Below, piece after piece: positions 1 through 64,000 of a stretch of DNA of 64,000 bases; the first letter of the stretch is position 1, and each line of letters opens with the position of its first letter. A model generated the notes under the pieces. That model saw only the letters and a program-made list of their open reading frames with translations, had not been told where the DNA came from and made no database searches. Source of the stretch: Yuukianura sp. NJ FZ-2021 (lineage: Eukaryota); assembly GCA_046563655.1 (NCBI GenBank), contig CM102288.1, positions 2,356,001 to 2,420,000 of the forward strand, written 5' to 3'. The translations under genes were made by a program, and so were the position numbers.

Positions 1-1817
1 AACAAATATAGACATAAGAGATCATACAAATAGATTTACTATCCCATCCCAACTCCCGTAAATGTGTCTACCCCTTTAATACTCTTTTTCTCCTTGTTTA
101 GAAAACGCTGAATCTACTGCAATTCAATCTTTCAACTTAACTACTAAACAATACGCCAATTTCGCAATCTATGTTCCTTTACATGCCCAATATTGTAAAA
201 CAGTGCCCTAAAGTATGTCAAACCTCGGTTTTAACAATGCATTTGAACCTAATCGAGGAGTTGGTGTACTTAAATGACATTTCAGCAATAAATGTTAGGT
301 TTAGCATTTGCTAATTGGTTACTAAAGTGTGTTAATTCTTGGACCATAACAGAATAAAGGGAGTAAGCGTGACCTTGCCCAAATTATTCAAGTTCGCTTC
401 GCAGTTTAACGTTCGTTCGCTCATTTAAGCAGTTTCTGATTTGCACGGTCACGCTCCAGTCGCTGTAAAGGAGATAAACCATAAGGACCAAACCATATGA
501 AGATGAAGAAGATGAAAACGTTTAGTAATTGGGATGCACAAAAGAATAAATTATTCTAAACTTAGAGGCTACTATTAACAGTTAGTTTACACAATAAACA
601 CTTACGTTACACGTTTCAGTCGTTCAGTCCAGCGAAAACTTCGTGGTCGTTTACATTTTCGTTCGTTGTAAGTAGTTCACCTTCCAGTAATTACAGTTTA
701 GCTGAGCCAATTAATCTTTAAATAGGATAGGAAGGACGTTCCTCAGTTACTTTTGTCCACACAGACGATCGATTACACAATGAGTGTACTAAATGTCCAA
801 TAGTCGTAGCGTAGCAAAGAGCGCAAAGAAGGGAGGATTCACTTCGTCCTATCTCTGGCAAGAGTAACGTTAGACCTGTATACCTTGCCAGTTAATTAAG
901 TAATTGAAGATGTTTGGTTTGAATTAGTGAGTGACCCTATGAATTAGTAATGGTGTTTGAGCAGAAGATAAAGAATTAGATAATCAAAGTGGAGTAGTCT
1001 CTCCCTGTTCTTTTTTTCGTAATGTCAGATTCACTTTCACTTTTTTCATGCACTACAAAAGCATTGGGGAAGATGCGAATGAAGATCGAAATAAAAAAAA
1101 AACATCAATGAACAAACAGCTCATGTTCAAGCTTCTCTTACGGGTTAGACTAAAATCTACTTCCACTTCACCTTCCCGTCTCAAGCGCCACCATCATCGC
1201 ATATGGGCATCCACAATTTATTAAAATTTATTAAAATAGCATTATTTAATTACATTAATTAACTTTATTATAATTTATCTTGTAAATTGCTCTGTTATTT
1301 TGCTCTTTTGGTTAAAAGAAGTTATTCTTATAATTTGTGCTTTCCATATTGCCCTCATCGATAAGCATTATCGAATCATGTACGAAAATTCATAACGCAA
1401 GTTATGTCTTATGAAGGCACAATAAATTACACAAATTACATAATTAGCACATATAAATTATTTAAAATATGTTTGACAGATTTAAGAAATTATTTTTATA
1501 TAAACTATAAATTAAAAAATATATTGTAGCCCAACTATGTTAGGAGAAGAGGTGAAGTAGTAAGAACTGTTGGTCGGACTCAATCTCTGGCTATAATATT
1601 AGTGATTTTTGAAATTGAGTGCAAAAGATGCATCAGCTGGAATTTTGTGGACAAAGTGCATCAAATTCCATTAAAATTGACGTTTGACAATTTACCAGGA
1701 AAACATGAACATGTGGCGCGAGTGGATTCTTTCTTAATTAGTTTAGTTGCTTAATTAGTTCTTAGAAGAAAGAAGGAAGGTACATACCTGGGTTTTACCT
1801 GTCAGTAGAACAGAAGA

Positions 1818-3609
1818 ATGGCGTCCAGCAAAGCAGCTGCTGCTAATCGCACCAAACCTAGAACGACACAAACGCAGAAATCGAAATTAACGTTTGTGGA
1901 ATTGGCGAAAGAAAATTACAAGAAATATGCTACGCTGGAATTCGGGAAATCGCTGCTCACTGATCCTGAACACACGTGGATAATTGCGACATTCTTGTTC
2001 TGTTGTGAAATTGTCATCAATGCGTTCATAATCCTTTATCGTCCATGTAAGCTAAATTGTTCAAAAACATACGCATTTAGAATGAAATGAGGTACTAATT
2101 AAAATAATGTGGTTTTTAGATACGGAGATTGACTGGGAGGCTTACATGTCAGAGGTCGGTGGTTTTCTAAATGGAACCTTTGACTATGCGCAGCTCAAAG
2201 GAGGCACTGGACCGTTAGTGTACCCGGCAGGATTCGTCTACTGCTTCTCCCTGCTATTTATTGCAACCGGAAAAGGCACTAACGTCTTTGCAGCTCAATG
2301 GATATTCGGAGTATTTTATCTCGTCATGATTTATCAAGTATTTCGACTGTACTGTAGATCCAAGAAGGTTTGCCAAAAATCTGCAAAAAGTTGTTGCAAA
2401 TGCAAGAAATCTGAAAATTCTTAATTTTCGAATTCTTAAAAGAAAGTTCTGTTATTTTCAGGTGCCTCCTTATGCTCTACTTTTTCTTACCTTTACTTCA
2501 TATCGTGTTCACTCAATCTTTGTCTTGCGCCTATTCAACGATCCAATTGCAATAATCTTGACTTATATTGCCATCAATGCGTTCCTGGACGGACAATGGA
2601 CACTGGGCAGCCTTGTGTACAGGTGAATTTGTCAAAGCGAGTTATATTTTCGGATGTCCAATGACAATTGAAGCCTAAATTAAATTGACTTGTGATTTGT
2701 GAATTTTGATTTCAGTCTGGCTGTATCTATCAAAATGAACGTTCTACTCTACGCTCCAGCGTTGCTAACAATCTATCTAACGCAATTGAACCTATTTGAC
2801 GCTGGAGTACAACTGGCTGTCTGCGGAGTTCTCCAGGTCAGTCTAAATTCAAAGGGTCCACAACAACTTCTGCATCTTTGGTAGCATTGCAACTAAGGAT
2901 TTGCACTTAAAAACTTATTTGATTTTTACGTTCTAGTTCTCACTGGCGCTACCGTTCCTCATGGTCAACGCTTGGGCCTACCTCTCGCGATCTTTTGACT
3001 TGGGCCGAGTATTCCTCTTTGAATGGACAGTCAACTGGAAATTCCTTCCAGAAGAAATTTTTCTCAATCGATGGTTTCATCTAAGTCTCCTCTGTCTACA
3101 CATCTTAGCCCTTCTCATCTTCCTTCCATCTTGGCTAAGATACCTCCGATCTTACTTAAACTTGGAACGATTTACAAAACAAGAAGGAGGAGCCAAGGCA
3201 CTTCAAATTCGAAATCAGCTATTTCTACTGCCGCTGTTCGTTTCCAATTTTATTGGAATTGTGTTCAGTCGATCCCTCCACTACCAATTCTACATTTGGT
3301 ACTACCATACTCTGCCTTACCTTCTTTGGTCAACCAACTATTCTGTGTCTGCCAAGTATGTTCAGTAGTTCATTCCACCAATATTCAGCTACGTACTTAT
3401 TAGAAAAGAAGCGACTTATTACAAACCGTATTTTGCTTTATAGACTGTGTCTTTTTGGTGTAATCGAGCTTTGCTGGAACGTTTTCCCGGCCACCCCTTA
3501 CTCAAGTTTTGCTCTGCTCACAAGTCATCTCCTAATTCTCGTCGGAATTTGGGTTTATAGTACACCACAGAAGGATATAGCCAACAAATATCAACTTAAG
3601 AATCGGTGA
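1818..3609 (+). CDS. ALG3: Dol-P-Man:Man5GlcNAc2-PP-Dol alpha-1,3-mannosyltransferase, multi-exon
   Basis: Spliced ORF pieces give [76 protein letters not shown] and IELCWNVFP, all characteristic of ALG3; GT-AG introns, e.g. 2047-2119. Confidence 0.95.
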
Positions 3610-3969
3610 AAGTCTAGTTACAAAATAGGCATGCAAAAATTAGCAGTTTCGTATGAATTCAAATCGAAGAGTATACTTACTTTTAATTAACGATATTTCG
3701 TGTGACGAAGCCTGCTAAAGCAAAAGATTTTCAACTTTTCTTCCAGAATTGGCAAATTAAACATTTTGGACAATCCTATATGTCCTCTTATGATCAGAAA
3801 CTTTTTAATTTACGTACCCTACAAACTACGTTAACATTATTTGTATAATTAGTCAGTAGTTAATCAATTAACCTACTACAATTAAGGCTACAGAATCGCG
3901 GAAAGCAAGGTAAGAATATGAATAACTTAAAACTTAAGAGCAGCAGCATTCCAAAAATTGTTTCGTTTT

Positions 3970-6900
3970 TTACAGAACCCGATTCAGTTTCAAATCAAGA
4001 ATTGGCGATCCAGGATTAAACAGCTCTGGCGCACTCCGAATTGACGAATTGGATTCACTCAATTTCCGGACAGCAGAATCCAGTAACCTATTTTTTCTAT
4101 GTACAGTTCTAAAAATATTTTGTGTTCTTCCTCTAGAATTGGTTCGAACACGACGCATGTCATCGTCACTACTTTCATCAAACGAACAAGAAAAATGTGG
4201 CGGTGACTTTCCAGAACCAGTAGCTGGTGACCCTGGCGATGGACTGCGACTCAGCAAAAGTCTCTTTTCAATCCACTCCAGCATCAGTTGAACTTCATCT
4301 GGAGATTTCAAGCGATAGTTGGCACAAGTTTTAGCTGAAGAGGAGCTGGAAGCTACTTTAAACGTCGTTGCAATTCCACTCAGAGCTTGCATCGCTTCTT
4401 CATCGCTGGCGTCATCTCCAGCGTAAATGACCCGTGTAATGTCTGACCAATCTTCACCATGCAGAGTCCTTAAAATGTGAAGCGAAGCTCTGCCACGGTC
4501 CCATTTCGGTTTGGCTTCCAGTGCCATTGGAGCATCGTGAGCCCGAAATCCATTGTGTGTGAAAACTTCTGTAGCTTTTCGGACAAGTTCGGACCGACCG
4601 ATAGCGGGAACTTGACGGTAATGAAAAGTTAGCAGAGCACCTTTGTTTTCAACCCAAGCACCTTCAGCTCCGGCGCAGATTTCATCAAGGTCCTTTTGCA
4701 GTACTTTGATTCTGTCTTCATGATCGGCAGTAATCGGGTGGATGTACTTTGTTCCATCAGGTGACAGTATTTCTGAAATTTTCAAAATTCAAATTCAAAA
4801 TTTTTGAAAACTAATTCTTTTTTGTTTGAAATTTCAGTTTTCTGACCTAAGCCATGTGACCCTGCGTAAACAACGTCATCTAGCAGAACCATGTTTTTGA
4901 GGTTCCACAAACTCCGTCCGGAAATGATCACGATGGAGACTTGATCCGTGTACTTCGACAGTCGTTTGAGGATTTGACGTGTTTCGTGTCTAAGTGTAGC
5001 CAGTTCAGGTTTGTCAGCAATGTTAGCTAATGTTCCATCATAATCTAAGATTAACGTTAACTTTTCTGGTCCATTTCCACTTCCAGCAGCAACATCCAAG
5101 TGAACAAAATCTGAGAGATACTGGTCAAAGTCATCTACTGACAGGGGATTCATCTTGGCCAGATCTGGATTATTGTTGACATCAGACACCAAGAGACCCA
5201 TTGCTCTTAGGAAAGAGTTCAACCAAAAGGTCACGTCTTCCGACTTTTCACGGCGCTGAAGATGCTTCATGCGCAAATGACGCTCGTCGAACGGCATTTC
5301 AAGAGCACGGTGCATTTTGTCTGCGACGTCGTCCAGTTCATAAGGGTTTACCAATATTGCCTCCAGCATTGTTCCTTTGAAATCAAAATTTTGTGAAATT
5401 CTGGAATTTAAAATTTTGGAAGCTTTTTTGTTACCTCCAGCTCCAGCAAAAGGTGACAGCAAAAGGACGCCAGGATCGGCCAAATCTTGGCATGCGACGT
5501 ACTCCTTGGCTACGAGGTTCATTCCGTCTCTGAGGGGAGTAACTATGGCAACGGACGAGTCACGGTAGAATGCTGCCAGTTGATCCTGTGAAATGCAGCC
5601 AAAGATGTAGCGAATTGGTGACCAATTGGGCTTGGAGAAGCGACCGTTGATGCTGCCAATACGCTGGTCCATTTCTTCTTTCAGAGCTTGGTACTCCTTC
5701 ACATCAATCCGAGAAGGTACTGCAACCTATTTTCAAAAAAAATTCAATTCTAAAAAATTTTCAACAAAGTTCACATTTTTCGAAAACTTCGAATTTTATA
5801 GGATGCTGACCTGTAGAAATGTGACTGTTGAGCAGCAACGGAACGAGATCATGAAAGAAAAACCAAAAATTCGTCAGTTTCGGAAAACCCAATTTGAAAA
5901 ACCATCAAGGTTCCTTGACAACGAAAAGTTAATTTTCTTTAACAGGTTGGGTACTACCTCGCTTGTTGACAGAAAAACGAATTCGTATGAAATTTTTTAA
6001 AAATTCGGCTGTATTGTTATGCCTATACGATGCCCTGAACTGAAAAGACCTTTTTTTGCAAAATCAAAAAACATGAAGTATTACCCAACCTGGTAAAGAA
6101 AATCAAAGAACAAACTTTGAAAAATCATTTTCGAATTTTTTGAAAACCTTTTTCTAAATGTTCTGGATATTTTTCCAGGAGACGTTCAAAGGCCTTGACA
6201 CGGTGAACCAGTCCCTTCGTGTAGTCTAGCCTGTCCACTCCAAGTATAATTTTTTGGTCTTTTTCTTTAAGGTACTTTGGAGCCCTTCGAGAGAGTTCTG
6301 CAAAGTGGTCATAAGGGATCCCTATTGGCAGTGCTTTGATATGGATTGTCCTTCCATCCAGTTCCAGAATGAATCTAGTTTTGTCCACTCGACACCCCAG
6401 GCGACGGTGACAACAGTCCAAGAAGTTGAGACAGTAGTCATCAATGTGGAATCCTACTAGGTCACAACCTGTAGTACAAAGTGACAAAGGTCATCACATG
6501 TCACTACTAGTTAACTATAAACACGCCATAAGGAAAACTACGCCGAAAATTCACGTGTTAGTACGTGACAAAATCCACGCTTCATAAATCAAATTATTTT
6601 CAACACTTTGTGTGTTTTGCGATTTGCGAAATGTCAAAAATTGACAAAGTCAAGAGCAAGAATAATTGCTCTGTTTACTTCGCGTGTGGGAACGGTGATG
6701 TCATGTGGTGTAACATGTTGACATGCCTTGTTTTCTTCACATGTTGCAAAATCGTTGCAGAAATTTCAAAAAACTGTGCTTTACCTAGGATCCCTTCCAG
6801 AATTTCATCATCCCATGGGAAGAGACGCATAATATCCCACGCTGGAAATGGAATGTGAAGAAAGAAACTCATTTTGCAACGAAGTCCTTCCTCTTCCGCA

Positions 6901-8693
6901 ACCTTAACAAAATTGCAATGACAAAATTTTAACAGTGAGTTCAGTTGTTAGTTAATCGCAATTTGCAATTAATCGTTCCACTACAACTCCTCGATTGTGT
7001 GTAAAAATTAGTCCAAGTAGTTGATAAATTCATGAATTGAAATTTCAAAACAAAGTTTCGAATTCATACAAATGCAAAACAAAAACAAGGTCAAGGATTT
7101 AAAAATTGCACTTTTTGAAAAAAAATGCAAAAGTTAAGATTAGACAAAAATCATAGCTTGTAAGCAGATTGTTTTATAAAAACGAGGAAGTTGACCCTTG
7201 GGTCAAGTTTGCTTGACCCCTGGGTTAAGTGTGCTTGACCTTTGACATAACTATAACTTACCCGTCGAACATAGTTGGCAGCTAACATCAACTGGTAGTC
7301 ATGGATCCATACCAAGGGAGATACTTCCGTTTGACCTTCAGCATCCAGTTGCTTGAGACAATTTCTGAGCGCTTCCAGTGTCTTCTTGGCAAATTCTTCA
7401 TTGACCAATTTGTACTTCGCGTACGTTTTTTCTTTAAAGATTGCACGATCTGGCATTCTAAGGTCAAAATAGATAAGCAGGTACACAATGTTAGCTTAAA
7501 AAATGTATTGCATAATAACACAATATGTACCTAGATAAATAAATATTAATATATTAATGTTATTTAAAAGTTAATGTAAGTTGCAAAACACTTACGAATG
7601 AAACAATGGCCAAAACGTTTCATTGCAGCATCCTAGAGAAAGTGCAAAATTTTGGAAATTGTGATTCTGTTAAGGTTTATTGAGTTAGTAAGTTGCAGGG
7701 GTGGATGTTTACCGTTGTAGTAGAGGTCAAAGTCCACGGGGTCAACTTGGACAGGCACGACCTGTGACGACTTGAGTCCAGCAGTGGGACTTTGGTCATT
7801 GGGATTGGACTCCGGGATGACCTCATGCTCTTCCAACGTTGACATGCCGCTCCACCCAACCCAAGTCCCATTGCACTCAATCACGACCGGAGCCACGGCT
7901 GTCACGAGTCCACCAGCACTGTTTTCCAAAGTTAAATTTAAAAATAATTAAGGTCAAAGTCATTAATCACGCGTTAGTTAAGGAGTTGACCCCTCCCTGC
8001 CACAACTAGTGCCATATTAATCTCTATTTCCTCTCCTGTCTAGAATTATCAAGATCTTCTCTAAGCGTCTAAGCATCCTCAATTTCACACCAATTGACCA
8101 ACTAACTGTAACTGCCCAATTTTAAATTAAAATATGACGACAATAATTAATTGAGGTATGGTGTGGGTCGCAAATCGGGTCAAATTAGTTTGACCTCTTG
8201 CACAATCTGCGTCATCGCTGTAAAATGGCAACATTTTTGCAAAATGGCAACTTTAGTCTCAAATATTAACATTTCCAAGTTATCAAAGCAGAAAAACTTG
8301 CGAAAATTTTGGATTTATATTTTTGAAAAATAAAATTAATATGTTCAAAATTATTTTAAAACCAAAATTTAGGATCAGATTTTTTCGTTTTAGATGTTAA
8401 TATTAATTACACACCATTAAAACTATCTTTAGTACTTATTCTGAAAAGCCTGCCAGAAACAGGAGAATAAATGAAATGAAATGAAATGAAATGTTGTGCT
8501 AGATTGTTAATTTTCTGGTTTTAATAATTTATATTTTAATTTAAGTGTTTTAATAATATTATTTTAAATACAATTTGTTTTACCATTGTTTTCTAACAAG
8601 GTTTCCATCAGCGTCTCTGTCAACTATGAACGGAAGGCGATTGGACACGACAATCATGGGAGCAGCGATTCTGGATTGCATTCTTGCGAACAT
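3970..8693 (-). CDS. Tps1: Bifunctional trehalose-6-phosphate synthase/phosphatase, multi-exon
   Basis: IVVSNRLPF in exon 1 (ATG at 8693), AGGLVTAV, FWPLFH, VWIHDYQLML, FFLHIPFP, LGVDRLDYTKG, TPLRDGMNLVAKEY; C-terminal HAD phosphatase motifs LDYDGTL and YAGDDASDEEAM; Ser/Arg-rich tail. Confidence 0.96.
5905..6103. repeat. Dispersed ~200 bp hairpin element, copy 1 (Tps1 intron); possibly a MITE or non-autonomous element
   Basis: Inverted arms 5933-5957 and 6078-6102 pair at 23/25 nt and are preceded by CAAGGTTCCTTGACAAC; alignable by eye with 9610-9794. Confidence 0.65.
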
Positions 8694-9609
8694 TTTGCAA
8701 CTTTCACTTTGTTACTGTTTTGTTTTTAATAACTTTTACGCAACTGTTTAAAACCTAAATTAATGTCAACATTCTTTAAGAAAAAGAATGCATTTGGAAA
8801 GAAGTTATTGTAGATCTATTTTGAGAAAAAAAAAGTATTTTCTTTTTAAATTTAAAAGTTGAGGAAGTTTTGTGTTTTGAAAGTGTGAAGAAAGTTAAGT
8901 GTTGTGGAAATGGATTAGGAGACGCTCCTTTTATCACTTTCAAAAAACACGGAATTACGTCACTTGATTTTAGCACAAGCGAAGTCACTACTCCAGACGC
9001 TTCGGAAGTTAAAACTAAATCAGTCGCTTTTATCATGTCCAGCCACGAGCTGCTAGTTTTACAATAATTTTTAGCACACCAATTCATTCAGCCTTCATCA
9101 TGCATTCATTTTCATTAAATTTTAAATAGTTAAAACTAAAAATTAACAATAAAAGGCAGCCTAACATGATGAAGAGGTCAAGGTCACCTTCACTCACGCA
9201 TTTTTACGAAAAGTATTCAGAGAAATGACAAAAGCTTTCATACGCTTGTCGCATGCCGTACACGATGCGACGTAGTTTAAAACAAGCTAGACTTTTCCCA
9301 CATGCAAAACCCACCGGCTTCTCCCTGACCTCGTGAACACTTTTCAGAGTTGTAAAAATACCAGTAAAAATATATACATTCACGAAGATTTATTTTGGTG
9401 CCATAATAATCTTGTTTACAAACAAATTTTGGCTTTTGGCACTCACAAATCTCAAAATTTTTTAAAAGAAATGGAAAGTTTTGCCCAAAAATACGTCAAT
9501 TTTTTTTATGAACGACGTCAACTCTAAGACTAGACTTTTTATTGGTTTATTTTTCAGGAAGAGTTGTAACAATAATTTTTTGGAGTGGCGTTGAAGTGAC
9601 GCATGATAC

Positions 9610-9794
9610 CAAGGTTTCTTGACAACCGAAATTGAATTTCCTACAACAGGTTGTCAAATACCTCACTGTTTCCAAAAATCGTACTTCAAACAAATTCTGC
9701 ACAAATCCCATTTACATTAACGCAAAAAATCACCATAGGCAGATTTTTGTTAAATTTTAAAACTTCCAGGTATTGGACAACCTAGTGTAGAAAA
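9610..9794. repeat. Dispersed hairpin element, copy 2 (upstream of Tps1)
   Basis: CAAGGTTTCTTGACAAC followed by inverted arms 9637-9663 and 9768-9794; same layout as copy 1. Confidence 0.6.
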
Positions 9795-10644
9795 AGTTTT
9801 TTTTTTGATACATTGTTTGTACATTCGATTTTTACAGGTCATTGACCTTAGCTAACACTAACGTTGTTAAACTTAACGTACTTTAATCAAGTTAGCCGCA
9901 TTAATCCAGTTTCAACTTCGCTTTTTTCCTGGTTGCAAAATTTTTGATTCATTTCTAGCGTCTAATTCTAATCGGTGATTGAGAATTTACAAAACAAGCA
10001 AGGTTTTTAGCCAAATATTTGTCTTAAAAAGTCAATTGTTTGTCATGTTCCGTTTTCTTGTTTCTTCTGCGCAAATTTTAAACAATTTCAAAATCCTAAT
10101 CAAAGAGCGATAATTTTCAAAAAGTCACACCTCCACGTGCTTGTTTGTTTTTAGTTCGTACGATCCTCTTTTGGTGCATTTTTTTATGTTGACTGTTTTT
10201 GAGACTAACTCGTAAAGCTGTTGTCGTGGTTTAGACTATCTGAGATCTAAGCATCTTGAGGTCAAAGGTCACATAAATAAGGTGATTAACCTCTTGACCT
10301 CTTGCAAATTTATGGTGTTGACTATATGATGAAGCTAACACAATTTCAAAATCTCAAGGTTCCGTCTCACTTCTCACAGTTTGTTCAATCAATGAACAAA
10401 CTCACAGCAAACAGATATTTTTTTAGCGCAATTTTAAGTGAGGCCTCATTTACTTTTAATGGTGAATGTTACAATTTCAAAATCTTTTAATAAAAAACCA
10501 CAAAGCGTATCCAAAAGTTTCGAAATTTTTGAAAAACTGGTTACTTCAGAACCAAAAATAGCAGCGCTTTGATAAACCAAAATTCAAAAACTTTGTTTTT
10601 ATTGCTCCATATTTTTCAAAAAACACTTTTTACACTTACGTTTT

Positions 10645-11661
10645 TTAGCGCGATGTGTGGAACAGTGTCCACCAGTAAACAATCCAGGTGACAATCGGTA
10701 GAAAAATGAGGTCAAGCAGAAACATTAGATAGAAAATTTTGGCGCGCAATTTGAGCATGTAGTGTGTCGCAGGTATTGGAAGGTTAAACACATCAGACCA
10801 GAATCCAATTAATGCCCCAATGAAACCAACCGCTGCGCACACAGCATTCACTTGGCACCAGTATTTCCACTCTGCATAAACGGCCTGGAAGAGGTCAAAG
10901 GTCAAGGTCAATGACCTTTGGGCTTTTCACTGAAAAATTTTAAGGAGTCCTTACCAAGGCAAAAGTGGCCATTTGAATACTTCCAACTGCAATGGCAACT
11001 GACACTGTGAGGATCCATTTGTCCAGTTCATTTGCAAAGCGACACTCGTGTGTCAATGCCCAAGTAATGACTGGTGGATCAAAAGAGATCATGTTAAAAT
11101 GGCATTGGGTGTGCCGTTGACGCCAGTCCACCATGAACATGGCTGATGCCACGACTAGAATCCCTCCGACAGCCTAAATTATGTATACAAGAGGTTAGGT
11201 CAGAAAAAGTAAGAGGTCAGAGGTCAAAAGGTCACCAGAGACACGACAGCAAGTCGTTGATGTTTGTCCAAGTACAGAGACTGGATCGGTTCCAACTCAT
11301 GGACACTTTGACGCATGCGTCTTCGGCTGACGGACATTGAACGCGAAGAGCGGGAACGACCGCTGACTGACTCGGAACCGGACGTTGTACTAATCCTGGA
11401 AGTCATCGATTCTCGACTGTCATCCGGAGGAATTATGACTACGACGTCCTTTTTGCCCTTTTTGCTGTCCTTTTTGTCTTCTTTGCCCTTTTTGCTGTCC
11501 TTCTTGTCTTCTTTGTTCTTTTTGCTGTCCTTGCTTTTGTCCTTTTTGTCTTTGCTCTTTTTGCCGTCCTCGACCTTCCCCTCGTTTTCCCCATCCACTT
11601 TTGCCTTGTCTTTGTCTTCGTCCTTGCCCGTATCTGGTGGTCCATTGTTTTCGGACGCCAT
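10645..11661 (-). CDS. Divergent member of the 4-TM family with a Lys/Asp-rich N-terminal extension (3 exons)
   Basis: Spliced RLAVVSL|AVGGILVVASAMF...IQMATFAL|AVYAEW; both phase-0 introns fall at the same positions as in the + strand paralogs; four hydrophobic segments; KKDSKKGKED-type repeats. Confidence 0.75.
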
Positions 11662-11958
11662 TTTTTGAAGTTCGTTTTACTCAGCGACTCAAGCAAACTG
11701 TCACTTTTCTGTCAAGAGTTGTGTCAAACGTATGCGTAAGCAAATAGATGGCAGCAGCAGCGAAGCGCCAGTGAATTCGAGCAAATTCGGTTTTTACTTT
11801 GTTTTTGCCCCAATATTCAACGAGTACTGGTTACTACGGAAATCTTTGGGTCAATATTTGTGATTTTTTTTTGGACTCAAGGTCAATCATCTCTTCCCAG
11901 TTCCAGATCCCGATTTCAAAAGAATTTTACAAGTTCCGCAGTGTATCTGTTCGGGACC

Positions 11959-12863
11959 ATGGCCATGGAGGCCAAACTGATTCTAGCCGCCGTGTCACTA
12001 GTAATATTATCGTTAGTACTTTTAACTTTCGATTTCAATTGCGAATGTCGCAAGATTGCTAACTAACATTCTTTTTCAGGGTTTCGGAATGACCCTCCTT
12101 GTCATGTCTTCCGTTATGGTCCACATCATGAAGTACAATGACAAGGTGTATCGTCGCTTGGAAGAACGGGGATGGACTATAGATGAGCCTATCCCAAGAG
12201 GGACTAAAAACGGGACTAACACAGGATTGACTCATATTGGGACTAACACAGAATTGAGTAAAAGTGGGACTAACGCAGGCGGGACTACACGTCCAACAGA
12301 AACTCAGAGATACAAAGACAACTACGATGGCGTCCACGCTGCGTATTCCCTTGCTCTCATCGTTTCTATTCTGCACATCCTGGCTTTCGTGATGGTAAAA
12401 GTTACATAAAAGTTACATAAGTTACATAAAAGTTACATAAAATGTTAGTTAGTTTTGTTTTTGATTTTGAATCTGTTGGTCCAGGTTTCTGTCAAAGATG
12501 ACTTGTGGCTCCCCTGGTCCGGAATCCACATTGGCATTTTCGTTTTTGCGTTGGTCACTTTCGCACTCTCCATTGCTTACAAAGTTCAGACGAAACCGGG
12601 TGATGCTGATTACGGTATGGACCGAAGTGAATGAATATTCTAATAAGTTATGTTATTTTAATTATTATGTTTTTATATAACTTATTTGATTAATAATGAT
12701 TTTAACAGGACGCAGTCCTTCGAAGGGCCAATGGTACAACTTGTTCCCTGCTGGGTTCTTGGGCATTACGTTTATCGTCATCATTGCATTTGACGTCGTG
12801 TTTTCAATCGTAGCCGCCGTGGCTCCATTCCTGTTGAACAAATTCCGGCCTAACCAAAATTAA
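11959..12863 (+). CDS. Uncharacterised 4-TM membrane protein, paralog A (4 exons)
   Basis: MAMEAKLILAAVSL|GFGMTLLVMSSV...YKDNYDGVHAAYSLAL...AFVM|VSVKDDLWLPW...|GRSPSKGQWYNLFPAGFLG; open frame across GT-AG introns; stop at 12861. Confidence 0.85.
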
Positions 12864-13061
12864 TTTCAGAAATGACTTCTTTTTCAAAATTTAAAATTCC
12901 TAAAAATTCCAAATTTTCAAAAATTTGGTTCTTCTGAATACTAAATTCTGAAATTCTGCGTATTTCGCCATCTTTAGCTGTCTGATTGCGGAAATTGATT
13001 TTTGAAGTGTATGGGATTCAAATATTTTTGAAAATATTTCAAAATTTTCATCTTCCGGTTC

Positions 13062-13076
13062 GTTTCTGGGGACAAC
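13062..13076 (+). promoter_or_regulatory. X-box-like (RFX) motif upstream of paralog B
   Basis: GTTTCTGGGGACAAC fits RYYNYY-N1-3-RRNRAC and recurs upstream of paralogs C, D and E. Confidence 0.55.
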
Positions 13077-13256
13077 TTTAGGATCTCTGCTTAGTTTGTT
13101 AAAAATTTCATAGCTCACTTTTTTGTGTAGAAAATTTCCAAAAAACTTTCACTTTTCAGCGATTTTGGTTGATGAACTTCTGAAATACTGCACTATTCTC
13201 ACATTTTTTTTCGGTTTTGGTTCAGACTTGATCATTGGCCACCATTCTTCGGAACA

Positions 13257-13973
13257 ATGGAGGTCAAGGTCATCCTTGCCGCCGTGTCACTGGTAACAAT
13301 TGGCAGTATTTGCCAGTACTCCTGGCCTAACCTAATCACTATTCTTTTAATTCCGCAGTCTTTTGGAGGAATTCTGCTCGTTATGGGTTCCGTTATGGCT
13401 CGTTCGACAGGATTCGTTGACACACAGATTCAACAAAGCTCGCCCAATTGGACTCAAGCGAGTGACAAAAGATACAAGAACAACTACAACGGTGTACAGG
13501 TTGCTAACTTCGTCGCTATTGGCTGTGCTGTTGTCCACATCGTAGCATTTGTTATGGTAAAAACATAAAGTGATGAGTATGTTAACCTTTGACCTAACTT
13601 TTCTTTTGCTATAGGTTTGCGTCAAAGATGACCTTTGGCTGCAGTGGGCGGATGTTCACTTTGCCACTAGCATACTGGCACTCAGTGCTGGAATTGTGGC
13701 AACAATTTTCCAAGCGTATGCTTTCGTGCCAGCGCTTGGCAGTTCTATTCGTATGACTCTACACCCATAAGCATCCGAATGTTTAGAATTGACGTTAATT
13801 TTGTGATTGTTGTAACTATAGAGAAAGCTACTGTTACGAACGAAAAAGGATGGTCGAATCTGTTCGGCCAAGGCTACTGGGGCACGGGGTTCATCGTCGT
13901 CGCTGCAATTGACGCCATATTTTCAGCTGGCTGTGCTGTCGGTACGATTATCGTTACTTTGATGGAGGACTAA
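13257..13973 (+). CDS. Uncharacterised 4-TM membrane protein, paralog B
   Basis: MEVKVILAAVSL|SFGGILLVMGSV...YKNNYNGVQ...AFVM|VCVKDDLWLQW...GYWGTGF; same exon layout as A. Confidence 0.85.
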
Positions 13974-14049
13974 AAACATAAGTTATAAAAAAGAGACAAA
14001 TAAAGTTGAATTTTTGAATTCTAAAAAGTGAAAGTTGTTTTCACTAGTC

Positions 14050-14064
14050 GTTTCTAGGGACAAC
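14050..14064 (+). promoter_or_regulatory. X-box-like (RFX) motif upstream of paralog C
   Basis: GTTTCTAGGGACAAC, about 210 bp before the ATG. Confidence 0.55.
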
Positions 14065-14272
14065 CCGTAGGTCACTCTAAGTTTTTGTTAGATTTGAAGG
14101 TCATCTTTTTTTGAATGTCCTACAATTCAAAAAAAAAAGTTTGCTATTCAGCGATTTTCTAAAAGCAGCTTTCTTCGGTATTGCTTCGATTCGATTCGTC
14201 GATTTCTCGTCGAGTTTTGGTTTTCGCGTAAAACAGACTCTGTGATTGGTTGATCATTAGTCGGTCGGAACA

Positions 14273-15118
14273 ATGAAACTCAAATCGATACTTGCTTCCG
14301 TGTCGCTGGTAAGTCTTCGCAACTTTCTAACTTCGTAAATCCGCGTGACCTCGTAAAAACCTGCTAACCTTGTAACTCCGCATGACCTCGTAACTTCTAG
14401 TGACCTCGTAAACGTCTCGTAACCCCAGAACTCATTCAGTATTTGCTTAATTGCGCAGTGTTTCGGAGGAACTCTGCTTGTTTTGAGTAGTCTTTTGGTG
14501 CAAACGACAGTGGACACTAGAAGCGAAGTATTGCGTGATGGCGGAGGGAAGGGGTGGACTAAAGACGTAGACAACAGATACTGGGACAACTACTACGGTG
14601 TCCAGTCTGCTTATGCCCTCGCTCTTGTTGCTTCGATTCTCCAGATTGCGGCTTTTGCCATAGTAAGCTTGAGCTAAAGCAGGTTAATCTAAATTAACTA
14701 ATTTCAATTAACAATTAACCTACAAACATATACTTTTGTCCAGGTTGCCGTTAGAGATGACTGGTGGCACAGTTGGGCTGGACTTCACGTTTTCGCAATC
14801 TTGCTAGCAATCACCGCTTGTATCGTCGCCATTGCTTACAAAGTTCAGACGCCACCTCGTGATAAATTTGTTAACGGTTAGTGTTGAACACGTATTTGTA
14901 ATTAATCAAGTAATTAAAATTAGAGTGTAATTGAATTTTGAATTTTGCATTCCGGGTGTTTAGAACTAGATCTTGTCAAGGATCTGAAGGAGGATTGGCA
15001 CAATGCGTTCAATGCTGGGTTTTGGGGCGTTACGTTCATCGTCATCGGTGCTTTTGACGCCATGTTTTCAATTGGCGCCACCGCCGCTGTTTACTTGGTC
15101 AAAGAACGAAAATCGTAA
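14273..15118 (+). CDS. Uncharacterised 4-TM membrane protein, paralog C
   Basis: MKLKSILASVSL|CFGGTLLVLSS...YWDNYYGVQSAYALAL|VAVRDDWWHSW...AGFWGVTF; same exon layout. Confidence 0.85.
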
Positions 15119-15340
15119 AAGAATTTAAGAATTCTGAAACTCCCGGTTTGTACGGATTTCAAAAACGTTTTATACTCAACTCGCTGCTTATAAATGGACA
15201 ATTTATTATTAAAAGTAATTTCAAACCGATTCCACCTATCTTTTTCTGATTGATTGATCATGTTTTTGGAAAATCTCAATTCCATGAATTGAAATTTTGA
15301 AACTGACGAGCTAAAAACTGAAATCTATTTTTCATCAATG

Positions 15341-15404
15341 GTTTCTGAGGACAACTTGCAAGTGATTGTTGTTTAGTGTTTGTTAGTTATGAGGTCAATG
15401 ACCT
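15341..15404 (+). promoter_or_regulatory. X-box-like motif plus perfect IR1 nuclear-receptor palindrome upstream of paralog D
   Basis: GTTTCTGAGGACAAC at 15341-15355 and AGGTCAATGACCT at 15392-15404. Confidence 0.55.
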
Positions 15405-15582
15405 CATCTCAGTTTGTTTCATTTTTGTGTCGAAAAATTTCAAAAAGATTTGAGAGTTATTCAGCGTTTGACCTCCACCAAGTCCGACCTCTTCTTTGTA
15501 TCGCTTGGCTCGATTTGTCGTCCAATTTTGGTTCTTGCGTAAAACAGAGGCTGGTGATTGCTGATCATCACTGATCGGATCA

Positions 15583-16325
15583 ATGGAAACCAAACTGATC
15601 CTTGCCGCCGTGTCACTGGTAAAATATAGCCAGTATACTTGATAGAATCATAATTGCAGTCAGCGATTGATTTTAGTCTTTTATTCAAGGCCTTCGGAGT
15701 GACTCTACTGGTTATGTCTTCAGTGCTGATTCGCCATACACAATATTCTGACAAACCATATCGCGCTCGTATCGATGCAATGAAAAGTTCGGGTGTAAAG
15801 CTGTCGGAAGGGCTAAAGGAATACGAAGATAACTACAATGGTGTCCAGGCTGCTTACTCCCTCGCTCTGATTGCTGCGCTTCTTCAGATCCTGTCTTTTG
15901 TCATGGTAAATGAACCAAGTTCACTTATGGTAAAAGTTGTTAGTTTTTCATTTTTAAGAAACGCTTTTTCTTGTTAGGTTTGCGTCAAAGATGACTTGTG
16001 GCTTCCGTGGACTGGAATTCACGTTGGTGCTTTCGTATTTACACTCATCGCTTGCATTGTCGCAATTTGCTACAAGGTTCAGACGTCACCTGACTCTGGT
16101 AAGTACTGGTACAGTTTTAGTAATTATCATGAGTATAATGTGGAAGTTCAAGTTTAATTACTAATTGAATTGAATAATTATGAATATTTTAAAATAATAG
16201 AATCTAGCGGGACGTGGCAGAATGTGTTTTATGCTAGTTTTTGGGGTCTCGCTTTCGTCATCGTCGTTGCATTTGACGCCATTTTTTCAATCGCCGCTGC
16301 CATCGGAGCGTTCATGATCAAGTAA
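15583..16325 (+). CDS. Uncharacterised 4-TM membrane protein, paralog D
   Basis: METKLILAAVSL|AFGVTLLVMSSV...YEDNYNGVQAAYSLAL|VCVKDDLWLPW...ASFWGLAF; same exon layout. Confidence 0.85.
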
Positions 16326-16615
16326 AGCAGAAGTCTAATCCAAATCAAACTTTTTAAAATTTCAACAAGATTTTCACACAAAAACAAACCTATTCGAAAT
16401 GTCTAACTTTTCCTTACACCACTTGACGTGTATTACGCAAAATTTCAACATTTTGTTTTTTGAAAAGTAAATGTCTAAATTGCTACTGTTTCGACAGTAA
16501 TTTTGAATTTTTTTATTTTATTGTATGTTGAATTGGTTAATAAATCTTGAATTGCGTACAGAAATGCTCTAGCACCTATTTTAACCGAGTGATGATAGAA
16601 TACTTTTCATCAATG

Positions 16616-16689
16616 GTTTCTGAGGACAACTGTACTAAAGTAGTAGATCGCTGTTGTTAAATTTTTGTTAGGTCAAAGGTCACTGACCT
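16616..16689 (+). promoter_or_regulatory. X-box-like motif plus overlapping DR1/IR1 nuclear-receptor sites upstream of paralog E
   Basis: GTTTCTGAGGACAAC at 16616-16630 and AGGTCAAAGGTCACTGACCT at 16670-16689. Confidence 0.55.
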
Positions 16690-16869
16690 CTTTCGTCACT
16701 TTGAGTGTCAAAAACTTGAAGAAAAAACTTTGGCTTTTTAGGCTATCGTTGCTAAGCAGCTATCGGCTCGGCATCGTTCGCTCCGATCCGTCGTACACTT
16801 TTTTCCGGCTTAAGTATACAGACGTAAAACGGAAACTGATCCACCAATCACTGATCTCCACTCGGAGCA

Positions 16870-17703
16870 ATGGACACCAAACTCGTTTTTGCCGCTGTGT
16901 CACTGGTAAGACCTCGTCAGTTGTCCTGGACAGCTAGATTTCCAGATCATACTTTCTGAAACATTAGACCTGACCTAAGGAATGGACTATTCCACTGATC
17001 CGCCGATACTGAATCTTCTGACTCCAAATCAGCGGAACATTCTCTCCCTAAGGTTAATTTTGATTGTAATTTGTTCCAGGGCCTTGGAATGACTCTAGTG
17101 GTTTTGACTTCAGTGCTCATTTGCGAAAACAAAGTTAAAATGGACAGTCAATTCAGCACACGTAACAAATGGTTTGGTCCATTCCATGGAGAAATAAGAG
17201 ACAACTACTATGGTGTCCAATGTTCTTATGCCTTGGGACTGATTTGTGCTTTGCTTCAAATCATGGCTTTTATTGTCGTATGAAACCTACTCTAACTTTG
17301 TCAAATATCAACTTAACCTTTGACCTTTGAACTCTCATTTTGATTTAGCTTACGGTCAAGTCTTACCAGTGGACTGCTTTTGGCGCAATCCACCTTGTTA
17401 CGTTCTTACTTGGACTCATTTCGCTCATCCTCGCATGGATTTACCAGGTTTACGTACAGTTTGATCGTGATGGTAAGATTTACAAAAATATGTTATGGAT
17501 TACTTTAGCCAATTGAATAAGTTTAGTTAACTTTTAGCATTTTCCAATGTTAATGTTAAAATTTAGACAAAATCGATGCCAAGTGGACGAACCACTACAA
17601 AGCTGGCTACTGGGGCGTCGCCTTCATCGCCGTCATTGCACTTGACGTCTTCTTGTCACTCGTTTGTGCCATCGCGGGTTTAATGGCGTCGCGATTAGAC
17701 TGA
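16870..17703 (+). CDS. Uncharacterised 4-TM membrane protein, paralog E
   Basis: MDTKLVFAAVSL|GLGMTLVVLTSV...RDNYYGVQCSYALGL|LTVKSYQW...AGYWGVAF; same exon layout. Confidence 0.85.
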
Positions 17704-18143
17704 TTTAGCTGAAACGAAAATGGCGGGAAATTTTCAAACTCCGTTTTCCAAGAATTTCAAAATGTCGCATTCCTATTTTCCCGAATAAACTATGTACTAT
17801 TGCAAACCCAAAATAAAAGTTTTTCGAAAATTTTGTGCTTCTTTAAAAGTTAACGTTTTTTCTGTAGTTTTATACGTTTTGACCATTTCTTTCAAGTTTT
17901 GAGCAAATTGCGAAACTCTGGAAATCCATGAAGCGTGGGAACCATTTTTGTTTCGGAACTCAAAATTTTAAGTGATCTGGATCATGTCATAATTAATTTT
18001 CTAATTTTTATGGTCACGTGATACAAAATTTGTTTCTGGAGCATGACAAGTTGAAATTTTGTTAGTTGACATTCCCAGTTAACTTAAATCTTGACACGGA
18101 AGTCTATCCACTTTTAGTCACTTTGAAAATTGAAATTTTGAAA

Positions 18144-19887
18144 ATGGGCGACATTTCAATTTTGAAAAGAATTCAAATTGCAGTTTTAGCTCTGCTTATC
18201 TTCATATCATTTCCATTGATATTTTTAAGTTTCATTCCAATTTTCGTTTTGCGTTACTTGACCAGTTTGCTCAAACGTGTTCTGCGTCCTGACCTTGGAA
18301 ATCTGCTGACCGCTCGTTCGTGCATATTTGCTATAGATGACCTCTGGACAAATCCGAACGGTACCATCGTTGTGTTCAATATTTTTCAAGGTCACATGAC
18401 CCTTGACACTGTTCGATCAACTTTCAAAACGAGGGTACTTAAGGGCTCCAAAACCGGAAGCTGCATTTACCCCGAACTGCTGCAGTACCCCTCTACCTGG
18501 ATGGGGTTCCATGTCTGGGTACCGGAGGCTAACTTTGACATAGATCAGCATATTAAGCTCTATGACGGTCCGGTGACGGTGGACGGATGGACGGATTCCG
18601 TCATGACTGACGTCATCAACGAACTGTGTCATAGACCGTACACTAACGGTAAAAGTCCGTGGGAAATGTATCTGATACCGAGTTGTGGATCCGGCGATAC
18701 CGAAAACAAATGGGCTCTGATTATAAGAATTCATCACTGTCTTGCCGACGGTTACAGTGTGTTGAAACTGTTCGAAACTGCCCTAGATGTCGACAAAAGA
18801 CGAGAAATACGGAAGTATCCGAAACGAAACTTTTTGTCGGTTTGTGTTCGTGCCATAACATTCGTTTTTAAATTTCCTTTTGATTTGGCTAAATTCCAAG
18901 TCATCCAGGATCCGATCGGTCCATGGCGCATACCGGAAGAGAAAATGTCAAAGGTCAATGCCCTATCATATACACCTAAAATTCCAATGACGCATGTCAA
19001 ACAAATCCGAGATGCGCACAAGGTGACGATTTCTGGAGTGATCATGACTGTATTCACGGGAGCTTTGCGCAGAATCATGAAAGAATCGGGCAAAGGAGTT
19101 CCGAAATCGGTGCTAGCCGTGACTCCACTTCCGATTCCTGGGCATCCGAACAAGATGAGGAATTATTTGTAAGATTATCTTAAATAAATTTAATAGTTAT
19201 ACAATTTAATTAGTTTAATTTAATTAAATATAATTAACTTGACCCTAGTTCGGGCATGGGGTCATCAATTCCCATTGGAGTTGAGGATCCGCTGGACAGA
19301 CTGCGATTGATTGAACGTGAAATCAAATCGTTCCGAAAATCGACACTCCCGCTTTTTAATTTTTTGATGTCCAAAGTACTTGGAAGTCTTTATGCAGTAT
19401 TAATCAAAAAGATTTGCAAACATAGGGGAGTTTCAGCAATTTTCACATGTTTTGCGTAAGATTTTCAAACAATTAGGTGAAAAAGCTTTTGTTTCAAGTT
19501 GAAATTACGTTTTCGGGTTTCAAAATTTTAGTGGGACACAAATTGATGCAAGATTTTATGGTGGTAGTGTCCTGCTGCTGGAATCAGCGTTTGCTGCCGG
19601 TTTCAACGGTGGCGGAGTTGGTAAAAATAGTTATTTTTTTTTCTTGGAATTAGATTTTCTAAAAGTTATAATTTCAAATTTTTAATATAAATGCGAATTT
19701 CCGTTTTTTTATGGTTCAAAATGTTTTAGGCATTGGATGTTTTGCAATCACGTGTAATGGAATTCTACGCATAGGATTTGGTTTAAATGAAGCGATTTTG
19801 TTTAATGCTCAAGCGTACACAAAACTGTTCACGGAATACGTTATGCTGGAATTGGACGCTTTGTCACAACATGGAGATACTGTTTGA
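18144..19887 (+). CDS. Wax ester synthase/diacylglycerol acyltransferase (WS/DGAT) family, copy 1
   Basis: Catalytic HHxxxDG motif (RIHHCLADG) preceded by SPWEMYLI; N-terminal TM segment; C-terminal DPLDRLRLIE region; 4 exons. Confidence 0.88.
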
Positions 19888-20145
19888 TTTTTTTGGTCAA
19901 AATTTCTGCACATTTTCAAAATTTCATTAGTTCTTGTGAGTAAATTGCGTAATTCTGGAAATCCATGTAGCGTGAGAACAATTTTTTTACGGAAGTCAAA
20001 ATTTTGTGTAATGTGATCATGTCATTAACTAATTTGTGTCTATTTTGAATTAGGATAAATTGGATTTTTGCTTAGTTGAAATTCCTGACACGAAGAGTTT
20101 AGTAAGCATAGTGTTTTCAGCTTGAAAATTTTGAATTTTTGAAAA

Positions 20146-21866
20146 ATGGGTGACATTACAATTTTGAAAAGAATTCGCATAATTGTGTCAGCTCTGTTCA
20201 TCTTTATATTTCTTCCATTGATATTTTTAAGTTTCATTCCAATTTTCGTTTTGCGCTACTTGACCAGTTTGTTTAAACGTGTCCTGCGCCCTGACCTTGG
20301 AAATTTGCTGACTGCTCGATCATGCATATTTGCTATTGATGACCTCTGGACACATCCGAACGCTACAATTGTCCAGTTGACATCGTTCGAAGGTCATCTG
20401 ACCCTGGACGCCCTTCGGTCAAGTTTCCGGGCAGGGGTACTTAAGGGCCCAAAAACCGGAAGCTGCATTTACCCCGAACTGCTGCAGTACCCCTCTACTT
20501 GGATGGGATTCCATGTTTGGGTACCGGAACTTAATTTTGACTTGAATGAACACATTAAGCACTATGACGGTCCAGTGACGGTGGACGGATGGACGGATTC
20601 CGTCATGGCTGACATCATCAACGAACTTTGTCATAGACCATACACTCACGGTAAAAGTCCTTGGGAAATGTATGTGATACCGAGTTGTTCCGGTTCGAAC
20701 GATACGAAACCCTCAAGTTCCGACAACAAAGTTCCGGAAAGCGCTCTAGTAATAAGGATTCATCACTGTCTCGCAGACGGATTCAGTTTGCTGAAATTAT
20801 GGGAAGCAATCGGATTGGTCGAGAAAAGACGACCGAAACCGACGTATCCGAAACGAAACTTTTTGTCGGTTTGTCTTCGTGCCATAACTTTTGCCTTTCA
20901 GGTTCCATTTGATATTGCAAAGTGTCAACTCATCCAGGATCGGATCGGTCCATGGCTATTACCGGAACACAAAATGTCAAAGGTCAATGCTCTTTCATAC
21001 ACTTCCAAAATTCCAATGACGTATGTCAAACAGATTCGAGATTCACACAAAGTCACGATTTCTGGAGTGATCATTACAGCTTTCACGGGAGCTTTGCGCA
21101 GAATCATGAAAGAATCGGGCAAAGGAATTCCAAAAACAGTGCAACTCATCACGGCACTTCCGATTCCGGGGAATCCGAACAAGATGAGGAATTATTTGTA
21201 AGAAAGTGAATTAAATATAACTTAATTAAATTATATAATTTATTTAATTGTAATTAATTGAATGTTATAGTTCAGGCATGGGGTTGGCAATTCCCGTTGG
21301 AAATGAGGATCCACTGGACACACTGCGAGTGATTGAACGTGATATGAAATTGTTCCGAAAATCGACACTTCCGCTTTTTAATTTTTTTGTGACCAAAGCA
21401 CTCGGAAGCCTCTACGCAGTACTTATCAAAAAATTTTGTAAACACAGTGGAGTGTCAGTACTTTTGTCAAATTTTCCGTAAGATTTCCAAAACGAAAAAA
21501 TTTTCAAAATTTGATTGCCAAACTTCAGCTTCTTGTTTTCCGGAAACTTTCAGTGGACCAACAATTGACGCGAGATTTCTTGGAATCCCGGTGCACGAAT
21601 CAACGTTTATGGTTGGTTTCAATTCGGGTGGAATTGGTAATTTCAAAATTTCAAAAAAAAAAATCTTGTTTTTTAAAAATTTTCTTAAAATTTTTTCAAA
21701 TATTTTAGGTGTGGGAGGTTTCGGAATGACGAGCAATGGCTACTTGCGACTTGGATTTGCCTTAAACGAAGCAATTTTGCCAAATGCAAAACCATACACT
21801 AAACTTTTTACGGAGTACGTATTGCTCGAACTGGATGCTTTGTCACTGCATGGAGATGGAGTTTGA
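20146..21866 (+). CDS. WS/DGAT family, copy 2
   Basis: RIHHCLADG, SPWEMY, SNFPGP; close paralog of copy 1 with the same introns. Confidence 0.88.
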
Positions 21867-22427
21867 CCTTGTATGACCTGGGAATTCCAAACCTCAACTT
21901 TCACATAGTGAGGCAACAGGCAACACAATGCTATAAAGTCAAAAACTACCAAACACCTATAAACTCTTAAGTTTTCACTTCAAAATTTCGAAAGAAAACT
22001 TTATTGAGGAAATTGTTGTCTTTTGTTAGCCTAAAACATAACATTGCATAAAGGTCAGCGTTAAGGTCACGTGTGTTAATAAAGGTCAACAGAGAGGTCA
22101 TTCTTATTCTCGCTTTATGTAGGGCATTAGAAGGTGTAAATTTTTTGAAAAATTTCGATTTTTTTAATTATGACACAATAGTTACACGGAAGTTGACCTC
22201 GCGTGTCAGCAAAACGGAATGTCTCGTTGCTAAAACTTTCTAAAAAGCTAAATTGTGACATTTTCTCATAGTTTTGGAAAAGTTACATCGTAATTTCCTT
22301 TTGTGTTCTAAAAATTTAATTGTAATTGTCAGTTACCTAACTCCATTTCCGTTTTAAACTCAATTTACTAAGACATTTTTCAATTTCCGTGTTAGTTTGA
22401 AATTGTAAGTCAAAGAAAGCACCAAAA

Positions 22428-24139
22428 ATGTGCAAACTAATCCTAAAAATTGTGCTAACAATTTTCTTGTACCTCTCACTTCCATTTCTACTTTCCTTTT
22501 TTTCGTTAATTTTGATCTTTAGGTTTTGTTTTTCCAAAATTTTGACAAAATGGGATCCTACGTTAGGAAAAATCTTGACTACACGAAGTTCTGGAGCAGC
22601 TACAGACAAAATTTACGAAACACCCACGATGACTTTAGTCACAATTTCAACTTATGAAGGAACAATTGATTTTGAAACACTTCGCACCGAATTTGAAAAT
22701 CGTGTTGTTTTTGCACGAAATGAGGCTGGTGATCTCCTTCGTCCAGAACTTAGACAGTACACTACTAGACGCTTCGGTTTTACTTTTTGGAAGTACGATC
22801 CAAATTATACGATTAACAACCATGTTAAAGTTTATGATGGACAGTTCAAAGATGTTTATGCAAAAGCTGACTGCGTCACTCCAGAAATGGTTTTGGCGGC
22901 AACCGAAGAGTTACTTTATGGTCCATTCGTATCCAAACGCTCACCGTGGGAAATGCACGTCTTTTATAATTACCGCGATTCTCCCGATTCGCCGGTTTCT
23001 ACCGCTTTGGCACTCCGAATCCATCATGTCCTCGGTAAGTTTCAAACCGGTACTCCGGTACAAACCGGTTTTGATCCAAGAGTTTTGGATTTCTTCGGAA
23101 TTGCTGATTTTGACTTTTTACAGCCGACGGATTTTCAATTCTTGGCATCACGAAGGATTTTCTGAACGAAACAACCGAAAAGCAGGACGATTCTGTTCCG
23201 CTTTTGCAAAAAGTGACAGAAGCTTTGGGTTTCTTGTTTGTAGCGCCATTTCAATTTGTTACTGAAACGCTGAATGGCAATGACCCACCAACTTGGAAAG
23301 TCGACGAACACAAAATGCGTAGAACTTTTAACTTCGGAGTTTCTCCAATGATTCCTTTGGAAAGAATCAAAGAAGTACGCAGAATCACAAAATCCGGTTT
23401 CAACGCAGTCATTTTAGAGTGTTTCACGGCAGCGTTGAGACGGTTCATGGCTGAAGCTGGACACAAAGTTCCGAAACGTGTCCATTGTATCATGCCTTTA
23501 CCGATGCGTGGACATCCTGGAAGAAAAATGAGAAATCACATGTAAAATGTCTCACTGTGCCCCAATTTATGTTTGAAACTGACCTTTGACCTCGTGTTAA
23601 TTTTTTGTTTTTAAGGACGGGATGTATCACGCCACTTCCGGTTGGCACGGAAGATCGCTTAGCGAGACTGCGCCAAATCAACCAAACATTGGTTGACCAT
23701 CGACATTCGACGTATCCAACGAATCTTTTCTACTCAATGGGATTGGCTGGCGGAATGTTCCGAAAAATGGCGAAACCATTTGCTGCCAATACGCTAACTT
23801 CTGCGCTCATGTCAAATTTCCCGGTAAGTAATTTTTTAACTTCGAAGTCAGAAAATCTAAGGTTAAAGGTCAAATTATTCCAAAATATCTAATTTTTAGG
23901 GCCCAGACAAACCTATGGCATTCAACCAGCATCCTCTGCGCAGTTCGTACTTTAGTGGCGGTCTCTTCCGTGGAACTTGCGCAATGGGCTTTTCTGGACT
24001 TAGCTGCAACGGAAACATCCGATTTGTCTTTGGAATGGACGATGCTTTAGTTTCCAGAGATACACTTCCAGCATCACTCATCGTCCAGTACTTCCTGGAA
24101 GAGCTGGAACTGCTGAAAACAACAGCTAATTTAATTTAA
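22428..24139 (+). CDS. WS/DGAT family, copy 3 (more divergent)
   Basis: SPWEMHV, RIHHVL(A)DGFS split by intron 23035-23123, MSNFP|GP. Confidence 0.85.
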
Positions 24140-25659
24140 AATCAATTTTAATTTTGTTGTCACTTAAAATTTTTGAGTCAAAATTCAAATCATTTTTTAA
24201 AAAGAGCAATAACAGTTTTGTGGAATTTTACCTTCTTTCTTACTCAACAAAATATGGTAAATCCGTATTCCGTTTGTGTGTGAGAATCTGTGTAGAATCT
24301 GTATTGTAAATAACCGTGAGGTGGAATTTGGCTGAATTCCATTGTTGCTTAATAAGAAGCAAGAATAAATGAATCTTCTCCCCTCTCTTCTGCTGCATCT
24401 TCTCAAGCAATTGAAGATCATCGTGATCTTCACATTCCTCAAATTGTGAAGGACTTCACACGAGTTTTGGTTCTTCCCATTCAAACAGTTTCACTTTTCC
24501 ACCTGCCTGTGAAACACAAAACACAAAGAACGTTTTTAAAAAAGTTAGTTTTGTAAACTTTTGGAACATAACATAATGTTTAGTTTTTGGTGACCTTTGA
24601 CCTCTGAGCAGCACTGTGGAGTTTTTGTGGCAGTGGCTATGCCAAGCTTACTGGCTAGAAGATACAAGTATTTAGAAGAGGAAATTTATCCCGTTTGCTC
24701 CAATTGTGGACACGCAATTCCTGTAAGAAAATAAGGATTATAGTATCAATTAAGTATATTCAAATAAGTAAAGGAAATTAAATTTTGAAATCAATCTCTA
24801 AAAAATTTAAAACTTTTGGAATAACGTGGGGGTGACTGAATCATAAAGTTAAAAAAAGTTTAAAAACTAATAATAAACCCCAGAACAAGTTAAAAATAAA
24901 ATAATAAATTCCAAAAACATAAACTTGGAAACTCCAAAATGGCAATTTGGGGGGTGGGACAATTCAAATCTCTGAAAAATCGCAATTGTCATTTTTAATT
25001 CCTCCAAGACAAGTGGATTCCACCACACCCACATAACACTTCCATATAAAGTTCTGGACAGGATTCATAGATCACCTCATCATCTTGCTCCCCCACCCTC
25101 TGTATCTTCTTCCATTTTCAGAAATTTCTCATTTTTTTTAAATCTAAAACTAATTAAGGAAAATTTAAAAACGCCAAATTAATTCCTGAGAAGAAGTTGA
25201 AATTGCTTTATATCTCCCCTCATGAAATGGTTTTTGTAAACTAGATTGAAGTTTTCTACTCTATAATTTTCGTGTTTGTAAAAGACAAAAGAGAAAGTAT
25301 ATTGCAATTGCTGAGGAACCTGCAATAAAGTTGAATGCCTCAACCCCCCGGGAGACGAAGATGCTAACATGGGTGGGAACACCGTTGTTCAATTTATGTT
25401 ATCCGGTGAAACCGGTTACGGAATTACTGTAAGACGAGAGCCACCTCGAGAAACGAGGGGGGTTCAGCAATGCTCTTGCAAAAAAAAGTTGAAATTTCAA
25501 GTCAAAAATTGATTGAAAAGGTTCTTGCTACTTGTCTTGTTTCTGTAGTCGAGCAGTGAACTTGTGGCAAAATCGGTTTTCAAAATTTTGGATTTCATAA
25601 AAACGTTTTTTTAAAACTCCGTTTTTTAAAAACAGGCGCCTAAACAAAGTTGGTGGAAA

Positions 25660-27623
25660 ATGACCTCGGGTGACCCAAGTCCGTCCCGTTCTCAACCAAT
25701 GTTTGGTGTCGTGAAATCTCCGAAGCATTTTCTAACCTGGTCAGCTACAGCAGCTAATCACAAACTCCAAAAGTTGAGTAAAAGTTTAGCCCAAAATGTG
25801 TCCCGACTTCAATCCAAAGTTGACAAGGTATTCCAGAATCCCGGACAGAATCCAGCTGAGAACGTGCTGACCACGGAATCGCTGAATTCTAGAATATCCG
25901 ATGGAGCGACGACGCGAACGCAGCGACATTCCAGTAATAACGAAGACGACGCACAGGAACACCAGCATCTTCTGGCTGTTAACAACGTTCATGTCGCTGT
26001 GGTGCATAACTTGAACTTAACTAAAGGTCAAATTCCAAAGCGAAACAACATTGACCTGACGAAGGTCAACAACCATGGCAGTCCACCGTTGTCTTCTCCT
26101 CCACCGCTGATTTCAAATCACTGGAAAGACGTCGCTTGTCGGTCAAGATCTAGACAAAAATTTGATTTTGAAGAACTGGAGAAAGACGTGTCAAAAAGTT
26201 TTGACATTTTTGAACTCACTGCTGTGAAGACAGATGACCTTGACCAGTCAATTCCAACTGGGGAGCACAGTAAAGTCGAAAGGTCATCGAGGTCAAGCGA
26301 TACTACTGGAAGTGACGAGTCTCACGGTGCGTCCACGGTGTCTCCACTGTCACCACATTGGTAAGCTCCAGTATATTTCAATTCCAATTTTGTTTTAAAC
26401 TTGTTTAGAATCTTAAAATCTAAAAAACTTAAAATCTTGTTTGAACAGCAGTAGTCGCTCCAGTTCCTGGACATCCACTGCTACCGATGCTGTTTTGTTT
26501 CCGGACGTGGTCAGCAACCAATCAAGTTGTACTGCTCCAGCATCTGTTCAGGCCAATCAAGTTGACCTTGGTGACCTCACGAGTTCAACTTCTGCTGTAA
26601 AAGCACCATCCGAACTGAGTCTGCGCGTACTCGAGGCAGAACCGGAACTCCGCCAAGCCGCTTGGTTTCACGCTGGAATTCCTCGGTAGGGCATTATATA
26701 GTCCAGGAACGATCTAGCACAAAACATATTTTAAAAATTTCATTTTTAGGTTTAATTTTTCAAAAAATTCTTGAATTTTTTTTTGAAATCTTACAGTGAA
26801 GTTGCATTGGAGATTCTGAAAAACGAACCAGTGGGATCCTTCGTCGTGAGAGAGTCATCAACACGCTGTGGGTGCTTTGCCCTGTCGCTTCGTGTCCCGC
26901 CAGACTTCCAACCGACCGGAATTGCCCACTACCTCATCATTCGAAACAAGGGCTACAAAATCAAGGTAAAAAATACAAGTTAGCATAAGAAGTCAAATCC
27001 ATAACATAACAAAGTAAAAGTTAACAAAAAATTGGTCAAAATCTTCCGAATCCTCCTTCATCCTGTCGTGATTCGTGCTTCAACAAATTTTCCCATTGTT
27101 ACAGTCTTGATCTTCCTCCAGGGAGGAATTCATAAAGATAGTTTTCAAGTGGAAACATTCCAATGGAACAAAAAATGTGTTCAAAATCTCTGTGTTCTCA
27201 ATCTAAGTTTTCAAAAAAAATGAAAGGAGATCTTGACTTGAGACACCCAGTCCATAAAATCTCTTTTTTGAAGAGTTAACATTTTAAGCGTCTCAAATGT
27301 CATGATTTAAGCCTTTCTGGGCGGTCCGAAATCTTATAAGTAGGATTCATTGTATTTTTTGTTAGGTTATTGTTTCAACCTAACTTTTTTTTTGAAAATT
27401 GTAGGGTTTTACAAAAGAATTTGGAACTCTGACGTCACTGGTTACGCATCATTCAGTAATGCCAGAGATGCTGCCCTGCCCGCTCTACCGATCCGCGCCG
27501 CCGCCCAGCATCAGTAGAACAAATTCGGCAGATTTCATGGAACCTGAAAAACTTTTTGCAGTTAGTCCAAAAATTCAACATGCTGCAAGTGCAAGTGAAG
27601 CCTGGAAATGTACAGAATTTTGA
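25660..27623 (+). CDS. SH2-domain adaptor with long Ser-rich N-terminus (EGFRAP/PVRAP-like)
   Basis: WFHAGIPR|EVALEILKNEPVGSFVVRESSTRCGCFALSLRVP...IAHYLII...KIK|GFTKEFGTLTSLVTHHSVMPEMLPCPL, with a FLVRES-like SH2 core; 4 coding exons. Confidence 0.82.
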
Positions 27624-27982
27624 GACTTCCAAATTTTGAATTTGAGAAATTTCAAAATTTCAGTTTAACAAAAGACATCTTTGAAACGCTACCTCTTCAT
27701 TTTATACTAACTCAGACCTAGTCTTTTTTTGAAAATTAAAAATGAATTTCGTGCCGGAAAATTTCAAATTGTGGAAGACAGAGATGGACGTGTCTTGCAA
27801 TTTATTTCGAACAGCTAGATAGTGATTGACCGCTCAATTAAATTCTAATGTAACTAGAAGCAATTCATGCGTGATGTTAACATTTTGATAAGATTTTTAA
27901 ACTGACTTTGCTGCTGTAAGGTTGACTATTTCAGGTCAGCATATTGTCCTACCCCTGTAGTTTTTAAACTCTTGGGGTAATT

Positions 27983-29437
<1,455 letters not shown>

Positions 29438-30441
29438 CGTGGATTTCTAAAAATAGAAGATCATGTAACTTATTTACAGCTCCAGCTCCAGTTTATCTCT
29501 GTGGCTATGAATGAATGAGTACGACAATGGCACTTCCAATATTCAGCAACTTATCGTCTAAACTATCTATTGTCGCTTAAAGTACAATAATTAGACTTCA
29601 GAATAGTTAATTAAATTGACTTACGATTGAGTTAATTGAGAAGAGATCCGTCCAGTTCAAAAGTAAAATGGAGAAGAGCAGTTCCAAAGGGAAGAAGGGC
29701 GTGAGATGAAATTTCGCTTGGAGAATATCCAAGTGCAAAAAAGTCACTCGAGAGACAGATGGAAACGGAATTCAGACATCTGCACCCACTACCAATACCA
29801 TTTAATATTGACAAAAAAATGTTGCAATCGTTTAGATGCATAACTTCTTTCATAAGTAATTTTTCATAAGCTATATTTTATAATATTTTATAAGTAATTT
29901 TTAATTAACATAGATTGCAACTCCGAGCCACATCGATTATTAATTTGGCATAACTCCAAATCGTTTGCGACATCGCGAAATGTGCAAATGTCTAAAAACT
30001 TGAAGAGGGGGTGTAGCCATAAGCTCAGCGGGTGTCCAGGAACCCGGCTGATTGACTTTGGTCCGTGGTCAAGGTCAAGGTGGCTAACGCCTGTCCAACA
30101 GGCACATTATCACGTGTATTTTTTCCTGGACATTAACCAATTGCGTAAGCAACGCAGACAAAACAATTTATCTTCGTCATTGCCGTAATTGTCCAATTAT
30201 TTACCTTGCTTTGGCTTATCTTCGTGCAATCTGAATCTGGGGGAGCTGTCTGTGGGACACGAGAACGAGAACAATTTCATAAAAATCAATACCTACTAAA
30301 GGTCACAGGTTAGTTAACCCATGCTAAAATAAACTAAGAATCTGGGTCAACTGAATTCAGACCATCGGTCAATCAGCTGTTAGATTGATGGAAACCGGAA
30401 ACAGAACCGAAATTCGATTTTTTTTTGTGTTTTAGACAATC

Positions 30442-31932
30442 ATGGGTTCGGATAAAGCCGGCGCTCCAGCACACATTCCGAATGGAATCAAGTTCCTCTT
30501 CGGTGGATCTGCAGGGTAAGATTAATTTACAAATGTTGAGATTAATGATTCAGAAGCTAACACGGTCCAATTTTTGAACAGGATGGCTGCAACGCTGTTT
30601 GTCCAGGCAAGAAATGTTCTGCAATTCTTTTATAAATTACAGAAACTGGATAGATTTTTAACAATTTGTGTTTCCTCCGCAGCCTTTGGATCTTGTGAAG
30701 AATCGAATGCAGTTGAGCGGTGTCGGAAGTGGAAAGAAGGAGTACACATCCAGTGTGAACGCTTTTGTCACCATTTTAAGAAAAGAGGGCGTTTTTGGCA
30801 TGTACTCGGGCCTTTCCGCTGGCCTCCTACGACAAGCCACTTACACCACAACACGATTAGGAATCTATACTTGGCTATTTGAAATGTTTTCAAGGTAAAA
30901 CAAGTATAACACAATCCCGCGACAATGCACTGCTAACGAATTATTACTGCTGGCTTACTTTAGTCCGGATGGCAAACCTCCTTCCTTCTTTATGAAAGCC
31001 GGTCTGGCAATGACTGCCGGTACGGCTGGTGCTTTCGTCGGAACTCCTGCTGAGGTAAAAATGGCAATGTTTGCCACCGAACTAAAATCGTTTTCTGACG
31101 GATGTAGTTGTATTAGGTGGCGCTCATCAGAATGACGGCTGACGGTCGCCTTCCAGTTGCCGAACGACGAAATTACTCAAATGTGTTCAATGCTCTAGCA
31201 AGAATTGTTAGGGAGGAAGGTGTTCTAGCGCTCTGGAGAGGAGCCATTCCCACGATGGTACATTTTTTGCAACAATTTTAAAAAACGTACTGCCTGTTTC
31301 ATTCCTTGTTTGACTCGACTAATTTCTTCTGTTCCAGGCACGTGCTATGGTCGTAAACGCTTCACAGTTAGCATCATATTCTCAAGCAAAACAAATCCTA
31401 CTATCGTCAGGTACTCATGCACTCACACTTAAATTGAAAAACTTAGAATAATCTAGTCAATTAGCAACTAACCAACCGTTAATTTCTTCTAACGGTTCCG
31501 TTCATTTCCTTTTACAGGGTACTTCAAGGATAACATATTTCTCCATTTCTGCTCAAGCATGATATCCGGGCTAATTACCACGGTAAGAACAAGATTGCAA
31601 TGACGTGCGATAATTCAACTTATTTTAAATCTTAATTCATTCGTAACGTTCTACTTGAAAACATTTAGGCGACGTCTATGCCGCTCGACATTGCCAAAAC
31701 GAGGATTCAGAACATGAAGATAATCGACGGAAAACCAGAGTACCGTGGAGCTGGAGATGTCATTATCAAGGTCATTCGAAACGAAGGCGTATTTTCACTC
31801 TGGAAAGGATTTAGTCCAACTTACCTCAGAATCGGTCCACACACAGTCCTCACGTTCATCTTCTTGGAACAAATGAACAAATCATACAAGAAGTATGTCC
31901 TGGGAGACACCAGTGGAGGAGGAGGCCTTTAA
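30442..31932 (+). CDS. SLC25A11: Mitochondrial 2-oxoglutarate/malate carrier
   Basis: Three PxD/ExxxxR carrier signatures (PLDLVKNRMQ, PAEVALIRM, PLDIAKTRIQ), AGLLRQATYTTTRLG, RIGPHTVLTFIFLEQM. Confidence 0.95.
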
Positions 31933-32437
31933 GAAAAAAAATTCCAATATTTAGTCATATCCAGGAAGAAACGAGATTAATCAACTAATTGCAGTCAACA
32001 CGATTTACCAATTCAGTCCCTCCGGCCACACCTTGCCAAAGAATACTTGAAGAAGATGAACTTCTGAAATAGAAGTTCTGATTATCATAGTTTTAGCAGT
32101 ATAAATCTAGAAATCGTGAGTCTCAAATGGTTAGTGAGAGATACTTTAGTAACTGGCCATTGATTTTTGTAACGTTAAGTCCAATTCTACAAAAACTAGT
32201 CGATGGGCGTAGTGACACGTGATATGATATTTGAGCAAGGCTTTAATCTAAGTTTTAAAACAAAAGTGTTCCAGAATCTAAAAAAAATTGCAGTAACAAT
32301 CGTAAAACAAATTCTATCACAAAGTAAAACAAAACTAATACAATCCCTGATTTAGCAAAAGCATTAAGTACAAATTAGTTAATTAACTAATTTAGTTAAG
32401 TAACCAATTAAGTACAAATTTCAAGGTTATTGTCAGT

Positions 32438-34398
32438 CTAAGTATGGCAAGCGTCTTTAAAATTTATGACCCCCTTGGGGAACGGGTCAAAGTAGGAATC
32501 ATGGAAAAATCTGACTAGAGATTCCAGTGGACACAAGTCCACTGCTTGTCCCGTTTTGTCATTAGCCACAAAAGCATCATGACAAAAGTCAATCAAATGG
32601 GTAATGGCCTCACCATTATAAACAAAGCGCAGGAAATGTTTTCTTGGTGAATTGTCCGGTAGAGTTGTCCAGCGATAGATTTCAATTATGAGTCTAGAAG
32701 CGTACGGAAGTAGGTTGAGATCAGGGTGACCATTGATAAGACCAAGGGCTCCTAGAAGTCCTTGTAGAGTCTTGTCATGTCCAGACAAAAGAGCTACGCG
32801 ACTTCTGATTGGTTCATTACTTCCGGATGGTCCACTGCTGGTCATGCGTAGAGCCAAGTTGAGTATTTCTTTGACGAGACCATACGAACTGAGGAGGGCG
32901 TGTTTGTGCTGTTCAATGGCTTCTTTGATTCCTTGATTTTCTAGTTCAATTAGATCTATGAGCCTTTGAAGCTGTTCTGGAGTGACACAGTCACGAGTTT
33001 TGGATTTCCATTGACGACGTCGGCGACAAGGAAGAGGCGACTGGTGACATGAGTAAACCAGTAAAGAGTCTAGTAGGGATACACCAGTTTTCTTAACTTT
33101 CCCGAGTTGCAGCATCGAGTTCAATTCGGAAACGAGTTTGTACATTTCTTGTTTATCTGTTTGAAATCACAAAAGTTGGTCAATTTGTGTTGAAAATTTG
33201 AATTTGGGAATGACCTTTGACCTTACCCTGCTTCGTAGGAAGCTTTGACTTAGCAATTGCTGCTCTCTTCAGTCCTTCTGCAGCCTTACATGAACAATGG
33301 TTGAAGCAGAAAGCGGTGCTCTGTGATTCTGTAATCGTTACGGTGGGAACGATGCCTTGTGGACCTAAAAGTCCATATAGTAAAGCCAGAAGGCTCTGAA
33401 AAGTTCTTCTGTATCGTGTTGCATATGCGGTGATCTTGACCCCTTGAAGTGACCCGTTGCCGAACAATCCACTGGAGTCATAAGTAGCCCTTATAACTTT
33501 TCCGAGTGTCAGCAACTGTATAATCCCTTTGGTTGTAAGCTGGCCTAAACTGCAGTCGTTTGAAGGAGTCCTTGGTAGACTATGAAAGGGACCAACAAAC
33601 TGTGGATAACCGGGTAACTTGCCCATGTCACCAAGAAATCGGATCATCTCTGCATGTTCTGGATGAGAGTCGCTGCAGTTGATTTTTGAAAAGTTTCTAT
33701 GTCCAAGGTGTGACAGTGGACCACGATCACCGTGACGAAAGAGAACCATGATCGCTTCCAATTTGAAATCAGGATGCTTGAAATCTAGAAAAGTAGAAAA
33801 GTCAAACTAGAAATCTAGAAACCTTTTTTTGAAGTCGATCAATCACTTAAAACTAAAACGATTATGCTCACACTCTTCCTTGGCTTTGATTAGTTCTTTC
33901 CGGTTGCACAGCCTTTCAATCGAGGTCAAAACAACTGGTGCTTTCGGTTTCTGTTCTTCGACATCAATTTCAACACCGTACTTTGAAGTAAATGGGTGAC
34001 CACCGTCGTACTGTCGCAGTACATCCGGATAATCGTCAACTTCCAGAGCATTGTCATCATAAAGGTCACCCAGATTCAAGTCACTTTCGACTCCGACGAC
34101 TCCATGGGGCTGTGACCTCGGTTGATTACTTTGTTCGGGATAACGTAGAACGTAAACCCTGCGACCGATTTCTGCCAGGAGCCAGTATAGACCTATGGAT
34201 TCCATAAAAACGAATCAATTCAGTTTTAAAAATTCATTATCATTCATAACTTTGAAATTCTGAAATTAAAAAATTGTTGTAAAAAAGTTTTGTCTACGTA
34301 CCTGTTGTAACAATTAAAACCCATAAAATAATTAACAGATGACAGTTAGCCGGAAGCCCTTTCTGTAACGAAATGATTGGGCACCGGAACTTTCGCAT
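32438..34398 (-). CDS. PXYLP1: Histidine acid phosphatase, 2-phosphoxylose phosphatase 1-like (type II membrane)
   Basis: RHGDRGP catalytic motif, GQLT, YRRTFQS, SGHDKT, PYASRLIIEIY, LRFVYNG; N-terminal TM in exon 1 (ATG 34398 inferred). Confidence 0.85.
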
Positions 34399-35581
34399 AG
34401 TTGACCTCTGGTGACCCGTCTCAGATAAAAACTTGTCAAATCTCAGCTTGATGAATCTTGCAAGCCGGGATACTGCATCTGTTCGGTATTGATTTAGTAA
34501 TCATCGTCTTCCTGTAAAAACCAAGTAAACACTGCAAACACTATAAACTCAATGAAAATCAATTGATAAAACAAAAATCAATTAACCTACTTTCTCAGGC
34601 GCCGAATACTCAAGAAGGCACTCGGAGCCTCCTGTCAATGTCAACTAAAGAAAAACAACAAACAAAGGAAGGGTGAGACGAATTTGACACCACAGTTCAC
34701 GAAAATCTTTCATCAGAACACTTCAATTTTAATTAACTTACAATCTTGATTACTTTCGTATTAATCGATTACCAAAGTAAACTCAATTACAGTCCTTGTA
34801 GCAGACGATAACATTCAAATCTTACTACCTTCGCAATACTCTTGACATGGACAGGTCGCGCACCTCATTACTCACCGAAATCCAAATGCCAAAGTGACAT
34901 CTTTCAATTTTAGATTTTAAAGTGCTTGCCGCTTAACGCTCATGCAATATTAAATTTTGAAACAATTTCTATATTTTGGGCCAAAAGTTTATTTTGAAAG
35001 AGAAAATGTGTCTTTTCAATTTCGGAAATTCTGATCAAAGGGACTAAGTTTAAATTAAATTTAAATCGTCAATTACCTCCTCAATTAGCTTAAATTTATC
35101 ACAATCAATTAATATGTAGCATTTATGTGCGTATGCGTTTCTTAACCATTTAGTTCGTATACAATCTGTAGCAGGTAGCCAGACCTCATCATCACTCCAG
35201 ATTTATCCATTTGTTTCATCAGGTACATTCCAAAAAATGCTACTTTGTCCGTTTTTTAAAATTTGAAATTGTAAAAACTAACAGCACACTATTGTTACAC
35301 TTTTTCTTTGAAAATTTTAACACCTTTTTAGGTTAAGTTTTACAACCTTAGTAATTAACAAGTTGAGGTGAAAGCCAGCTTTCTCCAAGATTTAACAATT
35401 GCAACAGTGTTAACAGCTTCAGTCACATTTCGGACAAACTGCTTTCAATCGAGCGAAATGACCAAAACTGTTGTAAGTTATTCCAACAACCACAAAATCC
35501 AAACCATAGGCTTCCATAACGTTAATATAGGGAAGGAAAATGCTAAACTTGAGTAATTGACCTTTGACCTTAAAAAATGGT

Positions 35582-38500
35582 TTAAGACCAGAGGACACAT
35601 TTGTTTGCCGGATTCATGTCAGTTCCAGTGGGACAGTTGAAGAATTGTCCAAAATGCTTGTTGTTCATAGCAACTCCCTGAGTCCGAAATTGACCTGGAG
35701 CGTGTGTGTCACGCACGTACTGCTGGTAGCCTTCTTTGTTGACAATTTCACACCAAATCTGCAAAATCCAAACAGAAAGTTTACTTTTGACCTTGAGATT
35801 TTAGATGTCATGAAAGTTGTCTTCACCTGAGCATATGCCATGTAGAAAATCTGTGGAATGGTGTAGTTGACCCCTGGTAAGCCTCTTTCTGCTCCATGAT
35901 CTTTGACCCAGAGGTCATAGGCTAACCAACTAACACGCAGAGCAGAGTTGTCGCAGATATTATCTGCTAACGTATAGTTCCCATCCACAAGTTTCTGAAT
36001 CACTGGCATTTCAAATCGAGCGTATTGCTCTGTAAAGCAAATCGCTTGGTTCCGAAATCCTGTCACCACTTCATCTAAAACATTCAAAATCAAAAAAAGA
36101 CAACAATTTCGTAAAATAATTAAGAATCATGAACTCTGACCTGGCCACCAAACGGTAAAGTTCCCATTCTTGTCATAGAAGCGTCCATGATGGTCGAATC
36201 CATGAGTCAGCTCATGCGCTAGCACGATTCCCAAATTGGCAAAGTTGAGGTACATCGGATATCCGGGAGAGTACATTGGGTAGCGCAAAATTCCTAATGG
36301 GACCACTAAGATTTAAAAAGAAAACGATGAGCTGTGTACATTTTTCAAAAATTTGAATCAGTGGAATGTTTTTACCGATTTCGTTAGCTGCTGGATAATG
36401 AAAAGCATTTGCAACAAGGGGCAAAATAATCCAATCCCTGGAAAAATCAGAATTTTCTAACCAATCAAATTAAAAACATTTTTGGTATCTAATTTTTCAC
36501 AAAATTCATAAAAGATTTCTAATTCTAACGCCCTGATATTTGCTAACTTTTCTTTGTCGACTGGTTGATTCACTCTGCGAATTTCTTTTAGCACTTCAAA
36601 CTTCCTCAGCTTCAGAATGTTCATCAGAAAATATTCTTCGTTAACTTCCAACTAAAATCCAAAAGTTACACTTTTTTGGATTTTGTTTTCAAAATTTGAA
36701 ATAATCAATTTAACCTTACCCCTTCGTATTCCTTTTCCAGTGCAACTTTGTCAAAAATGTAAGACGGATAACCAATTTTTCGGCGCATAAGGACGAGCTG
36801 CACAAAAAAATTGAAACACATTTTTAACTCCAGTGTAAATTTTTTTCTACCCAAATTACCCCTACATGAGCAACTGGATTCACAAAGTTACGGATTCACA
36901 GGATTTATAATTTTTAACATAAAAAAAGTGTTTTTCCTACATTTGAACAAGTTTAAGTTTTTTTGTTTACCTTTTGAACAAGATCCATTTTGAAGTACTC
37001 CGGAACCCACGTTTGTTCATGAATTACTTGAACAAAGGCTTGCTTGAGATATTGCATCATTTCTTCCACTTTCTCTATGGCTCCTTCACTTTCTTTTGAA
37101 TTCTGGACGTAGAGATTGGCCAAAGCAAGTCCAAACCCATCATTCACAATACTCGCACACTGTTTCCATCTGAACAAAGGAAAAGAAAGTTTTGCTTTCA
37201 CTTTACACTTGAAAAACTTTAAAGTGCAGACATTTATCTGGAACGCTTTGGATAAAAACCTGGACAGATGAAGTTTCTCTTCATTCGTATCCGGCACATC
37301 CTTCATGAATTCCATCCAGATCAGTTGAAACTTGTTTCCAAGGAACGGCATGTAGCGAAACACAAAACGCCAAAGGAGATAATTAGTAACGGTTCTGAAA
37401 TGAACCAAAAAACGTAAGATTAGTATGCAGAAATTGCCATTCTTTGTCAAAAGACATTGATTTTTCAAAAAACAAAAAAATAGAAATTTTTACATTTTCT
37501 AATTTTAATTCACCTTTTGTCTGTTTTCTCCACAAGTGAAATCAGATTTGGAAAGAAATCTGAGCAGTGGAAGTAGACAACCATGTCGTCCGTAACGTTT
37601 TTCTTGAGCCCCAAAGTGTCAAACAAATTTTGAACCAAAATTGTCCAGTTAATCTGTTCAAAAAATTGAAAGTTAGAATTATGAGTTTGACATTTTCTTA
37701 TTTCAAAACCGAATTTTGCTTTCTTACCTGTGGTAACTTTCCCGAAATTTCGTGAAGTGTGACATGTCCATAATCGTCTTCGACAACATCGTACTCGCCA
37801 CCATCCAAATGACACTTGGAATTTTGCACATTCTAAAAATCAAAAGACTTTTTTGAGAAATTGATTTTGAAAAAAACTTTCCAAAAAGTGAAAAGACCTT
37901 GGCAAATTCCGTTTCAAAATCCAGAATAGCCTCGACATCGTCCAAGACCGATGACCCTAGCTTTCCATGGCTCAAAATCAAAACAGATTCCAGCAGAAGA
38001 CGTTTGTAGGCTCTCACGTATACGACGTAGTCTGGCTGACTTGTGTTCAGAAAAAATCCAGCAGCCATTCCTGGTTCTCCTTTGTAAAACTGAAATTTCA
38101 AAAAATTTCAAAAACATGATTCAAAAATTCAACTGAAAAGCAGAAGTTCGGGAGAAACGTTTTCACCTCAAGTAAATATTTGCTCGGATCCGTTTCATCT
38201 GGAGCGACATAGAGCCTGAGGATGTTTTGAACTTGGTGTCCAAAAAGTTGTGCAAAAAGCCTTTCCAAATTAAATTCCGAAGCGTTCCAGCCCACTCCTT
38301 GCAGAATTGGCCAATTTCCAACTCCGTCTTTTGTCAGGACAGAATAAATTGGCAAATCTTTGTAGTCAGAGTAGTGCGAAGTTCGAAAACTGTTGTGCAT
38401 GCAGGACGAGTAGAGTTGTCGGGCTTTCTTGATTCCCAAATTGTCATGTTCTGAGCCAGGTTGATCAATTAGTTCTGAAAAACGAAAAACAAAATCCTCA

Positions 38501-39228
38501 TTTTTCAAAAAATACACAAAGAATGTGTGAAACACGCATAAACTTGGAATTTAGTGTGCAGCGATAGCAAATATTTTAAAGCTAAACTTTAAAATGGCAA
38601 CAAAAAAAAAACCCAAAACTCGAAAAGTGTTTCACTTACTCTTGATATCAACGAGGAGCGTTTCATGCATCTCGGAAAGCGTCGATCGCTGAAATCCATC
38701 ATCCGGAACTTCGTTCTTGGCTAGAAAACTTCCACAACTAAACTCATAAAAGTCATGGCATGGGTCATGACTTGAATTTAAACGACGGAGGATCCGAGAC
38801 GCCGCTTGCATACAAATTGGGCTCGTGCAGACCTCCTTCTCCTGCTGCTGTCCAACATCAGCAGCGTCGTCGGAAGTATTTTGAAGCGTTTCAGCGTTCC
38901 AGCTTCTTTTGGTAGAAAATCTAATGAGATCCAAGTTCCATCCAACTAAGACAGCCAGTAGAGGCAGAAGCAGTCCGAGAGCAAACCAGAGTGCTGGGAA
39001 TGTTCGGTGACCTGGATCCTTGATTCGCACTTTTCTGCCAGCACTTTGGCCTTTTGACACGAGTCGCGGAACGAGAGTTATTGCTGGGTAGATTCTGCTA
39101 CTGTTGAGATGGAAAGTTGACAGCGGTGGAGGTGTTGCTGGTGGGAGATTGACGGTGCTTATAGAAGATACTGACTGATCAGGGATTAAGGACGAGAGGG
39201 AACTGTGTTTTAGTTGTGATGGATCCAT
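35582..39228 (-). CDS. M13 family metalloendopeptidase (neprilysin-like), type II membrane protein
   Basis: DPCHDFYEFSCG, NYLLWRFV, ANAFH, LAHELTHGFD (HExxH), HAPGQFR, C-terminal CVLW; start codon uncertain (39228 or 39251). Confidence 0.92.
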
Positions 39229-39680
39229 TGATGCTAAACTTCTAGTCAACATGAGGTGGAGAAAGTAGAAAACGCGGTCCTTCCACTTTCTGGTGCTTTC
39301 TCCAACTGAAGATGCTGTTTGAACACTTTCAAGGCCCTTGAAAAACAAGGAAGATCTTTGGGATGCTGCATCTTTCTGTTCTTCTTTCCTGAAAGTCGAT
39401 ATTGGACCATCGCAGTCTTCCAGAACGCGCGAGCGATCACGACCAAAAAAGTTCCTTGAGCCGTGATACTTCCCAGGGCTTCATTCAGCGCAAAAAAGAG
39501 TCTGCAATTCTGGAAAAGAAAAAGTTGGCAGTATATCATGAAATTCCAAAAACATAAATCATAAAATGAAAAAATAGGAAACCTGGAAATGAATTCCATA
39601 TGATTTATGTCACCAAATTTTCCAAGCATTGTAGAAAAAGCTAACAACAAAAGTTGGTTAAATCTTGTTGATAGTTTTAA

Positions 39681-41951
39681 CTAACTTAGTAAACAAAAAT
39701 CTGAGATAATCGGAAGATGGTCAGACGGAGCTTGAAAGTTTGGTAAAGAAACTGCATCTTCTGGAAGGTTACAAACAGCAGCCATTCCGGATTTTGATGG
39801 TGGCGGGTATCTTTGAAGTAGGCGGAGCCTAGATGGCTGGTAGAAAATATAATCAATGCATCCTTCAAAATCTCCAACGACTGTTGTCAATTCTTCAGCG
39901 GGAAAAGCAGTCACTAGGTCCAAGTTGTGTGAAAATGAAATTCCAGTAACTTTTTCCGTTTCATCTACAAAATATGCAAAAAGAAGCCTAATCAACATCC
40001 ACCAATTCAATATTTCTTAACTCGGAATTTCTTACGCGATGTCCAATCATAATCATCTTCACTAATTTTTCCAGAAGTTGCCAGTCGATAAGAAGCATAA
40101 GGCGGTGTACAGTTAAAGTCACCACAAAACAACACCGTAGCCTTCTGATCCGGATTTACTTCTTTGGCATTTTGAAGTTCATCTTGAAGGCACTTGAGAC
40201 AAGTAATCATTTGTAGCAATCGTATATGATCTGCACCAGGTTTGAAGTACAGATGAGTATTTCCTACAAAGAAATTCGAACTGTGTTTCAAAGTGACAAG
40301 TTACAAAATACTGGACAAAGTTTGGACTGGACTGAAACCTTACCGACATACAACCGTTGACCAGAAGCGATATGATCCAGCGCAGTGACTTGGAGAACAG
40401 TATTCCGCTCTTCTAGTCTTTCAATTAATCCTGGAACATCGTTTAACAAACTATAGAACGGAAGTGTCTTCATTTCATCTCTAACGTGAATTGTCTTGGA
40501 GGCATGGAGTCTGAATTTAGATGGATTGTAAAAAGTCGCTACGCCTTCGTAAGAATCTTCTCCAGATTTATGTGCAATTTTCATTGCAAGGAGTCCTCTC
40601 AGTCCACATTCAGCAGAAAGAAACGGCGCATAGTAACGCTGAAAAAAAGAAGTTAAAAGTCGGTTGATTTTTATCATAACCTTCATCGCTGAATTTCCAA
40701 AATGGAAGTTGTATTTCTAACCTCAAAGTGCTTCTGTTCCATTTCCTGAAGACAAAGAATGTCACCTTGGTACGCTCTTAGTTCAGCAGTGCTGAGCGGC
40801 AATCGGTAGTCACTTACTAGCGAATCTTTTGGACTTTGCGTGAACCATTCTGGAGTGGTCAGCATTTCACCCAGGGCGTTATACGACACAACCCTGAAGG
40901 AATTCGGAGAATCCTGTGGCAGTGGTGACATCCGCATGAGCCTTTCGGTGTAAAAGAAGTGCTGGACAGGCGGAAGGGCAATTGGTTCCAGTATTTCTAC
41001 TGTCAGCGGTTCTCCAAATCTGGTTCCATCTGATGGAGTACAAGTGAATCGAAGATATGAATTGACATCGGATTCGGTTGGTGTAAATACATAGCTTCCT
41101 TTCCTAGCTGTCCAAACTTCTTTACTTGGTTTTCTTGGTCTGTTTCTGGCCTTGATTCCAGGAAAATTTTCATCTCCAGGCCTCGATTCCCACAAGAACT
41201 GAGATGATTCCAAAACGAAGCACGGACTGCCTTCGATCTTATGCGGAAATATAGGGAATCCAACCAGACATTGTTTATAGAATTTGATCAAAGTAACTTC
41301 CGGTGGATTCACGACGACTGGAACTTCTTCGTCACCGAAACGTACTTTGACACTTGATGCCTCAGCGGTGCCAGCATTCAGAATAGCAGCGGCTGGAAAC
41401 GGTTCAGTAGTGGAGACAGAGTAGACGTCCTCGCCAACTAAAAATGATATCGTCATTTTCTCAGTATCAAAATTTTTAACTTTTTTACTAATGTTGGCTT
41501 TCATTCTCTCCAAAAATGCTGAAGTTGACTCCGTCACGGATCGATCAAAGTTAAATTTCCGGGAGTTTACAGTCATAGTAAGCTGGAACCGGTCTTGCCC
41601 TTCTTTAGTATACCGAAAAATTACTGGTCCAAACTTTATAGGCGCTGCGGCTGGAAGACTACTGGTACCGGATTCCGTTTCAGTTGAATCTATTGAATCC
41701 GCAATTCGTTTCTTTTTTAGTTCTGCTTCCTCCGGATGCATCTTGTTTGCTGTTGCCGGCGAGGAATGAGTAGTCATAAAACGTTTTCGAATGTCAAAGG
41801 TCAAATAAGGTGGAGATGGAGAATACCTCGAGAGCCAGTATGGCAATTGATGATATCCAGCAGCAGCAGCTGATTTCAAATCCAATGCTGCTACTAATCG
41901 TTGTAGATTCGTTTTGTGTAAAGGAGCTATCACCTTCCTGAGTGATACCAT
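39681..41951 (-). CDS. PDE12: 2',5'-phosphodiesterase 12 (EEP/CCR4-like mitochondrial deadenylase)
   Basis: RVVSYNAL, DILCLQE, NTHLY, CGDFN, IDYIFY, PSDH; N-terminal region with FTCTP; basic presequence-like start (ATG uncertain). Confidence 0.9.
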
Positions 41952-42652
41952 GAAGTTATCCTTTATCAATTTCCAATATTCCAATCAAGATCTAAAAATT
42001 GACAACGTTTTGAATGAATGTTAGTAAAAAAAAATTGAATCTACTTAAATTGCAAATTTTGATTTCTTTCATCTTTCTTGTTTCTTCTATTTCCTGTCAC
42101 TTGCCCGGTTCTTCTTTTGAATTTTCAAAATCTCTTTCCGCCTTTGCATGAGATGGGACTCATTTTTTCTGAAAGTTACTTCAATAACTGATTGTGAGCT
42201 AAATGAACCTATGAATCATATTAATCTTATTAATTAACACTTTAATTAAAGATTTTATGCTAATACAATACAGAATACAATACTAAAAACTAAACCCAAA
42301 CTGAAAATCTGTACTACAGAATTTATACAGAATCAATTTACCGTGTTTAGTTCGCAAAATTCCAGTTAACTAGAAAAACTGAACTTAGTAAGATAAAATT
42401 GGAAACAAACAGTTATTCAGCGTCTTCCTTCTCAATAATTTAAGTTTTCAAAATTTTAGGACTTACGTTTTCAGTTTCCAAAAAATTTGAAACTGAATAT
42501 AGGTGCAATGAATACCGCTCGTTTAAGTTTACTTCTTTTTCTAACTTAACAATTAATTTGAGTTACTTTAGTCAGGTTAAGTTCCAGTTTTAGGTAAAAT
42601 GTTTCATTTTGACAGTGTAGACGTTAGCTGTTCCGAAATCCGAAAAAACCGA

Positions 42653-44034
42653 TTATCGTACAACAGTATTCCAGAGGTAGCCGATTGAAATCACTATTAT
42701 GAAGGTTTCCTTAGCACCATTCTTGACGTAGTACTTTGACATTGTTCCTCCTCCGGTCATGTCCACTTGATGTTCGCTTGTCTCCGGTTGAATCGATACC
42801 GTTTCTCGAACCGGGTCAGTGTCACACCCTCTACGAATTGACCCCACGGTCATTGCCAGTGTTATGGCAGTTCCTTTAGTGGACTTGCTCTGGATCGCTG
42901 GTTTCTGACTCGTGTTAGGATTGTATAGACAGACTGTGTGACCACTTAAGTCAGTTCCACTGAAGATTGTCCAGTTTTTAGTTCCCACGAAAGAGTAAGA
43001 TCCGAAGGGCAGTGGCAGGGGAAGGCGCAACTCTAGGCCATCAGTAGTAAGTCTCTCTCCGGTCTGGTTGACCTCGCGGAACAACAGAAGAGCCTGGTGG
43101 ACATGGGGCCCTTTGACCCGTGACACGGATTTCCGTCCATCTTTGATCATAGAAAGAAATACAAAGTGTCAGTTTCAGCGATTGGTCACTTGGATGCTAA
43201 AATTTCCTTACGTCTTGAAGTACATCCGCGCTGAATTGACCCGAGCGTGATGGTAGTTCCTTTGTGGACGAAAGAAACAGGTTTATGCTGAGCAATTAAG
43301 CAGGAGGATCCTCCAGAAAAGTTGGTCAGCGGAAAAACAGTCCAGTTATCCCTGGAAATTTAAAAAAAAATCAAAATTTTGACTAAATTATGGAAAATTT
43401 TGAAAACCGGGTAAACCTGGCAGTGAACCCGTAAGATTTGAAAACGTAGGGAGAGGGAAGGCGGAGATTCGTTCCATCAAAGTAGAGCTCCTCCCCTTGA
43501 AAAGCTGTAAACAGACAAAGATTAGTGTTTTACGGTTTTCAAAATTTTGAACATTTTTTTTTTCAAAATTCAAAATTTAGTACCTTCGGCAGTGAACAGA
43601 CTTAGGCCAGGTACGTCCAAGTAAGCATTTCCGACGAGTCGTATAGATTTGTACTGAATAAAGGCTCCGCCCCCGGCAGATGCCGATGACCCGCAGTTCC
43701 CATGCAGGTCATCGCTGTTTCCTTCATAGTAAATTCCACCTTCACTGTGGTTTACTCCCCGAGACAACGCCCAACTATTTATAATTCCAAAAATTTCAAA
43801 ATTTTGAAAAAAGAATTCAAAATTTTTAACTTACAGTCCATGATGAATACTGAACGACTGCATTTGATTCTGACTCACTGTCATCGACACAGCACTTAAA
43901 TTTCTCACGTTTTTATCGTACTGCTCACTCTTCCCTTTGCAGCAATTTTCCGAAAATATTGACAACTTTTGCACCCTGAGCGCCTCTGGACCACAGATTA
44001 GCGTTGTGATGATCAGAATCCACGAAGGACTCAT
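42653..44034 (-). CDS. Secreted or GPI-anchored protein with three beta/gamma-crystallin-like domains (5 exons)
   Basis: Signal-like MSPSWILIITTLICG; repeats such as SLFTAEAFQGEELYF...NWTVFPLTNFSG...CL...LGSIQRGC and NWTIFSGTDLSG...CL...VGSIRRGC; hydrophobic C-terminus. Confidence 0.7.
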
Positions 44035-45723
44035 GTTTCTTTTCCAGGTCAAAGGCCAACCCACGAACTTTTGAGCTTAAATTTTGAAACTTGTTACTCC
44101 CGCTCTCTAATTCTTCATTTTCAAGGCCATGTTTGAGCCCTGGAAAGTTTCTGGAGGCCCTCTGGCAGTTAAAATCCAGGCCGGAAAGTGTGTCACTTTC
44201 TCCCACGTGTAAACTCACAATGACTTTCTCCAGTCGCCTTCTCCATACGGCTCCACTGGGGTAATAAAAAAACCAAAAGCCAAAAACCTACGTTCAGGAA
44301 AGGAGAAAGTTAGTGTTTGGAGGCTTTATACAAAAGTGGGCCAAATATTGATCTGTCTTCCCTTCCAGAACAGAGATCCACTGCTTCTGATCCTAGAGAG
44401 TGCGAAAACAAGAAACACGATTCGTGTTTGACTTGACACAGAGAAAGTGAGAAAATGAGGCTATTTTTATTCAATTTCTCAAATTTTGGAACATCATCAT
44501 CATATCTCACTTGTTCATAAGTTCATGAATTATGGATCATAACAACCATACTAATAGACTCCAAGCGTCAAAGCAGCTGCGCTGCACGCCAAAAAAAAAA
44601 CCGAATTTTGACAAGGGAGAAAAGTAGGTCATTTAGATTTTTCGGAAAAAAAAGAAAAGTAAGAAAGAGAGAAAAGGAGAAGAAAAAAGCTTTTCTGCCG
44701 AAGAAAAAAAATTGCAGACAAAATCATGTTTTTCAATGGGAAAAGTTCCAAAAATTCCTAAGCGGCGTTTAAATCTGTGACGCATAATTTCACATGGTGA
44801 AGATAATTTTGAAAACTTGCTCCTAAAATTTTTGGAATATGTTAAAAACTGAAATTTTGTTCAGTTTTTGACGGATTTTGAATTTTTGAATTTGCTGCCC
44901 GTTGTATATACTGGTCTAAAATTATTGACGTTTTATTCGTTACGTTTTCACATCATTACACATGTTCATGTTTACATTTTTTTTTACATTACATAGTTTT
45001 ACATTTTTATATTACGTCATCATCGTTTTTTACTGTATTACTTTGTATATTTTTACTATTATGTCTAAGCTTGCAGGTCATAGGTCAAGGTCAGGTCACC
45101 GATTACTATTCGTACTTATGCAGAATTATAATCACATGTTTTCAAAATTTTGAAAAGGTACACATTTACTTTAAGGGAACTAGAAAGAGACTAGGATTTT
45201 TTAAATTTTGAAAAATTTCAATCAGTCCAATTTTTTGAAAAACGAAAAAAAAAATCCGTATAACGTTCTTCAGTCTTGTCATTCTTACTTGATCGTCCCT
45301 TCATTACCATCGTTTGTACGATATGACTTGTACAATTACCAGTTTGTACACAATTTGCACAAATTTTGAAAAAAATTGCAAATTTGCAAAATTTTTGAAA
45401 TGGACATTCCGTAAAAGGTTCCGCAGGGAAAGCTTTTGCAACATCGTTCGACATGCGCTTCAACAATTTTTTTTTAAATTTTTTGAAACTAAATTGCGAC
45501 TGGACTAAATATTGCATAAATTTCTTAAGCATGTCGAAGAAATTAATTTTGCAACTTCATAATTCGCAAAATCAAAATTTTGCAAATTACACTTTTTTGA
45601 GAAAAAGTGGATTTTGGAAGATATGGCAGTAAAATTTTTTTGAACAATTTTTAAATAGTAGTCTTACTCTTCCTTTCCATTTTTTAAAATTTGTTAACTT
45701 GCAATAAGTTAATCGTTAATTAA

Positions 45724-47110
45724 CTAATCATTCATAACTGCAAACCTAGCCGAAAGCAACATAAATCCAATTGCGACAATTCCGTTTTGCGTCAATTTTG
45801 GCCCCGCCCCATCCGTCGTCCCGCCGCCCCGCCCCTTAGCATTTCCATTGTCACTTGTCCCTCCCCCCACCTCATTATTGCTTTCAACCACACCTCCTGA
45901 CCCCTGACCTTGCTCACCCCCCAAAACATCCCCACCTCCCCCACCCCCACTCACCCCCTCCTGTGGCCCACCCCCTACATTTGCCCCTCCCACTCCGGCT
46001 CCACCCCCTCCCGCTCCGACTCCGCCCCCTGACCCCGGCTGTCCCCCCTCAGGCATCACCGGTACTTCGTTTTCAATCACTTGACCTTTCTCCATTCCCG
46101 TCTCCTTGACCCCCTCTCCACTTTCTCCAACCCCGGCAAATTCAAAGGAAGTACTGGCAACACATGCTTGTTGAACGGACGAGATGCTGAATGGTCTCGG
46201 AGTGGGAATATTCGTAAAGACGTAGTTGGCTCCGCCCACTTCGCGATCAGCCACGAGACATTTAGCGTCACCTTTGAAATCTGGTTTTGAAAATAACGTC
46301 CAAGGAATCCATTTTCCCGTCAATTGAAACGAACGCATGGCAACTGCATATGGAAATCGCGTTTCTCGGCCGTCAGTGTACGCTGACTGCCCCGCAGCAT
46401 TTCGTTCTGACCAAAATTGCACGCCTGAAAGAGCTCCACTTCCACGTGACCTCGGTTTCGGACGAACTGAAATCCACAACAAAATCGGTTTTTAGAAAAT
46501 CCTTTTTGAAAGTTTGAAAAACAACTTTTGGGGTCAAGAGGTCAAAATACAAGAATTTGTGTTAGAAATTAAAATTACCCATAACCATTGAGTCGTTACA
46601 CCAACAGCCACGTCGAATGGAGCCGACCGTGATGTCATGCGCACCGTTGCCAGTTACGGGATGTCCAGGATCCGATAGGAGACACATCGGACTTCCGCTG
46701 TAGTTTGACCTTGGATAAATCGTCCAGTTGACCCCGCCTTTGAACCGATGACTCTTCGTTTTAAACGGTTGCGGAAGACTGAGTCCGTGTCCATCAAAAA
46801 ACAGTTCGGCTCCTCTGAATTCCTGTTCAGCCGACATCGATATCGCTGGAGAGTTGGGGTCAACGTCCTTGAGAAGATGCTTCGGAGCTTCGCTGATTGG
46901 TTCTTCATCGCCCAGGGGCATGTCAATGACAAAGTCTCCGTGATCTTCATGTTCCTCATGTCCATGATGGAATTCGGCAGAACCAAGATGTGCTTCTTCC
47001 TCTTCCGAAGTGTAATAGTCGTCCTCCCAAGTATAATTGTGAATGTGGCTGCCAAGGACAGAGGTCAAGAGGACCAACAGCACTGTGAGAGTTGTCCAGC
47101 GTGTGTCCAT
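45724..47110 (-). CDS. Secreted or GPI-anchored protein with two beta/gamma-crystallin-like domains, His/Glu patch and Gly-rich stalk
   Basis: Signal peptide MDTRWTTLTVLLVLLTSVLG; NWTIYPRSNYSG..CL..VGSIRRGC and WTLFSKPDFKG..CL..ISSVQQAC; Gly-rich linker; hydrophobic C-terminus; paralogous to 42653-44034. Confidence 0.75.
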
Positions 47111-47692
47111 GGTGTGTCCAGAAACCTTATCCAGAAATGCCTTGTGTCCTCTACGTCTTGTGTTTATTGATTGACTGCTTCCCGTCCAATTGTGGCTCAT
47201 GAGAGACTCTCTCCTGGATGGCGAATGGGAATGGGGTTCGGGAGTGTTTGGCCTTGGCCCATTTCCTGCCGTTCGTCTAGCATCTCTAAGTAAGTGAAAC
47301 TACCAAAACAGCATCTCTGGAACCTGCGCAATTTTTTTTGCAAAAAAAAAATTGCGAAAGTGTGCAAAAACTGGTCTGCCAGACTCCAGAAGTAAACAAA
47401 AACAGAGACGGAACTACGAAAGACAGGAAATTGAAAAGGGCAAGCAGGAGATGAAAGAAAATGTGTCATGCTCTTGTGAGAAACTTGAAAATAGAAATTC
47501 GAAATTTCTGAAATTTTGAAAACACTTCATTTTTCAACTTCGGAATTCAAAATTTCATTTTTGAAATCCAAAGTCTCCTATTATGTCTACTCGGAGGATA
47601 CTCAATACCGCATGAAACTACAAAAACTTCCATCAACAAAATTTCAAGAATAAAAATCGGTTTAATTTTATACAACGTAAAAGTTATCGCGA

Positions 47693-48434
47693 CTATAAAT
47701 TTTTTTGAAAAAATAGAACTGCTAATAGAATCATTAGAACTTTGCTAATTTGCAAAAGACTTGCTGAATTGCAGTAATTGCTATCACAGTAACATACATG
47801 TTCAAAGTCAGTTATGTTTAGGAGCGTGACGTTGATTGGCGGAAGTTGCAAAAATCCGCAGCCAAGGTCATGTTGCCTCCCAAGCGCCGTGGAACTCAAA
47901 GCGCAGCCGCGTTGAACCGACCGCCTAAACTTCTGAGACGGATTTTCTTCTGGTATATCCGGAGGTGGGAGGGCATAATGCGTGACCATTTTGGTACAAA
48001 AGTAACGCAGATCGCCTTCGTCGCTTTCTGGACATGTCACTTCATACAAGTACTTGGAAGGACCAATAGGATTGTCAAATTCGTCACAAGACTCCAACTG
48101 CAGAACGTCAGCAGCATCTTCCGGTGTATGAGTATTGGCAGTATAAAACTCGGAAGTATCCCGACTACTGTCGTTTGTCCTTCCAGCACCAGTTGAAGGT
48201 GTCAGAGTTCCACAGCGGTAGCAGGTCAACGCCCATCCTTAAAAAACAAGTTAGAATTGTTAAAAATAGAGCTCCGGGCAGGATTTGGAACATTTACGGT
48301 ACTTTTACACTTTCCACGGCCCTTTGTGCTAAAATTGTAATGATAATTGAAATTTTCATATTAAAAAGATGTTAGTTACCCGAGAACAAATTGGAAAGTA
48401 GGAAGATCGTGAAAGTGGGCCATGTTATAACCAT
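47693..48434 (-). CDS. Ly6/uPAR three-finger GPI-anchored protein (quiver/sleepless-like)
   Basis: Signal-peptide exon, LTCYRC start, FCTK, QRGC, CYCDSNYCN followed by a hydrophobic tail. Confidence 0.85.
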
Positions 48435-49455
48435 TATGTGCCAAATTATTTCTAAATTATCTTTTCAATTTAAAAACACAATTTTGAAAGAAACTGTGTC
48501 ACTGCACTTTCCAAATGCTAAAAACTGAGGAGACACAGTTTGAACCAAGGCTGAGTTAAATTAATAGTGCAAATGAAGTGTTAATTGTGAAGTACTAACT
48601 GACGCCTTCACTAAAAGTGTCAAAAGGAAGAGAGATAAATGGGAAACTCAAGGAGCCAAGATAAACACCAAGCAAAAACAGGCCTAACTTTAACTTTTAA
48701 CTTAACTTTTTAATTTCTAACTAAGCTAGGATGAACTTTTTCCTTCTTGTGACTAATTACTACAATTTCTTGTTAATTTTGGCGTATTGTATCCTCAGTT
48801 ATATTCTAAAGTTACACCACAAAATATAATATACATAAGGAAAACCACATTCACGGCCACAAATTCCTTAGAACACTAAACAAAGTTATGTATAGTAAAC
48901 AGAAATTTTGCAATTTCGGAAACTTGCGAAAAAGTAATCCTATTTTTAAATTCTAAGCAAGATTTTTGCATGATCTATTTTTGCATGTTTTGGGATCTGC
49001 AGATTCTAAAAGTGGAAGATCATTCAGAAGTTGGACAGAGATGAGTCACTTAAGTAGGTGTTAGTTGTACTTCGTTTGAGTCAATAAAGACATAATGCGA
49101 AGCAAGCTGTTTCGAAATTCTGAAAAATTTTGAAAGTTGACTTATTTTTTTAAAATTTCAGGTTTTCGATAGGATATTTTAGTAGCATTGGGAATTGAAA
49201 TTACTTGTGGAGCGGAGCGGAGGTGAACTGGAATGTTTAGAATCAGTCTGATGAGTTGTGTTGACTTTTTCTAAAAATTTTAATTTTTGAAAAACTGTAG
49301 ACATGAAAACGAACACTGAGGAAGCCTCCAATGAGTTACCGCAAACATTCCCAGAAGGAGCGTGCCGCTGGTCAAGGTCACATGCCAGACTTCGCGAAAA
49401 AAAAAACAGACATGGTTTTACTTTCCTTGAAGTCGTCATTTAGAATTGGTTCAAA

Positions 49456-51321
49456 ATGCTCAGCGGAACAACGACCGGTACGGTATTTTTACTCGTTTTT
49501 GCCCAGTACCGGTTTGGAAGTTCGTTTCGGTTTGAAATTTCCACGGAATTTCAAAACTGCAATTTGTATGCGCTGGATATAGAAACAAATCGGGATCAAA
49601 GAGATTTGCTAGAATCCTTGCTGTACCAAAACCAAGTCGGACAGCCATGGACCGTCAGTGCCGTGAACGTAATTCCCCAATTTTGGTGGCTACGTCCATT
49701 TCGATACATTCCAGAACAGTGTTCCGTGACATTTACTTTTTTCCCGCTGTGTTACCACAAGGACTTGAATGATTTCTATCTTGGTCGATTAACCAAAACG
49801 AATTCACTTACGGTACTATTCGTACCGATTCAACATCCATGTCGTACTTTACATTCCTACTACCAAGCACATTTGGTCCAGTCGAAGTATTTCACATTTC
49901 TGATGGATTACTCTAAACGTATTGTACGTCACACATACGCACTCGTTGTTGATCGCAAGCTACCATTCCCAATGCGCAGAATCCCAAATACGACTTCTCT
50001 GCGCAACCTAACCCAATCCTGGAATCGCTTAAACCGAAACAATTTTCATGGAATTTCAATTTCCATAATTTCAATGTACTCTGGCTACACTTTTGTTGAA
50101 TCAGTTATTTCAAGCTGTAGATTTCTGCAATCTTTGCATCGGCACAGACCAGAACTGGTAGGTTGCCATCCTGGGCACATCTTCATGGAAAACATGGCAG
50201 ACAAATTCAACGCTTCTATTTGGTATTTTCCCAAATTGCCACAATATAAAAACAATACTTGGCGAATGGACCAGAACTCAATGGTTATTCTAGACGAACG
50301 CCAAACAATTTTGACTGACCTAGCCTCACATTTGACCTACGTAGAAGAAAACTTCCAAGATCAGCTTAAGTTACGCCTGGCATATTGTACTAAAAGTCCA
50401 GAAATCCGCAGAGGATTTAATGTCCTCAGTTGGCTAAATCCATTTGAAATGAAAGTTTGGTGGTTCGTTTTTACCGTAATTGGGCTTACAATGCCCCTCA
50501 TATTCCACTCACCAGGATTTGACACTCTACTGTCCGTTTATGTTTTCTTGGTATGCGCCCATTATGAAAGTATTTTTTCGAGTCATACCGTAAGTCCCCC
50601 AGCTTTGGTTACAATTGAATCCTTGCGGGAATTAATTACATTAAATTACAAATTAATTGATTTTAACGCTTTACAACTGGAGGATTACAAGGAATTTAGG
50701 GCCGTAGTTCTCTCAAGTACGGATGTAACTGAACTGGAACTTAATTCTAGTTTGATTGAATCTAACGATGCACCGAAGTTGAAAATTAGAAGGCTCGGTG
50801 ACTGTAAAAGTACAATGTTGTCACAAGAGGTCAAAGGTCACGGGTATAGTATCATACACTGGAAGTTGAATGTGAGACAATTTGATGCCAACCTTCGATG
50901 CTACATTGTACCAAAACCAGAAATTGTACGTAGGTCATACTATACGTTTGAAGGAATCGGAAAGAAGGAGCTCTTGCACGGTGCAAAATTGTTTACCGAA
51001 GCTGGAATTCTGGATATGATTGCTGCTGTTAATTCAGTTAGGGACTACTACAAGGGATTAGTACTTGAAGAACGACTACAAGAACAAGAAAATGCGCCAA
51101 AACCGTTTCGAGTTTCGGAGTGGCGAATTGGATCCATTTTTGTAACACTTTCAGCTCTTCATGTCATCAACTTCGTAGTATTTCTTAGAGAACGTCGATG
51201 TATAGAAGTTCGAGTCAAAATTTGTTCAAGCGAAACAAGTAGTAGTATTTACCGATTTTTAGAAAAAGTAGTAGGAATGATTATTTATTGTTATAATTAC
51301 AAACCACAGTGGCGGCGTTAG
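49456..51321 (+). CDS. Intronless divergent ionotropic receptor (IR)-like membrane protein
   Basis: 621-aa ORF with signal-like start, WLNPFEMKVWW (pre-M1/M1), HYESIFSSHTVSPP..IESLREL (M3/S2), FTEAGIL and a C-terminal TM. Confidence 0.7.
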   Translation: MLSGTTTGTVFLLVFAQYRFGSSFRFEISTEFQNCNLYALDIETNRDQRDLLESLLYQNQVGQPWTVSAVNVIPQFWWLRPFRYIPEQCSVTFTFFPLCYHKDLNDFYLGRLTKTNSLTVLFVPIQHPCRTLHSYYQAHLVQSKYFTFLMDYSKRIVRHTYALVVDRKLPFPMRRIPNTTSLRNLTQSWNRLNRNNFHGISISIISMYSGYTFVESVISSCRFLQSLHRHRPELVGCHPGHIFMENMADKFNASIWYFPKLPQYKNNTWRMDQNSMVILDERQTILTDLASHLTYVEENFQDQLKLRLAYCTKSPEIRRGFNVLSWLNPFEMKVWWFVFTVIGLTMPLIFHSPGFDTLLSVYVFLVCAHYESIFSSHTVSPPALVTIESLRELITLNYKLIDFNALQLEDYKEFRAVVLSSTDVTELELNSSLIESNDAPKLKIRRLGDCKSTMLSQEVKGHGYSIIHWKLNVRQFDANLRCYIVPKPEIVRRSYYTFEGIGKKELLHGAKLFTEAGILDMIAAVNSVRDYYKGLVLEERLQEQENAPKPFRVSEWRIGSIFVTLSALHVINFVVFLRERRCIEVRVKICSSETSSSIYRFLEKVVGMIIYCYNYKPQWRR

Positions 51322-51604
51322 TTCTTTTGGAAATTCGGCAGTATAGTGAAAGGTAGAATCCGGGAGATAATAGAACTATTACGGTAGAGCTAAAAAAAAT
51401 CCGAGTTTTTAAAATAAATTTCTTGTATCCATGTGAACGTTGACCTTGTGACCTTCGTAAATAGAAGTTGTTGAAGTGAAATACCTAGTCAAAGTATTTG
51501 AGAAAATTTTTGCAATTTGTCAATTTTATAAAAAAAAAATTGATTCACGTCAGTCAGTCCAGCAGCATAGCCTGTCAGATTTTCTGCGTACAACATTTGA
51601 GAAA

Positions 51605-53033
51605 ATGAATACTTGTCGAGTGAAGCTTACCATTGGCAGGACTGGCGACAATGTCGCCAGGGAGCGTGCCTTGGTTCCCCCGAAGGTTGGATATGGTTAC
51701 AACGAATACTTGGGAAAGCAAACTTGTCTACCGCCACCGACCAGACCGAAGTACCGGAATGACGTTGAAAAGTTAGTGAAACGTTAACTAAATTTGTATG
51801 AGGTCAAAGGTCAACGTTTTCAACTCTTACCACATTTTCCTTTCAGACCACGCGGAGCTCATGACTACTACAACATCATGTGGGATCCGCATGTCTACCG
51901 TGGAAAAACTTACAAACCGTTTCAAGAGGTACAAATGCTAAAACTTCCCGTTTTTCAATTTCAAAATTTTGCAGATTTTGCAAATAATTTTCCAAATTTT
52001 GAAAAATAGGTCGAACGAGAGCGTGCAAAATGTTTACAAGACGCAAGAAAATACCATGTACGTCGTCGTCGTGCAAATCGGTTCACACCAATCGAAATTC
52101 CAAAAACACCGCCACCGCCGCCCGTGAACAAATATGTCGTCAGTTTGGACCAATTTCTGATTGAGCAACTGCCGGAACTCGTCAAATGCGACATCAGCGA
52201 GCAAACAGACGACATCAATCGGAAGAAACCGATTAAGCCCGAAGTCATGGCCAAAAATGGTTACGACGTGGCTACAGAGATCCTTCCAGGAGAAATGTTC
52301 ACTTTTGAAGAAGAGGCGGAGCCAGTAGTTACTGCTGTCGGTGCTAAAGTACTGGAACAGTCTCTGCGTGAAACTGTTGAAGAGGAGGAGCTTATGGCTC
52401 TACGTCAAGAACAAAACGAATACCAAGAACGACGACGTCTTGAAGCTCTGCGTCTCAAACGAATTGAAGAAAGATGTCAAACGTATTTGAAACGTTCAGA
52501 AGAACTGCTCAAGATTGGTCAAAAGAAACGCGCCAAGGAAATTGCAGTGGAGAAACGTGTTGGCGCGAGAATGTTTGCCAAATCGTACCTCAAATTACTC
52601 ACGCCGCAATTATTTGAAAAACTGCACAAAGAAGGATTCTTTCAATCTGTTGACGAAGAAGGTAAGGGAATGCCATTTTGAATATCGCGCCGAAACAATA
52701 GGCAACATTCTACGACAGGGCGAAAACTACTTTTCAAAATGTGCGAATTTTAAAAATTTGTTCTTTGTTATTGCAGCGTTGAGACGCATTTGGGCTCCTT
52801 GGGTCAACGACGCCGTGGGAGTGGAGCTTTGCAAGAAACTTTTGGCGGGAGAAGTTTTGGACCGTACGTTTTTGAATTCTAGTAAAATTTTGAAAATTTT
52901 CGTAATTTTTCATAATTGTGTGACTTTTGCAGTGCTGATCCAAAATTTATGTATGGCTCGCGAAACGGAGTATGCCGTTGGTCGGCTCCATGAAGCCGGT
53001 GATACTGAAATTCCTGGAGAAGGTGACCCTTGA
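51605..53033 (+). CDS. RSPH3: Radial spoke head protein 3 homolog (divergent)
   Basis: NIMWDPHVYRGKTY, and GYDVATEILPGEMFTFEEEAEPVV..VLEQSLRETVEEEELMALR followed by a coiled coil, matching recalled RSP3 blocks. Confidence 0.82.
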
Positions 53034-54382
53034 CCCGACCCAAGCAGCACAAAAGCGTTGCCAAATCTGCGCCCATTCTACTCGCCCAAGAAACAATAAG
53101 CAGCAACAACTTCGCCCAATTGCCAAAAATTAGCACACAATGCTGCCAGCAATATGTCAATTCCTACATTCCTTGTCCCAGTATTCCTTTTTGTTTATAA
53201 ACCGTAAGGTGTGGTCTCTCTCTGTCTGCTTAAGTAGTTTGGTTAGCCAAAATATTAATCTAAAATCCATTCAAAATGTTTAGTATCTCTATCCTCTCGT
53301 TCGATAATTGGCAAAACCCTTTCATCTTGGTCTTTTCCCAGTAAACCGCCTCATCCCCCTACCTCCCTATGATCATAAATTGCAAAATGCATGTCATAAG
53401 GTTATTGTGAAACAGGTTAAGTGACAAGGATCCCAAAAAATGCCGTTTTGACTTCCATTCCCACCCCACCACTACAAGCTGAGCAGTGGGTAAACTTCCA
53501 AGACTTTACTAACACCCAAACAGCTGAGAGCTTAAACCAAGAACTGATGAAGTTGATGATGAGAAAAGATTTAACCGTTGGACTTCACAAAGATTAATGC
53601 TAAACTGATCATGATTTGTGATAATGTGTGGGGATGGGGAAGTCCATTTTTTGCCAAACGGAATCATTACCGCCTGCAAAAAATTACAATTCCGCAAAAA
53701 AGGCATCTTTTTTGTTTGCAAATTGAAAGCGCCGTTGCGGCGATGTTTGTGGCTACTAGGGTTCGCTCAAGTTGGCAACATTGGGGAAATATTTGAGTGC
53801 AGACTGAGAAAAATAGAGTGCATTTATAGCATTGCATTGAAGTGAGTGGAGGAAAAGCCTAGCGGCCACATCGTCACCATTTTCCCCTTGCGTACCAAAA
53901 CAATTGGAATTTTCACAATAGGCAAAAACACAAGATCTTTACTTCAGTTTATAAGTTAATCACATAACAAGTTCCTCTCGTTTCTTCCCCCTCTCCCTTG
54001 ATTAGTTTATTAATTACCCTTGAATTATGTGATTCACAGTTTTGGATACTCTGTAAAGGTGGAGGCAGCTTGATCTTGGAATGACTGACTGAACAGGTTG
54101 ACTTTACTACTGATACCATAAGCTAACCAAGGGAGCTCTCTGTTCTGATAAATTTTGTGTTCAATTAGTGTAACTAATTATTGTTTGTGTAGTTTTGTAT
54201 CATTAACATTAGATTTAGGAAGTTCCAGAGATCAGATCCGGGATAGCCAGCTGTGATGTGTGTTTTGACGACAGTGGACGGATTGCGGTAATCAGAAGTA
54301 GAAATTCGAACTGAATCGACGATTAATTGAATCGAAGTGTTTAAAGTGTGTGATTAAAGACTGACTTGGATGTAAAAAGCAA

Positions 54383-56822
54383 ATGGGTGGTAACTTGGCC
54401 AAAGGTGGAACTTCATTTTTAGAGTCACTGCCAGGAGCTCAGGTAAGGTCATCATATTTCAAATTATTAATTGAAGGTCATCAAAATAACTTTAATGGTG
54501 GTATAGGTAATCGTTAATCCGTTGCGCTGAGAATTTCGCACACCAAGATGTCACCTACGCAGATGCACCTTCGTTTTGTTTCATTTCCTCGTCCAATGAT
54601 TCAATGATTAGTTTAGTTCCGGTTTGTAGTTTTTAGCAGTTTGCAAATGAATTTCGAGGGTGGTACTTCATAATGGTGAAGGTTTGTTAATTTTTCAGTG
54701 GTTTTGCAAGTCGCAGCATATTAGGTTTTTTAGGTAGCATATGCATTGTGCAGTCGAGTCATGGGGTCGTAAGTTACGACTCGTAAGTTTTTGTATTTGT
54801 AAAACATGTTACGTAACACCACAAATTTAAGTACAGTCGAGTTTAAGCAGCAAGAGGAATGGTTTTGAAATCAAAAGTTTGTTTTAAGATCAGTTTGTAC
54901 GATTAAGCCTTAACTGAATGAGCAATTATTCGGATGGGTGAGGAATGACTCATTAATCTTTCTGTCTCTAAGCTCTTGTTACGCGCATTTAAGATGAGAG
55001 TTGACCTACTTCCTAATTGAAGCACTTACAAAAATACTGCGAAATCCAATCTCCGTGAAATACCTTATTACTGCTATTACATAGGAAGATGCACCTAGTG
55101 GAACAATTTTATATGCAATTTTGACAAGTACTTAAAAAGTTGACAAAAGTTTAATCTTTGTCCTTGTATTTCTCTTTTTTGCAGAGTCCACATCACATTG
55201 TCATGGTTGGATTGGATTCAGCTGGAAAGACTACTGCCTTGTATCGCCTCAAACTGGACTCCTACTTGAATACTGTAAGAAGAACTGCTTGACTTCATTC
55301 TGGATTTCCTGGAAAACCTAAAATACAAAGCCTTGTTTGTTGCGAAAACATGAAAACAGTGATGGCATTTAAAATTCCACTTAACCATTCATTTCCACTC
55401 GGCCTAATCTAATCTTACCCCCGTTTTTGCTAAAAAGTACTTCGTTTTTTGCACCGATGCACAAAGCACAAGTACTTTGAGTAACCGCAGTAAAATGGAA
55501 ATCCAGATGCTAGTCAATACACAAACAACAGCCATGAATAGAAATTTTTAAAGTGAAGATTTAATTGGTACTTTTTTGGTTTGTCATTTCCAGGTCCCGA
55601 CAATTGGTTTCAATTGTGAGCGCGTGAGGGGTTCAAAGGGGAAGTCAAAAGGAGTGAATTTTACAGTTTGGGATGTTGGAGGACAGGTTAATTGACAATT
55701 GAATGATTCATTTTAAATTAACTTTGGTTTGTATGCATGTTGATGATGGTAGTGGGTGAATGGGAAGCGGATGCTGACTCTATAGTGCTCTGTGGACCAA
55801 AATGTCGGAGGTGGTGGAAGTAATTAACTTGCCTATCTTCGAGTGTATCATTTTGGACGTTTCGTTCGTGCTTGTGAAGCTGATGCATGATGTTGTGCAA
55901 ACTGAAGTTCCGAGTGAACGAAGTTCTCATTTATTTTGGCATCAACCCATTGTTTTCAGTAGCACTAAAGACTAGAAGCCTATGAGAACAATCCTTGATA
56001 TCTTCCTGGATATGGAAGCCTTGCTTCATGATCTTGAGTCACCCAATTGAGTTAACAAGGAAATCTTAACTCAGTCTTACAGCTTTCGTCATCGTTTTTT
56101 CTCAAGCTTGACCTTTGATATGCTCTTTCTTCGTTTTTGTCTAAATCTTTTGCTTAAACTTTCTTGGTGCGCTGATATTAGCAGCAGAAAAAGAGCTGAG
56201 GTTGGCCAAAATGTTCGCGTGTGTGACTGAGTCATTCGTCAATGTCTGGAGATGTTTGTGTCAGAAGTTATAAATGACGCCGAATTTTTAGTAATGTATT
56301 ATGCAAGCACGTTGCGCTGAATCTAATTTCTGCTCTGTTATTTTTTCATTTTGTAGGAAAAGCTGCGTCCCCTGTGGAAATCCTACACGCGTCATACTGA
56401 CGGAATCATCTTTGTCCTGGACTCGGTGGATGAGGAGAGATTTGAAGAGGCCAAAGTTGAATTAATCAGAACAGTGCGATCTAATGATAATTTAGGCGTT
56501 CCACTTATGCTATTAGCAAACAAGCAAGACTTACCAGGAGCAATGGAGCCACATCAAATTGAAACTGTTCTGCAGCTCAGAGAAACGTTACATAATACGC
56601 TCTACCATGTCCAGCCCGCCTGTGCCATTACTGGTGAGCGTCTCAAATGAAATGGAAAATGATTTGGAGAATTCAATTTTCAAAATTTCATCCTTTGTGA
56701 ACTGAAATTTTAACTTTGCTTTTGATTTTTGAAATCTAGGTGAAGGTTTAGATGAAGGAATTGAAGTTCTCTACGAAATGATATTAAAGCGACGGAAGTT
56801 GAAAAAGCAGCGGAAGAAGTAA
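54383..56822 (+). CDS. ARL4: ADP-ribosylation factor-like 4 small GTPase (5 coding exons)
   Basis: MG myristoylation start, [43 protein letters not shown], basic tail [11 protein letters not shown]. Confidence 0.93.
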
Positions 56823-58271
56823 GAAAAAGAGCGGCAAGCGGAATACAAAAACGTTTTTTGAAGTTTTTTTGTCGATTGAAAATCTCCTTCACTGCATAGT
56901 CTCCAGTGCTAAAACTGCGCAGCATCACCACCACCGCCATTGCATCCTAAAACCTCTGTTTATACCAGATTTATGTTATTATATTACATTTAGGTCCATG
57001 TATATTTATATTTTGTTATTTTGTTCAACCCTAGTAGCACACTCATCACTCAACCGGATACTAAATCCGAAACTAGACAATCAGTTTCTATTTTTTCTTT
57101 TTCTCCAAAAGTTACTAAATTAATTACTTGTATCCAATTAATTAGTTGTGTTAAGTCCAACAAAGTACATGTGAAACTTAAGTTTGGATTAATCCTACCA
57201 CTTTACACTTAAATTTAGACGTTTAGTAACATTTAACTTAACTTAACTGACAACAACGTTAAACTCTGCTCACTGATGACAAAGTATTTATTGAAAAAAA
57301 AAACGCTAGCCACAAAAGCCTACCATTACCTTTACTACCTTCGCAGTTTTTTTTTCAAGGCTCAGTTTAATTTTTAGTCTTTTTGTGTTTATATTTTTAA
57401 GAAAAGTATCGTTTTTTAGATAAATTTTGCGTTTTTTGTACCGTACCGCCGTACCGTCAAAAAATACGTCGCCATTTTTCGAAATCTTACGGTAGAAAAA
57501 AGAACTTTTTTTTTAAATTCTTCTTAAATTATTCGGTACTAGCGAGAAAATTTTGTAAAAGAGAAGCGAGATAATCAATTTAAAATCTAAATTAATTAAA
57601 TAAGAAGTTGTTGACAATGCACTGGTAGAAAAGTTAACTTTTTATAAGGAAGAAAAGTAATTAAAATGAGAGCATTTATTAATTAAAATAAACTGGAACG
57701 ATAGTGATTCTCACAACGGACGTTTTTTTTTGTTTCTTTCAACTGCGTTACATAGAACTTTCGCATTTATTTCTCTACGTTATTTAGTAAATAGTAATTA
57801 ACTTTTTAAATTATTTTTATAAATATTTTACGAAAACTTTTTTTTGTGCTACTTGGGAGTCTCGTTGTAAGAAAATGAGAAAGTACAAAGATGACAAAAA
57901 GACTTGGAAGAGAGCTTAGCTTGACCTTTTAAGTTAAATTATTAACGTTAACTAAATGGTGAAATTATAAAGTCTACATTCTAAAGTCAGGATTCTATAA
58001 GTAACTCCATGCCTTAATTACAGGCAGTGTGTAGTAGCGAGATTTTTAACGTTAACGTTGTGGGTCAAGGTCGTCAGGAAGTAAAGGCGGACCTGGTCAC
58101 GACAACAACGCTAATTTGTGATGCAAGGACTAAACTATTAAGAACGTATAAATTAGTATCTGAGATTATCGATATCAAATCTGTACGTGGTTCGTCCATC
58201 TTCTGAGTAATAATGTAGCGGTGGACGCTAGGTTCTGGAAGTATTGAGTTTAAGAACGACAACAGTGACAG

Positions 58272-59358
58272 TCAAATGTTGCGACGAATGTAGACGACGC
58301 AAGCAACAACAACGGCCAGAAAGGCACAACAGGCCGATACGCTGTAAGCGACATCAAGCGAGGATCGGAGGACAACGACCTGTGAAAATCAAATGCTAAT
58401 TACAATTGAGTGTTGATTGAGGAAGATGAGCTCAAGGTCGACATGTTTTGGGAGACATTGGACATGCTATGCTTGTTGTTGTTGACATACCCATCCGCCA
58501 TGATTGTGCACCCACTCGGAAACGGTGGTGGTGATGTATTGCAAGGACCACGTGATTAGACTTGAGAATATTTCTCGGTAGCCTCTTCGAAGTGCCTCCA
58601 AGGCTACATCGGCACAAAAGAAAAACAACACCAAGATCCTCTCTCGTGTCACTCCACCTTCCTAATTTTAGAATAGTAAACACACACAAAAAACGGGTTA
58701 TCATTGTCAACAACAAGATTACTTAATGAACAGCCATGAACTTTTGGTCATGAGAACTTAATAACCTAGACAGTATGTTAAGTGAATGACACTTGGCAGA
58801 TTACCTGAAAGAGCTCTTGTAACAACCTGAGAAAATTGTCATGGTCCAAAAATTCCATGCTTCCGGAAACTTTTTGGGCTCGTCGACGGACGGATTCTCT
58901 CTCAGGACTTCGTGCAAATGCATCCGCCATCATTCGTAACTCACGCCCTGCTCGTGTCCAGTCCATTAATCTAAACCCATCAAAAATATTCGTTAGAAAA
59001 GCTAGCACGACCATTAATGTGATTGAAACGTAAGGCAATGTTTTGTTACATCTTACTGAGCAGGCGTCGTTGGATTGATATCTGGTCTTGGACATTCTGG
59101 AGGCAGAACCAATCCTTCATCGGTCACTTGAGAATATAAAAAGTCCAAATACAAGTGTTGCCCCTCCACGGCATCTTCATGTATCTCCTCCTGCTCTTCT
59201 TCAGTCAGCGGTTCTTGGTCAGCAGAATAATAATAGCCGTTGGTCCCGTTGATTTTAGGAAGACGATCTTCGTCTTCGTCATCGCCACCTCCACCAATTC
59301 CTCTGCCGCTTCCGCCTTGGAAATAAGGCGCAGCCATTTCTGATAATTTCTTCACCAT
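58272..59358 (-). CDS. BCL-2 family protein, Bax-like (4 coding exons)
   Basis: BH3-like GRELRMMADAF, BH1-like ELFQ|EGGVTRERILVLFFF, BH2 WVHNHGGW, C-terminal TM ending YIRRNI. Confidence 0.85.
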
Positions 59359-60254
59359 AATGTCTGAATTTCAGTCGTTTGGGTACGTCGAACTTGCAGT
59401 TTTAAGTGTAATTCGGCCAGAGTTCAGTCTCACATTCTTTTGAGCAATCGCAGTCAGTGTCTACGTAAAACAAGCAAAAACAAAATATACTACATAACAT
59501 AAAAGATAAAAGATGTAGTTAAATCTTTACAAACAAATGTCATACTCGTAAGCATATTACGCAACATCAGTTTTGCCGCCCATCATTGAACTAACAGAAC
59601 AAAGAATGACAAACGACTGGAAAACGTCAGGCATACGACCAGATAAATTTGAACAAACCGGAACAAAGGTTGACAACCCAAAACAAAACTTATAGTACGA
59701 ATTGTTTAACTTACCGTTTGACCTTTCACAATTCCTGTGACACTTGATAATGGAATGTCAGTTTAAAAGGAATACCGTTAATCGATGGGAGGCACTTCGG
59801 TGAAGAATTAACTGCAAAATCGTTGAGGATCACATTTGACAAAGGTCAAAGAGCGGGAGTCGTCAACTCAAGTGTCCATGAAAGAAACAAATTGAAAATG
59901 ACACAAATTCGATTTTGTTTTTTAAGAAAGTCTAACAAAAAGTTACCACGCAAAAGCTCAGCTGAGATTTACTTATTTCACCTTGCAGAGCTGGGCACAT
60001 TTGAGTAAAATAGACATTACAATAATAATTTTTTTAAAGTTCAAAGTTCAAGTGCCAAAATCAGTTTTAATTAAATTTTTAATGAATCAACTTTTTAATG
60101 ACAATATTGAAAACTATTTCAATTTGTACACAACTAGACTAAAGCCCATTGAAAACTATAAGTTTTAAATTTTTGATAACATTGCGTAATACATTTTCTA
60201 CTGCGTAACAATGAACTCTCGTAACCTTACTGCTCGAGGTCAATGGCCTTGACC

Positions 60255-60593
60255 TTAACGAATCCAGAGACATCTAGAGTAGCAATGATACCATACTCTA
60301 CAATCGGAGTCCCTTGTACATGTCTTGTAACTTTCCCAAGGTCCCTTGTTAACTGAATTCGAAGTCCAGCACCAGTTTGGCGCTCCACTTCCGCAATGGG
60401 CCCAGCAGTACCCCCCTCTACAGCCAGTTTCAAATCTCCCGGGCGGTTTGTTGACATGTCGCTTCAGTACGGCTTCCATTCCTGCTGCAAATCCTGTCCC
60501 GGCAGACCCACCTTCTACGGTTTCCCACAAACTTACGGACAGAAACAACGCCACGACAATTGCAACTGTAAAGGATCCTGCGAACTTCAACAT
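60255..60593 (-). CDS. Secreted 8-Cys peptide precursor (Tha p 2-like cysteine pattern)
   Basis: Intronless 112 aa: signal peptide, KR dibasic site, GCRGGYCWAHC..NWCWT..TCTRDSDCRVWYHCYSRC. Confidence 0.75.
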   Translation of the reverse strand: MLKFAGSFTVAIVVALFLSVSLWETVEGGSAGTGFAAGMEAVLKRHVNKPPGRFETGCRGGYCWAHCGSGAPNWCWTSNSVNKGPWESYKTCTRDSDCRVWYHCYSRCLWIR

Positions 60594-62763
60594 TTTTCCA
60601 AAAGAAATTCAAAAAAAAATACTTCCAAATTTTCTAAAAAGTCAACAAATGAGCCAAAAGCCAAAATTTGTTTGTGAAACTTTACTTTTTGGGAGTTCAA
60701 ATGAATCCTTAAGTATAATTTACACAACAGCATCGCGGATCAGTGTCAAAAGTTATGCAATTTCGTTTATTTTTTGAATTATCTAAGAAGTTGTGCTGAA
60801 AATGTTTAAAATTATTTTGAAATAATTTTGGACGCGGTCATCCTTGCTGTTTTCTTTTTCTTCGAAATTGCAAAACTAAAAGATTAGCTTCCCAGAAAGT
60901 GGCGACCTTTTGACACTTCGTGCGACAACAAGCTTGAAATTCGTGGAATTAAAAAATCGCTTTCAAAATTTTTAATTTTCGACGAAAGTTTTCTTTTCTT
61001 TTCTCGTTTTCTTTTCATCTTTCCTAAAACGAAAAAGACTTCGTCCAGCGTCCCTGAAATCGAAATGTACAAAGTTAAAAAATCAAAACGTGATTGCCGG
61101 AATACATATCTGTTTATGTCAGCTTGAGTTTGGTGACAATCCGGCTACCACCGGGGATAAAAATAATTTCGTCAATCTGTTAAGAACAACATTGAAAATC
61201 AAAACACAATTTTAACAATAAGCTATTCTGTACTTTTTTTGCGCTTTTCATGGCAGTAGCAGCGCAGCGCTCGAACTTGAATTTAGGAGTGGACTACAGA
61301 CTTTGTGGACTCTGTCCAGTCCAGTGTTAATAAACTTGACCAAAATAGACTATTATTTGCAAACACGTTGCAATCATGTTCGAATCAGCACAACAGGTTC
61401 AAAAGTATACAATTTTTTCAAGAATTGAACACTCACAGTCCAAGTGCTTCCTGTAGAGTCCAACTTAATTCCTACAAGAGGTGACACAGAGGTCAAAGGA
61501 TTTTGACAACATTAAATTCGCATTGTCATTACATTCACTGGACTTGAATCATCAAAACTTTTGCATGTGCTCAGTGAATGCCCGCCCACAACATTGCACG
61601 AGGGAAGACCATTACCTAACTCAAACGTGCAAAAAAAAATTGCACAAAAAACCTTTCCTTAACACGTCGCCTTGTGTGCGAATTTGGACGACGAAAGTCG
61701 GCTTATGAAAGTCAATGCCACGTCTTCTAGAGGTGGAATGGTCTCATCCTCTCATTTTAGCATCACACCATATCTCTTACTGTGCAAAAAAAAGTGCGCA
61801 GAAAAATTTGCACTTCCAGACTTGAATCACCCGATCCTACAGATTTGAACTTCAGCCCCACTTTCCTTTTGTCCCTGCAGTTTAACTAGAGTTAAAGTCC
61901 AAGTTAGGTTAGGTTAATATGAGTGGAGCGGATTTGCGAATTTGTGAATATGCGAATAATTTGCCAATTCACCCATGCTACTGCTCCTGCCATTCACACG
62001 TATGTCGGCTGTTCTTGTGTATGTGATGATGTCAAAATTTGGAAAGTGGCCTGTTGTTGGCTGGTTGCGAATCTTACGATCCTCCAGAACCACGTGGGAT
62101 TTTGCCAAAGTGGGGAAGAGTGGTGAAAAGTATTGGCGTTTTTTAGGTTAGGGAGTTTCTGCGTTAGGTTTGGTTCTTTTATAAAAGTAAGGTTAGGGAG
62201 TTTCAGCTGTAGCTTTTAAGGTTGGCTGATGCCAAATAGGGAATAAAAGGCTCCTTCACCACCGTCTCTTTCTTTCTTGTTTGCTTTCCTCTGGAAGCGA
62301 CTGGATCCGGTAAAGAAAAAAGTTCTGGAGTGAAAATTTTCCACTGAAATTGGCGAATTTCCAGTTAAATTCTATTCATTCCAATTGTGTAACAAAAAAC
62401 AACAAGGTTAAGGTAATACCATTTTTCAAATTTTTCACTACTGTTTCCACTTTTTGAAAAAATTTTAACAAAATTTGACAAAAATTAAAGAAAAAACTAA
62501 AAATTGTTAAAACGTAAACGCCGCGACATAAAATTTTTAGTTTATGGAAAAAAAATACCTAGGCAGTAAATTTTTTTTTTGTAATTGGCGTCTTACTTTT
62601 AAATATTTTTGCCAAATTCTAAATATTGTAGCATTGATTTTTTTTTAGATTTCAGTCATAAATTTTTTTAGTGTTAGTCTAACTTTGTGTTTTTTTATGA
62701 AATGTGTTGAAATTTTTTGAGTTTACGACGTGTGTAAAACGTTTTGGTGTTTGTTACAGAAAA

Positions 62764-64000
62764 ATGGCTCCGACGAGCACAACTACGACGTTGACTCCTA
62801 TTCCATCTCAAACCATCTTCCAATCAGAACCAATTCGGCAACGAAATGGCAGTAGAAAAACTACTGGCAGTACCACCAGCACTCCTGAAATTGATGAAGC
62901 GACAGTTTTGGATCTAGAAGTTCCCACTAAAATTGTATGGCGAAATGTAGCTCTGTTTGCATACCTTCATGTGGCTGCTGTCTATGGTCTCTACCTCTTC
63001 CTCACGGCTCAAGTCAAATGGCAAACGTTTCTCTTGGGTAAGATTGCATAGATTCAATTAATAATTCATTAATCTAATTAATAATTACAACATTAATCAT
63101 ACAAATAATTAACCCAAACCATCACTTTCGGGTCAAAGGTCACACAGTTGATTTCCCAAAAGCAAAAGCATGAGAGTGGAGAGTGATGAAATGCATCGAA
63201 TTGAGAAAGCATAGAAGTGAGATGTGCAAAAAATAAATTCGCACACTTTCAGCAAAGGGCAAGCGCGCAAAAAATCTCCGTTCCGAGCACCACGTCCTGG
63301 ATATGTGCTTGCTTCAATTTGACCTTGACTCGGTCCTGTTGCGAGCAAAGTTTCTTTTCCATGTTCCAAAAAAGCATTGCGCAATTTAACCAACTTTCTT
63401 TTGCGCTTTTACTTGTTCAAAACGCGAGTCAGTTCAATTCCCAGAAGCTGAGAATTTTGTCTTAATTTGAAAAGAATTAATTAAATAATTACAATTAGCG
63501 AAACCAATTATGGACTTTTTTAACGTTCTTGTAAAACTTTTCCCACATGACGCTTTCACTAGTATGAGAAACTCTCACAAATTATGACGCATTTTGTGGA
63601 AAAATTCAAAGATTTGCACGATTTCGTCAAAATTAGTCAGACATAAGCTATAAAACTGAGGCGATGATTAAAATCGCAAAATTTTAAATTTGCTTTGGAA
63701 AAAGTAAATTTTTGCTAGGTATTTTTTTTTGCATTGATTCTCCGGGTTAAGAAGGAAAGCTATAAGGAAGCGATGCTAAAAATTTTCCATAAACACATAA
63801 AATTTTTGCACAAACATTCTAATTTTGATGTTTTTGGATTCCAGGAACTGTGTATTACTTTATGAGTGGTCTTGGAATTACCGCTGGTTGTCACCGGTAC
63901 TGGGCTCATAAATCCTACAAAGCCAAATTGCCACTCCAAATTCTTCTGACGATTTTCCAAACTGTTGCGTTCCAAAATTCGATTCATGAATGGAGTCGAG
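62764..64000 (+). CDS. Acyl-CoA delta-9 (stearoyl-CoA-type) desaturase, 5' part; continues beyond the window
   Basis: KIVWRNV..YLHVAAVYG, then an exon from about 63845 giving GLGITAGCHRYWAHKSYKAKLPL..AFQNSIHEWSR (first His box). Confidence 0.93.

Follow-up and report, generated by a model that had tools for sequence, protein, structure and literature searches.

Several families of small proteins with four transmembrane (TM) segments have been described. MS4A/CD20 proteins are encoded in tandem arrays and some of them carry variable extracellular loops; their first loop is short, and cytoplasmic tails of considerable size extend from both termini. Tetraspanins (PF00335) have four TM segments and short termini, form tandem clusters in insects, and combine a small first loop with a large second loop containing a CCG motif. 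In the PMP22/claudin superfamily, a W-GLW motif together with a Cys pair constitutes the signature of loop 1, and PMP22/EMP proteins have a short tail. The portion of PMC4582180 used here also mentions the loop 1 signature of the PMP22/claudin superfamily, and it characterises the Pasiflora proteins as 169-258 aa long, with four TM segments, no signal peptide, a larger first loop and a PW motif at the start of TM3. According to the same portion, Pasiflora proteins are only ~15-23% identical among themselves and sometimes share nothing except PW; where TM4 meets the C-terminus, Pasiflora1 carries VxSQYQ and Pasiflora2 VxS, while the wider family has PW only in common (PMC4582180). Pasiflora and Fire exit (DUF4728) are core components of Drosophila septate junctions, and two sources describe very high divergence among the members of this family (PMC4582180; 10.1101/2024.04.13.589362).

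Positions 10645-17703 of the 64,000-nt stretch of DNA that was analysed (the window) hold six related genes, five head-to-tail on the + strand (G1-G5) and one divergent gene on the - strand (G0). Gene models for all six were predicted from the DNA sequence. The model of G0 (10645-11661; exons 11236-11661, 10955-11173 and 10645-10884) was translated into a protein of 294 aa, whereas the proteins of the + strand genes comprise 164-213 aa. These are G1 (11959-12863; exons 11959-12000, 12080-12394, 12485-12614 and 12709-12863), which encodes 213 aa including the longest loop 1; G2 (13257-13973; exons 13257-13292, 13359-13556, 13615-13750 and 13822-13973; 173 aa); G3 (14273-15118; exons 14273-14308, 14459-14662, 14744-14876 and 14964-15118; 175 aa); G4 (15583-16325; exons 15583-15618, 15690-15905, 15978-16098 and 16201-16325; 165 aa); and G5 (16870-17703; exons 16870-16905, 17080-17277, 17349-17472 and 17567-17703; 164 aa). 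All 17 introns of G0-G5 show canonical GT..AG borders, and the reading frames are intact in 6/6 genes. G1-G5 have four exons each, with intron phases 0, 0 and 1 at identical alignment positions. G0 consists of three exons separated by two phase-0 introns, of which intron 1 interrupts TM1 (after ..VSL) and intron 2 directly follows TM2; as it lacks intron 3, two of the three intron positions are common to G0 and G1-G5. The first-pass annotation had assigned shared intron positions to all six genes, which holds for G1-G5 (3/3 positions) and only partly (2/3) for G0; the cluster ends that it gave coincide with the stop codons of G0 (10645) and G5 (17703). A polyadenylation-like signal was sought downstream of G1 and none was seen there. 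The array was confirmed as a genuine six-gene tandem cluster; its neighbours encode a trehalose-phosphate synthase and WS/DGAT-like acyltransferases.

Pairwise identities among G1-G5 range from 32 to 58%. An HMM of G1-G5 scored 16.7 bits against G0, compared with a best value of 6.6 bits in 1000 shuffles and -0.7 bits for the reversed sequence; by this profile score, G0 is a distant relative of G1-G5. Run against the window's complete set of 2691 six-frame ORF pieces, the G1-G5 profile recovered exactly the 15 exons 2-4 of these genes (E<1e-12), so that the resemblance within the cluster exceeds chance, and it gave no match beyond the cluster at E<1. The dS values between copies (0.7-2.0) are near saturation, indicating that the copies are old, yet their reading frames are still open.

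A hydropathy scan recovered the four hydrophobic segments noted earlier in 6/6 proteins. In G1-G5, the N-termini measure 4-6 aa, the C-termini 3-10 aa and the loop between TM2 and TM3 8 aa; given such termini, there is no room for a signalling domain. G0 carries a Lys/Asp/Ser-rich N-terminal tail of 135 aa ahead of its four TM segments. Loop 2 spans 24-34 aa in G1-G5 and contains no Cys, and loop 1 is the longer of the two in four of the five + strand genes (33 vs 34 aa in G2). Lys and Arg together number 6-14 in loops 1 and 2 and 2-6 in the other three segments; these counts do not settle the membrane topology, and an extracellular location of loop 1 is only presumed. The invariant columns correspond to juxtamembrane motifs and to an intramembrane His and Asp. 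As previously annotated, a [DN]NYxGV motif stands ahead of TM2 in all five + strand genes (it does not occur in G0), and a further juxtamembrane motif, VKDD, follows TM2. In the block annotated before TM4, W-x-N proved invariant (5/5), G[FY][WL]G being only approximate. Both a His in TM3 and an Asp in TM4 are invariant in G1-G5, the latter also being aligned in G0, and a conserved polar column in TM2 admits only Gln or His. Within TM2-TM4, these conserved polar residues occupy the inner half up to the middle, with differing predicted depths for the three. TM3 starts with PW in G1 and G4, QW in G2, SW in G3, YW in G0 and AF in G5, the Trp thus being kept in five of six proteins. A conserved intramembrane His and Asp is not a known feature of the PMP22/claudin superfamily. 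Tetraspans with a purely structural role do not usually carry an Asp and a His in mid-membrane; the pair could mean ion or partner binding, a point that runs against the role favoured below.

In their architecture, with TM1 at the N-terminus, a larger first loop and almost no C-terminal tail, the proteins resemble both PMP22/claudin and Pasiflora/Fire exit. They share with PMP22/EMP/MP20/claudin (PF00822, PF13903) a length of ~160-210 aa, four TM segments, the N-terminal TM1 and a short TM2-TM3 turn, and the short tail of PMP22/EMP recurs in G1-G5. The first-pass annotation had proposed a PMP22/claudin-like topology devoid of the characteristic signature, and both parts were borne out: all six proteins have four TM segments and 4/5 of G1-G5 a larger first loop, while the loop 1 Cys pair is present in 0/5 of the + strand proteins and W-GLW-C-C is missing from G1-G5. 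G0 lacks GLW, although its loop 1 has two Cys (Cys 166 and Cys 186). With Pasiflora/Fire exit, the cluster has in common small four-TM proteins without signal peptide, a larger first loop, very high divergence, and the occurrence of two forms, one small and one longer (169 and 258 aa, compared with 164-213 and 294 aa here). PW is shared by G1 and G4 but by no other cluster protein (2/6), and VxSQYQ or VxS at the TM4 boundary is absent from 6/6. The exon pieces gave no sequence match to this family, and membership is at most putative. Membership in MS4A/CD20 was rejected: G1-G5 have termini of 3-10 aa in place of tails, their first loop is long, and no piece matched PF04103. Tetraspanin membership was likewise rejected, the loop sizes being reversed and loop 2, of 24-34 aa, being devoid of Cys.

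Homology searches in Pfam, the PDB and a large sequence collection were confined to exon pieces of 40-105 aa. For 19 distinct exon pieces, Pfam returned no relevant match at E<=10; in particular, DUF4728 (PF15860), Mtp (PF03821), PF00822 and PF13903 were unmatched at this threshold. PDB profile searches with exon pieces yielded nothing relevant, and neither these nor the Pfam searches of the pieces revealed similarity to known auxiliary-subunit, transporter or channel families. A profile of exon 2 retrieved no arthropod protein from 1.84 billion representatives, a collection without a close annotated relative of the host. At exon-piece sensitivity, the family thus remains as unrecognised as first annotated. 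The lack of homology to any tetraspan family in these exon-piece searches also counts against the scaffold role considered below, as do the missing claudin Cys signature and the missing Pasiflora VxS(QYQ) motif.

Conservation of the proteins is lowest in the first loop. Its variable part measures 21, 21, 23, 27 and 60 aa, or 33-72 aa when a 12-aa conserved motif is included, close to the 25-65 aa estimated before. Part of the added length in G1 stems from a 27-nt tandem repeat in exon 2 (12202-12279, + strand; 2.9 copies, 78% matches), which codes for a Gly/Thr/Asn-rich extra portion of loop 1. Mean pN was 0.24-0.39 in TM segments and 0.59-0.60 in the two variable loops; pN/pS stayed below 1 in every region, loop 1 (0.72) and loop 2 (0.92) included. 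With pN/pS <1 throughout and dS near saturation, diversifying selection is not shown. The idea put forward in the first-pass annotation, that the family diversifies at its exposed surface, is therefore not sustained by either loop, the more so as the length variation partly reflects expansion of the 27-nt repeat.

A 15-nt element, GTTTCT-NN-GGACAAC, is clearly conserved 195-254 nt upstream of the ATGs of G2-G5. On the + strand, it is located at 13062-13076 (GTTTCTNNGGACAAC, 195 nt before the G2 ATG), 14050-14064 (223 nt before G3), 15341-15355 (242 nt before G4) and 16616-16630 (254 nt before G5). The last two copies lie within identical 28-nt blocks (15329-15356 and 16604-16631), which represent the longest identical stretch between the G4 and G5 units; their best coding match is 13 nt. 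The canonical X-box follows the 14-nt consensus GTHNYYATRRNAAC. No match to this consensus was found in the cluster, and the only one in the window, at 5539, falls within a trehalose-phosphate synthase exon; at least one match occurred in 22 of 100 shuffled windows. According to the part of a preprint drawn on here, X-box half-sites are inverted and separated by 1-3 nt, GTNRCC N1-3 RGYAAC, triple spacers having been reported (10.1101/2021.02.03.429678). At the sequence level, any resemblance of the 15-nt element to an X-box depends on admitting a 3-nt spacer: written as GTTTCT-NNG-GACAAC, the element shows 3 mismatches against the strict pattern but keeps the key positions, namely G1 and T3 in the 5' half-site and A4 and C6 in the 3' half-site. 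A loose half-site pattern gave 5-12 sites per window at each spacing and, with spacers of 1-4 nt, about as many as in shuffles (6 vs 7.4 for the 3-nt spacer). Only the 0-nt spacing exceeded the shuffles (12 sites vs a mean of 6.3), and four of these sites are the cluster element itself. The X-box-like element that had been described as shared therefore exists upstream of 4/5 + strand genes (G2-G5), is missing from G1 and G0, and is not canonical. The expression in ciliated cells that had been deduced from it remains unsupported; such loose patterns arise about seven times per window by chance.

Our preferred reading, which we hold tentatively, is that the six genes are an old tandem array from a candidate taxon-restricted family of membrane-organising or junction-type tetraspans, with five copies arranged head to tail and a sixth that is divergent and tailed. 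Each protein would form a mostly membrane-embedded helix bundle that acts in cis as a membrane-organising or junction-type scaffold subunit and uses its conserved helices to pack with its own kind or with membrane proteins that are its partners. The first loop, loose and derived in part from a repeat, would serve to adjust the properties of the surface and not to bind any one ligand. Membrane-organising proteins are probably what these are, rather than receptors; for G1-G5, the proposed receptor role is unlikely, as apart from the two loops there is almost no non-membrane sequence. Size, topology, first-loop bias and the PW or W at the start of TM3 would also suit highly diverged members of a named family, with Pasiflora/Fire exit (DUF4728) or the PMP22/claudin clan as the likeliest candidates, in which case the family would not be new. 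The low identity among Pasiflora proteins themselves, as given in the portion of PMC4582180 cited above, is in line with this, and searches with 40-105 aa pieces could miss a match; we nevertheless regard it as somewhat unlikely in view of the rarity of PW, the missing VxS(QYQ), the four unmatched Pfam families and the exon-2 profile that retrieved no arthropod protein. Such a diverged branch would mean a lineage-specific five-fold expansion of septate-junction-type tetraspans, whereas a true lack of relationship to named tetraspans would make the array another independent tandem expansion of small four-helix membrane proteins.

The conserved polar residues lend themselves to two further explanations. 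Other small tetraspan auxiliary subunits work by pairing an intramembrane Asp with a basic residue, and the TM4 Asp, with the TM3 His, might likewise pair with a basic residue in a TM segment of a partner channel, transporter or receptor. The invariance of both residues, the TM2 Gln/His column and the very small amount of soluble sequence agree with accessory or adaptor subunits of this kind, an unlikely assignment nonetheless, as the flanking genes suggest no partner and the exon pieces lack similarity to known auxiliary subunits. His, His/Gln and Asp are also typical metal or proton ligands, and their placement in TM2-TM4, from the inner half up to the middle, would fit a small four-helix bundle of an internal membrane serving to bind or conduct a proton or metal ion. 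The unequal predicted depths of the three residues, the lack of transporter or channel similarity among the exon pieces and a free-running loop in a tandem array expanded five-fold, which is not typical of housekeeping ion carriers, make this distinctly unlikely. The proposal of the first-pass annotation, a chemosensory or ciliary receptor array comparable to mammalian MS4A genes, expressed in ciliated cells through RFX and an X-box and diversifying at an exposed loop, appears quite improbable: tandem 4-TM genes with a poorly conserved loop and an element that keeps key X-box positions upstream of 4/5 + strand genes speak for it, but the cluster lacks a canonical 14-nt X-box, shuffles yield the loose pattern about as often (spacers of 1-4 nt), G1 and G0 lack the element, loop pN/pS is <1 with dS saturated, repeat expansion accounts for part of the loop variation, and G1-G5 have neither cytoplasmic tails nor, on any piece, a CD20/MS4A Pfam match. 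Very improbable, in our view, is the combined proposal of an undescribed, clan-less tetraspan family ([DN]NYxGV/VKDD/WxN..GFWG; His-Asp-(Gln/His)) of which four copies would be RFX-driven by a triple-spacer X-box in ciliated sensory cells, with a freely evolving, repeat-expandable exposed loop. That the genes are decaying, non-functional duplicates or artefacts of modelling could be argued from models built on DNA sequence alone and from the polyadenylation-like signal not seen after G1; intact frames in 6/6 genes, 17 GT..AG introns with conserved phases, old copies (dS 0.7-2.0) that are still open, and differences between G1 and G4 biased towards the third codon position (over 165 codons, 55 at position 1, 36 at position 2 and 83 at position 3) render it extremely improbable. 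At present the locus counts as a well-defined orphan gene cluster of an ordinary kind and is not evidence for a new class of sensory receptors.

The unusual, conserved intramembrane His/Asp pair would be easily probed by mutation. G2-G5 are probably co-regulated through the common 15-nt promoter element, which, whether or not the family is related to named tetraspans, provides a handle on which cells express the array. Inverted repeats of the type AGGTCA-n-TGACCT accompany some of the genes, their specificity being doubtful in view of an enrichment of the hexamer throughout the window: a perfect, unstranded copy at 15392-15404 follows the upstream element of G4 by 37 nt, its counterpart upstream of G5 occupies 16677-16689, and intron 2 of G0 contains a further one at 10905-10917.

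The six genes form an old, intact and constrained family of four-helix proteins that are almost wholly embedded in the membrane. Gene models, which were built from stop-to-stop ORFs and the raw sequence and then checked by script, comprised five small tetraspan genes arranged head to tail on the + strand and one divergent relative on the - strand. The head-to-tail genes G1 (11959-12863, 213 aa), G2 (13257-13973, 173 aa), G3 (14273-15118, 175 aa), G4 (15583-16325, 165 aa) and G5 (16870-17703, 164 aa) each contained four exons. The divergent gene G0 (10645-11661, -) had three exons, encoded 294 aa and started 297 nt from the G1 ATG. The cluster boundaries of the first-pass annotation, made from the sequence alone, corresponded to the stop codons of G0 and G5, and its four hydrophobic segments were recovered in all six proteins by a hydropathy scan over 19 residues. 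All introns of G1-G5 (58-174 nt) start with GT and end with AG. Each of these genes has three, at identical alignment positions and in phases 0, 0 and 1: within TM1 after ..VSL, directly after TM2, and in the TM3-TM4 loop (loop 2). The proposal that all six genes share their intron positions thus applied in full to G1-G5 and in part to G0, whose introns 1 and 2 agree with theirs in position and phase, intron 3 being absent. Exon 1 of G0 encodes an extra Lys/Asp/Ser-rich tail of 135 aa with 30-nt tandem repeats.

Two of the first introns showed peculiarities. Intron 1 of G2 (13293-13358, 66 nt) is in frame and free of stops, so that a single 130-aa ORF runs from exon 1 through to exon 2; if retained, the intron would add 22 residues within TM1. 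Intron 1 of G3 harbours an 18-nt tandem repeat (14333-14412, 4.4 copies) with TGACCTCGTAA units. Parts of the array were covered by contigs from two DNA runs (two organisms), and contigs of one run carried 19-nt deletions at 14345 and 14396, among the differences listed (40 of 347); the repeat array thus looks length-polymorphic.

Pairwise protein identity among G1-G5 ranged from 32 to 58%, and the invariant columns of the exon-level alignments were located inside and adjoining the membrane segments. When the 2691 six-frame ORF pieces of the entire window were scanned with a G1-G5 profile and every filter disabled, 15 exons (exons 2, 3 and 4 of each of these genes) matched at E<1e-12. Four first-exon pieces followed at E 0.03-0.23, exon 1 of G2 sharing its ORF piece with exon 2. 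Outside the cluster, none of the 2691 pieces gave a match below E=1, indicating that the 64 kb hold no further copies of the family. Identity of G0 to G1-G5 was just 16-19%, and its profile score was 16.7 bits, compared with a maximum of 6.6 for 1000 shuffles and -0.7 for reversed G0. Because this score exceeded all shuffles and two intron positions are common, we accepted G0 as a distant member. Mean pN/pS was 0.72 in the TM1-TM2 loop (loop 1), 0.92 in loop 2 and 0.42-0.83 in other regions, and pairwise dS among the paralogues (0.72-2.03) was saturated or nearly so. It follows that the duplicates are old and that every copy is under some constraint.

What is conserved are juxtamembrane motifs, polar residues of TM2-TM4 and a promoter element common to four copies; loop 1 is poorly constrained. 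The DNYxGV-like motif described previously for the + strand copies was found as [DN]NYxGV preceding TM2 in all five of them; G0 lacks it. The short turn following TM2 reads V[KR]DD in four of the five. Of the block W-x-N-x-F-x-x-G-F/Y-W-G proposed to precede TM4, the W-x-N part proved invariant (5/5), and the subsequent G[FY][WL]G was approximate. Within the membrane, columns occupied exclusively by polar residues in all of G1-G5 were Gln/His in TM2, His in TM3 and Asp in TM4; G0 has an aligned Asp and an Asn at the His position.

The non-motif part of loop 1 measures 60, 21, 23, 27 and 21 aa in G1, G2, G3, G4 and G5, respectively. The surplus in G1 derives partly from a 27-nt tandem repeat (2.9 copies, 12202-12279) encoding a Gly/Thr/Asn-rich stretch. 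Mean pairwise pN amounted to 0.60 in this part of the loop versus 0.24-0.39 in the four TM segments, a comparison among paralogues only (dS 0.7-2.0) over an unalignable loop, so that relaxed and positive selection are not separable. N-glycosylation sequons occurred in loop 1 of G1 and G2 only. Loop 1 is probably extracellular, since the highly charged 135-aa tail of G0, which is devoid of a signal peptide, should be cytoplasmic, and by analogy with other tetraspans. The Lys and Arg counts of G1-G5 (6-14 in loops 1 and 2; 2-6 in the far shorter N-terminus, short turn and C-terminus) do not settle the topology.

In an alignment of the 297 nt preceding each ATG, a single block stood out. Its pattern, GTTTCTNNGGACAAC, has exactly four occurrences in 64 kb, at 13062, 14050, 15341 and 16616, corresponding to distances of 195 (G2), 223 (G3), 242 (G4) and 254 nt (G5) from the ATG; upstream of G1 and G0 it is absent. 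When up to two mismatches were allowed, seven sites were found in the window versus 2.55 expected, a count seen in none of 100 shuffles. In G4 and G5 the block extends to an exact match of 28 nt, the longest between both gene units, the best coding match being 13 nt. As it surpasses any coding match despite a protein identity of 41%, this argues that cis-element constraint or local gene conversion may have acted here.

The element had initially been taken for a shared X-box-like motif. A conserved element upstream of G2-G5 was indeed present; it is not the canonical 14-nt X-box, nor is it found at G1 or G0. No canonical X-box occurred in the cluster, and the sole match in the window (5539) is within a coding exon; 22 of 100 shuffles contained at least one. 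Read as GTTTCT-NNG-GACAAC, the element consists of two half-sites in inverted orientation, separated by 3 nt. X-boxes are reported to have spacers between 1 and 3 nt, those of 2 nt being much the most frequent (10.1101/2021.02.03.429678). A loose half-site pattern yielded 5-12 window matches per spacing (0 to 4 nt), which for 1-4 nt was about what shuffles gave. The 0-nt spacing alone stood above shuffles (12 sites; shuffle mean 6.3), and the cluster element, read on its reverse strand, accounts for four of these 12 sites. The idea of a link to RFX or cilia is thus neither supported nor excluded. The window also contains a genuine ciliary gene, encoding radial spoke protein 3 (about 51606-52681; PF06098, E 2e-36), with no canonical X-box near it. 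A copy of the cluster element with two mismatches is located at 51580-51594, about 12 nt before a candidate ATG, which is within chance expectation.

In the G4 and G5 promoters, perfect AGGTCA-n-TGACCT palindromes follow the element at a distance of 37-47 nt. The hexamers, which match nuclear-receptor half-sites in form, number 140 in 64 kb versus about 26 expected from base composition, an approximately five-fold excess across the whole window, and we therefore gave these palindromes no weight. The window holds four perfect palindromes; with one-mismatch sites included, there were six versus 0.19 expected. The hexamers often form short direct or inverted clusters (e.g., 9836-9848, 10892-10917, 11197-11234, 15392-15404, 16670-16689). 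In one DNA run the contig depth rose about ten-fold at 10903, suggesting a short dispersed repeat.

Relatives were sought with contiguous exon pieces or alignments of such pieces. Against Pfam (E<=10), 19 distinct pieces, i.e., every exon of at least 40 aa from all six genes and one in-frame read-through, gave sub-threshold, unrelated matches only. CcmD, Tc3 HTH, Deltameth_res, DUF5362, two holin families and P5-ATPase were below curated cut-offs and were dismissed as unrelated TM or low-complexity noise; matches to the G0 tail were of low complexity and likewise under the cut-offs. Among the longer proteins of a 5.8-billion-cluster collection, a word-indexed search with G4 exon 2 produced 258 candidates, none at E<=0.01, and the exon-4 alignment of five genes 5455 candidates, none at E<=10. 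HMMER with the exon-2 profile returned a single match (E 5.3e-05) among 1.84 billion representatives, a 485-aa soluble repeat protein that we judged spurious, as only profile positions 26-49 were covered, in six stretches. Metagenome scans gave 19 pattern matches for the exon-2 alignment and 375 for G4 exon 2 alone, of which none was confirmed. In the ESM Atlas, the top score of G4 exon 2 was 0.84, for unnamed clusters, followed by 0.77-0.78 for those of MARVEL and claudin-TMEM179, all below the meaningful level, and G0 exon 3 had no usable match. Three exon profiles and two G0 exons, searched against PDB sequences, retrieved nothing relevant; a TspO chain (E 0.04, spanning just 22 TM3 residues) and a pair of designed proteins (E about 4) were rejected. 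No Rfam family reached its gathering score on the window. As a control, the ORF of a neighbouring WS/DGAT-like acyltransferase retrieved 17 proteins at E<=0.001 (1610 candidates) from the 5.8-billion-cluster collection. The best relatives were 28% identical, the best named one coming from the springtail Allacma fusca. The collection contains arthropod proteins but none close to this organism. Given these distant best matches, no close annotated relative is present there and the negatives for the family are weak; furthermore, profiles of 47-67 positions are blind to relatives at 20-30% identity. At the sensitivity of exon pieces and with a collection of this composition, the family appears to be unrecognised, as first supposed: the Pfam, PDB, protein-collection and metagenome searches yielded no relative.

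G1-G5 resemble the PMP22/claudin type in their N-terminal TM1, short turn and short tail, and loop 1 is longer than loop 2 in four of the five (33 versus 34 aa in G2). However, none of the five has a Cys pair in loop 1 or a W-GLW context, in line with the absence of the W-GLW-C-C signature noted at the outset. Tetraspanins and MS4A proteins are unlike G1-G5 in loop sizes and tails. The closest published description found is that of the Pasiflora/Fire exit family, whose members (169-258 aa) have four TM segments, a larger first loop and no signal peptide, are about 15-23% alike and share absolutely conserved motifs, PW where TM3 begins and VxSQYQ (or VxS) on the boundary of TM4, with PW the sole common motif in the wider family (PMC4582180). 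One member is stated to carry Pfam DUF4728 and Mtp (10.1101/2024.04.13.589362). In the cluster, PW opens TM3 in G1 and G4 and the W is retained in five of six proteins; VxS(QYQ) is absent from all six. We regard this likeness as a lead and claim no membership. Irrespective of function, we consider it unlikely that the family would fall into a named clan if profiles were compared over the full length.

The termini of G1-G5 (3-10 aa) leave no room for signalling domains, and for this reason we tentatively favour, at somewhat below even chances, that the proteins act in cis as scaffolds that organise membranes or junctions, as in claudin, PMP22 and Pasiflora proteins. The Asp of TM4, kept in G1-G5 and aligned in G0, would be the pairing residue if the proteins were accessory subunits, which we consider decidedly unlikely. 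A small bundle binding an ion or metal appears a shade less credible still, and the ciliary or sensory receptor originally proposed ranks just below it.

Downstream of the array, three tandem WS/DGAT-like O-acyltransferase genes occupy 18066-23545. An uninterrupted ORF of 625 aa with hydrophobic segments (49444-51321, +) had no Pfam match at E<=1. A Quiver/Ly6-like ORF (47693-48238, -; PF17064, E 2.7e-4, under the cut-off) lies within 42653-48238 (-). A ..VGSIRRGC.. stretch is common to two or more of the ORFs beside it, and one of these weakly matches beta/gamma-crystallin (E 0.045).
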